The notes below the pieces were generated by a model. That model searched no databases. It had not been told where the DNA came from and saw only the letters and a program-made list of their open reading frames with translations. Positions 1 through 64,000 of a stretch of DNA of 64,000 nucleotides are shown here, piece by piece (positions within the stretch are counted from its first letter, which is position 1; the number at the start of each line of letters is the position of its first letter). Source of the stretch: Obrimoposthia wandeli (Eukaryota); the NCBI GenBank assembly GCA_977020255.1, contig CDROCS010000014.1:248001-312000 (forward strand), given 5' to 3'. Both the position numbers and the translations under genes were made by a program.

Positions 1-244
1 TACAGTTGGTAGCAGCACTTAAAATGGAGGCGAAGCATCGTTTTAGAGAGCGCAATTGATTGAGAATTACGGATATGGGGCAGTTTGGCGTAGATTATAT
101 TGGACACAGTTATGCAGTCCAATGAGGTCAGCGAATCCCCGTTTTCGGGTAGGAAGAGTGAGTTGCGCGGCGACGGGGTAGGAGTAACATCGTCAATGTC
201 GGTTACCAGCAAACCGTTGATATATTGCGAATTGTCAAGATTGT
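1..244 (-). CDS. MTSS1: Further MTSS1-like exon (NLDNSQYINGLLVTDIDDVTPTPSPRNSLFLPENGDSL...), open to the window edge
   Basis: gccag| acceptor at 245-246; the phase-1 frame has no stop down to position 1. The true exon end is not visible and may lie inside this span. Confidence 0.6.
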
Positions 245-806
245 CTGGCGCCCACCGATATTTGATGTTAATTTATTACTTACAATTGTAAGCAGTTAAA
301 ATATTGATAATTTACTGACAATTTTGTTAGTTTTTTACTGTATCCCAAATACTTATATTAGAAATTCAAATCGCCCGTAAATGAGCTTTGTTGTAAAAAT
401 AATGATGTTGCGAAAACTTTCATTTTTATATGGATTTATACTTAAAATTAAATAACTAAATAAAAATTGCATACAACCTAGCAAAATTAATGACAAATGT
501 AAAAACACTAAATCCATGCTCAAATAAATTTGACAAAAATGTAATTACATTCCATTACTTAAGATATCTGTGTTTTCTTGCCTATATTGATGTATTTCTT
601 CGATTCCTAGTTTCGACACCAAGAAACCAACCAATCTAGACAATATTTTTCAAAACATATCTAGATGGTAATCATGAGTGTTTTTGGAGTAATTAAATAC
701 TCGATTTATGCGAGGAATTTTTCTGATGAGCTAAGAAATGTTCACTATACTAATGATCTAGCATAGATCAAAGTTGTGCGGTATAGTGACAGCAGTAGAC
801 ACTCAC

Positions 807-1178
807 TGTCTCGCATCGGTACGGCATAGCGCTCTTTGTCGATGAGGGGCACCTCCGGCAATGTCATGCGGCGGATGCTGGGTGTCTTGGAGCCGGCTGG
901 GGACACAGAACTGTAGATAATGGATGAGTTGCTGTTGCCACTGATGTTGTTGTTTGTGACACCTGAGTTGGCAGCAGCGACGATGGTTGGGTGACTCTCC
1001 ATTTCACTGACGCCGCTGCCATAGACGCTGCCAGTGTTCATGGAGTACTTCCGTTGGGCCGCATTGGTCAGCTCCCGCAGATTCGTGTACACCGGAAGTG
1101 GGATGGCCTGATTGGGGTAGAGCTGCCGCGATTGGTCCACCTTGGTCAGAGAGGTATTCGATTGGTTCTGAGTCTTGG
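807..1178 (-). CDS. MTSS1: MTSS1-like exon (KTQNQSNTSL...PLPVYTNLRELTNAAQRKYS...RRMTLP...PMRD)
   Basis: cctcag| acceptor and |gtgagt donor; 372 nt, phase 1 to 1, in the frame of ORF 745..1140. Confidence 0.82.
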
Positions 1179-1899
1179 CTGAGGAAGGAAAGAAGGAGGT
1201 TTTATTTTGAGGAACATAAATTTTATAAAATGTTAAGTTTGATATTCAATTAGTCGAACTCGAAGACAAATAAAGAATACTCGTCAAACTTAAGCATGCA
1301 GGATTTATATTCGTCATAGTGACGTTGTAATTAGCTACATGAATCAAAAGTTGAAAGTTCAGCTACAGTAGCATTCACTTTGTAGTCGAAGCTTTGCATA
1401 ACAACAGCTAAAGCTTTAAACTTGTGCTTCCTTTATTTTCATTTGTTGATGTAAATGAAAATGAACTAAATAAACCGTTTGCTTTGAAAATGAATATCAG
1501 CTTTTTCATGAATTTTAGAAATTATGACTGAGTTTAATCATGTACCAAAGCAAAAAATATAGTAGGAAAACTAAAACTAAATGAAATTTACGAGTACATC
1601 ATTGTTTTAAAAATTTATCAAGTTTTAATTTTTTACATGACATCTTTTCTTATTTTCCAATTATCATTTATATCTCAAGATTTCTTTAATTATAAACTTT
1701 AACAAAATCATCACTAATATTTTCGATAAATTTCATATTTTTTATTTAAACAGTTTCTAAAATTGTTAGTAGTTTAGTAGACATTATTTTTAGCTTTCAT
1801 TACATCTGAAATCTAATGAACAGTTGTGATGGGAGCTTATTTTCATTCAAATGTACTATTCATACTAGTCAGCAGCAGAAATCTAGCACATACACTCAC

Positions 1900-2314
1900 T
1901 CGGCGGGTCAAAAAGACTCGGTGTTATGGGTTGTCGCGCGTGCTCGCGCACTCCGCTGATTGTGTGTCGGAACATCTGGCCCGTGTCGGCGTGCTGTGTC
2001 AGTTTTTCACTCCACAACGACACAGTGGGACTGCTTGGCGTCTTAGCCTCCTCGTCATCCTCCTCATCTTCCTCTTCGTCATCTTCTTCATCATCGTCAT
2101 CTTCGTCATCGTCATCATCTTCCCTCTTTTTGCTGTGTCCTGGCGGTTTGGACTGTCTGATATCATCGTCAGACACTCGGTAGTCGCCACTGTATCCACT
2201 TGCCTCCTGACCAGAGGAGTTCATTGACAAGTGACTGGCTCCCAGACCGGTTGTCGTATCTGTGGTCGGAGCAGTTTCTCCGGCATTTGGCTGCGCTTCT
2301 CCACTTCCGTTGCG
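1900..2314 (-). CDS. MTSS1: MTSS1-like exon (RNGSGEAQ...SSGQEASGYSG...poly-Asp/Glu...FDPP)
   Basis: tgtag| acceptor and |gtgagt donor; 415 nt, phase 0 to 1. SGYS motif as in MTSS1 CSSGYS; frame consistent with neighbouring exons. Confidence 0.82.
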
Positions 2315-3354
2315 CTACAATAGGTTACTACTCATTACAGTCAGTAGCACAAATGAAACTCAGGTTATTTGTCATTAGAGTAAGAAATTATTAATTTTGT
2401 CAAAACATATCCGCTTGTAATACATATTTAGCAGTTACTTTGAAAATCTATCAAAAATATTAAAATTACAATAACCGACAAAATAGCAGTTCAAACTATT
2501 TCCACCAAGATAAATTTAAAACCCATTCAAAATAAATATTCAGTCATTATCCTTTTGTAATATTTTTAGATATCGTCTTAGCTGGACAAAACGGAATACA
2601 AATAGTCAATTAAAAGGTAACGGTAAGCATACAAAACAATTTTCTGTTAAAAAAATGAATTTATGACTTATATATTTAAAATATTTAGTCAATATTGATG
2701 CATGAAGAATCATGTTAGTAGAATTACTAAAGTATAATCAAAAGATTGAATCGGGTATTTACGCTATAATTGTGATTGTCTATCAAATAGTTCATATAAA
2801 TTTTAATTTGGATTGTTCAGGAACTATATCATATGTATTATCATTAAGCTATAAAGAGCATAAAACCATTACAATTGCATAAATATTGTATGAAAGAAAG
2901 GTACATGTTGCTACTGAATTGTAGATTGGCGTATATGATGATGATGGGTCTTATGTAGACTGTCGGTGATATGTAACATAATTCCCAGTCAAGCATCAAA
3001 CCGTAGACAAAATAAACACAAGCAGGTAGCGTTTCAGCACACAGCACACGACTAATAAATGCACTTAATGATGCAGGGGGTGATGGTACAGTGCCTGAAA
3101 TAAATTACCATAATCTCAGTGAAAATATTGACATAAAATCGCTGGAGTCGGTGCGAATATTGCGCTCTGTTGTTGTAGGAGAGCCAAGTTAGTTGGATTA
3201 GCATAAACAAAAGCCAGTTTAAAAGATTGATCGACACACAGTCTACTTAGTGTCATGAGTAGCTGGATTCTGCTTAAAAATAGTCAAGATAAGCGAGGCC
3301 ACTGCAAATAAAGAAGCACTGGCTGTAGCAGCAGCGACGGCAGCCGATTCATAC

Positions 3355-3711
3355 TTGCTGGTCAAAAAGCTGCTTGTAGAAGAGATCGAGCCGACTCATA
3401 GAGTCGTAGGTGTTAGTGGCAGCGGAGGGGTGTGAGTTGTCGTAGAAGAATTTGTGGGTCAGCGGCAATTGGTAATCCGTGGGAGGTGTGGAGTAAGCCG
3501 TGTGAGACGAGAGGATGAGAGAGTGGTTGGAACCAACCCGCACAGGTGTAGGGGGTTTGTGGCGCAACTTGGGGTAGTTGAGAGTGAAGTACTTGTTATG
3601 GGCGACGCTGGGATCGGCGTTCAGTAGGCTGGGAGACTTGGTTAGAGTACTGTCGCGGCGTAGAGGCTTCGAGATAGATGAAGGGTAAGTGAATGAGGGG
3701 ATCACGGCACG
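3355..3711 (-). CDS. MTSS1: Probable MTSS1-like exon 7 (RAVIPSFTYP...HKPPTPVRV...FYKQLFDQQ); internal or alternative terminal exon
   Basis: GC-rich open frame, 357 nt, phase 0 to 0 if the weak ctgaag| acceptor and the caa|gtatga donor are used. Contains a Pro-rich KPPTPVR motif. Acceptor position is uncertain. Confidence 0.55.
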
Positions 3712-6700
3712 CTTCAGAGGAGCCCAAAATACAGGGAACACGAGATCACAACCCCACATTTCAATCAATTAGAGAAAAATAGTAAAATATTTTTGATGTT
3801 GTTTAACTAACACTTCAAATTAGGTAGCATCAATATCATATTTATAAGCATGCAAAAACATGACAGGTATATAAGAAAATACTTGCCATTCTTATAATCA
3901 TGCAACTAATTGGACCACGAAACATCTAAAAGAACCTTCGTTATCAAAAATAACATACGAGTGAAATTTATAGCATATGAAGCTTTTAATTTTCTAAGAA
4001 GTTTGTATATTTCCAATTAACTTTGTACATTGTGGAATTTAAAAAATATTTAATCAAAATTTGTTTAACAAACCTACTTTAATTAAATTGTAATATAGAT
4101 TTAAAATTGATAAATTGATAAATACTTGGATTTTTAAAATGGAATACAATAATATGTAAAGATATTTCATTGTAAGTATAAATTTCTTAGTAAAATATAT
4201 TTAGAAAAATAAAAGAAATGCCGTAAAAGCTAATATTCAATAAATTTAAAACCAATTATATTTTATTTTTCCTTAAAAAATTAATTCACACAGTGAAATA
4301 TTTATTTCAGTCAATAAATGTATGACTGTAAAGTTGAAATCTAAAATAATTCATATCATAAAAATATATAGATCCTTTGTTTGATCTGCTTCATCATAAA
4401 TAATACTTCTAAAACCGCATTAATCTATAAAAACATAATATCGCCAGCCTCACTCTCAGCTTTTATAAGACTTGGCTTGGCAACACAGTCAATCCTCTGG
4501 TCAGGCCCAACTGCTAATTGCAGTGGTTACTAGGCCATAATCACATGGGAATTGGCCTGTTAATCCAGTTCCTCCATCCTTTATCATTAAAAATTTGGTG
4601 CAGAAAGGTCACATCAAATTTAAAGGTTACTCTTTCTAAATCGTTCATTTTAAATGATCTTGATATTTTTAATAACTTTAATAAACTTTAAATTCTTCTT
4701 ATTAACTTCTATGATATGATATATATGATTGGACCTTCCATATCGGTAAAGTGCATCTGCACAAAAAGTATTGATTATATTATAAATTGGAGTTTAACCA
4801 TTTCCTAAAATAGAATATAACAAAAATTTTAATCCTATTTTTGCATTTATCATATTAAATACATCAATATATCTTTAAAATTAGACTTGTAGAGCTTTAG
4901 ATAATATTTAATTAATGAAAAATTCAATGGTATTTTTTTGAAACTTTTATAGTAAGTTATTTTAAATATTAATTATGTTAAACTAATGCAGGGTCAAATA
5001 TTTTAAATAATGCACAAGGGTATGAAGTATATAAAAAGTCTTAGAAAAATATAGGTTTAAAATGATATAAATTTCCCTTGAGTCTGTAATTTCTGATACG
5101 CTAAACTATTTTCAGAAACAATCACAAAGTAACCAGTTTAAAAAAATTAAAAACGTGAAAAATGTCCACCAAACATTGTGAAATAGTGAAATAAATAAAC
5201 AGTGGGTGAATATTTAAAGTATATATTTAACAATCACTAATTTATTTCGTACTTTAAAATTATATATCTTGTGGTAAAGTTAAATTTGAGTAAATTTTCA
5301 AAATCCTTGGTTATTTCGATTTTTATAAATTGTCATATGAAGAAACAGTAAACATGCAACACCTTGATAAGTACCAACTCAGAAGGATGCAGTGACCTGA
5401 AAATCCTTAGAAATGGCTAAATTTTCCATAGTGTCTGAAAAAGTTAAAACAAAAATGGGCAGATAGATTAATTTATACCCTAAGTATGTTCAACTTATCA
5501 GTGTATTTCTTGTTGAAATATACATGAACTCTTGATAAATTTAAAATTCATGTACATTTTATTTAATTTTAACTTCAAAACAAAAAAAATAAATAAGGAA
5601 TTCATTTATAAAGCTAATTAAAAGTTTGAAAAAACGCAGACGAAATTATTAAATCATCAAAAACAGTTATGTTATATCAGCATTTAAGGATAAAAGTTAT
5701 TGTATAAAGAATTTTAAAAAAATGCTTATATATTGATTATATACAAGGCATCCAAAAATATATTGAATAAAAATAATTTTAATAAGAAAGTGTTTTTTAA
5801 ATTAAGAAGTGGAATTTATAGTCGATCAAGAATTTCATGTTAATTAAATAGGTTTAGTCACATACTACTTTTATTTTTAATTTATATAACCTAAATACGA
5901 TTTGATATGCCTTAACCTTGACTTGCAAAATATGTGTTTTCTGGCGTAAATTCAAACCTATATTTTGGCTGAATTCCTTTTGTACGTTTTGAGATTTCTT
6001 GGCTGGCCGAAAAATTTTCCCTAGGCTTCATTTTAAGCTGTTTTAAAAAACCCGGTACAGTAAATCGAATAAATATAGCAGCAATGAGAAAAATGGAACT
6101 ATGGTCAACTGAATCGCCAGACATCACAGTGGTGACTCATCAGCCCAGCAACACATCCGCATATACACCTAACCCAGAGAGAAGCCCCTGCACTGTGATG
6201 TTGCATACACTCAGTCTTCCCTACCTTTAACTGCGATGCTTATTAAAGTACATAGTACATAGATTCGCTAGCTTTACTAATGGACAATTGTTTATCTAGT
6301 AGACTGTTTATTTCCTCCTATGGCGAGTTTCAGATTCTTTCTAATCCACATGTAAACATCCGTTGCACAATGTTGATGCTATATATGAATATAAGATAAC
6401 ACACTCTAGCTTATGTAGTTATTTTGCATAAATTAGAAATTAATCAAAGAAAAATCTCTATTGTAGTGTAGAGTTTGTTTACTATAACGGCGATATCTCA
6501 GCAATTATAAAGCAATAGTCATAGGCGAAGTCTGAAGTCAGAAACCACTGCACTTAAAATACGTGTATTTTTATTTTTAAATTTCTACTGTTTTGCGCAA
6601 GACCAAATCTATCATCAGTCAATTATAAATTATATTAATAAATAAATTGACATTTACATATCTGAGCTTCTAGAATGATATATGTTGGTTTGTTGGACGC

Positions 6701-8563
6701 TATGAAAAACCTGCATTGACTTCATTCAGACACTGTATGTGTGCTGAAAAGGTTGCGCAATCTGGATATGATTCTGTGTCACGCCATATTCATATACGTT
6801 ACCCATTTTCAATCAGAGAAATTAAGAAACCTTATCAAACTTTATACCCTAAAATTTAGGAATATCACATGACCTTTTATCGTTTGGTATAATATTTTCA
6901 ATATCCTATTTTATAAAATTCCATGTATCAAATTTAGATTCATCTAAGTTAATAAATGTGATTTTTTTTTAAATTTTGAACTAATAAATGATATCCTAAA
7001 AATTGAGTTCTGTCTAACTTTAAATGCATTGCTAAAATATTATGTGATATTCATAAATGCTAACAGTAGAAATGCCAAGAAACCACAGAAAACCTTATAT
7101 GGAAATATTAATTTATGGGAGCAGTTATTTCCATTTTATTTAATCTGGCATTGTCTTATTTGATGAGTTTCACCAAATTAAATCGGACTTCGGTTAGATA
7201 TAGGAGTTTCTGGATAACACATATCTTTAAAACGACACAATTTTGTCACAAGCTCCGAAAGAAAGTCTCGTCGCGTATCGATGATGCCATCGGTTCTTGA
7301 TAAATTACCCGTACATTTATAATGCCATATCAATGATATTAATTTATTTCTAGTTTCACAACAACAAAAATAAGAGGTATGTTTTTAGCTACCAGAATAA
7401 CTTGAGCCAATTGATGGTCAATAAGCGTTTCTAAACGATAGATTTATATATTATGGGTTGGATCATCTATTTCACCATGAATAATGGTATATTTTTGAGA
7501 ATTCCTTAACATAGGCTGGTCAAAAACCATTTGCAAAGCTCTAAAAGGTGATTTTGTTCGATGAGTAGCAAATATTGTAGGACCTGGTTTTACCGTAAAA
7601 ACAGTTATTTGGTATGATTGACTGTAATTTTCTATATAAACCAAAGTGTCTAAATGAAGTCAGTGTAGTTTTTAAACTGAAATTTAACTAAAGTTATACA
7701 CATTAAACTTAAAAAAATCACCATAAAAATATATGTATTACAATTTATGCATGTTCAAGATATTAATCCTACCTAAATAATTCGGCGTTAATTAAGTTTA
7801 GAAACCTACACTGACTTTATTCACACACTGTAATTTTGCTAGAAAACCACATACATATAAATGAAGATACATTTCTTTATTAATTAAAATAAATGTCAAT
7901 AGAATTGGTCTGGCGCAGAACAGTAAATTCGTTTGAAATAAAATCTGGAAGTGTAGTGATTTTCTAACTTCAGAGCTCATATGCGCAGTATTTGAATGAG
8001 GAATACACTGTCCGATGAATACTTTGTCAGCATTCTTATTTAGAGATGGACATACAGTATTAATATATGATCATTGATCAAAGTCTGTGGTTTAAGTTGT
8101 ATATCGGAGGGATCCCCGGTTCTACACCGTGAATGCTTCACTGTGTAGCAGGTTTTCATTTTTCGAATTGAGAAAAAAACTTTCAATGTTCAAGAATAGT
8201 GTCTTTAAACATTAATTTTGAATCAGAAATCATTTTGAATGCAATATAGTACATATGTAACGTTATTGGCCTAATTGGGAAATGTTCGCAATATAATATC
8301 AGTCTACAATAACGAGCTACTAGATGATTCAATTAATCTTTCACTCTTTAATGCATAATATTTGTTTGCTTTGACACTTTTTATCGTCTGTCAAAGACAG
8401 CAGTACCGAAGGACTAACATGTCACTGGATATTATATTACCAGCGAAGGATGTGGTTTAGTTATAGTTAGTATAGCAACCATAACTCAGTATAGTTGTGA
8501 TGGAAGATATAATAGCACTTGTTAATACTTGGGATGTGTGAAGTAGTACAATAGACGACTCAC

Positions 8564-8914
8564 CGGAGCAATTGAAGGCGCGCCACCGCTGCTGGAGGCC
8601 AGTGACGACGAGTGGTGACTGTTGAGCGACGCCACACTGGACTTGCGACTGCTGCTGCCGCCAAATCCGCTGGAGAAGTGAGTGCTGAGGTCGCAGTTGG
8701 CGGCAGCGGCAGCGGCGGCAGCAGCCGCAGCGACTGCAGCGGCAGACATATTCCCTGCCGCCGTCGAGGTCATCTCAAGGTCGGGATCCATGATCTGCTG
8801 GATAACTTGCTCTGATTCCACAGGCAATCGGTCGGGCGAGGCCGTGCTCAGTGACAGCGACTTTACCAGCTCGTTGAGGCTCGCCATGTCCTCCACCAAG
8901 CTGATCTCGCAATC
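8564..8914 (-). CDS. MTSS1: MTSS1-like coding exon 6 (DCEISLVEDMASLNEL...PDRLPVESEQVIQQI...poly-Ala...SSRKSSVASLNS)
   Basis: tacag| acceptor and |gtgagt donor; 351 nt, phase 0 to 0. End of the IMD (PHKLPSSSEQVI equivalent) and the conserved SRKSSV-S-NS motif. Confidence 0.92.
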
Positions 8915-11006
8915 CTGTAATCGGGCATTCGTACTTCATATAATTGTCAATAGTCAGAAATAAGTAATTTTGCCATATTACATTTCACTTATTAATAAAT
9001 AACACTTTTAATTAACAGAATAATAATCCACTCCCTACCAACATTATATGTTTTTTCCAATCAAAAAGTGTAATAAACCTAAACTACGGCACTAGTAATT
9101 ATTTGAATTTTTCAAGAAAAAAACAATTATTCACGCAGTGGTCGCTGAAACAATAATTTAAATTTATTGTACAAATTTGAGACTAAATGCTACAAAACTA
9201 TGCATAACTAATTTTAACAATTGTTTAATTATATTAATACAATTATTTGTTTTGTATTGCAAATAATTTGGCTGCTCGTTGTCTGGAAATTTGAATTTTT
9301 AAAATGCACAATAATATTTTAAATTAAAAAATATTCTTTTTTAAGATAACACATAATAACTGAATTATTTCAACAACTAAATCTTTATTAATTACATGAA
9401 GTGTTTACGTTTGTTAAAATGCATTTTTTTTGGTCGTTTAAAAGGGTTAAACATTTGTTGATAAATATTAAATCAAATTAATCTATATGAATTAGTTTGT
9501 TATCACAGCTGCGTCAGGAATTCAAAGGATCAAAGCTACTAATGATTTATTTAATTGATATGAACAAACAAAATTAGTGGAGATATGAAAAAATTTTAAA
9601 TTAACTTTTCTTAAAGAGCACCGCACCAATATGAACTATTTTTGTTAATAATTTTATGTTATAAATATCAAATCCATCTGTGATAATCAGTTAATAAGGT
9701 TCTTATTTGAAACATACATATTTTTAAACAAATATGCATTGAATAGACTAACAAAAAACTAAATTAATATTATAATTTAATGAATTTTGACAGTCCTCGT
9801 TTACACAACTAGTTTATCTGTATTTGTTAATCTCTGAGTATGTTTTGCAGCTTTGATAGAATAAGTTTAAATGTTGAGAAGGACAGCTTTTAAGAATCTG
9901 AACTGGCTGGCATGAAGAAATAGTTTGCGTTAGTTACAAAATTCAGGTGATATAATATCATTAGGATTTGAAGTGTTCTTCTAAAATATTCAACACCATT
10001 TAGCTGTTAGATATCGACTATATCAAAAGACTGATCATCGCTGACAACCAAGTTGTAGTTGAAAAAGAAAGAGCCTTGCAGCAAAGATCAGATCAGTCAA
10101 GTTAGACACCCACTTCTCCTCCAACCAATTATCCGCCCCCCGTAGCCAACCTCATACTGCAACTGTCGTCACACTCACAGCAAAACCCGTCTCAATCGAT
10201 TTTCCTACTCTCCCTCTCTCTCCCAGACCAGCTGGTCTTCTCGCTCCCTTTTCTGTTGGTGATGGACTATTGTGGAAATTAATTCCATTAAATGAAGACG
10301 GTGGTTGCTAAGTCGTCTTCTGATTTGAATATTGTCTAGTTCTAATCGCCATTCAAGTGTGGTCCCATATGGAGTTGCTGTTTCTATTTTTGGGTCTTCT
10401 CCGAGGGCGAGATTGTTGGGTTATGAGTGTGTAAATGTTTTTTAAGGTTACTATGGTTATACCGCACCCTAGCAATGGACACAACAGGTCATATGAACCA
10501 ACAGTTTCAAATTATTCATTACTATCTTTGAATTGAATTTGAATTGAGTCATTTCCTTTCGATTATTCAGAATGATTATGTGATCTTCGCTGTAATTTAA
10601 GCATTCTCTTCTTCGGCAGTAAAATTTCACAGCAAAAATTGAACGAATCAAAGAGCTTTCCACTTTGATATGTCTAATTAAAAAAAATATTATTTTAACT
10701 TAAAATAATACTCTGAAACTTTGAAAAATCATCACAATTTAGTCAAAAATAAATAATATATACAAATTTTGATTATGATGTGATTTTTAAACATTTTTCA
10801 ATAAAACCCATAATCGAATTAAAAATATTTATATGTTTATTAATTCGAATATAATTCTTTCTACTAATTTGCAATAACAAAATATCCTTCAATACAACAA
10901 ATTATTAACAATTGATTTCAAAATATTTCCAGACAAAAACAGTGTTTTATTAAATTAACAATAAATAATTATGATATTTAGAAAAACATCTAACAACATG
11001 ACTCAC

Positions 11007-11189
11007 CAGGACCGGTTTCATGCAGCTGAAGAGGAAGCAAAATCTCTGTCGCTCGTGGGTCATCACTCGACGAAGACTCAGGGACTCCACATACTGTAGA
11101 CTGGCAAATTTGTCAGCCTGGTCCTTCAGGGCACCCTCCACCTCGTTCTGAAGGGATCCCAGGCCACGCATGCTGCCTCGCTTGAGCGC
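11007..11189 (-). CDS. MTSS1: MTSS1-like coding exon 5 (ALKRGSMRGLGSLQNEVEGALKDQADKF...ERQRFCFLFSCMKPVL)
   Basis: tttag| acceptor and |gtgagt donor; 183 nt, phase 0 to 0. Matches QLDSALQDVNDKY...EERGRFCTFISMLRPVI. Confidence 0.92.
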
Positions 11190-14100
11190 CTAAATTGGAC
11201 CGGAACAGACACATACATAAGCAAAACTAAGATAATACAGTAGGTTTGCAAAAATTGAAACATTTCAAATAAAAGTTGTAGAAAAAAGCCTAGAAAGATA
11301 CAACAAAATCTACTACAAGTTTATGGTGCTCGAGTATTATTCGCTGAGTGAGTCTTAGAAAACTTAGACTTCAGCAATATCCTGTGGACCGACGAAGAAC
11401 AGGTGAAATTCCATCTCTGTAAAGCATTTAGTTCGATACATCATTGATGTTTGTGGCAGAAAGTTCTTCTACAATTCATTATTTCATATTATTTAAAACT
11501 CATTTTCCCAAAAGACATTTTGAAGTCAATCTGAATTATATTTAATTGCTATTCTTAATTAAATAGAAAAACAGATTTAAGCATTTATGATTTACAGCTG
11601 AAAAAGAAAAAATGATATAAAAATTCAAACATAAAGTCGCTATGTTATTAACAAGGGGAAATATCTTGGGTGATAATTTTAAACAACCATGTACATATCA
11701 ATCGATAGATAATTAAATTTTAAACATATGTTTCAAGATTATAAGCTTTATGATACAATTATTTAGATAATGTTCATTTTATATGTTACACAGATATAAA
11801 ATTAAATATATAAAAAAGTTGACAAAATCATATGAAACCATATTTCAATTTTGGATTACTAATTACTAGATACCAGATTAATATGCTCAACATCAAAGAT
11901 GATTTAAATGTTCAAATAAAAAGCTTTATATGCTTATCCTAATTTTATGATGTAAAATGAAATGAATCCATAATATATATTTATTTAAAAAACACAATAC
12001 TTCACAAGTAGTCATTTAAAACAAGGAAGTCAAAAAAGTTTATTAATTTTAAAAATAACTGTTTTAAATGTTGCTTTCATTGTAGGACATATGACAGACA
12101 CGTACATTGATTTTACGATGTACGGCGCTGTATATGAAAAAATAAGGTGTATGTTATTAAACTGAATATTGGTAGCATAGAGTTTGTGAAGACTGTGATG
12201 CGCATTTACATGCACATATGCAATATAATTTGTTTTTTTCCATCTTTAAAAATTCAAATTTAAATATTATTTTTTTACAATTTTGGGCCTTAGGTATTTT
12301 TAGATATATTAAAATTAAGAAATGTAAATGGCTTAACAAACTAATGCAAACTAAATCCAGTCTATACTAATTACTAATTCATTCAATTATAACTAAATTT
12401 AAAAGAACTTTATTTCAGCGAACTTTGAATACATTTATTATGCAAGTTTCTGCTTTATAAAACATATTAAGAAGAATACATTTGTTTCCATGTGAAGTAA
12501 AATATTCTTTACTTATAAAACCAATATCAATGAAATTAGGCGTTATAACTAAGGTATATGCCCTTGTAAATATAAAATAACAATTACCAGACACAAATTT
12601 ACAGCCGTAATAAGAATATTTATTGATTGAAAATGTTTCATATGATTGTCCAGGAATGATAATTCCATTGTGGCTCCAGAGATGACAAGAAGACAATTTG
12701 GACAAGCTCATCCATGACAAATTTAGTGTTAGAAGTAAACCGAAACATACAGGGAAGGTGTTTCAGATGATTATTATGAATAAGTCCATGAGCCGCCAAC
12801 AGCTAAAATACGACTGAATTACTCAGTTAGAATGTGGTATTTGGGTCTTGAAATGTCCATCAAATCAAACGACCCTGAAAATTTGATATATTTGTATTTT
12901 TATATTGGCAACAAATAAATGATGCCGATTAATAAGCACCGTCTTGATTATTCGGTAACTTTGGTTCTCTCCATTGAGGAATCCAAAAATAGGCACTGTA
13001 TCATACCATACATTTTAAACATTTCGTTAAATCTATCCGTTCTAGTGCCAAAAATCATAAATGAACGAGTTTCGCAATCATTCTACTTTTTCTTTTCCGT
13101 AAAAAACAGTTTCATCAGCGATATTTTTGATATTTTATTCCAAGCTCATCAGAGTCAACTCACAACTTTACTATATTTTTTTTTATCAAAACCCAAATGA
13201 ATTTCAGGGTTGCCATGGAGAAAAAGATAGCCGACATCGTATGATTGGCATGGTTTTTCTAACTGTGAAGATGCATGCAGATAACTTTCTGCTTAGTTAA
13301 ATAGGGAAGCACCGCCAATCTGTGATGGGGTGAGTTTTCGAAAGATTGTCAGTTCAGCTAAGACCAACGATGGAAGATTATCAAGAAAAAATGTTTACGC
13401 GTTTGGAGATTGTTTCATTACATCGCTGAAAATAAGAGAAAATCCACACATTCAAGTGTACAAAAGTTGAAGTATATAGCACTCATTGGTTTGGTAAAAT
13501 ATAAAAATGAAACAAATCATAGCAGAGTTGAGGACTGTTTTAGATATTTCACTGACCAAAGTTTATATTAACACATTTGCAATTAAATTAATGAGTCGAT
13601 TTTTGAAATTAAAAAAATGTGCACCTGAATTTAAGGGATTAATAGAATACGTTCACAGTGTAGCACGAATTACTTACAACTGATGCACATATTGTTTCCG
13701 ACATGAACATTTTCCCGTAATCGGATCATATTCTAGTTTAGGAGAAACCCCGTGAAACAAATCACTAGTGAAGCGTTCAATTGGGAAATGGTAATTATTT
13801 CGTCAGCTACTAAATTATAATGATAACGATGCTTTAGTGAGCAATGTTCGATTAAATTACAACAGTTTTTGTGTGCACTGCTTAGTCTACGGTAGCAGTC
13901 TAAATTTGTCAAGAAAGCTACTATTATGTCCGTAAGTAGAGAAACGTACTTTTTGCATGATCTGTGAAGCTTCCACTCCATTTTTGAAAACTGATAGTAG
14001 AATGGGTGTATGATTTGACACCTTCCATCCGAATGACCTAATTCCGCCAGGCGTAAGTGTTGTGTGGTTGCCAGTTAGACCTCACTCAACAATGACTCAG

Positions 14101-17100
14101 TTATGGACTTCTTTCCTGATTTATATTTTCGTAAGCTCCACTATGACAGAATATCATTTAAAACATCCAGAAAAAAGTATTTCCCTATTGTGATATGCTT
14201 AACCAATCGGTGACCAATTTTTTTCTCTCATAAACATCGCTATAGTTACAGTAGTCACAATTTACGAACACATTAATGGTAAATATGCACTGAATGGTAA
14301 AGTGTGGTAAAACTCGATACGATTTCTTTTGATGCCACGTAATATCTCATATATCCCCTCTCAAAATATTCATTTTTGTCAACATATTATTTGATCTAAA
14401 AAGGGACTCTTGCTATTGCAACAATGAAATCACCTCTGCAAGCTTAACTGACAAAGATTTAAAAAACTTACTGAAAATCAGAAAGCGCATCCAGCTCAGT
14501 GAGAACCATTGTGTTTTGCTTACTTTGTTCTGAATAAAAAACTTATTTTCTATATGGTATGAGGGCGGGCGATGATTCTATGTATTTATTTTATACATTA
14601 ATCTTCTTTTCATTTGTAAGCAGCAAGTTGAAAAGCACGCATAAGTTTAAGAATGTTTGATATTATTAACAGTTATTGTTGTAAATAAAATAAAGTAAGC
14701 GTATTTTTATGTTTATTCTAGTTTTTTGCAAAAGTAACTAGTGTGATGTTTTTAATAGCAGAAACTCTGTAAATTTTATTTTTATTTCACAGACGGAGAC
14801 ATAAAATGGTGCAAAATATTTTTTTAATATTATGCTTATTACTTTAAAAAATAAAAGTATTCTACAAACTTAAAAATCAATAAATGCAAGGAGAGTTATT
14901 AAAACGAATACAGTAAAAAATATCGGCAAAATGATCAAATTAACGTTTTAACAATGTTATTTATTATTTAGCAAAACTTATTTTAAAACTGATAGATGTA
15001 TTTATAAATAGACGTAAACATAACCAATATACTTCTAGTGTATGCAGTACTGTTGTCTAGTGACAATAGAGTTGAAACAGGTAAAATAGATACATATAAT
15101 TATCCAGTTCAGCAAACACTAAATCAAACATCAATTATCCAAGCCAAAAGTTTTGATTGGAGACAGGAAAAAGAAAATATCGATAAAATGGTCAACACGT
15201 TTTCAAGCAGAAGATAACCATTTTAGAAAATTTTCAAGAGCTTTCAAGTTCAAAACTGAAATTTGTTGATCATATCATTCTTTTCACGTTTGTTATCTTT
15301 ATCCACGCGGTTAGCATAAACCAATGTTAACATTGTCCACTTCAAATACTAAACATGGACAGTAACTTCTTGAAATTATCCTACAAAAAGTGTAAAATCC
15401 ATTTTTAAAGATAATTTCAAAATTCTGTATTTTTTAGTAGAAATTAAGTATTTAAAAATTTAAAAAAAACATCAAATAAGTAAATTTAACGAGATCGAAT
15501 ACTTTTAGTCTATATATCTTCGCTTATTAGGAAAATTTAAAAAAATTCTAGTCAGGATTTTTATAATCGGACATGGTCAGAAAATACGACTTGACTTATA
15601 TATGAAACAGTATATTTTGTTATAACAATTAATTATTAGGTACAATCTGTAACGAAAAACATGAAATTTTTGTTTTCTAGTCGATTCCATTGTTAAAAAT
15701 ATGAGTCGAGTATTTCAGTTGTCTAAATCTCTAGTCTGGACATCGATATTTCATAATATTTATCCGTAATATCAATTTTCATAATAATCTCTTCGGTATC
15801 TACCTTCGATAACAAAATTTTGCAAATTACAGGGATTTATTTTTGACGTGATTGTGTCTCGAAATTACTTGTGTCGTAATCGTAAATATATTCCTAAAAA
15901 CTTGTTTTCAAATTGTGCTTGAGGAGTATTTACAATCATACAATCGTTATTTACTCAGACAATCTCGAATCATACAAACACAACTATGAGTGGGCCAATT
16001 TAGTAACCATCGATTTTTGTCCATTTGTGAGAAGATGCATGATTTTGTTAAAAAAGAAAATTATTTGAAAATTTTCCACACGGTTCATAAACCTTGGAGA
16101 TCATACTGTCTTTTTTATTAATATCGTTTCATCAGAAGCTGTTGCCTCAAATATAAAAACAGGGAATTTGTTACGTAATTCTTCTTTGCGATTAATGCAA
16201 TTATCTGCTTTTATTACTCTGTCACACACAATTTGTTTCTATTTACTTCATCGAATTTTTAGATTTAACTTGATCCACTTAAAGTTTTAGATATATCAGA
16301 AATCGTTTATCATCCTCTATCTGCATTTTGTATAATTCAACTTTATTCTTTCAGATTTTTGTTGTTGGAATTATAATAACTTGTGATGACTAAAATTAGA
16401 CTGTAATCATATTTTGCTATAGACATTAGACAAAAACTATTACCAAAATATTAAACAGTTAATTATTCAATGGAAAGAAGAGGATGGACCTCGATACTTC
16501 GCCTTTCTTAGCCGACTTTGAACTTTTCCCATTGATTTTTGAATACACTGTCCAACACAAAATTGAATTCGATTTTCGAGCTGATTCAAGTCTTTTGCCC
16601 GACAATTTTATCGATACATCTCCACTTTCAAAATCATCATTCTTCAATGTAAAATGTGATTCATACTTATGATGATCTCTGGAGAGCTGCTTTGTGCGAT
16701 AAACAATGTTAGGCAGTCTCCCGAAGCGAATTTTTTGGCTGGTTCATTTTATGGGGTGTTCTTTCAGACCTTTCGACACGATCAACAGTACCCCCTCCAT
16801 CGTAGTGTTTTCTTATGTCATCTACAATGTACTCTCAGAAATATTTATCGCTTTGAAGTACTTCGCAACAGTATAAAGGCTCTTCAATGAACTCCTGTTA
16901 TTTATCAAGATGCACAACTGACTTAATGATTTGTTGATTTTTCATGTCGTGGGATAAATACATTTAAAAAATACAAAAACTCTTTAAAACAAACACTGGA
17001 ATCATATATATTTTACTGGCAATTTTTAGTGATTACCTGAATGAAAAGTAAATTATTTCAAAAAGAATTTGTTCATGGTTTAATATTCAATTTTTTATAT

Positions 17101-18785
17101 CTACAATTAAATATAATAATAAATACACTAAATTTAAAACATATATATTAAACTTTAAATGCATTTTGTTACATACATTCTGTTTTTTTAAAACTATTTT
17201 AAGGAAATGGTCACGTTTTATTATCTGATATAAAAAATGTAACAAAGTATGTGCGTTTTATGCGTTATCATACTGAAAAAACATTTCAGTTGTTAAAAGA
17301 ATTTCATATGTAATTTATCTTGATTTTATTATGTCCCGTAGGGCAGTAATTTCCAAACTAAGAGGCGCTAAAGGTTTAACAGAAACATAATTTTCTTAAC
17401 ATATATAAATAAAAATATATGTACATACACGTATGTTAAGGAACAAAACTAATTATTAGAACATTGTAAAACACTATATTAAACAAGCACACCAATCGCA
17501 TTAGAAAACAATGAATATACAGGGTAAAACCTCGTTATTATTCCGTTGAAACGTTTTTGCCTCATTTTTGTATTAATAAATATTTTAAACTTTAAAAATG
17601 TACCTTTAATACTTGGTTAAATATAGAACATAGGCCAATATTAGAACTTTCTCAAAGGAAGGCGTAGTAAAGTAAAATGGGAAAGCATTGCCTTAGGTTG
17701 TAAATATATGTGTTACAATATGGAGCAGATTAAATGTCCATAACTGACAAAAATCTATGTAACCAACATTTATAAGAAAAAGTACAACGTTTTTGAATGA
17801 ATTAACATATAATAACAATGTACATTCAAACCATTCACCATTCACAGAAATGCATTTGTCACACAAAACAGGAAGCTGTCAAAAACCCATAAAAATTACA
17901 ACGTTGACGTCTTTAAAATACTCTTTAATCTTTGCTTGTTGTATTGATGCAATTTTTCATCAAAAACTAAATATCTAGTTTCTTTATAAATAGAAGTCAA
18001 ATGCTGTTATCTTCGAAGACCTTGTAGTGTATCTATTTGTCTAATCCGATGAGTTCTTAGTTGATCGTCCAGTAACTCTTACACTTGTCGATCACAATGA
18101 GATGGTGCTCCGTCTTGCTGAGGTTGGAACAATCTTGGTATGTGCCAGTTGCAAGTATATATCACTGTTCATAGTGACATTTTGAATGTGTGAAACAAAG
18201 CACAACCTAAACATCCGATAGTTTGTCTGAAAAGGTTTTACAGGCTTTTGAATGTTTGTCTGAATCCCACTAATTATATATTTCTTGCTCCATTCCTATT
18301 TAAAATACAGATCATAGAGCTAAAAATTTATAGAACTTTTAAAATATTTTTAAAACAACAAAAATAAATTAATCTTTCTAATTTAAATTTTATTTGCTGA
18401 TTTTATTTTAGAGTGAATTTATAAAACGTTTTCCCGAATTCTAAATTAGACGATGCAGAATGTTTTAATGAGCTTAAAACAAAGTCGTCGGTCTAAACTT
18501 CAAATTGACAATCAGAAGATAATCAGCAATTTCGAAAGAAATTTTCACTTGATAGACAGTAAAAAGAAAGATACAATTACCTGTTTTGTAGACCAAATAT
18601 CGACCAATATTTAAACAAATTAACATTATAAGTTGAAAACTTTGTTACAATAATTGTTGTAGTCAACTCGAGTCATACTTGAAACTGGGAATTGAATTAT
18701 TTGGCAATACATTTTGAAAACACATAATATAAAAAGATACTTTACAAATTTTACACAGTACGTAGGCTGGCTTCAAACTGGATAT

Positions 18786-19781
18786 ATTAGGTTGTTACAT
18801 ATGAAATGTCGTATTTTTAACATATAATGTTCAACATCAAATTTTTATTTGAAAATGGAACACATATCAGTTAATATCTATGAAATTTCAACTTTTTAAA
18901 TATATAAGTTACGTTTTATAAAATTTAAAATAATGACATTATCTAAGATAGAATTTTAAGATGGAAAACATTCATATTCGTTCGATTTATTTTTATGAAT
19001 CGAAACTAGGTCATAATGCATCTGACGCAACCAGAAACATAAATACTGCATTTGGAGAAACTACAGCTAACATTAGAACCCTTCAACATTAGTTTAAAAA
19101 GTTTGATGATGGAGATACAAGTCATCAAAATGAGGACCGAGGCTGTCCGTAGTCTGTCATTGATGACACAGTTTTGAAGGACTTAGTAGATTCTGATCCT
19201 CGCCAAAGTCCCAAGTAACTTGCTGACGTTTTACAAGTATCAAATGCGACAATATCTCGACATTTAAAATCTATAGGAAAAGTCAAAAAGTTATATAAAT
19301 GGGTTCATCATGAACTTAATGAAAAACAAAAATAGGACAATATGAAATTTGTTTTTCTTAGCTTCAACGACATGAAAATGAACTTTTTTGAATCGAATTG
19401 TAACCTGTGACGAAAAGTGAATTAAATATAACAATCGACGTCGCTCGGCTCAATGGGTTTATAAAAATGAAACCTCCTAACCTTCGATGTTAAGTCTCAC
19501 CTCTGTAATCTTCCGACTTAGCACCAACAGATTATCATTTTTCAATCATTTAAAGACATTTGTCGACGGTAGAGTGTTCAGAAACGGCAGGTCTGTCATA
19601 AGTGCCTTTATGGCCTCCAGAGATTCAGAATTTTATCAAACAGGAATAACTAAACTTTTGCATAAATGGCAGCAATGCAGCTTATGGTTCTTATTTTGGT
19701 TAAATAAACTTAGTTTTGGAAATGTATTAGCTTTTGATTTTTTAATATAAAAGTACGACATTTCATATGTAACGACCTAAT
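18786..19781 (+). mobile_element. mariner-family DNA transposon, internally deleted and non-coding
   Basis: TIRs attaggttgttacatatgaaatgtcgta (18786) and tacgacatttcatatgtaacgacctaat (to 19781). Degenerate transposase: KWVHHEL (WVPHEL), RIVTCDEK, SDLAPTDYHFF; several stops; the segment with the second catalytic Asp is missing. Confidence 0.9.
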
Positions 19782-20949
19782 TTGTATATACTGGAAAAAC
19801 ATTTAACTCTCTAAAGATGTTTCTGTGCGAGTTCAAAATAAATCGGTATTTCGTCAAAAGAAACGCTAGAAAATGTTATATACTATATATACTTATTTTA
19901 TCGAAAATATTATAAAATTATAATAACTTAATAATTCTGAAATATAAAATATAATTTCTAAGTTATAAAAAAACTAATATTTGGAGGAAAAAAATTAATA
20001 TAATTATATAATTTATGATAAAATAAAAATACCTTGTTTTAAATTAACTCTCGGTGTATTTATCAGAATTTTAAATGACCAAATATATTCAAAATAATAT
20101 GGAAAATTTCAGATGATATTCTATAAACGTTGTCTATTTATTATTTCAATTTGCTAATTTAGGTATTTTAATTATATATTTTGTTTTTAAAATTTAATAA
20201 TTACGAAAAGTATAAAAAAAATTAAAAACCCTAATAATAATCATGTGAAAAAGAAATTTGTGTTGTTGAAATTATTACTAAATTATTTACTACATTAAGT
20301 GAATGTAAGGAAAAATACATATTATTGATTTGATAAATTTATTTTCATTTTTTGTCGTCAATATTGGTTTTTTCTTAACTCACAAATGAAATGTATTCTT
20401 CAATATGTTTAATCAATTAAAATGTGTTTCTTTAAACGAAATACTGAAATTTTTCAGCTCACTCCGAAACGCCCAAGAGTACAATATTTTACCATTATCT
20501 ATCAATATGCAAAATTTCATTCAATTTTGAGCGTCGAATTTGTCAAACTTCCTTTGGTAGAATAAATTTGTTAATTAAGTTCAATATTTTACATTTATTT
20601 TACAACATTGATATTTTATAAAAATTGTCTAAATATAATTAATTTTACACATTTTTAAATGAGTGAAATTAAAATATGTTAAGATTACCACTTCAATATG
20701 AATTAGAAAATAAATTGTGTTTCATATGCTGTTTCAATGTTGCTTTTTCAAGTACAACTTTTTAAAGATATTTTTCTAGTCAATTAGTGTCTTTAAAAAG
20801 TAATGTGAACTACCAAATTATCCGACAAAGCAAATTTAATTAGTCAAATAACCTCAATTTTCAATAACTTTGAAACAATGATTTTTAAGTTTTATGACAT
20901 ATCAAAATTTTTGGTGGGATACTCTTAAAAATTTCGTAAATGTGTTAAT

Positions 20950-21130
20950 GGCTCTCAACGTGATCAGAAATTTCTTTTTTTTCTAACTCCTTCGTAATGT
21001 AATCGTTCACCCAACGACCCAGAAGGTTCAAATCCGGTGAGTAAGTACCTTGCTTTTCTATTTTATTTTTCTTGTGACACATATGGTCTTGCATTGTCGT
21101 CCTGTAGAAACATGTCGATCAATTTTAAGG
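20950..21130 (-). mobile_element. Tc1/mariner transposase fragment
   Basis: FLQDDNARPYVS followed by YSPDLNLL on the minus strand (DNARPH and SPDL motifs). Boundaries approximate. Confidence 0.65.
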
Positions 21131-23559
21131 GGTTTCTACCCTTTCTATATTTTGTAGTAGTTTCTTTTAGAGATTGAATGTTTGTAGACGAATTTTTGAT
21201 TGATGCATTTGGTATGCATGACTGAGGCACAAATGAAACATCCTCAACCTCACTTGCAGTCATACGACAACCAGATTTCTTTAGATTATTGCATGATTGT
21301 CTTCGATCAGTTCTTAATTCAGAAACCTATCTTACAATAGCTCAGTAGGATGATGCATAGTCTCACCCTCATAGGAGAGTTGTTCAAAAAATTAATTTCC
21401 ATTCTACCACGTCTGGACTTAATGTAGGTATAAAATCTTTCTTCGTCTTTTGAAAATTCTATACTACTTCAGTAAAATAAATGTTTGATTTGTAATGTGT
21501 TTCAGACATGCAATTATATCAATTGATAAAAATAAGAGACCAGCCATGAAAATCGCTCCTCAAACAGACTGGTTACTGAAATTCTGCACCTTAATGCAAA
21601 ACACCTATATCATCTGATATGTGATCCTACTTTAGGCGTGTTATTTAATATTTTATGATTTGCCAAGCTTTTGGGCCCATTTTTAGAACTGTTCTATGTT
21701 TTACACTTTTGTTAGGTCAGTCACTTAAATCTAAGCCTACTATTGCGTATTCCAGGAGTGATGTGATTGGCCTGGATTTTATATATAAGAACTGGCAAAA
21801 GATTAAATTTAAGTCAGTTAAGATTAAATAAAACATAAATACATTGATTTTCAAAGAATAGTACAGGAAGATATGTTATCAAAATAAAACCATAGACACC
21901 ATATTTGCCATTACTTATTGAACAACCTAATATTATAGATATATAAGGTACGTAGAACATGAGTATGTTGAATATGATAAATTTTCGATAGTCTTATTCA
22001 TTTCTATTTTTAACGGAGGATATCGAAGTTAATTAGGGGAAAATCAAAATTAGAGTCTCATATGGCACTATCGGACGTACAAATCAATCTGAGATTTGTT
22101 GACAAATCAAACGGAACCAAGTGATAAACATGTGTCAAATAACAAGAGATCTTATTAAGTTTTGACCAAACATCATAATAAACGTTTATATTACATCAAA
22201 AATATGTTGGCTCTTTTCGTCTCTAGTGCCCCATAGCCTAGAGATGTTATTAAAAATATAAAAATTAGGCTTTTAAATAGCATTTCGGTAAACATGAAAA
22301 TATATTATCTCCGATAAAACAATTTAACAATTTAAAAAAGCCGCAGAAATGCTTAATATTTGCAAAGTAATTATACATCCGCATTCAAAAATGTTAAATT
22401 ATCTTCTGCGAAAATCCAAAGTAAAATTCAATATTTAAAAAAATGCTCGTAAAAAAATTTTGTTGTGAAATATAACTCTAACATTTTAACGGGGGTACGG
22501 ATCTATGATTTATTACTCAAAAGCGCTTCTGTTTTCCATTATTCTTCGAAACATTTACTGAGTAATAAAGTCTTTAGTTACTTCTTGACTTTTTCAACAT
22601 TGTTACACTTTCTTAGATCTCCCCGGTAAACTGTTGTAAAGTTTCAGAGTGTAAATTTCAAATAATGCATCACTCTATTTGTTGAGAACTTCTTAACCAA
22701 CTGCAGTCGTAATCGTTGCTCCTAAGATGCATATACTCGCTCACAGCATAAGAGAAGATCATATACATGTGAAGAGGATCTTGAATCAAATTAACTTAAT
22801 TTGTACACCCTAATATCTTTGCATGTTTACATTTAATTAAAAAAAGAAAAGACATATCTAGATATGAAAAAATATTAAAATTATATTTATAAAATGAGAT
22901 TTCAAATGTATATCAGACCCATACACAGAAAAGCACAGGTTAAACGTTTTAACAAATCAATATTTCTTAGTTTAAAATATTTTTTTTCTATTAATTTGTC
23001 TGTCAAAAAGTAATTTGCTAGCCTCTTTAGGTTTATTTCAGTGCTATTTGAATTACAAATACTACACATGATGAATGAGTTTCATTATGAAAATAGTCTC
23101 CAAATATTGACAAATACGTTGTTAGTAATGATTAATAAAACATAATTAGAAAATCATTAATCAATGTCAAACATTATACAAATACACCATCTTACATATA
23201 TGCATTAACACAGCCTCCTTTAATGCAACATTCTGACACAACATAGCCACCGCTCCACCCAATATGATATGGATCAACAACTTGATCTCCACTTATCGTA
23301 CATATTTGCACACACACACACACAAAGACTCGTAGAAATTCCGCGCGATTATTCGAATATGTAATTGTGATGTTCTACAAATAATCGATTAACTTTTATA
23401 GTCTTCTAATTCCACCATAATATGGTTGTGATTGTGAAACAAATAACACTTTTATTAATTAGAACATATCCTTAAATTCCGCATTATGTGATAAATAACG
23501 AATTTCAGCGGACACTTGAAAACGATTTGTTGCATATATTTAAAAATTATTCTATATTG

Positions 23560-23900
23560 TTGTTTAACGTTTTTGTTTCCAACTTTCGATAGAAGACGTT
23601 TAAAACACCCAAAGTCAAAGCTTCGTCACCTTGAACTTCATCAATATTAATATATGCTTCAGTTGTTAATCCACCGATATCTTTCTGATCAACACCAATA
23701 ATAACTTTTGATTTATTTTATCATATCTTTGTTTGATTTTTGGTCATGAATGATACTGACCAAAAATTCTTTCACAAGCATTACCTTTCTTAAATATCGC
23801 AAACATTACCTCGAGATAATCATGATCTAAAAACAAGACCTCTTGTTGGACAAATCTTCCTCAAATGGTATGAAAAAATTGCTTGTTATTTCCAATTTAT
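23560..23900 (-). mobile_element. Probable decayed non-LTR (CR1/L2-like) RT fragment
   Basis: Weak motifs IFKKGN and YDKINQKLLL resemble PIFKKG and FDKVPHKRLL. Heavily degenerate. Confidence 0.3.
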
Positions 23901-24937
23901 ATTTGTGAATATAAATAAAACTTCAACTCTTTTACTGTATGTACTTCAACTTAAATGGCTGTAATAATCGACAACACTAAGACGAATAATTGGATATACA
24001 ATAACTGTAGAAGCCTCTTTAGAAACCAATTTACTCTAAACATATCATCGACTATGTACAAAAATTTGTTGAAATCGAAAAATAAAATGTTACATAACTT
24101 TGCACTATAAACTTAAAATATACTGCCTTCTTGTTTATTAGTCTAAGTTTTCAGTGACAGTTGAGTTACTTTCTCAGGGTCATGTAATTTTTATTTCCCT
24201 AAATTTGTCTTTCATAGTTGATACCATTTTGAATTCATTTCTGGATTTAATCGATATCTAATGCATTTTTATAAGATATTTTGTTGTTCTTTATTTGAAA
24301 TACTTATGTGACAGCTCTATTTAGAATAAGTTTGCGGGTTTGAATTGTTTATATAGAACAAATGAAAAATTCAACTTTCTCAACAGGAGCTCAGCGAAAC
24401 TAGCTTATGACTTTTAAGGAAATAAAATGAAATTGAAATAAAATAACAATTGTTCACCGCAATCATTAACACAGAAGATGCAGTTGGGAATTCACAAGAA
24501 ACTTTCGAGAAAATAGCCTGCATCAAAAGTATCGAACATAAGTAAACATTGTTAAATTTTGTTTTCATCTAACCACAATTTTGAAAGCAATACAGATTGA
24601 TTAATCCGCGGAAGTGTTGATCTTCACAATATTGGGCCATGTCAAACTCCCAGGGAAAACTGTCAGTACAAAGTTGTATATTGCCCAACCAAAACCCCGA
24701 CAAAGTTGCCCATATTTTGTATCATTATCCACATGATACCGGCAATGCTTTTAGCGCTGACATTTAACCACTCCTTCACTGTCTAGGTATCCTACTTTAT
24801 GTAGCTAACTGGGAGTTTGTATGTCGAGTCTGACATTTCAACAACTCTTGTATCACCATCATCCCAATCACATTTCCCATCAACATCGCCATCATCCCAA
24901 TTTTCACCACCAAATGAAGATATATACATAATGTTAC

Positions 24938-25094
24938 CTTTTTCTGTAGTCTGATCGACTCTCCTGACGCCTTTTTCCATTCCGTTTTGGCTTTCTTCGT
25001 ATCCTTGGTCCTCTCCTTGTCCAGCTGGTTGGCAAGTCGCTTCCATTCCTCCATCTTCTCTTGTACGGGATTCGCCAAGCTCGATACCAAATGT
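24938..25094 (-). CDS. MTSS1: MTSS1-like coding exon 4 (HLVSSLANPVQEKMEEWKRLANQLDKERTKDTKKAKTEWKKASGESIRLQKK)
   Basis: cgcag| acceptor and |gtaaca donor; 157 nt, phase 2 to 0. Matches LINPLQEQMEEWKKVANQLDKDHAKEYKKARQEIKKKSSDTLKLQKK. Confidence 0.95.
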
Positions 25095-28000
25095 CTGCGA
25101 GTTCATCGAAAATATTTAGAGTTTCACAAATTCATAAAAAAGTATTTGAAATATCTCAATAAATATGGTAAAAATATTAATCATTCGAAAAGTAAAATTG
25201 AGAACACAGGTTGCGTCCTCAAAGAAAATATTACAATGTACTGTCAAATTATTTGTCATTTTTTTATTATTGTATTACCGTAGACTTCAAAATCAATAAA
25301 ATTATTTTTATCCTTTAGGTAAAACTGAAAAATAAAAGACAACAATATTTTGACAATAAAAATAAAAGATTATAACATTATAGTATTTTGGAGGTCAAAT
25401 AAGAACGCTTAGACGACGAAATCGCAGGTCAAAGACTGGTTTATAAATCGTTTCTATGCTGAAATTTTAGAAAAATAATTTTTAAACAAATTTTATCACT
25501 TAGTGCGATTCCATTATTACAATGATGCGCGGACGTTTTGGAGTGGCCTTTTCTTAAGTAGGACGTTTCGGACTTTCAAGATTTTTTTTCCTAATTTTAA
25601 GATGTATAAGATATTTTGTCCATTTAGTTTAGTTGACGATAGTGTTCGTTCTAATAGTGTTTTGGTCAATTTATAGATTATATAACAATATATACACCAG
25701 GAAGTGATTCCAAAATTATTCCTTATTGTGCAAATAGTCATTTTCAAAAATTTTCTGCTGAAGTGAACCATACCATATAATAAATTCCTAAACTTGGAAT
25801 ATATTTGGGATTAACAGAAATCAATAAAAAAAAAACGTTTGCAACAATGAAGAGATTATTAATTCGAAGCATGGGCTGTTAGGCTTAAACAGTTTGAATA
25901 AATATTTTGTGATTGTGAATCTGTAAAGCAGAAAATAATGAATAATGATCCTGGTGTTTACAGTACATTGTAAATACGTATAGAATTAGACTATGCAATT
26001 AACATGCTACTGAAATAAATAATAATTTAAACTCTGGATTGTGTCCGGGCGGGTGATCTTGTTTTGTGGTGGTATATTGTCATAGCAAAGAGATATATTT
26101 AATGAGAAAAGATGTAACTACTTTAAACTAACTGCAATACTAACGCGAGCAATTATTAAATCATAACATTTTTTCATAATTATTTGTTGTTTAATCTTCC
26201 AGCATATTAATTAAATCGCTAGCAAAAAAATAATTGCACAAAGCCATTAGAATTACATTCAAATTAAAGATAAATACAAATGAATATTGAAGCTCCATTG
26301 GTTAAAATTAAATTAAAAATTCTACATATTATCAAAAATGTATTCTCACAAAATCTCAAATATGTATATCATATTCTCGAGCCTGATGCAGTGATCATGT
26401 ATATGCTTCTTAAGAGCAACAATGATGACTGCAGATTTGTCAAAATATTCTTAAATAACAAATTGTATGATGAAATATTTGACAGTATCGTCCGAATTTT
26501 TAAAACAATCAACCGATAGATATAATAAACTGTAACTAACACGACTCTATATCCTTCGCGATTTATTAAAAAATTATTTATAGTTTTCTTAAATTTATTA
26601 TGTAAACTCACTACTTTTATTTATAAGTAAAAATTTATTATCACTTAGCTTTTACTCTTTTCAATATTTTGAATAAATTACCAAATAAGTTACACTAAAA
26701 GAAAAATATGGTTAACTGAATAAATATTGATTATTTAGATCAAAGATTGTTGACAAATTAATGCTTATTGAAAAAGACTTCTTACAATTTTTTTGATTTT
26801 TTTTTGTATATCCTTTAATTTACCGGTTTATTTTTCGCAAGGCAAAAGTTGAAATTTTTTTATGATACTTCTTAAGTGCATTCACATAGATTTTTGAAAT
26901 ATTTTAAAATAAAAATATTGTCAATTTTTTCCACTAGATTTCCATAAGTGATTCAAAACTTACAAATGGAAAATTCTTTCATTTAATAATTGTTATTTAG
27001 AAAAACATTGATAAGTATTTGAAATAATTACAAATTAATTATAAATTATAAAGTAATTATTAATTCAAAAGTACATTGTAAAATTAATGTTTTATTTAAT
27101 ATTATAAATGTATACAAACATAATAAATTGCAAATATAAGTCAATGCAAAATCTTACCGATCATACATAATAATTAATACTATAATTAAAATATTATATT
27201 AACTTAGTTTAAAGCTTGGAAACTTCAATTATATGCTGTAAACAAATATTATGTAAACATAACAGATAATTTACTCATTAAATAACACAAGATATTTTAA
27301 CTACGAAATTGTCTACACCTAACATCAAAACAAATGTCAGTGCACAGTGATTTCCAAATTCTTAAGATTATTGCACAAGCGACGATATTATTTACTCGAA
27401 ATCATAATTACACAACCAGATTAAATACAACAAAATGTGATTTTTAACTTAAATTTTATGACTACTTATTAAAATATCACTATAACAATTTCGTGTATGC
27501 AAATATTGGTATTTTGAATGCACACATTCGATTGGAGTTTGTGAAATTGATAGGAGTACAAGAAGTGAGAAGAAATAGGCACACAAATCTCACTACTTTT
27601 AACCTGAGCTTGGACTGTGTGTATGCGTGGACTATAAGTCAAATATACACAACCTAAAGCAGCTGGAAAAGTAGAAATTGACGCTGTGTAATAAATCAAC
27701 TCTCTGGAGTCAATACAACAACAAGACGTGTATGGTGTGTCGATGAAATGCTGTTTTAAAGATGTTAATTACATTAGTCGTGATTATAGTCAGCAAGAAA
27801 TTGGCAATAGAATACCGACGGTCAAAAGTGTCGATTATTGCGTGAATATCAACGTAATTTTTGGTACAATGTGTAGTGTGTGTCACAGTGTATTACTCTG
27901 ATCGGATCAGTATACAAATTAAGGTGAAAACAGATTCAAAATGTCCACTAAAGAGAACTTGGCAACGACGTGTGGATGTTAACGAACTTATAAATCAAAT

Positions 28001-28499
28001 GAATGTGAACATAGCAAAAAATGATGCGAGACAATTCTTGTTATATTACCGCCAAATCAATGATGAAATTACAGTTCATTCAAATATAGAGTCAGCGTTT
28101 TAATAACACTTTTTATAGCACAGTTCAGACATGACTATTTTGTCAATTATAAAATACCATTAAATGTCAAAACATTAATAAAACGATTCTAGTTATAGCC
28201 TTTACTAATGTATGTTAGTTAGATGCCTAGCATTGATAAAATTAAACGGGATAAAATTAAACAATGTCGACTAACCTTTACAAATAAAATAATGTAATTA
28301 AATGTCTTAATATTGTACAGCTTGCTTACAAATGTTGATTGATACAACCACAATAACAAATTGTTAAATAAACAAAAGGTTAATATGTTGTCTACAGGCT
28401 ACTAAATAAATATCGTAACAAGCAAACTAACAATTTACGCTTTTATTAGATCAAAATCCATTTCAACAAAAGGATGATTTGGATATTATAATATTTTCT

Positions 28500-29160
28500 T
28501 CTACATTGTTGCATAGCTGTCAAATCTCCTCGTTCTTTCTGACGAAGAAATTCAGTTTATTAGCAATTTTAACTTTATGGTTCTTCTCATCAACGTGAGG
28601 GAATTTCTCTAAATTAGCTCTTCATATATTTTTCTCATATCAATTGCCTCATTGTTTTTAAGTCATCAGCAATATTAATTTTCATTGAAAGTGCAATGTC
28701 ACTTTTTTCTAGTATAACTAAATGATGACTATGTAAATTTAGAAATGCATTAACTGAATCGTTTACTGGAATGGATCTGAGTTTACCATGCCTACAATTA
28801 AATACATAACGTGATTAATAATGGTATATTTCAGTCAATTATCTTAACATAAATGGTCAATTATATTCATCTGATTGGCAAATTCACGATATTTATTGTA
28901 TTAATCAATATCCTATTAATTTGAAAATATGTTAAATAACTCAGTTAATTCAACAACAAAAAGTATAACTATTTTCTAAATAAATCGTTTGTCAATAAAT
29001 TTGAGTGGATTAATAATGTGCAAAGAATTGGCTTTATAGTGTGAGCAATTCTTTTTGAACATCTTCAATGAAACATTGGGGCTAGAACTTTATTGATTTG
29101 AAGCTCACTGCTGGAATGGAAAGAGGGAGAGTAAATATTGATCCAGGTACTTGTGTTCAA
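28500..29160 (-). mobile_element. Decayed CR1/L2-like LINE reverse-transcriptase fragment
   Basis: Minus-strand motifs in the expected order: VPGS (KAPGPD-like), LTELFNI (PLTYLFN), IADDLK (FADD), ERGDL (RRLRGDL); many stops. Confidence 0.5.
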
Positions 29161-32100
29161 TGTCATTATTTTCCATGAGCTGTACACTCTGTGGATTCAA
29201 TGATCAATGTCTTACATCCTTAATCAGTTAAGAAACTCATTTATTGTTCATTTATTAGTTATGTAATCATACCAGTTAACAGAGCTTTAATAGCTTAGAA
29301 TGTTGAAAATAAAGTATGCTTCTAAAAGCTAGTAATAGATTTACATTAGACTAGGTAAATAATCTCAGATAGCTTCCGGACAGCAGACATAAGTATTTTT
29401 AAACATGATTGATATTTCACATAAATACTATAAACATAGATTTATTAAACAAAACATAAATTCACATAATCAAGGGTAGATGTTGCAATTTCAATCAGGA
29501 GGCGCGACTGTTCAATAACATATTTCAATAGATCCATATTACGTTGCATTTACATGGACTTGTAAACGGAAGTAATATGTCAGTTTAGCTGTTGAAAGCA
29601 TTTTTTACATCAAAATATACATACACTCGCAAATATGTATGTCAGTCAAAAAGAGAGATTTGTGTCTATAGCATAAACATATCTCTGGTCAAGAGTTATC
29701 AAGAATCACGGATGTATGCAAAGTCAGTTGCATTCATAGAGGTTTGTTTGTTATTGGTATGGTCAAATTGTATAAGTGCGTTTAAAAATTCGACAAAATT
29801 CTTTGTATGAATGAAAATATTATTTATCCATGGTGAGAATTTTTTAGGAAGTCGTGCACCCTCCTCAAAACCCTAGATCAGCCCCTGATAATAAAACTTA
29901 ATAGGGTTTTTAATGATACGTTTATTTGACACAAAATAATTATAGATGCAAAATATTGGGAAATAATTTAATGACTTTAGAAAGTATTATTTAACATAAT
30001 TTAGAACACCAATTAAAGAAGACAATTTTTGATTTTATTAGTATTGCTTACATAAGTTTAAAATGGCATTAAAACATAATTATGGCATATCCACATTCAT
30101 ATAGTTGCTGTTTAATCTTATTCTTTTATTCGGAATCTCTAAAGCAAAACTTTTTGCATTCTGGACATGGAATAGTTTGTAAGAGTCGGGAAAATCAATT
30201 TTATAAAACACTTCCAATTTGTGTTTGATTAAAAGTGACGACAAATTTACATAAACAAACATTAACTGAAATAAAAAAAATTGTAGTTTTGCTATTTTAT
30301 TTATTATCGACACAACTTAAATCGACATTTTAATAATATTATTTTTGCCACTGAGTTATTTTAAAATATGCATCGAGATTAGGCTTGATATCGCTCGTAG
30401 TCAGACGCAAACTATTTTCCAAGTTAAAATCCGATAAACATGTTCTGTATTTATATTCTGTTTGTTTCGTAAAGGAATTTTTTTCTCACATTTATAACTG
30501 CTTCCCAATAATAACATTAGTCTTGCATAAGAAACTAAATTAGTAAATTCTTCATTGTTTAAAGTCAACTTTGTCTTGAGGTCCAGGCGTTCCTTTATTT
30601 TTATCATCTCCTTTCGACACTTTTCTGGGATCTTTTCAATATATTCAAGAGAAAGGTATGGTAAATGTATGCTCTAAAATATTAAGTATACATGATGAGT
30701 ATAACTTTCTGACTTATAATAAGTATTTAATAATTTATATCAAATGGTATTTGTCTAATTTAATTTATCTTCAAAATTGTTTGATCCATTATTAATTAGT
30801 TGAAATAGTTTATATGTTCAGTATATTTTATAAATAGCAATTATATCTAAAATTATTTTATCTACTGTATGGGTATTACTAAAATACAAAGATGTAACAC
30901 TAGTTTATATTTATTAAAGTACAATATACTTGGAACTACTTTTAACACTTTGTATGAATATTCTGCAACTTTTTAATCACAATGCACTTTCATATTAAGA
31001 GCTACGCTTAAACTGATAGACGTTTGTATCATTGGTTGGCGTAGGTTGGTAAAGTAGACTAATGCGACTTTTGCTGCTTGTTTGTAGTTTGAAACATTGT
31101 GCACATTTTAACCGTTAAAATAATATTTAAAAGATGTAAAGGTAAAAAATATCTTCAATCTACAATTTCCAACTTTTAAGAATGAATAAAAACATAACAT
31201 TTACTGATTATAATTTTGTATTTATATGTAATAGCTATTTTTAAAACCTAAAATGTTATTTATACTTCTATTTGGCATATGTACGATATACAATAACTTA
31301 ACAGTAAGAAAATATATCGATACATATGTTAAAAGGTAAAAATAAGCAATATTTTGACATATTGACTATTTATGTTTGCACTATTTAAAATAAAAATGAC
31401 AACAACTTAGACAAAACTGACAACCATAGAACATAAATTTTAGAGCTTAAAATCGATTGAAAGCAACTGAAGTCTGGATACTTTTTACACAACCACTTGA
31501 CGACGAAAAGCAAATCGCTGTCTATTTAAAAAGTAAAATTTAACTTCAAAAATGGCAACAAAAAATCATATTCATTGAATAGTCTAACTGAAAGATTTCA
31601 ATCTATTTCCGTAGAGAAAAAACATGTTGTTGAATACACAGTTTAGACGATGTCAGTAAGTAAATAAGGATGAGATTCGTAAATTATTTGTTTACCATCG
31701 AATCGTTCAATAATTCAAATGTATTCTGTATTTTTTCAAATTAAAATAGTATCGAAACTCAAAAATAATAATTAACACTGCTAACGATTAAATTGTGAAT
31801 TATTTCAAATTAAACTAGTCAGTCATTAAAAAGTTAGATTTACGTTGCAGTATTTTAAATTACATAAAAAATCAATAATATTGTTTTAAATTAATTTCTT
31901 ACAACTTAGACTTTAGAACTTGTATTGCCTTAATAGATTATAACTCATTTTGTTGATTAAACTTTATTCTTACGAGTTTAAAATTAATGTAATACATAGG
32001 AGTATAATTTTATAATATAATCGATTGAATTGTTTTATTCAAACACATGATTCAGGCCAAATAAGCAGCATTCAGATAAAAACGTAATTTTCTCGATTGG

Positions 32101-33849
32101 TTAGTCGTGTGATTATTATTTTATCTACTTTTCAGAGATTTACAAGTTTAGAATTTGACCCTTACATAATGAAAGTCCAAATCATTTTGAATCTCTTTTG
32201 ATTGTAACATATAAAATAATAGCAGTGGTGCAATCAAAACAACGTATTTTGATTACTGTAGATGTCCAGAAATGACTTTAGTTAATTGAGTTAATCCGAT
32301 TTATTCATTGTTTTATGTTTCATGTCCAAATTAACTGAGAAAGTTACAGTTCAACATTTTCATTCAAATGCATTCTATAAATTATGAATTTGTAAGATTT
32401 ATATTATGAAAATTATCTAACCGTCGATGAGCCGATACATAATTTTGAGACGGTGACGTTAAAGAGGCTATTTTAGAGAAAATAACGGCAATGCATATTT
32501 TATTTTTTACGCCATTTCCTCTTTACTCTTGAACAAATATTTGGTAACTGATACGAAGCTAAAAAATCATCTAGTCGAATATTTAGTATATTTCGCAGCT
32601 TTTTATTCATTTAAATATATATTTTTAACGAATTTTTTGGTTCGAAATAAATTTTACTTTCAATTTTTGTGAAACTATTTTATTTTTGTGGTAACTTACC
32701 GAGTGAACAAAATAAATCTGAAATCAGTTGACTTGTGGATGAGGTGACACAAGTCCATTAATTTAATTCTACCATGCTCGGAATTGATTTATTTGCAATA
32801 TGAGAAGAGGGTGGTGTACTATTGCGTTCCTATTAAAATTATGACCGTTCTGATATGATTATAGATTATGCCAATAGAGAGGGTCTGTATCAGAAAACCT
32901 CAATAAAAGTATCAAGAATCATATGGATGATAGAAACAGCAAATATTAATGTATGATAGTCAAAACAATCATTTTAAAGTTACGACAGTTTTCTGTATTA
33001 ATAACTTGTTAAATTTTGAAGTGTAAGTTGGTCCATCACCCGTCGATTTCAAACGTCAGGATTAACCTCGCCATTCTCAAAATTAATGGATGGACAATTT
33101 CCTATGTGCACTACAACATATACCCTCCGGGCTTGTTTATGATGCCAAGTCTGCAAATAAGGGACCATTTTAGTGTGATCTAGTCAGATATTCACACACA
33201 AAATTCTCAGCTATTAATTCCAGATGCTGCTAGGTCAGTCACTAATTCACACCAGCTGTAGCATTTTCAACACAGTCAGCTATGTAACGGCTAAAACCAC
33301 ACAATTCACAATTCAAGCTAGCACTACAGAATTTAACCAGATAAGACCATACATTTACAAAAATTGGACAATAATTTATAATTTTACTGAACTAGAACTT
33401 CATTAATCATCTATTTGATAGTCAGATAAGTTCCCAACATAACTGAATAATTGAAAACTGTAATAAATAACCTTCAAAAGATTGAGAGTTCTGAAATTGG
33501 GAGAATGAATGCTACATGAGCTTAGTGACCAGAACAAATCTCCCTTGCAGATAAAAAGGGCTCGATCATTTTATTTTATCATTTTATCATCTACTCAAAT
33601 AACAAAACAGAGTGTTTCAATATTTCAAATGCATACTCCGAACAATCTACCGATGAATATAAGAAACTGTAACAAGGTTATAAATTCAAAAAGCTGCTGA
33701 AGACTTTACTATTTAGAAAATCTTACGAATAATAATTTCTGCTTTGGAAAACTCGAAGCGTTTTTGAGTAATAAATCATAGATTTAATAGATATTAGCGC
33801 TATATTAAATATATAAAAATAAAAAGCTTAAACCATGGGAATGTAAATA

Positions 33850-34041
33850 CAAAAAAAACAATTTGGCTTTTTTACATCATGCTTAAATGTCATTCTAATT
33901 ATATAAAATTTATAATTTCATTTTTTTAAAACTATTTTTATAGCACTTACACTAAAGTAAAAATTATTTGATGTAAAAAAGCCAAATTGTTTTTTTGTTG
34001 TATAAATTATAAATTTTATATAATTAGAATGACATTTAAGC
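33850..34041. repeat. Two inverted-repeat pairs in non-nested order A-B...A'-B'
   Basis: A 33850-33879 is the reverse complement of 33969-33997; B 33881-33918 is the reverse complement of 34004-34041 (38 nt, exact). Confidence 0.85.
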
Positions 34042-35187
34042 GATATTTAAGGTTAATATTCGAACTTGAACTATCTGTTTTCGACGAAAGAACTAAATCA
34101 CATGAAGATAAAATATCATAGCTATATAATTAATGAAGACTATCAATGATAGTCGAAGGGTTAAATTTCGTATTTTTCAAAAGGGATAAGTTTCAGTACG
34201 CATTTGACTGCTCTTGACTCTTCCAAACACACTGGAAACTGCGATTAGGATGAAACATGAAAATTGAATTCGTTGGAATGTTCGGTAAATGTGTATAAAG
34301 GTTGTCGACGTTCGAGTTTAACATTACAGTTGAAACCTTTTTGACAATCTGAACTTTTTGAGACTATGCGGAAAGGTTTTCCGAACGTTTTCATGAATTT
34401 TACAAACTTTTATCACTGCTTGGAAGAATAAATTAGGCGAATTGGGGCGGTAAATTCTATATATAATCAAGATGAGAGTTTTTAGAAGAGTCAACAGAGT
34501 ACAGGTAAAATAATTTAAATCGGAAATTCTCAATATCGAATGAAATCGAACGAATTTTTAAAAATGTTTGCTAAAACATGAAGATATTCCGGACAAATTT
34601 TATGGTGTTTTTCTTTCCGTATGATGTGATTGTTTTGGTAAAATTCGTTTTCGGAATTTGCTCTTCATTTTCTGAGATTATGGAACAATCGAATGACCGA
34701 ACTAGAAATATTCGTGATTACTTCTCAAAAATGAATACTACGACTTTATATATTTCTAGAAGAACAAGAATTGGACAAAGATGTTACTCCTGATTCGGAA
34801 ATGCTCTACTTAGAGGAAACGGTGAAGATGAAAGTCCGAATATCGCAGCATGTCTTAAGAGAAATGATGATCAACAGAGTAACGACAGAGTTCGACAAAA
34901 CATCAAATCCTCATTTACAATACTCAGTTGCGAGCTCCATCAACTATCGGAATGTATCAAAATTTAAAATTTATTGAGAATTACAAATCAAAAGAAAAAA
35001 TCATTTCTGTTGAAGGAATTCTACAAACGCTGAAAATAATGGATTCATATTTTCACCACCCGTGAGCAATTATAATCTAGAGGCCATAGGAAATTAATAT
35101 ATTATATATTATGTAATATGTCGAATAATCTAATAATCGCTGTTTTTATCAGAAACATTAACTGAAACAAATTTAACTAGAACTCAC

Positions 35188-35346
35188 TGATTAAGATTCT
35201 TAAGTTTTGTCTCGATCAACCGCTGTCGCATACACAGTCGAGTGAATGACGTTCCAATTTCTTTTGTAGCTCCCTGAGTTTCTGTGGCGGTATCGGCAAT
35301 CTTTTGAAACGACTCCCAAAACAGGGAGGAGCACATCAGCACAGTT
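35188..35346 (-). CDS. MTSS1: MTSS1-like coding exon 3 (TVLMCSSLFWESFQKIADTATETQGATKEIGTSFTRLCMRQRLIETKLKNLNQ)
   Basis: gtcag| acceptor and |gtgagt donor; 159 nt, phase 2 to 2. Clear match to the IMD segment FLDAFQKVADMATNTRGGTREIGSALTRMCMRHRSIEAKL. Confidence 0.93.
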
Positions 35347-35383
35347 CTGACAGTTAAAGAAATATAAAAGTATAAAATATTAC

Positions 35384-35445
35384 TTAATTGCATGATGCAA
35401 TTTATTTGATTTTGATAATAAGTCATCCCAAAGCGGTGAACTATT
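35384..35445 (-). CDS. MTSS1: MTSS1-like coding exon 2 (NSSPLWDDLLSKSNKLHHAIK)
   Basis: tttag| acceptor and |gtaata donor; 62 nt, phase 0 to 2. Matches MTSS1 GSYPVWEDFINKAGKLQSQLR. Confidence 0.85.
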
Positions 35446-35488
35446 CTAAATTCATTTCAAACATATTAATATGTATTTACTAAAATAC

Positions 35489-35557
35489 CTTTAAATTTAA
35501 CTGAATCTTACAGAAAAGTGAATTTAGTGAAACTGATTCGGATGTTGAAACATCCAT
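35489..35557 (-). CDS. MTSS1: MTSS1/MIM-like I-BAR protein, coding exon 1 (MDVSTSESVSLNSLFCKIQLNLK)
   Basis: ATG at 35557, 69 nt, ends AAG|gtattt (phase 0). Aligns by eye to the MTSS1 N-terminus MEAVIEKECSALGGLFQTIISDMK. Not in the ORF track. Confidence 0.8.
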
Positions 35558-38500
35558 TGAAAACTATTTCGATTTTAAAATATTTAAAAAAATTAATTGT
35601 TAAATTGAAATATTAATAACTGAATAAATATTTTGAATTATATTATTTAGAATTTGAATATAGTGATTTAACTAAACAAACAGAAATTTTTGTTAAAGTA
35701 CAAATTTTTCTTAATATTCATATACTTATAAATTATCTTAATATATTTCTATTTCAAAATATTGCATTAATTTTTTTCTCATTCCAATAATTTCTGTTAA
35801 AATTTCGTTCAAAATATCGTGTTTATCAAATATTTGAAATTTCTGATTTCGTAACTGAATTATTTATTATTATTTGAATATTTGAATATACATAATTTCT
35901 ATTCTAAAAATGTAGACAATCGTTGACATTCGTTTTTTAATATATTTTTGTAATTTAGGGAAACTTTTAATCTTTTTTTAAAATATATATTTTATCAAAA
36001 TTTTAAGTAAGTAAAATTAATTTTATGTCAAGTTTTCTAAATTAGCATTTGTTCTAAATATTGAAGTTATATGATTAAACTTTTTTATTCAACATTTTAA
36101 CACTAATTATGGCATTGAAATCACTTTTTGATACACTCATTTAAAGGAGTACAACAATTTATAAACTTCTTTAATGTAATATATGTAATTCACTGTGACT
36201 TTTGACGACTTCAAATATGTTGCGTAATTTATTTATAATTATTTTATTACTTTGAAATTTACATTCAAATTACATTGAGTTGCATCAAAGGTGTTCTTTT
36301 AATGTGAATTGACATCGACACGTTTAAAGCATTTCTTAATTCCCAAATAAACTCAAAGTCGTGTATGTACGGGTAAACTGATACTTATATCGATTTAACT
36401 ACATGCTGTTTATCAGGATATTTAGTCTTACCTCTGACGAGCGTTCTCCCCTATATATATATTTGGGATTTTAGAGTGTCATTATTGAGGAGGTTTACCA
36501 AAGTCTTTTAATTTTAAATTATTGAAATGCAGACTTGTAAAAACAAATTAAAATATTTTTAGTGATAAAAAACATGAAACTTAAAAATTTTACAATTATA
36601 TTTTCAATTGAAAAAAATTAATTAGATTGTAAAATACATCATTCATTAACACTTTAAGGATGATTACTTAGAGTAGTGTCGAAAGACTTAATTATAAAAA
36701 TGTTCATTAGCATTTTAAGATAAGTATACTGATTAATACTAAATTTAAATTTTGTTTCCTTTTTTAATAAGTAGTTTCAACTATTATTTTTTGCACATAA
36801 ATATAATAATTTAAGATTTATGAATATCTGAAATTTAGAATTCGAGGTTATGATAATTGAATATATATAAGTCTTATTATTCAAAAGCTCATCCTGTTCA
36901 TCGTCATTCTTCATAAAATTTTCTCAATAGTTGAATCTTCAGCTGCTTCCTGTTTTTTTCATCATTGTTACAGTTTTTTATATTTATTGGTTAATTGTTG
37001 TTAAGATTATGAGCATACATTTCCAATATTTATTCGCTTTGTTTGTTATTTAATAGTTTCTGACCAATCATCATTGCTCTTAAGATGCATATACACGTTC
37101 GATGTATCAGACTCGAGAAGACCATATAAAAAAAAATTATATTAATATTTTCACTAACATGCATGACATCATTTTGTTTTCAATACGGTTTATATTATTC
37201 TTAAATATAAATTTTATAGCCACAGTTTTAATTTCAATCATTTTCAATTGTCTTCCTTTTATGTATATAAGTATTTTATTATTAAGATTTTTCATTTCAG
37301 AAAATGTGTTTTTATACTCATTAGAATCAAAATCAACATAAAGTTGTGTGTCATAAAAGTGACAATAAATATAATATTTCTTTATAATGGCTACAATTGA
37401 CAAATTTAAAAAATAAATTATAGAATAGAACCCTGTATAAACAGTGGGGATCATTATATATCAAAGAACAATATTTCAATTGACCTTCATTAATTTTCTC
37501 TTTTACTCTCAACAATTTAAATTTTTTTAAAACTAATAGTTTCGCAAATCTCTTTATTTGCATTGGTTTTTAAATTATTTTTTTTTAAAATAGTTTATTA
37601 AAAAATAATTTTTAATTATTTCAATCCTTAATTGTTTTCTATATATTTTTGAAAAGTTACTAAAAATTTGCTTTTAAAATATTTTACTCAATATTATATA
37701 AATTTTGTGTTAGCAACTTGAATTCAAAACATTACATAATTTATCCAATTCATATAAGAATAATATAATATTTCAAATTAAAGTATTTTGCAGCAAAAAG
37801 TGTAACATTTATTAAATTTATTGTTAAAATTGTAAGATAAAATTAATATTTTAGCATCTCATTTGAACTTTACATATGGATGGGGTCTCAAACAATTAAG
37901 GAATATTTTGAACTCTCAAAAATTAGTTAAGACACAAAATTATTTTTAAATGTGACACAACTTGATGAATCAAATTATTAATTCAACACTTTGAGATGTA
38001 AGACTTTTATTTATTTATTTACTTTTGTCATACGTAATCAGTTACGCCCACTTTGTAAAATTGCAATAATTTAAATTATCTTAACCCATTATTGCCCACT
38101 ATATTATATCATTTATAATATACGCCATTAATAATTTTCTCAAAAAATTATTTAGTAAGTGAGTTTTAACTCAGATTTAAATTATAACTTTAATTTTGCT
38201 ATATAGATTAATCGTCGATATGCAACAGGATTTGACCTTTCCTGATGACCACTGCCGGGTAAGTACTATGTACTTTACTAGACATTTCATCGATTTGCTG
38301 ACAGTATGGTTCCGTAACTATAACCTACTTTGGGTGTAATAAAAATGTCGAGAATAGTTTGTATTTCCCTGTTTCAGAAAATGAATTAATGAATGCACCT
38401 TTAGAATTAATTAGAATGTTTCAGATTCTAACGGATCAAAAATCGTTTCGGCCTGCCATAGCCTCTTTAGGGAAGCTGCACGTTATCTGACTTTGAGTTG

Positions 38501-40131
38501 AACATTCTCGCGAAGCTAGATATATCAAAATTGGTAGATCTACAACAAGGGATGCTGAAATGCAAAACAAATGGCCTATTTCGTGCCAATCCGATCTGCG
38601 ATCGAAGCGAAAATGATAATGGAGAATGACATAATCCTCTTTGAAGTCGCACAGGTGATGCATAAACGAAGTTGTAATCGTCTATACAGCCCAATCCGAC
38701 AACGACAACAACATCAATCAGCCATTGGTACAGCTATTTATTGTCAGTCTCTGCGGGGTATCGATATTGAGCTACGTGTGGTTTCTGTGTATACATCGGC
38801 CTGCAGTGACGAGGTACAAGTGGTCACGGCTTTGACGAATGCGTTTCTTCCCCTGCTGTCCCTGTGTGTGCTTTTGTGTGCTTTTGTGTGAATCTGTCTC
38901 TGTCACAATTGAAATTTCTATAAATTGTTAGACGATACTATAAATCAAAATTAGCTAATATTGCCTAAGCTTAAATTAAGAAATTTAACTTGGTAGTGCC
39001 AAATATTGTTTGAGAGCAAAAAAAAATGTGGTTGGTATTATATATAATTGAAAAATAGATTTGACAATGTGATATTATTATAAAATGTTTACAAGCTAAA
39101 TTAAATAAATTAATTTTTTTTTAAAAATTGTCTGCCTTAGAATCTAGAGAACAGTAATTTTTATTTATACTTTTTACTTGTTTTCTTTAAACTTTGCAGT
39201 TCAAACTTTTTGTATTTATTGAATATATTTATTAATAATATGGAAGTTATTGATTAGAAACTATCATATTTTAAAATTTATATATTTAATAATGTTACCT
39301 TCAAGCAACAATGGCTTTTGTAGTAAAAATATATTTATTGAATTTCTATAGCTTTTATTATTCATAACATGTGTTAAATGTTATTTTATCTTTGTAAATA
39401 TGAATGGCAAACTTCTCAGAAATGCTTTAAAAAATTAGAATATTTTTTGCTAAATATTGGAGTGAATGAAAGTGGAGAAGAGTCAAATCTCAAACAAAGC
39501 TGCTCATTCTACGAAAATTTAGAATTTATTTTATACCAATCTATTGCATAACAAAGTAAAACTGTAGTGTTCAGTCTAATACCGAATAAACGACCATGAA
39601 TCAAATGTCTAAGTGTTGCAAAAATTCAAATAAAACATATTCTTATTTACAATGCAAAAGGGTCAGAGGAAAGCATTACCTCAATACAACACCAAAACTA
39701 AAACGTGTAAAGTGTAATCACTAATTCCTTCTTGTAGATAACAAAATTTGTTTTACGATTTTCATAATTTATTTTATATTAAAAAAAATTAAAACGGCCT
39801 CTGTTGCTTCAAAGCAAAATCTTGAAGAACATAATTAACAAGGAGTTTATTAACATCATGTGACAGTAGTATATGGTGTCGGTACCCTTTACTGCAAAAC
39901 CAATTTTGAGGTAGTATGCGTGATTTCAAGTCCATTTCAAATATTGCGCTATATCTTACCGTTTAAAACAAAATTAGTAAATGATTTTAAGTTACCAAAG
40001 TCGCAGAGCCTCCTAAGAGGGGAGCCCTTCATCGGAAGACCGGGCAGCATCTTTAGCGAAGAATATATATTTATGTTACTTTGGTTTATAGTAAACCTTT
40101 AACCTTGAAAAAGAAAAATAATATCAATAAA

Positions 40132-40398
40132 TTATTTATTCATATGATTAAAACAAGTAAATTTCAAATCGATGTTTGGTAAAATGTTACCCATTTTGTT
40201 TATGATTGTGTCCACTTTGCAATCAATAGCAATTAACGGTATTAATGTACCTTTTCGTTTTAGAATTACTCTACGTTTACCAGTTTTGCCTTTAGTACTC
40301 ACTAAATCAAGCAAAACCTTTTGATATTTTCTTAGGTTATTTTTATGATTACTGATTTTTACAGTACCTTTTGTAATATTAAACACCACTTCAACCAA
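40132..40398 (-). CDS. Small basic Maverick/adintovirus core-like protein
   Basis: LRKYQKVLLDLV...KRRVILKRKGTLIPLIA resembles the small Polinton ORF motif K-KILVQKGGFLPLL, recalled by eye. ORF starts at TTG in the track. Confidence 0.55.
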   Translation of the reverse strand: MVEVVFNITKGTVKISNHKNNLRKYQKVLLDLVSTKGKTGKRRVILKRKGTLIPLIAIDCKVDTIINKMGNILPNIDLKFTCFNHMNK

Positions 40399-40532
40399 CT
40401 TATCATTAACGAGGGTGAAAATGACTTGAGAATACGTGCTCTTTATATGCCTGGAGACTTGATTAAAGCCTGAAAGTAGGGAAGTGCAGATTTTTATATA
40501 ATATTTAATGAATTAAATTATTACAATATTGC

Positions 40533-40856
40533 TTATAGTTTAATCCATTTACCAACTAGTTTATTTACATGCTTTTTAATTATATTTTTAACCGACTTGT
40601 TATCTGTTTTCTTAACAGGTTTCTCCTTCTTTAATGGTTTCCTTGTTACCGGTTTCCTCTTTACTGCCTTTGCCGATTTCCTTAATGATTCATCGACTAC
40701 TTTACGTTGATGAAGCAATGATTTAATAAGATGTTTAATATGAGCATTCTTCTTTATCATCAACTTGTTATCATTTGCGTGTAATGTATAACTCGGTATC
40801 CATTTTGGTCCAACTCCACTGGGCATTGTTTCTTTCATAAATGACATGATTAACAT
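40533..40856 (-). CDS. Lys-rich hypothetical protein of the Maverick remnant
   Basis: 107-aa ORF; its ATG overlaps the ATPase stop (aaATGttaa), a virus-like coupling; basic C-terminus. Confidence 0.5.
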   Translation of the reverse strand: MLIMSFMKETMPSGVGPKWIPSYTLHANDNKLMIKKNAHIKHLIKSLLHQRKVVDESLRKSAKAVKRKPVTRKPLKKEKPVKKTDNKSVKNIIKKHVNKLVGKWIKL

Positions 40857-41339
40857 TTAGATATGCTTTTCTTTTGTTTATACACAAAATCCTTATTGAA
40901 AATATCGGTTCTCATGCGTAAATCATCTGGACATTCCTTTGTAAAATCTAAAAACAAGTATCCATGAGGGTTTGTCGTAGCATCTTGAAATGCGTCAATC
41001 AAATATTGCTTATTACAAGGGAAAGCTTGACGAGGAACAAAGTTTATAACCGTTTGATCTCTTGGATTCTTAAATAATACCAGATAATGAACATTTAAAT
41101 TCTGAGTACAGTGTTGACCGCCTTAATGAAAAAGATTTTGAGTAATAAAAATCACTGTTACATTCCTATGTCTGGCTATCAAAACCATTAATAAACTGAA
41201 TACCCTTAAATTTATCTAATTCTGTGCGTGTTAGACCAGATTCACCTACACCTCCGTAATGCCAGTATATTCTACCAAAAATTTGATTAAACATGCTTTT
41301 ATTTTGAAGTAATTTAGTTAAAATTTGAAACAGAAAATG
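40850..41339 (-). pseudogene. Polinton/Maverick FtsK-HerA (A32-like) packaging ATPase, truncated and frameshifted
   Basis: LLQNKSMFNQIFGRIYWHYG, then RHRNVTVIFITQNLFH*, NLNVHYLVLFKNPRD and AFQDATTNPHGYLFLDFTKECPDDLRMRTDIF, all diagnostic motifs. Walker A and B segments not found; one in-frame stop and one frameshift. Confidence 0.9.
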
Positions 41340-41547
41340 TTATATACATCATGTTTGAACGATTAATCTTAACGAATTTTTCAAAATCCTTTTCCCATTT
41401 GAAATCTCCATAGACATGGGTGCGATCAATTTCCTTTACATTATCACGAGAAAGTCCATTAAAACTAGAAAAGTATTGATCTCCATTTATTATTCCGTTT
41501 ATAATTTCCTCAACCGTACTATCAACTAATTTATCGTTTTCATCCAT
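41314..41547 (-). CDS. Hypothetical ORF or ORF fragment within the Maverick remnant
   Basis: 77-aa AT-rich ORF packed against the ATPase; no family recognised. Confidence 0.3.
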   Translation of the reverse strand: MDENDKLVDSTVEEIINGIINGDQYFSSFNGLSRDNVKEIDRTHVYGDFKWEKDFEKFVKINRSNMMYITFSVSNFN

Positions 41548-41577
41548 TTATATAAATCATACATTTCAATTGAAATT

Positions 41578-41680
41578 TTACATTTTTACTCTCCGATAAA
41601 CCATGCATCTGCATACTGGACATGAATGTAACATCATCAAATACTACTTCAATATGATTATTTAAACATACTACACATTC
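41578..41680 (-). pseudogene. IAP-type C-terminal RING finger remnant
   Basis: ECVVCLNNHIEVVF, then after a frameshift/deletion LHSCPVCRCMVYRRVKM*. These are the two ends of a C3HC4 RING; the central CGH-C-C part is lost. Confidence 0.65.
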
Positions 41681-42710
41681 GGTTTTTTTTAAAGTATGAA
41701 AGTATATTTTTATATTGTTTTTCAGGTTTCATTTCTAAATAAGATAACTCGCAAATCATTTCAAATTGTGATTTACATTTCACATATTTTTATATTTAAA
41801 AACAGATTTTAATATATTTTGTAAAAAAAACCTTTTCAAATATCTGATTTGGTTCGTATCCATCAACATATCAAATTTCTCTATTGATAAAGTATATTCA
41901 ATAATACAATCTGTTTCAATTTTCTCAATAACATTAGCATCCTAAACTATTTGAATAGCATATATTAGGTAATTTTATATCAATACATATGTTGGGTTAA
42001 ATAATTTATTTTATACATTAATTAATTAAAAAATTAATAAAAATTAATGAATATTTTTTAGTCAATTAAAATTGACATTAACTGAAGTGCCCACAGTCAG
42101 GGAGGTTTTACTTGTCAGCCTCCGACGGGGTGAGCGTCCCGTTTCGCCTTGCCAGGCTCGTCAGGAAGGCGGCAAAAAATGAGACGATTTTTAAAACAAA
42201 GTTTTCTTCTGCCCAACACTTTTGTCGGCGGTTCCTTTTGACTCGAGTGGATTCCAAGCCGATAACGTCAATCCGTGGATGCAGTATCTGCCGGTCACCA
42301 GATTCTTCGCCTCCTCGACATCCTCTTTCACCTTCCTCCTATTCCACAATGTCCATCGTCAGTCCATCTCTGTGTCTGACCTCACTGCACTTTAGCAACT
42401 TTCTCAGTCTCCCTCTGCTGCATCCTGCTGTTGCTACCGCCACTATCGCCTAATATCGCTGCCACTCCTTTTCCCCTCCTCTTGGCGTCCCCATCAGCGG
42501 CATGGATCGATACCGACGGGGATTCTTAATTCCCAAATTTGTGATGTTTCTGCACACACACACCGCGGTCTGTTGTTGATCGCTGTTGGTGTCGGTGTGT
42601 CTCTATAACAGTCGCTGATCTATTCTACTCTTGTGCGCCTGCTATAAAATTAGCACATTTCGACACCAAACAACATTACAGGATTTACTGATTTTAGATT
42701 TAGTTGGAAC

Positions 42711-42823
42711 AACAATTCGGAAACAGTTATTATCCTTTGATATTATTAACAATTTGGAAGCAGTTATTATCCTTTGATATAATTAACAATTCGGAAGCAG
42801 TTATTATTGTTTTTGATATTATT
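42711..42823. repeat. Tandem repeat, 3 copies of a 37-bp unit
   Basis: Unit aacaattcggaa(a/g)cagttattatcctttgatattatt at 42711, 42748 and 42785 (third copy 39 nt). Confidence 0.9.
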
Positions 42824-42856
42824 AACACATATACTTTTCTGATCAACGGTGATCTA

Positions 42857-43228
42857 TCAAAATAATTTATTATCATTAATTTCAATTATTGGTACATTTG
42901 AAACATTTAATTTTAAAAGAAATGGGCATGTAGGAAAAAACTTCATATGTTGCTTCATTGGTTTAAGATACCATTCCCAATCAGATAATGCATTTTGACA
43001 GTATATACATGTTACTTTATCGGTTGAATCATCATTATGTTTATAAAATCCGTCTTTAGCTAAATCACTTTTAGATTGTATCTCTTTAAAATTTTTAAAT
43101 AATGATTTCAATCTTTCACTTTCATGTCTATATTTCATAGGTAAAATTTTCATTCTAGAATATTCTATTTTTCGTCTAACTAAAACATTATTAACGGTTA
43201 TATAATGAAGTATATTATCAACGAGCAT
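42857..43228 (-). CDS. Single-BIR inhibitor-of-apoptosis-like protein
   Basis: Intact ORF (ATG 43228). RLKSL...LAKDGFY...VTCIYC-x16-H-x6-C gives the canonical BIR zinc-ligand spacing CX2CX16HX6C. Confidence 0.88.
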   Translation of the reverse strand: MLVDNILHYITVNNVLVRRKIEYSRMKILPMKYRHESERLKSLFKNFKEIQSKSDLAKDGFYKHNDDSTDKVTCIYCQNALSDWEWYLKPMKQHMKFFPTCPFLLKLNVSNVPIIEINDNKLF

Positions 43229-43280
43229 TTTCAAATCAAATCATATAAGAATGACAATTCTACTAAATAAAATGTATTGT

Positions 43281-43770
43281 TTATATCAAAAGTAAAATAT
43301 CAGTTATTGTCCAAGTCACATCAAAGTTATAATCCAAATCCTTGAGACCGAGTGTGACCACTTTCTCGCTTGCGAATATGTTGACACATAGAGGATTGTG
43401 TTTTGAAAATTTCAAAGCAGGAAACAACTCAGATTCGAACATGCATGCAGCTCCACACTTTTGAGACATCTTGTATAGGTTCACCGTCTTATCTAAATTG
43501 ACAGTAACCGTTACTGATTGAATACGCTCAATCTTTATTCTAAATGGATACTTGACCATAGTTGTAATAATTAGTTTCTTGCAACCCATTAACCTGCATG
43601 CTCCTAATAAAAATTACCTAACATAAATTATAAAACCTACCTGAGCGGAATATTATAAGGATATAATCCTTACACCTGCGCATGTACTGCCAGGGTTTCC
43701 CGGTTTTGAATGGGAAGTGACTGATATCTTCTTTAACTCTACCATTATAATTAATATTTGCAAAATTCCT
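43281..43770 (-). pseudogene. TBP-fold (TATA-binding-protein-like) gene with two exons (43770-43641, 43603-43281) and a 37-nt GT-AG intron; start codon apparently mutated
   Basis: Spliced product: repeat 1 ...YILIIFRSG|ACRLMGCK (TBP TALIFSSGKMVCTGAK); repeat 2 VNL...FESELFPALKF...VNIFASEKVVTLGLK (TBP YEPELFPGLIY...LLIFVSGKVVLTGAK). No in-frame ATG; AGG at 43770 sits where an ATG would be expected. Confidence 0.78.
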
Positions 43771-43830
43771 GTTTGAATTAATGAAAATAACCCACCCATC
43801 TATATATAATATTCATAAGCTAAACATTGA

Positions 43831-43907
43831 CCAATCAGAATCGAGTATGATGATATATAAGCTACCAATTTTCTTATACAATTCATTATTTTGATATGAG
43901 CTATAAA
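43831..43907 (+). promoter_or_regulatory. CCAAT box plus TATA-like boxes between divergent ORFs
   Basis: CCAAT at 43831, TATATAA at 43854-43860 and CTATAAA at 43901-43907, upstream of the plus-strand ORF remnant at about 43931. Confidence 0.45.
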
Positions 43908-43930
43908 CAAACTAAAACTCTCAAGTTCGA

Positions 43931-44551
43931 GATGCCAACACAAGGCTTGCGGATACAGATGAGGATACAGATGATGATGTAGTTTTCATATCAAAGCCTA
44001 AGAAGCAAACTATCTCAAGCAACAACAACAAACAATCTATGACTATCAAGTTTGAGAAGTTAACATCAAATGATGATCTCTTTATTGATGATATAGTTTC
44101 TACACCCAAACACAAGCAACTAACCGCTTCAAGCAACAACAATAGACAAGTAGCAGTAATATTAGAGTCTAATGATTTGAAGTTCACCAAGCCGGTTATG
44201 TTTTTTAACTGACAAATGAATTTCTCGAAGACTCCAATCTCATTTGGATTCATGTTTCCGGTGGCTCTGAATAAGTCAAAATATGATTTCAAGATGCATA
44301 GAATCAATCCGTCAGATATTGATGATCTCAACAATACTTTCGCGGTGATGCATCTCAACATCATAGTTGAGAATCTTATAATCATTCGAGCTGATCTTAA
44401 TCTCTTCAATCGAACTCATGACTTTAATGCCGACAAGATGGGAACTGGACTCAAGTGGATTATCGTCATTGTGATACAGGGCTACAGAATCAACTGTACA
44501 GATCTCCAGAAACCTCTCTGGAAAATTACTGATGTTCAAGTTCGCTTATGA
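43931..44551 (+). pseudogene. Disrupted acidic ORF with SIM-like motifs (DTDDDVVFISK, DDLFIDDIV)
   Basis: One frame from 43931 to the stop at 44551 with a single TGA at 44210-44212; the nearby ATG (43932) is out of frame; internal near-duplication KQTISSNNNKQ / KQLTASSNNNRQ. Confidence 0.5.
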
Positions 44552-44973
44552 TTGTTTTAATATATTCTATCAATGTTACTTTGCTTATAAACAATTTCTT
44601 TCTTCATCATATAATAATGCATAAACAATAACCTTTGCAAGATTAAAACAGCGATAGCTATCTGGTTATGCGGGGTAGTCTAATTCCTGGAATGGGGTTG
44701 TGGTACTAAGTAAATTAAATCTTGTAAATAAAAACTTGAAGTGGTTTAATTGTGTTTAATTTTAAAAATTTAAAATTTTAAATGTATCTACTGTAACAAA
44801 TTTAAATTTCAAAATCTACGCAAAATTTTATGTAAATACAAAATGTCTACATTAATTTGAATCTGCATGCAATTTTGAACTATATACATAATGTCTACGT
44901 AAATTTAACCTGCATAATCGTAATTGACGTATAATACTAATCTGTAGGATTGAATACATAAGGTGGCGGTTCA

Positions 44974-45120
44974 AAAACAATAGCACACAAAGCCACAAAG
45001 CACTACCCCTCCCCCGAACAAGGAACGAAAAACAAAGTACATCTGTATGACTAAGCGCATACATATATACTTTGTTCCTTGTTCCGGGGTATGAGGTAGT
45101 GTTCGTGTGGTATTGTTTTA
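44974..45120. repeat. Imperfect long inverted repeat (hairpin)
   Basis: Left aaaacaata..cacac..cactacc..ccccgaacaaggaac..aaagta pairs with right tactttgttccttgttccgggg..ggtagtg..gtgtggtattgtttt. Confidence 0.7.
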
Positions 45121-46549
45121 GTACCGACACTTTACCCTTCTGGTATGTTATTTATGATCACAGATGAAAGTAAAACATAGTATCAATATAATTGTTAGCC
45201 GCGATTGGACTATTCATACTAGTCGTTTTCATTAATTAAAATACTTTTCAAAATTTTATTATTTTATTTACAATATTTAAACAAATTTTGAGAAACTTCC
45301 ACTTTGTATATTCTAGTCTACATCCAAATGCCATGTGAATAATTTTTAGATATTTAAATTTTAGTTATCAAAAATTACATTCTTTTCAACCTTCTTACAA
45401 TAATGTTGGTGATGACTGTATAGTTAAATGTCTTCAGTCAATAGAGACAGGTATTGTCGTGGTATTTAAATACACTTAGAAACGTAATGATTCCATTTAC
45501 AAATTCTGAGATTCATCAAATTTATGATTTTTATCAGAAATCATAAAAATGCTGGAAACGGAAAGACTGATTATTTATTAATAACGGGTTCATTAAATAC
45601 ATAAAAAGGTTAAGGATATGATCCACTTATCTGGAGTTGCTGTTTCGCTATTTAGCTAATTTTTCTTTTTGCAGAATCGCATTAAAAATAAAGATATTTT
45701 TTACAACTATCAAAAATATTGATATCATTTACTTTTCATGTCCACTTTCATGATCTTTTAAAAATAAAACGCGTTTATTAAAGCAAATAAATTAAATACA
45801 TATTATTTTATATTTTTAAAATTATGTCAAATTTTTAGTAGTAGAATAAAGTTGAAATTGAAGGAGATTCTTAGTTAAAATTAATTAATTATATAATGGT
45901 ATGAAATAATTCCTCATTAAATTTATATATATCAATATTTTTATGATTTCGACCTAAACAGCGTTTTTAAATTTTTTTTCTAGTTAATTAATTGATATTT
46001 TGTCCTAATCATAGTCTTCTAATAAAACTTTCTGTTTCGTAAATTATTTTATTGCTCTTTTCTCTATTCTATATTGGGCTCTAACATTTCAAGAAAATAT
46101 ATCGCAATAAGATTATGATGTAAAATACCATTTAGGTTATCCAAACATATACTTTTATAAGGTTAGCTAATTATTGTAAAATATTTAGACAAATGAGTAA
46201 ATTTCACAAACTGAAATTCATTTATTCGTGCTTTGAGTGGGCTTTGACCAAAAGTGAATCTTCTTTTCTTTATTTTGAGCATTTTTAGTTTGTTAATCGT
46301 ATATATAATCATATTTAGCCCTATTCGTTTATAAATCACGCCACAATTCCTCAGTTTCCTTTATATTATCTATTTTCTTTTTGGCAAGATTAACTTTATT
46401 TATAATTTTTTTATAAATATGAAACACGTATTATTATTATCAAGTGAGAAATTCTAAAGATATTCTAAAGAAATAAAGTATATTATGTAAATGATGAACA
46501 CACCAGGTATTCATTTATTACACTCAATAGAATCTTTAATCATTGATGA

Positions 46550-47063
46550 TGCACCAGAAAACATCCAAACTGATGAAGGTAAAGAAGTTTACTCATGTTA
46601 AAAAATTATTTAAAACTAAAAATATCAATAATTATTCGATATATTCACAATAAAAAAGCTGTAGTTGAAATATTTAATAAAACGTTATGAAATTGGATAA
46701 AGAAATATTTTACTAAACGAGGTAATAAGAAATGGCTGAATGTATCACCAAAAATTATTTATACTTATAATAATTCTAAACATAGAGGTTTAGATGGCTT
46801 AAAACCTGTAAATGTAAATAATAAAAATGCATTTGAAATTTAGCTGGAAAGTACTCAAAGGAAAAGAAAGCTAAAGCAAAGTATAAATTGATGATTATGT
46901 TCGAATTTAAAAAATAAGCACAAGTCATTAAAAATGGAGTGATGAGGATTTTAAAATTCATAATATTAATTATAAACAAAATCCAATAATGTATATTTTA
47001 AAAGATATTGATAACATCATCATTAGTTCATTTTCAATATTTCCTGAACAGCTGCAAGTTGTC
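46550..47063 (+). pseudogene. Maverick/Polinton retroviral-type (c-)integrase, C-terminal part, degenerate
   Basis: PENIQTDEGKE..., KAVVEIFNKTL, KWLNVSPKIIYTYNNSKHR..LKP, YKIDDYVRI, KWSDEDFKIH, YILKD...EQLQVV; stops and frameshifts. Confidence 0.88.
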
Positions 47064-47103
47064 TACCGACCAAAGCAGGGATGTTGTTACGTTTATTGCA
47101 AAC

Positions 47104-47415
47104 TTAATCTCCGAATGCGTACAGGGTGCGACCCTGACGATTGAGATCGCAGACCACATCCATAGCTGTGACTGTCTTCCTCTTAGCGTGCTCGGTTTAG
47201 GTCACAGCATCACGGATGACGTTCTTCAGAAACACCTTCAGAATTCAACGGGTTTCATCATAGATGAGGCAAGAGATTCTCTTCACACCAGCTCTTCTTA
47301 CCAGACGACAAATGGCAGGTTTGGTGATGCCCTGGATGTTGTCTCGCAATACCTTCCTGTGACGCTTGGCACCTCCCTTTCCCAGTCGTTTACCTCCTTT
47401 TCCACGGCCGCTCAT
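47104..47415 (-). pseudogene. H4: Histone H4 pseudogene, full length, intronless
   Basis: [101 protein letters not shown]. 312 nt; premature stops at 47245-47247 and 47197-47199. Confidence 0.97.
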
Positions 47416-47727
47416 TTTCGATTATTGATTTGAATTAATTAACACTTCAAATCCAATTGCAAAAGTTGAAACATACAACAAAATTCTATTTTTTTCAAGC
47501 ATTTTTATTTTGTAAAACAATTTCAATTTAGAAGAAAATGCAACCTAGTTTGATTAAAATTCATTTGATTCGAATAAAGTAGAAATAAAAAAAAATTTAA
47601 GATTTTTGAAAGAAATCCTTAATTTTACAAGCAAAATAGAAAATAGAAATATCGTTGTTGTGATATGCTTAGATACAATTCTGAAATACCCTTCACCCAA
47701 AGTGATATGCCACCCAGATTGAATTTA

Positions 47728-47943
47728 AGTAATAATGGCACAAGTAAAAATGGCATAACTGAAAAATAGGAAAAAAATGTTACAAGGGAAAATTGGATGA
47801 ACATTTTACATGATCTTTATTGAAATTAAGATTACACTACATAAAGACAAAACATTAGAAAGGTTTGTCAAATTAAAAATTACAAATTAATAACTAATAG
47901 AAATATTTATACTTGTGCCATTTTTACCTGTGCCATTATTACT
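47728..47943. mobile_element. MITE-like non-autonomous element (about 216 bp)
   Basis: TIRs agtaataatggcacaagtaaaaatggca and tgccatttttacctgtgccattattact; no clear TSD. Confidence 0.7.
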
Positions 47944-48859
47944 GATCATCGTTCACATCATGACAAATGTCAATGAATTTTATCGTTAGAGTCCATTAAA
48001 GTTTACTCTGTATTTTTAAAAAATAATATTATCCTATATTTCTCAGGATAATTGTTAATTTTATTATGTTGATATATCACTATCCATTTTCATAATATAA
48101 AGGAACCAAAATGTCATAGAGAAACTTGTTTAATCTATTAATCAGTTCTTAGCAGTTCATATAATCTATCATCATTAATTAAATATTTTAAATATCGTTG
48201 ACTTTGATTAATGATTACAGTGTAAACTCATATCAGAATATCTAAAAATGTTCCCAGAATTTTAAATATTCGAAAAAATAAAAAATAACTATTATTTAAT
48301 GTATTTTCCTGGGTTATATATTATTTTAAAGCTCCGTTTTTGTTATGAAAAAGCACACTTTTAAAAATCCAAAATGCATAAACGATCTGATAACATTTAA
48401 AAATTCAAATTACATGAAAACTTAATTGTAAAAAATAAGAAACTGAATTTGTGGATATCTTTTTGCAAAATTGTATAATAATAATATATCATTATGTACA
48501 CCAGGATTGTCAGAATATATACATGTATAAAACAATGCTTAATAATTTCCTATTCATATAAAACTACGAAGAGGTTTTGTAGCTGTAAAGGAAAATTAAA
48601 TAGAGATCCTGTTTGAAAGTTTGATGCACCTTTGAGTAATGTGTAATTCAGCATAGTTTCTGGTGCTTTAAAAATATATATTCTCTTATAATTTATGATA
48701 AAAAACGTTTATTTTATTGCTCTATATTTTTTTTCTATTTTTATTTTAATCTCAGCATTAACTTGTTTATGAGTTGAAACGTGTATCAAAAACTTGGCAA
48801 ACTGTCCTAAACACCACTTAGACTTTTTTATGGAAAATTACTGATTAGAAGACAATGGT

Positions 48860-48990
48860 TGGTCAATTTCAAGCCGGATTATTTTGACTTCCATAGCTTA
48901 CCATGTTCATAAAGATCTATTGATTTTAAGTGGACCTTTGAAAGCACTTCTTTATGAAGAATTGCATTGAACCATGAGAGGGTTGACAGA
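48860..48990 (+). mobile_element. mariner transposase 3' fragment
   Basis: LPCS*DLL...GPLKALL resembles PPYSPDLAP..FGPLKEAL; short and degenerate. Confidence 0.4.
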
Positions 48991-51900
48991 GAAAATGGCG
49001 TGATATCACAATACTACGTCAGATGACCTTCAAAATATGGGAAGAGTTAAGAATTTGAGATAATAGTGAGCAGAAAAACTACATTATGTTGAAATACAAT
49101 GAACATTTCTGAATATTATTGTCGTCGGTAACGACATTTAGTGTATTTGTCCCAAATGTAAGCAGTGTAAGCAATGGGTTAAAAAGATAGATGAATTACA
49201 TGCAAAAACCCCCAAAATCCCCAAAGCAATTTTGTGCTGTAAAACGTTTTCACTAAATCCTAAAATCCCTGTAAAGTTTATTAAGTCGTTGTTATTTTTT
49301 GCATTTCTTGCGTCATTAAGTTTAGTTATAAAAACTAAAAATAAGCATAATAAATATAATTTTAAATTTAATTTCTGCCAAAATTGAATAAAATTGTACA
49401 AGAAGATAAATCCAAAGTGTCTACAGAAACTATATTATTAAAAAAATTAACATTTTAAACCAAAAGTTGTATTTGAAAATTAATTTATAATCACAAAAGA
49501 ATATCTTAAATCAATTTACTTATCAAAGAGGTCAACTAAAAATAATCAAAGTTTCTAATAGTTAAAATTAATTTAGGTCAACTTCAATAAAGAAAGAACT
49601 GATTAAATAGTTTTGACTCAAATCATAACAGCTGGGGCAACTTGTTGCACTTGGTTCCAAAAGTAAAGTGTTTACTTGGACAGAATGATGTTTGGATTAG
49701 AGTTGTTGCACCTTTTTGGAAGCCTCTAGTTCGTAAGTTCCTAAATGTTCAAATCTGAAGATAAATAAATTCAGGGCAACACGTATTGTATAGACAATAG
49801 TATAACTAGGGATAAAACATAATAAAAATATATGAAAACAAAATTCCCATATTACTAAAATAGAATGTCGTAATATTTACATACTCCTAGACTATTTCTG
49901 GTTGCCATTACGGGCAATGTGGCAGCGATGTTTATTAATTTAAAAAGGCTAGAACCGTTGGTAGTAGTGACAAGCGGTGTGTATAAATGGCATGGACGTA
50001 ATCAGCGCAGGCTAATGACTTGTACTTACTAGGGATTCTTCGTTCACGTGGAAAATTGCAATCCACAATTCCTGATACGAAAGTGTTTTAGCAGATTACC
50101 GGCAATTTCTAGCTAGGTTTGAATACTCGCTGAAACTGTCATTGTAGCGTATTTGCGGCTCCGGACATCACAGGATATCGGGTTTTCTTTAGGTCTCATG
50201 GTGAAGATATCTTGTGTTGAGTTCCGGATTCCTATTGTCAATGTGAAAGGTATTTGGAAGTATGCTAATAGTATGTATAGGTCACTTCCAATAATAAGTT
50301 TTCAGTTGATCATGGAAGACAGCTTATTTGTCATCTTCATTTGATCTGTTCTTCTAATAATTCTGATTTTCTTAGTAAATGTTTAGAGGTATTATGGTTG
50401 ATCAAATGCACATGTAGGATGTAAATGATTGTGGTGAGTATTCTTCGTTCGTAATCACATACTGTGATTTGAACAGGATTGTTTTTTGTTATCTTTATAG
50501 TAGGTTTTACGATATCGATATGGGCTTGAAAACTTTAAGTGCAAATAAATAATAAGCCTGAGAGAGAGAGTTTCATGTCTGCGATACCAGGACTCTGTTG
50601 GTATAAGGAAGAGATTTTCATTCACTGGGATAGGTTGTTCGACGTATTCATGAGCTACTGAGTTAATTTCTCAAATATATAACATTTTAGGGTATAACTC
50701 GGGGAGTCGTCCATCTTCACACTCTCACGATTTATCTCTTATCATATAGTGTAGATCTTTCAGATCTTTGCCTACGTTCATAATTTATTTGATTGTTCCT
50801 GCAGTGACAACTATTGTGAAGGAAATTCATCCAAGATTTGACAAAAGAAAGTTTTGGTAGATCCTATGGACGCCCTTGTCAGCTAACAACAAGAGTGTTA
50901 CTCTTCTTTTTCGGTTCTTAGTATCTTTGTATATCTAGAACATTTGCATGTACTGTAGAACCTTTAGACATATAGATACATATAATTCTCTTTTTATACG
51001 GTTTTGAAACAACACTGTCCACAAAAGTGTATTTTATTCTTTTTTTGCACGATTTTTTCTCTTTTACATGGTTTTCATTGCACAGATTTTTATATTTTAC
51101 ACGTTTCTTTGCACGTTTTTTACTTGTGTTCAGCCATTTTAGCAGAGATTCCAGCTTGTCTAATATTCTAGATATTTCTAGAGATGATAGTTATTTTACA
51201 CCAGCTCTTTGCAAACACATACGATTATTATCAAGTAGCGACAAACCGCTATAAACCTTTGCATTTTATATTAGTTTATTTCTTCATAATGTGTTCCTAT
51301 TTTTTTGATAAAAAGTAAAATTCTAATTTAATATTAATTTTATTTGCATTAGAAATACAACTGTTTCTACTATTTCAAACTATATTTTTGTTTAAAATAA
51401 AAATGTTCATTTATATTAATATTTTATTTCGTTTAGAATAAAAAACTGAATTTTATGTTAGCTACGATGAGAAAAACTTCAAAATGTGAATTTGACACTA
51501 ATTTAATTTTGTTTTAAATAAAAAAGTTTATTTAATAATAATTTTATATTCCGTTTAGAATTAAAAACTGATTATTTTGCACGGTTTATATATATTTCTT
51601 TCATTTTGGACATTTTTTGGAAGTTATGGAATGTATCCCTATTTTACTATGGAGTCTATGTATTTTTTTCTTTTTCCACTGTTTTTTTTTACACGGTATT
51701 CTGTGGAACGTATCTACCGTGTAAAAAGAGAATTAGGTATATTGTGTGAAGATATGTATTAGCTTTGTCATATTTAATCATATATTTGCGTTTGCGTTTT
51801 TAGTCTGTTTAATCTCTATATGTTGCAAAGAATACAAGTTCCGTATTGAAGTAAGTTGTTATTTCTACTTTTGATCTAATATGCGATTTTGGATTATTTT

Positions 51901-53427
51901 TGGAGTGGTGATGGATTGATTGGGTAATTGTGATATAGGAGGTTTTTTGAAGAAGTGTACAAATATGACAGTACTAATGAAGAGTTAACATCACCAGTGG
52001 AGAAGAAAACGATATCTAATGATTAATGCTGGAAAAGTCAAGGTAAAATGAAAAATTAATGCTATAAACTAGATTTTGATATAACAAAGGCAAATCAGAA
52101 AATAAGAGGAACCTTTAAAGAACATGATCCCGTTTTCTTATTTGAAATTTTCTGGTATGTCACTTTTATACAAATGAATGTACACCAATCAAAAGTTAGG
52201 GCTCTCATCAGCAAGAAAGGCCATCATATTGAAAATGAATATTAAATATTAAATAACTGATTTATATTTTACTTTAAAATTGTTTTTAGCTATTAAATTC
52301 ACGTTTTTATAAAAATAATGGTAACTTCTAAATCCTTCATATTTTATGACACACTTTACGTCATCTTTTTGAGTTTGAACGTCCATTTCTTGCACAGTCT
52401 TCTATGCAACCAGTTTCCAATAAAATTTCTCATCACAATTTATTAACACGATGTTCAGGTGACTCTACATCAAATGTGTCGCATATATATTTACTTTTTT
52501 GAATTATAAATGGTCGATCATGTTGGATTTATCCCACCATAAAGCAGCTAATTAACGATATTCATAATTGTACAGACTTTTATCAGCCTTGACCAATCTG
52601 AATTGAATTTCTATGTTAATCAATATTATCATTGACACTCTATGTTAATCAATATTATAATTATGACACTTGTGCAAACCACGACACAATAAGTTAAGGC
52701 ATTAGTTACATTTGATATGCCTTTACATGAATTAGTCAAATTTATGAATTATATATTTTAAAGCAAATCGTATCGTTATAGTTATTGTACAGCTTTCGAA
52801 TTGTATATAATTATTAATAACTGTGTTAGTCACATTTATTCCTGCTTAAATTGTTACAAATCACGCGGGTTAAATACTATTATTGTTCAATCAATTAATA
52901 ACTGGTAATTATAATAATTTAAAGTGTTTTCTTCTGTTAAAATAATAAATTATGCTACTGAAACAGTTCAAAGCAGAATAAGGAACCTATTGAGACATTA
53001 AATAAATTAAGTAGGCAGTGAAGCATTAACAAGAGAACATAAGTAAAACGATTTTGCACAACTCTTTGTTCTATCGTCCAAAGCATTCCTAATCAGTTTA
53101 ACTCACAGTATGCACTTTTCTTATTATTCCCTCTTATGAAGTTTTTATTCAAAAAACGTCCCAATAAATGCATACATTTCCAATATTTGTTAAGGTATTA
53201 TTTGTTATTTTGGAAAGTTAAGTATATGGTTTATTTGAGCAGTTAGCTGTAGTATGATAATATTTAACATAAAATTTTCCCAAATTACTGCTGCAATTAA
53301 TTATAATGGATTCACTTCCTGAAGGGAAAATTATCCAATCAAAACAAGGTGATTTTAGTATATATAAATATTAAAACTGCTGACAGTCAGAAGTTTGCCA
53401 ATATCGGAGTGAAGGAACAACTGAAGA

Positions 53428-53777
53428 ATGTATGCTCTTTGTGGTCAAAGTTTACGAGAAGACAAACGACCCGATTTGTTGAAACTGATTAAACAGGATA
53501 AGCTAAAGGAGCTCAGGAAGTTCTTCGATGATGGACAGCTGAAACTGTCGGAATTTCTCGACTTCGAGATGTTGGTGAATGAGAAGTTGGACGCCGACTT
53601 GTTTTGCAAGTCAATCGACAGGAACATCTACGAGTACGTCAGCAAGAACCTCAACAGACCGCTGTCGTTGGCCACCATGTTCGGCTCGATACAGCTGCTG
53701 CAGTATCTTCTGCCTAAATGCACCGAGGACCATCTGAGAAACATTCTCATAGCGCTGGTCCTCGGAAGTCATTTGGG
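53428..53777 (+). CDS. TRPV-like channel, coding exon 1 (ankyrin region)
   Basis: ATG 53428 with an in-frame stop just upstream; ANK-like RPLSLATMFGSIQLLQYLL; donor gg|gtgaga (phase 2). Confidence 0.75.
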
Positions 53778-53895
53778 GTGAGATACTCCTGCATCTATTG
53801 GTGGTATATGGCCTTTGCCTCTGTGATTGAATAGATACGTCAGTAGATTATAAACGCATTATTTATTTGTCTCTCTTGCATGTTTTGCAATGCAG

Positions 53896-54577
53896 TCTTG
53901 TGCAACACAGTCGCGAGCAGAAAATCGTGCACTTGCTGGAGCGTCTGCAAACAGTCAATCCCGCCATAGACATGCGTAGCCTTGTCCTCGATAGCGTCTT
54001 CTTCAATCTGCGACCTTTGGAGCTGGCCCTGCTGCTGGGTCGTCTGGGCCTCGCCAAGGTCATCTGTGAGCTTCCTGGCGTCTACAGGGGCCCCACAAGT
54101 AGTCGGAAGCAGTGTGAAGGGCCACTCACCATGGAAACATATGATTTCTGTGAGTACTCGCCCTTCTACCGCGACAGCGACAGCAATAACGGTGACTCGC
54201 GCTTCTTCCTGAATCCGCTGCGGCTGCTCACCATGGTCAGCTACCAGAACTTAGCCACTCTCGAGATCTCTGGACTTGCCGGCCATCCGCTCGTCTCCTC
54301 GCTTCTCTGGACTCTGATCAAACGTAACCTGCCGCATGCAGTCTTCAATATCATCTCCACATTTGTGTCACTCTGTCTTTACCTATTCTTTCTCGCGCCC
54401 TCACATTATAGAGCCATCTACATCACCATCTATGACAATGCTCCCGACAATCACACTGCTCTGGGATCCACTACACGCTTCTGCAACGAAAACAGGTCTG
54501 TCTTCACTGCTGCCGCAATTAGCAATAGAAACACCAACAACAGCAACCAATTCGGAGATGTCCCCAGCGTATTCAAG
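53896..54577 (+). CDS. TRPV-like channel, coding exon 2 (last ankyrin, linker, S1)
   Basis: tgcag| acceptor, phase 2. LRPLELALLLGRLGLAKVI (TRPV last ANK), GP..METYDFCEY (GP..LYDL.E), HPLVSSLLW (EPLNRLLQDKW), then a TM segment. Best phase-0 donor is AAG|gcgagt. Confidence 0.82.
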
Positions 54578-55563
54578 GCGAGTAATAACTGCTTCATTTA
54601 GATTTATTGCAACTTCATTTCAAAAATAATCTCAGACAATAAAAGATCTCTGTACAGATGATTTATGAACCCCGTTGAGTCTGGGTTTTCGAAAATTTGC
54701 ATATTAGAACTACATAGAATGATAGGGAAACATGAATATTACTTTTTCGTTATCTATTCAGATCTGTTGATTGGTACTAAATCTACACATTTCAAACCAC
54801 CACAAAAAGCCAAAAATAAACCAGCTTTTATGTGAACGTTCTCACCAAAACAAGAGTTTAAGTCAGAAGTTAAACAACTTGCTCTACACCTACACGTTTC
54901 TTACATAACCACCCTCAAACTATTTCAACAGCATTGTTAGTCGTGGATACACTTGTAATGTTTATCCATGAAACAAACGATAATGGTTATTAATATTAGA
55001 AAACATTGACCGAATTGTACTGGAATCTAGCTTTCTTTTTTGTTTTAGTTAGTCAATTATTGTTAAAGCTCTTCGTTTAGTCGCCGATATTTTAGATTCA
55101 TATTTGAAAAAAAAATCCAAATATCAATACATTCCTTCGCACTTTTTATTGCAGGGATTGTATACAAAATTTCTTCACTTGAACGTTTCATGTTGACTTA
55201 ATCATTAAATTAAAAATAAAATAGGCTGTTTGGTGCTGATATAGGTAGCAGTGGAAAGTTTCATCATTTTAAAGGAAGTAACAGAAGTAACTAACATTAA
55301 ATATATTTGTAATCGAAAAATGAAGAAACTGATTTAAAATACTCACTTTAAAGCAATAGAATTTTCCTCTGCGAATTAAATTGAATTGATTTTTTTAATA
55401 TATTTCTATACATTTTTTACTCGATCGCTATCTCTCTCTTATAAGCAAAAATATCATCGCATAGAAAATAGCACTTTCCAATTTCAGTAAACACTATAAA
55501 TGCATATAGAATAGATATCTTAAAAATAGTGAATTCAGATATTTATACTGAAACTTCTCTCAG

Positions 55564-56023
55564 ATCGGTTACTGTAACTCTGCTTCTCACATTAAGGAAT
55601 GGATCAGCACTCTCAAAATCACGGATGATCGTCCAAATATTATTATGAACTGCCTATTTTCTGTCAAATACCTTCTGGATGTCATCGTCATGTTCTGGGT
55701 CTACTGGAAAAACAAGCTCTCAACCTGTGCCATGATCGATAGGAATGAATTTGTTGGTACCAAGAGCAAGCAAGTCATGCATATTTATTTTGCACTGTAC
55801 ATGAAGACCGCCATTCTTCTGCTCCTACTGTCACTGTGGGTCGTTTTGGCAATGGAAAAAAAAAGTATTACAGCGGGATTCTTCTGGAGACTTCAGCTGT
55901 TTGACTTCCTAAACATCCTGATGGCGGGTCTGCTCATCTTCGACTTTCTCTATCAGATCAGCGTACTACCCAGGATTGGAAGCGTCATTCAGAGACTTCT
56001 GAGATCATTCAGCGTCTTTACAG
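55564..56023 (+). CDS. TRPV-like channel, coding exon 3 (S2-S4 and S4-S5 linker)
   Basis: ctctcag| acceptor, phase 0; several hydrophobic segments; LPRIGSVIQRLLRSF (S4-S5 linker-like); donor ACAG|gttggt (phase 1). Confidence 0.8.
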
Positions 56024-56334
56024 GTTGGTACAAGACAAAATATCAGCCAAATACAGCATATACATTTCTCAGTAATTTAATGATTATTTATAATCAATCA
56101 GATCTATTAATTATGAAATTATACAGGATGTTCAATAAGTAGCTTTACAACTTTGAATTTAAATATTTTTATTATTTTATTTTACTATATTGCTTTGATA
56201 TACATTATTGCCTTAATTCATTTTTGCCATATTTTAACATAGGTAAATTAAAGGATTCTTGGGTAAGATATTAACAATACAAGAAAGAATAAAAGTTATA
56301 GAATACAAGTATAAGATCGAATTTTATGAAGTTT

Positions 56335-56800
56335 AAAAATGAAGCATATTTCCATTTATCTGGTTGTGTAATCGTCATAACAGTGTTTGTTGATATAAAA
56401 ACAATTCACACATAATACCAATAAAATAAGCGACCTCTCCTGGTTCCATTGGTTGCAGAGCCATTCACATTAATTGGAACGTTTTTCTTTGACAAAAAAT
56501 ATGATTGGTAAAAGTTATGTAATGATGCTAAATGACTGGTTTCGCTATTTGTTCAATTTGCTTGAAAATGATCAAAACCTATAAATGATACGTGATGTTG
56601 CACCTAGACGTTACTCAATTTATGTAAGAACATGGTTAGATGATAATTTTGAAGGCCGTTGGTTGGACGGATATGTGCACTAGGATGTCCAAATTAATAT
56701 CCTGACCTCAGTCTGATGGATTTTTATTTGTTGAATAACATCTAGCATGGAGTTTAAAGCACCGATTTCTATCTCTCGATCAATTAAAAAATACGAAATC
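56335..56800 (+). mobile_element. Tc1/mariner DD37D (maT/Tc3-like) transposase fragment in a TRPV intron
   Basis: NEAYFHLSG, IGTFFF, VRTWLDDNFEGRWLG, PDLSLMDFYL; many frameshifts. Confidence 0.75.
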
Positions 56801-57050
56801 ACACGTACTTTTAATATGATATCTAATGAAATGTGCAGTCACATGTGCAATTCATTGAGGGAACGCATTGAATGATGCATACATGCCGAATGAAACATAT
56901 TGGAACATTTATAATACATATATGTACTCTTTATAAACTGTGCATCATGGTTCAATAATATATGGATTTTGAGCTATATTATCTTGAAATCATAAAATTA
57001 CTTATTGAACCCCGTATAATGTATAAATGTGCCACGACTCTTCAATTTAG

Positions 57051-57475
57051 GAATGTCAATCCTCTACTTCTGTTCTCTTATCGTTTTCGGAACCCTCTTC
57101 TTTAACCTGATGCCCTGTCTGCGATTCAAGCGCTATGTTCGTGGAAACAATCTCATTTCGAGCTGGATTGTCGTATTCCACTTGAATCTCAACATCGTGG
57201 ACTTCAGTGACGAAGAATTCGAGCGCATTTGGATCCTACAGGTTTTTCTTGTGTTGGTTTTACCGTTCTTTGTGCTGAACTTCATCATTTCAGTCATCAA
57301 CGAAGAAGTCAACACAGTCTCCAGTCACAGTGACTTGTTCTCGAGACTCTACTGCATGAACTACTTCCTCAGTAACGATGCCATCTTCTACTTTCCCCCG
57401 GTTCGGTGGTTCTGCATCAACATCCTGAAAATGAAGCCCAAAATTGTGAAAGTTCTTATTTCACGTGAAATTTAG
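57051..57475 (+). CDS. TRPV-like channel, coding exon 4 (S5, pore, S6, TRP-box region)
   Basis: tttag| acceptor, phase 1. VLNFIISVINEEVNTVSSHSDLFSRL matches TRPV [26 protein letters not shown]. The 3' end could be the stop at 57475 or a splice to unseen exons. Confidence 0.82.
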
Positions 57476-58659
57476 TTGTGATATGTATAGCAATTCTGCA
57501 CTTAAAGTTCTACTTAAAATATTTTTTACAATTTTATTTTATGGAATATCGTAAAGTTCTTACTAATCTTTTTGTGATCACTTTGGCCGTTGAAATAAAC
57601 TACACGTCTATTATGTTTATTTAAAAAATTATGATTCCTGTGATCTACATCATACTAATATAAAACGTCGTATTTCCAGGTCATATTCACATAACTGACA
57701 CATTCAAAATTAAAATATAATTTTCACGTGAAAGTAAACTCAGTACAGAAGACAACTTATATAACACTATCTAATTGTAAACAGGAAAAATGAACTCGGA
57801 GATATTTCTATCAAAAACAGAATGATACCTAAAGACATGCCTTGCCAAGAAAATGGCTGAAAATCATAAATAATATTCATTAAAAGACTATGATTATTAC
57901 AATAAAAATGAAATGTATTAATATCATTCACAAATATTTAGCCATGGTGAAAGTACAGCTGCTATATGGCATATAAATATCCAATCTCACATTTTACTTT
58001 TCAAACATGTGTCCTCAAACATAAAATTAAGTACTCAGCACAAAATTAGACCCTTGACAATGACTTAAATGACAAATGGTTAGAGGCCTCTGAAACTAAT
58101 AATAGTAGTGTACGACCTTGTTCGCTTCCACCCATGAGTTAATGATCCCTGGATGAATTTTATTGGATAGTGAATATCTTTGTTAAAATAGAATTTCAAA
58201 ATAACAGATAATATTATTTACCACAAAAATGTTAACTATCAAATATTTAATTTTTAATAGAATCACCACAATCAAAACAAAGTTTCATAGTATTTTCGAA
58301 ATAAATAACTTTCGTGCACGGTCTTTAGAAGTTGGCATAAATTACATCGGTTTTTTGCGCATCATCTTTATTTCTAATTCAGAATGAAAACTTGCAATCT
58401 TATAACTACAAAATGCAATGGCCAGTTTCACATTTTGAAGTGATTTAGGCTTAGACAATTTTCCTGGATTTTTGCCATCTCAAAGTTGATAAGCTATTTT
58501 TTGTCACGTTTTTGAGAATTTCTTTTTCACTAAAAAACTATTAAAAAACATTAATATCGGCTTTAATTAATATTTCGTAAACGTTATTTGCGACACTTAT
58601 TTTTGCAAGAAAATATAATGATATGTTTGGCAGATTTATCCCAGGAGGGACAAATCATT

Positions 58660-59000
58660 TTATCATTTTAGTAGGAATGTTTACCGTCACCTTTCCTTCT
58701 ACCAGTTTTATCTTTTAAGTAGTGCTCATCAGTAGTACAATATTCAGAAACAGTAAGAGATTTCCCAAATGAATTTGAAAAGCATGGTGTTCTTATGGAT
58801 GCTTAACGATCTTGTCTATCTCTTTGCAATACATCGCCACATCGTAAGGTTGCTTTTATTGATGTAAAACGTTTTCTAGACAAAGTATCTTTTAATATTC
58901 TTTGTGAGCGACAATAAATTTTCCGTCGATCAGTAGTGACAGCTTATCGTTCCTGTTGCTTTCGATAAAACAAAATAACTGATTTTCTTCTTGATTAATG
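58660..59000 (-). mobile_element. piggyBac transposase fragment
   Basis: DTLSRKRFTSIKATLRCGD (TMSRNRF..I...LHFDD) followed by EYCTTDEH (E..TIDEQ). Confidence 0.6.
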
Positions 59001-59954
59001 GCAATTCCATTTTTTTGTTGATATTATGGATTATATTACAATCATCAATTCACAAAACTTAAGATAGGCTTCTCTTTCTATTTCAAAATTTACTGAAGTT
59101 TTAATTTTGAAATTATTTGATGCAACGTGTCTGTCATCAGATTTTGATTCAAACATTTATTCTTTGGCACTAACACTGCTATCAGAAGAATCTTTATTAT
59201 TTTTTTGAAATAAATTTTCAATGTGTAATTCATCATAATGAATTCTCTATACTACTTCTAGATTTTAATATTCATGTTTTCAATCAGATCTGCATTGTTG
59301 CCTGTATTTACTTCTTCATTCACATGTTCATATTTTTCAATTTCATTTTCTATATCATTTTTGTCGTTCCAAACTGTTATTTATGCTTTTCTTTATTAAA
59401 CTCCTCATTTGTTATACGTTCATTTTGATTTGTAGCTTTATGTAATTGCTAGGAGAATCAAGTTTCCAACTAAAATATCAAAATTGCCGTTAAAATTTAA
59501 TTATTAGCACAAAATACTCAAAGTAATCTTATAGAATCACATTGACAGAAAACATTTTTTATCTTAGTGGCTATTTTTAACTTACTGAATAATTTTCTAT
59601 ATTTGCAAACCACATATCGGTTTCGAGCACCTCCAGTCACAAAATATTTTGTAACAAACAATTCTTATATTAGTAGCCTTTTTTATAAATAATACAAGAT
59701 GTACGAATATTGAATATTGTGAATTTTGATGCCGATCGGAACACGTATTGTTTTATGTCGGAACAACAATGTAATTTAAAATGCTACAAAAGTAATCGCT
59801 GTTCAATGCGGTTCTCAATATTCTTAAGCAAATCCCACTGTCAGATGATCCCATTCTGCAAATAGTAATGTCGAGGATTTAAAAGTTTTTACCGATGTTC
59901 TGCATTCATTTTGGAGATAATAATTACATATATTGTGGCATTAGTTATTATAGC

Positions 59955-60410
59955 GAGGTATAGCATTGCTTCATCTTATCGGTATATCTTAAATCATGTA
60001 AATTTCTCTCTAACGCTGTCTTATAAACTTCAAGACGTTTAGGATGGCCAGCAGCCAGAAATTCTTGAACTAGTTTATATTTACATGCCTCCATTTTTTC
60101 CAATTTCAATTTTTTTACAGATGTCATTGAAACATTGAATTGTTGCGATCCATCTTTTGAGAATTAAAACCACAATAACAACTTTCTTCTCTTCTTCATT
60201 TTAGTGTTGCTGTGTTTTAGGTTAACTGACTCTTGAACGAACAAGCAGTGTTTCTTTTAATCACATTCGACAATTATTATTATCCTGTCTGGAGGGACTT
60301 TATGAAAGTTTTTAGAGAAACGATTCCTTACTCTTTCATTTTTTCTTTCAAAAATTGAATATCAAACTATTGCTGGAATTTCTTCATTTATAAAGTCGTT
60401 GTAATTCATG
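59955..60410 (-). mobile_element. Tc1/mariner DD37D-type transposase N-terminal fragment
   Basis: VRNRFSKNFHKVPPDR (HTH), CKYKLVQEF...HPKRLEV (PYKIQLVQEL..D..KRLEF), DEAMLY. Confidence 0.65.
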
Positions 60411-61778
60411 TTTACCACATGATCAAACGACTTTAATGATTAATAGATGATCAAATGACAAAACGTGTAAAATTGCTTCAAAAATAATATTAAAACAAAA
60501 CATTTTTTTAAAAAATTGGCGGGAGGCTCAATATTTATTTTTTTAAAATTAATTTACTACTAAAATATTTTCAGTCTAACTTAACTTACTTATTTGCAAA
60601 AATATAGGTGAACCAATAAAGTCAGAATGCATCAGAGTGAAAGAAGAAAAGAAGTAGATGGAAAACAATGAGTCGCTATTATTTTTTGTGATCTTATGTT
60701 GTAAAAGTAGAAAGTATTTAAAAAAATGACAATTAAGTTTTTAAGTTCGTATATAAAATTATTTTTATATTTATTTATATCATTTGTTGACGAAATGGAC
60801 TGTGGAAGCCATTTCTCTCAGTCATTCATATACATAAATATAAAACTTTACTCGTTGTTATATTAACGGAACAATGAGCAATGTGTACAATGCAATTTAG
60901 TTATGAACTGTAATTTTTACTATTGATGACGCTGTAACCCTAAAAAGATGATTTTTATAGAAAAAACATTAAATTATGCATAGCTTTCATTCGCCAACAT
61001 CCCCGATTGCGTTTCATTAAAATGTAGGTAATGGCTAATACCACCCAAAGCATTTAAATGAAGAGTTTATTAATGAATCATGTCTTGAATGACGAGGTAA
61101 CCTTGATTGTGGACGATTTGCAGCTTTGTGAAAATATTTTCCAATACAAATTTATTAACGTTACTTCAGCTTTTAGCCATTCTAAAACTTCTTAGATCGA
61201 ACCTAAGAAAACCAGAATAACGAACGAGCCCCTGGGTTAGAGCCATAAAGAGCCATAAACAAGCCCAATTTACTTGACTAATCATTAAGTTATAGTCCGT
61301 GTCAATAAACTAATATATGCGAAATTCTTTCTACGACTGTTTACAAAGGCGCAAATATAACAATCCCTAGAGAAGTGATCTTCAAAGACACTGAGATAAA
61401 TATCTAATAAATATATTTTGGATGATTAAGTAAAACTTGGAGATTAATTTTTGCATAAAATAAACATAAGTTTGAGGAAGTTATAAAATATTATGTTATT
61501 TTGTATGATGTCTGTTGAATGGTTGAATATTTTCAATAAGAAAGACTCAATTAATTCTGAAATATTTGATAAAATAGTTGTGCATACGTATCAATATATT
61601 GACGACATCTGACTCCAACAAACACAATGGTCAGTAATTCGTCCGTCTCATTTAGATCATTATTAACGACTCGAATAAATATGGAAATCTATGCTATATC
61701 GTTTATATTTGTATTCTTGTCATAACAACATGATCAAGAGTAGGTGGATGTGTCCGGTCTAATCCACACCCCCTCGCC

Positions 61779-61854
61779 CCTTGTCCTTTAAAACCGTGCA
61801 TGTGTGTGGAGTGAAATTTCACTACACACACATGCACGGTTTTAAAGGACAAGG
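61779..61854. repeat. Loopless palindrome with 38-bp arms and one mismatch
   Basis: ccttgtcctttaaaaccgtgcatgtgtgtggagtgaaa|tttcactacacacacatgcacggttttaaaggacaagg. Confidence 0.95.
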
Positions 61855-61928
61855 GAAGGGGTCCCAAAAATTTTTTCGCGCCTTTTGGTGCGAAAGGCTC
61901 GGGACTCGTATATGTCACAGACTAGCTT

Positions 61929-62364
61929 CGGTGATGGGCGAATGTCTCGCTCTTGTGTATATCACTAACTACCTCGGGTGATGGGCGAATGTCTCGCTCT
62001 GGTGTATATCACTAACTACCTAGGGTGATGGGCGAATGTCTCGCTCTCGTGTATATCATGGGCGAATGTAATATCACTAACTACTCGGCAATCGAATGTC
62101 TCGCTCTGGTGTATATCACTAACTACCTAGGGTGATGGGCGAATGTCTCGCTCTCGTGTATATCACTAACTAGCTTGGGTGATGGGCGAATGTATCGCTC
62201 TCGTGTATATCACTAACTACCTCGGGTGATGGGCAAATGTCTCGCTCTGGTGTATATCACTAACTACCTAGGGTGATGGGCGAATGTCTCGCTCTCGTGT
62301 ATATCACTAACTACCTTGGGTGATGGGCGAATGTCTCGGACTGCTGTATATCACAGACTTCCTT
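61929..62364. repeat. Tandem array, about 9 copies of a 47-bp unit
   Basis: Unit gggtgatgggcgaatgtctcgctct(g/c)gtgtatatcactaactacct(a/c/t); one rearranged copy near 62058-62095. Confidence 0.95.
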
Positions 62365-62490
62365 GGGTGATGGGTGAAAGTCGACGGGTGTTGGGTGAAA
62401 GTCGACGGATGATGGGGGAAAGTCGATGGGTGATGGGTGAAAGTCGACTGGTGTTGGGTGAAAGTCGACGGGTGTTGAATAAAAGTCGGT
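62365..62490. repeat. Tandem array, about 6 copies of a G-rich 21-bp unit
   Basis: Unit gggtg(a/t)tgggtgaaagtcgac; shares its first 10 nt with the 47-mer. Confidence 0.92.
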
Positions 62491-62769
62491 GTTAGGCGTT
62501 AGGCTGGTGGTGGTTAGTAGGTGGATGTGTCCGGTCTAATCCACACCCCCTCCCCCCTTCTGTCCTTTAAAACCGTGCATGTGTGTGGAGTGAAATTTCG
62601 TGTAGGTGTGTAGAAAACTTTTCTACCCCCCCATCTCAAACACTCAAAATAAATAAAAAATAATAACTCCATTTAACACCCTGTAAATTTTAAAATCTCA
62701 TAATGCTCCCAAAATTTTGATTAAAGTCCTGAGAGGCCAAAAAAATGGCCAAAGCGTGCCCTACGGGCC

Positions 62770-62837
62770 CGCGGTGGATCAACGAGTAATAAATACAGGC
62801 TCGCGGTGGATCAACGAGTAATAAATACAGGCTCGCG
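62770..62837. repeat. Exact 32-bp tandem duplication
   Basis: cgcggtggatcaacgagtaataaatacaggct at 62770 and 62802. Confidence 0.95.
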
Positions 62838-63059
62838 AAAAATTATACGCGAGAAAATGACCTTAACTTGACCTGAAATGAGTTCATTAATTTTTTATAC
62901 CATCCAAACATGTACATTTTTTTTTTTTTTTTTTTTAAAAAAAATATTACTATTTTAAATCCAAATATTAACAAAATTTAAGAAAATAACATAAATTCTT
63001 TGAATAATACGTTTTCATTGGACGTTAAACTTATACAAGAAAATCTTAAGAAAATAGTT

Positions 63060-63324
63060 ATATTTTCGAATAAAATATGTTTTATCCAATGACATTCCAG
63101 CATTCAAACATAGTTAAAAAATTGAGAAAAGCCTACTGATTTTCAAATAAATTATTTGAATACCCAGCCCTCATTGGACGACAAAAGTTTAGTGATATAT
63201 TTTCGAATAAAATATGTTTTATCCAATGACATTCCAGCATTCAAACATAGTTAAAAAAATGAGAAAAGCCTACTGATTTTCAAATAAATTATTTGATTAA
63301 CCCGCTCTCATTGGACGACAAAAG
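63060..63324. repeat. Near-perfect tandem duplication with a 137-bp period, carrying CCAAT/ATTGG boxes
   Basis: Copies start at 63060 and 63197 (atattttcgaataaaatatg...cattggacgacaaaag). Confidence 0.92.
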
Positions 63325-63346
63325 AGGGGTTAGTCTATTATTTTTG

Positions 63347-63354
63347 TATATAAG
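63347..63354 (+). promoter_or_regulatory. TATA box of the 63409 ORF
   Basis: TATATAAG about 55-60 nt upstream of the ATG, preceded by repeated CCAAT/ATTGG boxes. Confidence 0.55.
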
Positions 63355-63408
63355 GAAACCTCTTCATTATTTTTTCATAAATCAAATATCAATAATCAAG
63401 AAGCAAGA

Positions 63409-64000
63409 ATGTCAAATTTCAATAACGTCGATTTGGATGAAGAGACGGAGGTTCAGCTGTATGGAGATCTCTCTCCAGTACAGCAGCGAACGCCACCACC
63501 GGCGCAGTACATTGACTTACTTAGTCAAGACTCGTCGGTGGTGAGTGAAAGAGACGAAGGAGAAGCAGCAGCAAGAGCCCAACTGTTGCTAGAAGAAGAA
63601 CCGCCATTGGCCAGCTCAACTCCAAGAGAACAACCAATGAGCGTGCGAGGTGGGGTACAGAGATCCCAATATATCGATCTGACTAGTCAGGATTCGATAG
63701 AGAATTGGGAAGACTGTACTCCCAGGCTGAACACAGAAGCCAATCGTCCGGCAACTTCAGCAGTAGCAGCAAGGAGATCCAATCTCTTTGACAATTTCAA
63801 GGCGGCAATCAAATGCCCCTGGAAATTGATCCCGCTGTCTCAACCGGAGATAATACTGGCACCAGACTCAGACGAGGAGCTGTTTACTGATGACGTTCCG
63901 TCGGATGGGGAGGAGGAGTGGATACAGCCAAGTATCGGAGCCCCGGGAGCCAACGAGTCCATGGTTGCAGAAATGGATGAAGATGAGTGGGATCTGTTCA
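63409..64000 (+). CDS. Acidic, probably disordered protein N-terminus with repeated SIM-like motifs; runs off the window (at least 197 codons)
   Basis: MSNFNNVDLDEETEV...YIDLLSQDS...YIDLTSQDS...EIILAPDSDEELF...; no stop before 64000; GC-richer than its flanks; absent from the ORF track because it lacks a stop. Confidence 0.75.
   Translation, partial: MSNFNNVDLDEETEVQLYGDLSPVQQRTPPPAQYIDLLSQDSSVVSERDEGEAAARAQLLLEEEPPLASSTPREQPMSVRGGVQRSQYIDLTSQDSIENWEDCTPRLNTEANRPATSAVAARRSNLFDNFKAAIKCPWKLIPLSQPEIILAPDSDEELFTDDVPSDGEEEWIQPSIGAPGANESMVAEMDEDEWDLF

Follow-up and report, generated by a model that had tools for sequence, protein, structure and literature searches.

The right-hand third of a decayed Maverick/Polinton in Obrimoposthia wandeli belongs to an amplified family that encodes its own minimal TBP (mini-TBP), and the sequence makes it likely, with a probability of about 0.6, that this protein switches on the capsid and packaging genes of the element by reading a TATAAACA box upstream of them. 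By analogy, the best reading is an early-to-late switch like that of the herpesvirus TBP mimics, here encoded by the element. The genes and termini of this element, family A, lie as follows in the window, by which we mean the whole 64,000-nt stretch of contig CDROCS010000014.1 that was analyzed.

40147 to 45141: family-A Maverick/Polinton, right-hand third, decayed, 80-89% identical to many genomic copies
40147 to 40194, minus strand: small MG...C[CF] ORF, start only, truncated in the window
40186 to 40517, minus strand: GasderminX/pX-like virion accessory ORF, frameshifted, found by tblastn
40533 to 40856, minus strand: lysine-rich basic ORF, from sequence
40853 to 41339, minus strand: remnant of an A32/FtsK-like packaging ATPase gene from which two internal stretches are deleted
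41314 to 41547, minus strand: small ORF, 77 aa long in the window, from sequence
41543 to 41985, minus strand: IAP gene, 3' portion, encoding a RING that is damaged, from sequence comparison
41987 to 42827: independent repeat of ~840 bp inside the IAP gene, outside the element's own gene content
42828 to 43228, minus strand: IAP gene, 5' portion, encoding a single BIR that retains the C-C-H-C zinc ligands
43281 to 43603, minus strand: mini-TBP exon 2 (end of repeat 1 and whole repeat 2), PF00352
43604 to 43640, minus strand: predicted mini-TBP intron, 37 nt, GT-AG, from sequence
43641 to 43770, minus strand: mini-TBP exon 1, without a start codon in the window copy
43896 to 44551, plus strand: OB-fold gene, an acidic N-terminal part followed by a conserved OB-fold domain
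44621 to 45141: right TIR of family A, with an internal palindrome (44959-45135) and the terminus at 45141

Comparison with other copies supports a Maverick/adintovirus lineage that carries TBP-like and IAP genes within its TIRs and of which a decayed fragment is left here. The left two thirds of the window copy are gone, another repeat cutting the element at 40147. Full-length copies, of which the genome holds many, span ~15 kb and have TIRs of ~550-600 bp with AG...CT termini (AGAAGTGT...ACACTTCT). Since the window copy is one-ended, the TSD was scored on other family-A copies: among 20 of these, 15 are two-ended, and the 6-bp TSD is exact in 14 and carries a mismatch in the remaining one. 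The preliminary description, made from the window alone, had reported a TBP fold and a BIR, and both are present (PF00352, E 2e-7, at 43284-43613; PF00653, E 7e-14, at 42860-43240). It had proposed looking for such genes together within the TIRs of several copies, and 19 of 20 family-A copies selected by PolB alone carry both mini-TBP and IAP; the two are therefore true element genes, inside the TIRs of an amplified family.

Family A shares with Mavericks/Polintons and adintoviruses the TIRs, the 6-bp TSD, a protein-primed PolB (PF03175, E 7e-24, with open frames of more than 1500 codons in some copies), a chromodomain rve integrase (rve E 5e-12 plus Chromo, inside the TIRs and missing from the window fragment) and a packaging ATPase; a DJR-like capsid and a GasderminX/pX-like ORF are candidate further parallels. 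The ATPase remnant in the window is 87% identical to the intact family-A gene, a 225-codon frame with a Walker A motif and a weak Pox_A32 match (E 0.0036, under the cut-off). An intact copy of the GasderminX/pX-like ORF matches Adeno_PX (E 4e-4), with no PLA2 match in Pfam; the Terrapene-class virion module of adintoviruses combines GasderminX and a pX-like tail and is without PLA2X, and family A may resemble it. The MG...C[CF] ORF, which overlaps the 5' end of the integrase gene in full copies, is present in families A, B and C and at loci L090 and L122. For the capsid candidate, the Atlas score is 0.97 to clusters in which 22-30% of members carry PF21738, Capsid_N reaches only E 0.017, and a PDB sequence search gave no match; an adenain-type protease and the penton, for which Pfam and PDB searches gave no match, are tentatively assigned by position and motifs. 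The N-terminal pieces of the family-A PolB have no Pfam match to an OTU domain; in adintoviruses this domain was found on PolB by structure prediction, according to Starrett et al. 2021 (PMC8502044).

What had been described as separate BIR and RING ORFs is a single 299-aa IAP gene, split in the window by an unrelated repeat. Many other contigs hold matches to that repeat, to judge from 40 scored out of 2183 candidates, and it is absent at the IAP site in the other aligned family-A copies. The RING is recognized in an intact copy (PF13920, E 3e-11) and falls below Pfam detection in the window. Variants common to at least four family-A copies give a dN/dS of 0.41 for the IAP gene (p 7e-4). Like the cellular BIR-RING IAPs XIAP, DIAP1 and NAIP, the element protein has BIR zinc ligands and a C-terminal C3HC4 RING, an architecture comparable to that of baculovirus-type BIR-RING IAPs. 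It has a single BIR, in which, unlike in solved BIRs, the acidic pair is replaced: alignment places the change at the pair of NAIP and DIAP1 BIRs in the IAPs of families A and C. This pair serves the IBM-binding pocket of BIRs, and canonical IBM/caspase binding by the element IAP is doubtful because the acidic pair before the conserved proline is replaced. The best relative in the databases shares no more than 26% identity. Capture from the host seems unlikely for the BIR gene that scores best there, which looks like a survivin type with a single BIR and is 35% identical to the element IAP over that domain.

The mini-TBP, about 150 aa long, defines a conserved family, with 97 homologues among 100 candidates and 61 representatives at E<=1e-30. 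It occurs in families A to E of the same genome and in metagenome Mavericks; a Maverick core gene is visible at 23 of 60 metagenome loci, most of the others being contigs of 1-3 kb. Among metagenome pairs dN/dS is mostly 0.1-0.35, a pattern that supports purifying selection on these homologues, while the family-A TBP exon gives 0.83 on 10 shared variants, where purifying selection is not significant. In a quick tree of 120 columns, which leaves out 13 representatives and four loci, does not include the host TBP and has an unchecked root, mini-TBP separates from cellular TBPs with an SH-aLRT of 100. Recent capture of a host TBP finds no support in this tree, and the mini-TBP gene is not recent cargo. 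The predicted intron has GT in 38 of 38 and AG in 37 of 38 cases, in ten lengths from 34 to 45 nt, and its position is common to four lineages (family A, families C and D, and locus L122). A conserved GT-AG intron at a shared position in four lineages argues for nuclear transcription of the elements by host machinery, which would be Pol II.

The model of one homologue (P0001; pLDDT 96) is a complete bipartite saddle that aligns with human TBP over 144 of 144 residues (Z 14.5). Likeness to cellular TBP/TRF (PF00352; PDB 5fur and 1mp9; rmsd 2.2) extends to the EPELF-type stirrup and the FxxGK strands, at only 22-29% identity and on a separate branch; the EPE motif of the stirrup is at least 95% conserved in the family. 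In cellular TBP, the acidic stirrup binds TFIIB. Repeat 1 is predicted to lack its two helices, the model having no helix in residues 1-60. F39, F98 and F114 are conserved, with no Phe at the fourth position, and we take them to be three of the four intercalating Phe of TBP. The DNA-face positions are invariant, yet different from those of cellular TBP. In a weak test for a TFIIB-like partner, four unassigned family-A ORFs and nine metagenome neighbor ORFs gave no Pfam match. Two host PF00382 loci are exon fragments, Brf-like in look.

In many lineages the mini-TBP gene adjoins the OB-fold gene. The latter had been read as an acidic ORF with a SIM-like motif; that motif is at chance level, appearing in 22% of 2000 shuffles of the ORF. 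In the window the gene has a frameshift and a stop, and homologues are found at 20 of 60 metagenome loci and in family B. The protein is probably an ssDNA-binding protein, to judge from its model (pLDDT 82), whose best match is T7 gp2.5 (Z 6.4, rmsd 3.2, 106 residues aligned). SSBs of the T7 gp2.5/Enc34 type take the top ranks, with 104-106 of 112 residues of the element protein aligned, although their Z scores are only 6.1-6.4 and tied with other OB folds, and the acidic region is N-terminal, unlike in these SSBs. The best BFVD match has an E of 0.02, and an Atlas search gave no match at 0.9 or more. ORFs of ~190 aa after TBP at loci L109 and L118, candidate distant SSBs, reach an hhalign probability of 2.8%.

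Upstream of the genes, two kinds of putative promoter can be told apart, and in the window they are placed as follows.

43277 to 43285, minus strand: TATAAACA box upstream of the IAP start, from sequence
40874 to 40882 and 40196 to 40203: further TATAAACA boxes, from sequence
43771 to 43895: divergent promoter region of mini-TBP and the OB-fold gene, a CCAAT box flanked by TATATA-type boxes on both strands, from sequence and class comparison

Across related lineages, with gene classes chosen after family A had been seen and with integrase (box at 0/7 starts) and PZ (3/9) excluded, the TATAAACA box (ATAAACA at -60 to -25) stands at 40 of the 54 starts of virion/packaging genes, compared with 1 of 38 for TBP/PolB/SSB, and canonical TATAWAWR at 7 of 54 versus 15 of 38. 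The host background of the box is ~1% per such interval. ATAAACA sites precede an ORF in 55 of 151 cases, against 6.2 expected, and where the box lies within coding sequence, the synonymous codons are fixed in five of five cases (expected 8%). The division has exceptions: penton starts have the box in range in only 4/10, 23 of the 38 "early" starts, all three PolB starts among them, are without canonical TATA, the box is nearby at one family-C and one metagenome SSB start, and the family-C IAP is preceded by a canonical TATA-like site, not by the box. TCA follows canonical TATA by 29-30 nt in 15 of 19 TBP-like promoters; no clear initiator peak appears behind the TATAAACA box. As a control, TBP-less Mavericks were sought, and none was confirmed in the viral contigs scanned; the best genomic PF03175 matches were rejected because they are family B, which carries a TBP-like gene, and a distant PolB on contig C2657 because no virion genes lie nearby.

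In the mechanism that we propose, canonical TATA/CCAAT promoters would bring host Pol II to the mini-TBP gene and to that of the probable SSB, and the mini-TBP intron would be taken out by the host spliceosome. The mini-TBP protein would then bind TATAAACA through a remodeled saddle and draw in host Pol II by means of its acidic stirrup, which is conserved, in the absence of the helices on the convex surface to which host regulators bind. The BIR-RING protein, behind the box in family A, would be a late product and would probably delay cell death as a ubiquitin ligase. The preliminary suggestion of an own transcription module has gained from the conserved family, the purifying selection among metagenome homologues and the matching promoter box. 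The TBP mimics of beta- and gammaherpesviruses, ORF24, UL87 and BcRF1, are large multidomain proteins and work in a six-protein complex that reads TATT. They offer the parallel of a virus that encodes a TBP-fold protein, has no RNA polymerase of its own and uses a noncanonical TATA-like late box, whereas mini-TBP is a bare saddle of ~150 aa with a putative TATAAACA box; BcRF1 and the UL87 domain match mini-TBP weakly.

Alternatively, a host factor, either TBP/TRF or forkhead, reads the box, and mini-TBP is used otherwise, for example as a decoy titrating TFIIB or host TATA. The box is one position away from canonical TATA, ATAAACA matches the forkhead consensus, the host genome has several TBP/TRF genes, and mini-TBP is without the two helices of repeat 1. 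We nevertheless think this unlikely, for the box is found at 0 of 28 TBP-like starts and canonical TATA at 13 of 28, as one would expect if the factor has to be synthesized beforehand, and the invariant DNA face is unlike that of cellular TBP.

It seems very unlikely that the box belongs to a helper, a large DNA virus that would use it as its late promoter and whose polymerase would transcribe the element in virophage style. Shared promoter motifs are a subject of the virophage literature, and NCLDVs encode TBP-like factors of similar fold; these viruses use their own RNA polymerase, unlike the element, in which the conserved intron points to nuclear Pol II and a TBP-like gene of its own is retained under purifying selection. 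Equally, there is little probability that the motif serves the preceding gene of a tandem array, as a signal for polyadenylation or termination. Its resemblance to AATAAA, its overlap with the upstream stop codon in 10 of 55 cases and two sites behind the last plus-strand gene of the window would fit, whereas 10 of the 55 sites lie at least 25 nt within upstream coding sequence, for 10 no ORF ends within 400 nt upstream, and the spacing from box to next ATG clusters at 33-41 nt within an imposed range of 25-60. That mini-TBP instead serves replication or packaging, where together with the SSB it would bend or mark the TIR, is still harder to credit: ATAAACA is present at the inner edge of the TIR as well, the OB-fold gene is adjacent in many lineages, and rolling-circle initiators distantly share the fold (Z 6-7), yet the stirrup with its TFIIB-binding role is kept, and most boxes lie before genes, not at termini.

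The remaining alternative concerns what lies beyond the terminus.

45139 to 45524: family-B Maverick remnant, PolB region, directly abutting the family-A terminus
46504 to 47023, plus strand: family-B integrase remnant, outside the family-A TIR
47023 to 47439, minus strand: host histone H4 pseudogene with two stops and a frameshift

ATPase, RING and integrase remnants and an H4 copy are all in the window, as first described, and their adjacency had suggested a single element bracketed by ATPase and integrase and carrying TBP, BIR, RING, SIM and an H4 chromatin module. This has next to no probability, as the TIR terminus at 45141 lies between the supposed parts and H4 is in no element copy examined (0/40 other family-A stretches, 0/4 family-B stretches and 0/60 metagenome loci). 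The integrase remnant is oriented opposite to the family-A element and is 85% identical to family B versus 67-70% to the family-A integrase; 37 further matches to it turned up among the 40 scored, and their ends fall at 47023 in 35 cases, at 46998 in one case and 16 nt beyond 47023 in another. H4 does adjoin this family-B integrase, as had been noted, but it is a host gene in decay, with 91% identity to the intact H4 genes of contig C3359, and was rejected as cargo. A protein search found only 16 H4 places in the genome. Three of these have Maverick genes within ~1.5 kb, but their flanks are unrelated, and 43 of 162 overlapping 3.4-kb windows of the 84-kb neighborhood hold a Maverick match too. 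We infer that the integrase fragment and H4 are unrelated neighbors of the element.

The suggestion of an undescribed lineage holds only in part. In its available portions, Starrett et al. 2021 (PMC8502044) reports IAP homologues in adintoviruses, a "TBP" label in the legend of Fig. 5, which covers MELD viruses and related elements, and an "SSDBP" label in supplementary maps; the conserved TBP family, the promoter box and the intron are not described in the portions of its text at hand. The early-to-late switch was not found in print, most subscription papers and some supplements lying beyond the search.

There are about even odds, in our judgment, that transcription in a widespread clade of animal Mavericks follows a virus-style scheme of two steps, in which host Pol II first produces the mini-TBP mRNA, spliced in some lineages, and this one TBP of 150 aa, encoded by the element, then redirects Pol II to the TATAAACA promoters of capsid and packaging genes. 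If so, no smaller viral late-transcription switch would be known; it would be convergent with the herpesvirus TBP mimics, and mini-TBP would be a natural altered-specificity TBP, preferring TATAAACA over TATAAAAG and scrambled DNA. The protein and its matching box make Maverick capsid-gene expression a simple binding and reporter experiment and predict late transcript start sites, and a minimal TBP without two helices is informative about the TBP surfaces required for Pol II initiation.

The preliminary description is partly confirmed. The region belongs to a real Maverick/Polinton lineage that carries TBP-like and IAP genes together with a probable SSB gene; it has no histone module. In the 1.35-Gb, AT-rich animal assembly that holds the window (G000:C14:248001-312000), DNA searches resolve the region into separate repeats, with 40147-45150 found on many contigs, 41987-42827 recurring independently of it, and 45150-47500 travelling with neither. 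Pfam, applied to 26 window ORFs, confirmed the BIR and TBP domains and gave no match for the ATPase, RING, integrase and H4 pieces, which are recognisable through homology to intact copies.

Features of the window
24797-25102 (-): host IMD/MIM-domain exon (PF08397)
40147-40194 (-): start of a small ORF that, in full copies, overlaps the 5' end of the integrase gene in a different frame
42860-43240: BIR
43284-43613: TBP domain
46504-47023: integrase piece
47023-47439: H4 pseudogene
53425-57475 (+): long, nearly intronless host membrane-protein gene with no Pfam match, presumably resembling a TRP channel
61730-64000: composite repeat with tandem units of 47, 21, 32 and 137 bp; Maverick copies on contigs C1696, C1725 and C3223 contain related insertions

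From the flanks of 20 copies picked with the window fragment, we delineated family A as a ~15-kb element with TIRs of 550-600 bp. Pfam searches of ORFs found in one copy PolB (PF03175, E 7e-24), an rve integrase with chromodomain, BIR, TBP, a pX-like tail and a weak A32 ATPase match, and detected no TFIIB-like ORF in family A; the capsid is similar to DJR-like clusters. Because selection by cargo was to be avoided, the cargo test used the next 20 of 40 matches from a PolB-only search. Nineteen of these 20 copies carry both the IAP and the TBP-like gene, confirming that the two belong to the element; one copy has an internal deletion and one only half the TBP gene, and an exact 6-bp TSD was found in 14 of the 15 two-ended copies. 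Young copies (n=11) share 95.6-98.4% identity, and the window copy, decayed, at 80-89% identity and with one terminus only, is older. Single-copy variants look neutral, the pattern expected after insertion. Some copies contain trinucleotide arrays of 150-680 bp, in two repeat classes (G000:C454, C238, C1856, C1334), some are nested in other Maverick families (window 45139-45524; G000:C904, C3038, C1911), and Maverick genes directly flank 2 of 15 young copies.

What lies beyond the element has a separate origin. The proposal that an ATPase and an integrase bracket a single element fails, since the family-A terminus at 45141 adjoins family-B sequence and the integrase piece is 85% identical to family B, versus 67-70% to family A. 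Thirty-five of the 37 matches to this piece (among 40 scored) end where H4 starts, and none of the 37 continues through H4. Two stops and one frameshift disrupt the H4 copy, which shares 91% identity with intact host genes and matches H4 genes on contig C3359 from ~20 nt before the start to ~85 nt past the stop, with AATAAA downstream of its stop, and both C3359 copies diverge at the same 5' point. No poly(A) tail was seen at the H4 junction. As a pseudogene absent from all other element stretches checked (0/40 family A, 0/4 family B, 0/60 metagenome loci), H4 is ruled out as cargo. The genome holds 16 H4 places versus ~24,000 first-look PolB candidates, and local Maverick density explains the Maverick genes near 3 of the 16.

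BIR and RING, previously described as separate ORFs, form a single 299-aa gene whose full reading frame is present in 11 of 36 copies, with a dN/dS of 0.41 for variants common to at least four copies. A separate 341-aa BIR-RING gene, 38% identical, is found in family C together with a dual-specificity phosphatase-like ORF (PF00782). No IAP match was found in 60 metagenome loci, mostly short, and we therefore regard the IAP as lineage cargo; IAP is already mentioned for adintoviruses in Starrett 2021 (PMC8502044). Because the acidic pair preceding the conserved proline of solved BIRs is replaced in the element BIR, ubiquitin ligase activity would be a safer inference from sequence than direct caspase inhibition. 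Elsewhere, TBP-bearing metagenome Mavericks carry an E2 ubiquitin-conjugating enzyme, an LRR protein and a RING protein (L090:222-719; L109:1918-3327; L122:1710-2168).

The acidic SIM-like motif is at chance level, 22% of shuffles containing the pattern. When intact, its ORF is one ORF, and the C-terminal 115 aa have conserved counterparts in family B and in 20 of 60 metagenome loci. The modelled product is an OB fold (pLDDT 82), with T7 gp2.5 and Enc34 SSB as top structural matches (Z 6.1-6.4, tied with other OB folds), and on this model the ORF probably encodes an SSB. Such a protein suits protein-primed strand-displacement replication. An "SSDBP" label appears in two maps of the Starrett 2021 supplement (PMC8502044). 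In seven metagenome loci (L107, L109, L111, L117, L118, L123, L132) a conserved ~190-aa ORF, possibly a distant OB-fold SSB, follows the TBP-like gene.

The TBP-like proteins, which we call mini-TBP, form a family of ~150-aa proteins with 44-67% identity and 61 representatives at E<=1e-30. Mini-TBP is present in every family with virion genes found here and lies beside a Maverick core gene in 23 of 60 metagenome loci. A quick tree places 62 family rows apart from 16 cellular rows, and metagenome pairs have dN/dS mostly of 0.1-0.35, with a range of 0-0.44 and one close pair at 1.25. Within family A, the TBP exon gave dN/dS 0.83 over 10 shared variants, which is not significant as purifying selection. 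The model of the homologue P0001 (pLDDT 96) aligns to human TBP over 144/144 residues (Z 14.5), with repeat 1 lacking helices. Repeat 2 of mini-TBP retains both Phe and the acidic stirrup; repeat 1 is remodelled. At two sites that would correspond to those known in yeast TBP of altered specificity, Arg and Asn are invariant. The host has several TFIIB/Brf-like (G000:C1245, C1124, C1202, C3153) and TBP/TRF loci (C238, C968, C60, C1092), and the two PF00382 loci examined look Brf-like. A distant PolB, 24-47% identical to those of families A and B, lies at G000:C2657:52900-56200 with no virion genes nearby.

In family A, a GT-AG intron, predicted to be spliced, splits the FxxG-CRIMG strand of mini-TBP (GT 38/38, AG 37/38), with ten lengths of 34-45 nt and nearly fixed flanking exon spans. 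Introns that share this phase-1 position and differ in sequence occur in families C (G000:C760, C173, C757, C753; L224-L235) and D and in 1 of 45 metagenome loci; families B and E are intronless. Introners in dinoflagellate Maverick-like proviruses have been published (PMC11957031), but the mini-TBP intron differs in its fixed position across lineages. A TBP label is already present in Starrett 2021 (PMC8502044); the literature searched, mostly outside subscription papers, yielded no description of the mini-TBP family, its intron or the promoter box.

This box, a TATA-like motif, takes the form TATAAACAA or a one-letter variant 30-55 nt upstream of nine genes or gene regions in one family-A copy, and is not found before TBP, SSB, PolB or the TIR-proximal ORF of that copy. 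Gene classes were compared for ATAAACA in 29 elements and contigs; as the classes were defined with the family-A pattern already in view, and the lineages are not independent of one another, the p-values of this comparison overstate.

Starts with ATAAACA at -60..-25, by gene (integrase and PZ left out of the contrast)
ATPase: 11/12
GasderminX-like: 10/11
MCP: 9/11
penton: 4/10
post-protease ORF: 6/10
TBP-like: 0/28
PolB: 0/3
SSB: 1/7
integrase: 0/7
PZ: 3/9

The integrase gene has its box at a greater distance upstream, 31-38 nt ahead of the small overlapping ORF in 4 of 5 lineages. This conserved ORF (families A, B and C, L090, L122) has a Met-Gly start and a Cys-Cys motif, both possible lipid anchors, as well as its own TATAAACA box. 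Across 16 elements, an ORF lies downstream of 55 of 151 box sites versus 6.2 expected, and where the box falls within coding sequence its synonymous codons are fixed (5/5 versus 8% expected).

The genes and their linkage, the TBP fold and the two promoter classes are what the analysis shows. On the mechanism proposed from them, early genes would use host-type TATA/CCAAT promoters, and mini-TBP would then bind TATAAACA and bring Pol II to the virion genes. In TBP, recognition of the 5' half of the box falls to the C-terminal repeat and that of the 3' half to the N-terminal repeat; the remodelled repeat 1 of mini-TBP would face the C at box position 7.

Follow-up and report, generated by a model that had tools for sequence, protein, structure and literature searches.

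To our knowledge, the replication of integrated Mavericks (Polintons) has been modelled and, to date, not directly shown. Non-autonomous Polintons were reportedly described by Kapitonov and Jurka in 2006, and elements lacking polB or all genes are said to stay mobile. Parvovirus and poxvirus ends consist of terminal hairpins, which occur as flip and flop isomers. The following statements on published elements refer to the accessible parts of the cited texts. Vertebrate Mavericks are 12.7-24.6 kb long, begin with AGT or AG, have TIRs of 46-1,447 bp and are flanked by 6-bp TSDs (PMC8097293). Insect polintons possess gene-bearing TIRs of about 2 kb, and their polB-less copies are mobile (bioRxiv 10.1101/2025.02.07.637071). 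In the endogenous virophages and a PLV of Halocafeteria seosinensis, TIR palindromes adjoin the TSDs, and the replicases are not pPolB; a hairpin-priming model was left open (bioRxiv 10.64898/2026.07.28.741278). The accessible parts of PMC6431247 and PMC11296320 mention no such palindrome in Mavericks. For animal-type pPolB Mavericks, a literature search found no report of a palindrome in subterminal position, and an earlier description is possible. Already known are palindromes in the TIRs of protist virophages and PLVs; the case described here is a family-wide internal palindrome, together with minis and variable long TIRs.

The window under study comprises 64,000 nucleotides of Obrimoposthia wandeli (G000:C14:248001-312000, within a 1.35-Gb assembly). 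Two AGTAGG units, at 61739 and 62516, each form the left end of a separate Maverick, one element being nested in the other. The coding members of the family resemble animal Mavericks/Polintons in their size of 15.9-17.6 kb, TIRs, exact 6-bp TSD, AGT-type start, pPolB, rve, ATPase and a candidate DJR-like capsid (PMC8097293). They differ in the end motif, which is AGTAGG instead of (AGT)2 or (AG)3, in one end-type with a 39-42-bp palindrome and 47-, 21- and 5-bp arrays, in an ORF with a TBP domain, and in their abundance, a single genome containing about 12,000 exact ends. TIR palindromes as a subtype-wide trait and frequent nested insertions are shared with the Halocafeteria virophages and PLV (bioRxiv 10.64898/2026.07.28.741278, accessible part). 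In contrast to these, the palindrome begins about 40 bp inside the end and on pPolB-coding elements, and hairpin-free ends coexist. As in non-autonomous and polB-less polintons, elements without polB or without any genes are mobile, and TIRs, of about 2 kb in those polintons, may include coding sequence (bioRxiv 10.1101/2025.02.07.637071, accessible part). The outer TIRs differ in their 4.2-5.7 kb with satellite arrays and a PolB remnant, in a copy-specific length, and in the accompanying minis of 170-190 bp. Parvoviruses (AAV ITR) and poxviruses likewise have, close to the end of their linear replicon, an imperfect palindrome whose asymmetric loop can take two orientations. In the family described here, however, the palindrome is not terminal, near-equal flip and flop forms are absent, no Rep or resolvase was found, and integration occurs by an rve integrase with a 6-bp TSD.

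Nested architecture of the locus

The initial annotation described an AGTAGG unit of about 83 bp occurring twice about 777 bp apart, with 47-mer and 21-mer arrays in between and a TGACCTTAACTTGACCT motif, 32- and 137-bp duplications and an open ORF downstream. All of these features are present (Table 1); the units are 96.4% identical over 84 nt at a spacing of 777 bp. Their interpretation as a direct-repeat pair of a single element had to be abandoned in favour of two elements with two TSD pairs. A separate partner end and a separate exact TSD belong to each unit, which makes the locus a nested insertion. The apparent direct repeat thus consists of two left ends, and the 47- and 21-bp arrays are subterminal repeats of the outer element. 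As such, this nested insertion of one Maverick in another is of an ordinary kind.

The left flank (60900-61738) matches the genome only once, and no empty or allelic site was found for it. From 62516 onward the sequence is a dispersed repeat with 2,636 candidates; the 40 copies scored are 90-100% identical, and nearly all of these 40 begin within a few bases of 62516. Among the contigs of four runs from one sample, none crosses the hairpin at this locus. Two contigs over the left junction extend 24 and 16 bases into the outer element (bridging rule: 31 bases). Further nested ends occur at loci L042 and L053. In a slightly GC-richer stretch of the window, open frames of 256, 196 and 151 aa are located at 53831-54601, 55552-56142 and 57020-57475 and have no Pfam match; a Pfam search covering eight window ORFs gave none.

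Table 1. Features of the nested Maverick locus (window positions; other coordinates as labelled)
Feature	Position	Strand	Remark
Left TSD ATCAAG, outer element	61733..61738	+	Repeated after the right end, G000:C14:338213-338218
Terminus, outer element (AGTAGG..., C-tract)	61739..61777	+	Common to all end types of the family; 11,990 exact 31-mers
Subterminal palindrome, loopless, 39-bp arms	61778..61855	.	Left end of the outer element
47-bp tandem array, 9.9 copies, outer left TIR	61905..62382	+	Mirrored in the right TIR, copy number differs
21-bp tandem array, 5.9 copies, outer left TIR	62365..62488	+	Mirror copy in the right TIR
Left TSD GTGGTT, inner Maverick	62510..62515	+	Second copy at G000:C14:326403-326408, at the point from which the outer TIR continues
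Left TIR, inner Maverick, ~95 bp, no hairpin	62516..62610	+	Right end at G000:C14:326402
32-bp tandem duplication, inner left end	62762..62837	+	
TGACCTTAACTTGACCT motif, inner Maverick	62858..62874	+	
137-bp tandem duplication preceding the first ORF	63059..63324	+	Found in most other copies examined
First ORF, inner Maverick, 265 aa, acidic	63409..64000	+	Open past the window edge; no Pfam family

The inner element, a coding Maverick

The inner Maverick is 15.9 kb long and extends from 62516 (C14:310516) to its inverted partner end at C14:326402. Both ends match over 97 nt at 96.9% and are flanked by GTGGTT. The assignment to a Maverick/Polinton end proved correct: PolB, integrase, ATPase and an inverted terminus with 6-bp TSD are located downstream, and this sequence is a coding Maverick with a second TIR and not an ordinary host gene. 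The pPolB gene is broken here; two of its several fragments match DNA_pol_B_2 (PF03175) at 1.2e-19 and 1.1e-4. The integrase, in two frames, matches rve (PF00665) at 9.7e-8, at the curated cut-off, and Chromo at 1.3e-5. An A32-type packaging ATPase was recognized by Pox_A32 (PF04665) at 1.4e-6 with 28.4 bits (cut-off 22.8). The genes are interrupted, and the window copy carries deletions relative to other copies. One deletion lies just upstream of the TGACCTTAACTTGACCT motif, which is 341 bp from the terminus in the window copy versus 520-603 in three other copies.

A double jelly-roll capsid may be encoded as well: in Atlas, a candidate ORF hit capsid clusters of DJR-like and NCLDV type at 0.94-0.97, with a recognition under the threshold of the tool, and the ORF had no Pfam or PDB matches. 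A 264-aa ORF between the integrase and the capsid candidate, considered as a minor capsid (penton) gene, reached 0.78 at best in Atlas and had no Pfam match. The His, Asp, Gln and Cys motifs of another, broken ORF may be those of an adenain-type cysteine protease; its PDB match to the viral protease S273R has an E value of 0.34, and Pfam yielded none. A TBP-domain ORF (PF00352, 6.5e-12) is located on the minus strand at L012:5241-5633 (G000:C14:324241-324633). A second one (PF00352, 2.9e-11) is present in a related Maverick (L090:2561-3259, plus strand). In a literature search, no paper linking TBP with Mavericks was found. The first ORF (63409-64000) contains two near-identical QYIDL(L/T)SQDS stretches, which resemble SUMO-interaction motifs.

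The outer element, a non-coding Maverick derivative

The outer element starts at C14:309739 (61739 of the window), and its partner end is located 28.5 kb away at C14:338212. Without the insert, it measures 12.6 kb and comprises TIRs of about 4.2 and 5.7 kb, which flank 2.7 kb of non-coding DNA. Exactly past the inner element the left TIR continues, and it can be aligned with the right TIR, which has no interruption; the unique parts show identities of 97.2% and 99.4%. The outer TIRs also contain a 5-bp array of CACAC type (G000:C14:326409-326850 and 335950-337610), the length of which varies strongly from arm to arm, with about 75 versus 255 units.

Genes of its own for replication or integration are absent from the outer element, the longest interior ORF being 98 aa. 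A tblastn search with the inner ORFs revealed a PolB C-terminal remnant in both TIRs as the sole recognisable coding trace (L013:5909-6383, with its mirror in L012). The remnant shares about 50% protein identity with the inner PolB and derives from a second Maverick lineage. Its coding donor was not found; 19 other loci examined show the same non-coding context, and a genome search with the remnant gave 2,058 candidates, the best 40 of which were 96-100% identical.

As expected of a non-autonomous derivative, the outer element has the termini of the coding Mavericks, a 6-bp TSD and multiple dispersed copies. Relatives with matched TSDs were identified on contigs C1897, C1581, C1330 and C1682 (four of nine loci fetched). 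In the long-TIR non-coding relatives on C1897 and C1682, the TIR boundary varies from copy to copy, and hairpin ends are present.

Structure and distribution of the hairpin

A loopless hairpin with one mismatch had been reported after the first unit only. The structure was confirmed, while the arms measure 39 nt and not 38 (61778-61816 and 61817-61855, mismatch 61809/61824). The best stems in 20 base shuffles of 61000-63000 were 9-12, and 2-kb bins elsewhere in the window reached at most 13; these stems are far shorter, so the hairpin is not a product of chance. At the outer right end, the palindrome recurs with arms of 42 bp, which enclose a 19-nt loop. Looped and loopless forms differ by one 25-bp tandem unit, the loopless form having one fewer. 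At the inner Maverick ends, the 25-bp units are present, whereas the second arm is absent. Stems of -51 and -55 kcal/mol were predicted for the outer ends versus -10 and -15 for the inner ends.

Mapping of the terminal unit, recommended in the initial annotation, yielded 11,990 exact termini (31-mer) in the genome. The looped core was found 1,999 times as a 63-mer and 2,956 times as a 38-mer, the loopless core at 803 sites and the full fold-back with its centre on the second unit at 16; these exact matches in one assembly are lower bounds. Reversed-pattern controls had no match in the genome. The hairpin is an inherited trait of thousands of ends of the family in this genome. All 15 ends retrieved by a query that included the second arm contained it. 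Ends reached via the PolB remnant were looped (14 of 20), one-unit forms (three) or without the second arm (three), which gives a hairpin in 17 of 20. A coding Maverick of 17.6 kb (G000:C735:153303-170856, TSD AGCATG) carries hairpin and arrays at both ends; it matches the genes of the inner element at 86-98% and gives hits for PolB (4.5e-8) and rve (9.2e-9). Hairpin ends also cap short elements, and hairpin-free sibling ends of the same family are abundant, too.

The TSD-matched elements with one loopless end had a looped partner in four of four cases (C14, C735, C1715, C1897), and unit loss thus hits single ends. The TSD-matched elements on C1330 and C1682 have a hairpin at one end only. The partner search gave an exact TSD match for two of ten loci and a 5-of-6 match for two more in one set, and no partner end for five of nine loci in the other.

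The 11,990 exact termini correspond to about one in every 113 kb and thus to a very large Maverick expansion. Same-strand termini at G000:C3:34964, 68635 and 102316 are about 33.7 kb apart, which suggests a tandem segmental duplication or an assembly repeat. At some hairpin-free right ends, the subterminal block recurs in direct and not in inverted orientation (L107 end, G000:C868:82319; pairs about 117 bp apart).

Tests of hairpin-primed replication

The analogy to parvovirus and poxvirus hairpin ends failed the flip/flop test. The palindrome is not at the very end, as its arms begin 39 bp inside the TSD. Flip/flop replication had been considered because of a single inverted-loop end (L035), which was one of 15 ends in the first sample. 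The oriented motifs comprised 57 looped, 12 loopless and no inverted forms, and inverted loops were absent from 23 position-picked full ends and from 17 hairpin ends found independently via the PolB remnant. The possibility was ruled out by these counts (0/57, 0/23, 0/17, 1/15). In the C1218 element, the two ends agree in having an inverted loop; this case was set aside because a fold-back has rearranged the right end.

Homogenisation of the arms was likewise ruled out. Substitutions in 46 hairpin entries, nine of which were chosen by exact motif and others with the second arm as part of the query, were shared by both arms in no case and restricted to one arm in 36, which means no covariation; one mini entered the sample from both sides, and owing to this sampling the number of changes is biased low. 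A promotion of 25-bp unit loss by the hairpin was contradicted by the short, one-unit-less forms, which account for 803 of 3,759 hairpin ends (21%) versus 663 of 2,087 hairpin-free ends (32%), a difference in the opposite direction (Fisher p 4e-18); internal tandem repeats contain the control motif as well, and amplified lineages may exist among the short variants. The unit number simply varies in these TIRs. Most likely, Maverick replication is still protein-primed at the AGTAG terminus and not hairpin-primed.

Minis and inverted flank duplications

Seven of 30 position-picked looped cores were located in minis of 170-190 bp, composed of terminus, hairpin and inverted terminus; five of these had exact TSDs. 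Head-to-head terminus pairs occurred six times among the first 100 termini listed of 11,990, five with the exact hairpin motif. Across all fetched loci, units below 400 bp showed an exact 6-bp TSD in seven of 11 cases. Nine minis all differ in length and C-tracts, and no allelic site was found for the two minis tested. The minis are possibly collapsed elements (solo footprints), products of fold-back copying or mobile MITEs. The palindrome in each TIR supplies both ends with direct repeats, from which a collapse to a solo footprint could follow.

An inverted duplication of the flank around the hairpin was detected in two cases, from which no rate is derivable, on C1218 (522 bp at 95.0%) and on C8 (294 bp at 88.4%). 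Break-induced fold-back at short inverted repeats would fit such duplications.

Origin of the palindrome and alternative explanations

Very probably, a coding Maverick has inserted into the left end of a non-coding derivative of the same terminal type, and the hairpin is the inherited subterminal palindrome of one end-type; this palindrome likely goes back to an old fold-back with template switch and is probably carried along without a function. The 25-bp tandem units of the end contain the self-complementary GAAATTTC, at which a polymerase may have folded back. It would have recopied about 45 nt, creating the second arm, and then returned to the template. Both TIRs would then have received a copy of the new hairpin end, and coding as well as non-coding elements would have spread it, with the pPolB and integrase of coding relatives acting in trans on the non-coding ones. 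Single ends would lose one 25-bp unit by slippage, after or during insertion. Via direct repeats provided by the TIR palindromes, elements may collapse or fold back to the minis of 170-190 bp. Selection could account for the persistence of the hairpin in roughly a third of the ends (3,759 cores versus 11,990 termini, counted with motifs of different lengths).

A functional palindrome is an unlikely alternative, which overlaps with the passive-palindrome reading in that both include the nesting. Paired termini and two hairpins on the displaced strand would form a cruciform or T-junction acting as origin enhancer, resolution site or protein scaffold; hairpin ends would be advantaged, and a defective copy-back swarm would exist. 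Such a function is suggested by about 3,800 exact hairpin cores, by the constant arm length and position in every end seen, by the stable predicted stems of the outer ends compared with the inner ones, and by a long-TIR family with copy-specific boundaries (C14, C1897, C1682). Replication priming has, moreover, been proposed for the TIR palindromes of protist virophages and PLVs (bioRxiv 10.64898/2026.07.28.741278), which accompany non-pPolB replicases according to the accessible text, whereas the elements described here encode pPolB. Hairpin-free ends of the family have amplified equally well, the palindrome is internal and does not adjoin the TSD, few loops are inverted, the arms do not covary, and some TSD-matched elements have a single hairpin end (C1330, C1682). 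An evolution of an AAV-style structured end in a pPolB Maverick lineage is equally improbable. Fold-back in replication would then have generated a defective-interfering swarm with copy-back TIRs of several kb and a minimal unit of 180 bp, and about 4,000 fold-back sites of the genome would make inverted flank duplications.

The loopless hairpin, or all hairpins, could also be sequencing or assembly artefacts, i.e. fold-back chimeras or a dropped tandem unit. Independent sequence across the window hairpin is absent, and the pairing of loopless ends with looped partners (4/4) is also expected from a per-end error. This is nevertheless very unlikely, as thousands of loci, which have TSDs and flanks unique to them, show the fold-back in an identical position, the window arms differ by a substitution and 36 one-arm changes exist elsewhere, and one-unit-shorter forms are equally common at hairpin-free ends. 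Least probable, and refuted by two independent TSD pairs, is the original interpretation, in which one Maverick would have integrated along with a fold-back replication intermediate or a second copy of its terminus, and the locus would capture a linear-replicon end in a one-off snapshot. The 96% identity of the units and the hairpin after the first unit only would agree with it. It is opposed by the separate partner end and exact TSD of each unit. Moreover, the outer right end, 28.5 kb away, repeats the hairpin together with both arrays, and all of these recur across the genome, the hairpin at thousands of ends.

Implications for Maverick biology

About 12,000 ends of one family, of hairpin and hairpin-free types, constitute a natural experiment. 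The counts speak against hairpin priming in a pPolB element and bear on the model proposed for virophages and PLVs in 2026. If the minis and the flank fold-backs are hairpin products, Maverick ends would be a measurable source of solo footprints, comparable to solo LTRs, and of inverted duplications.
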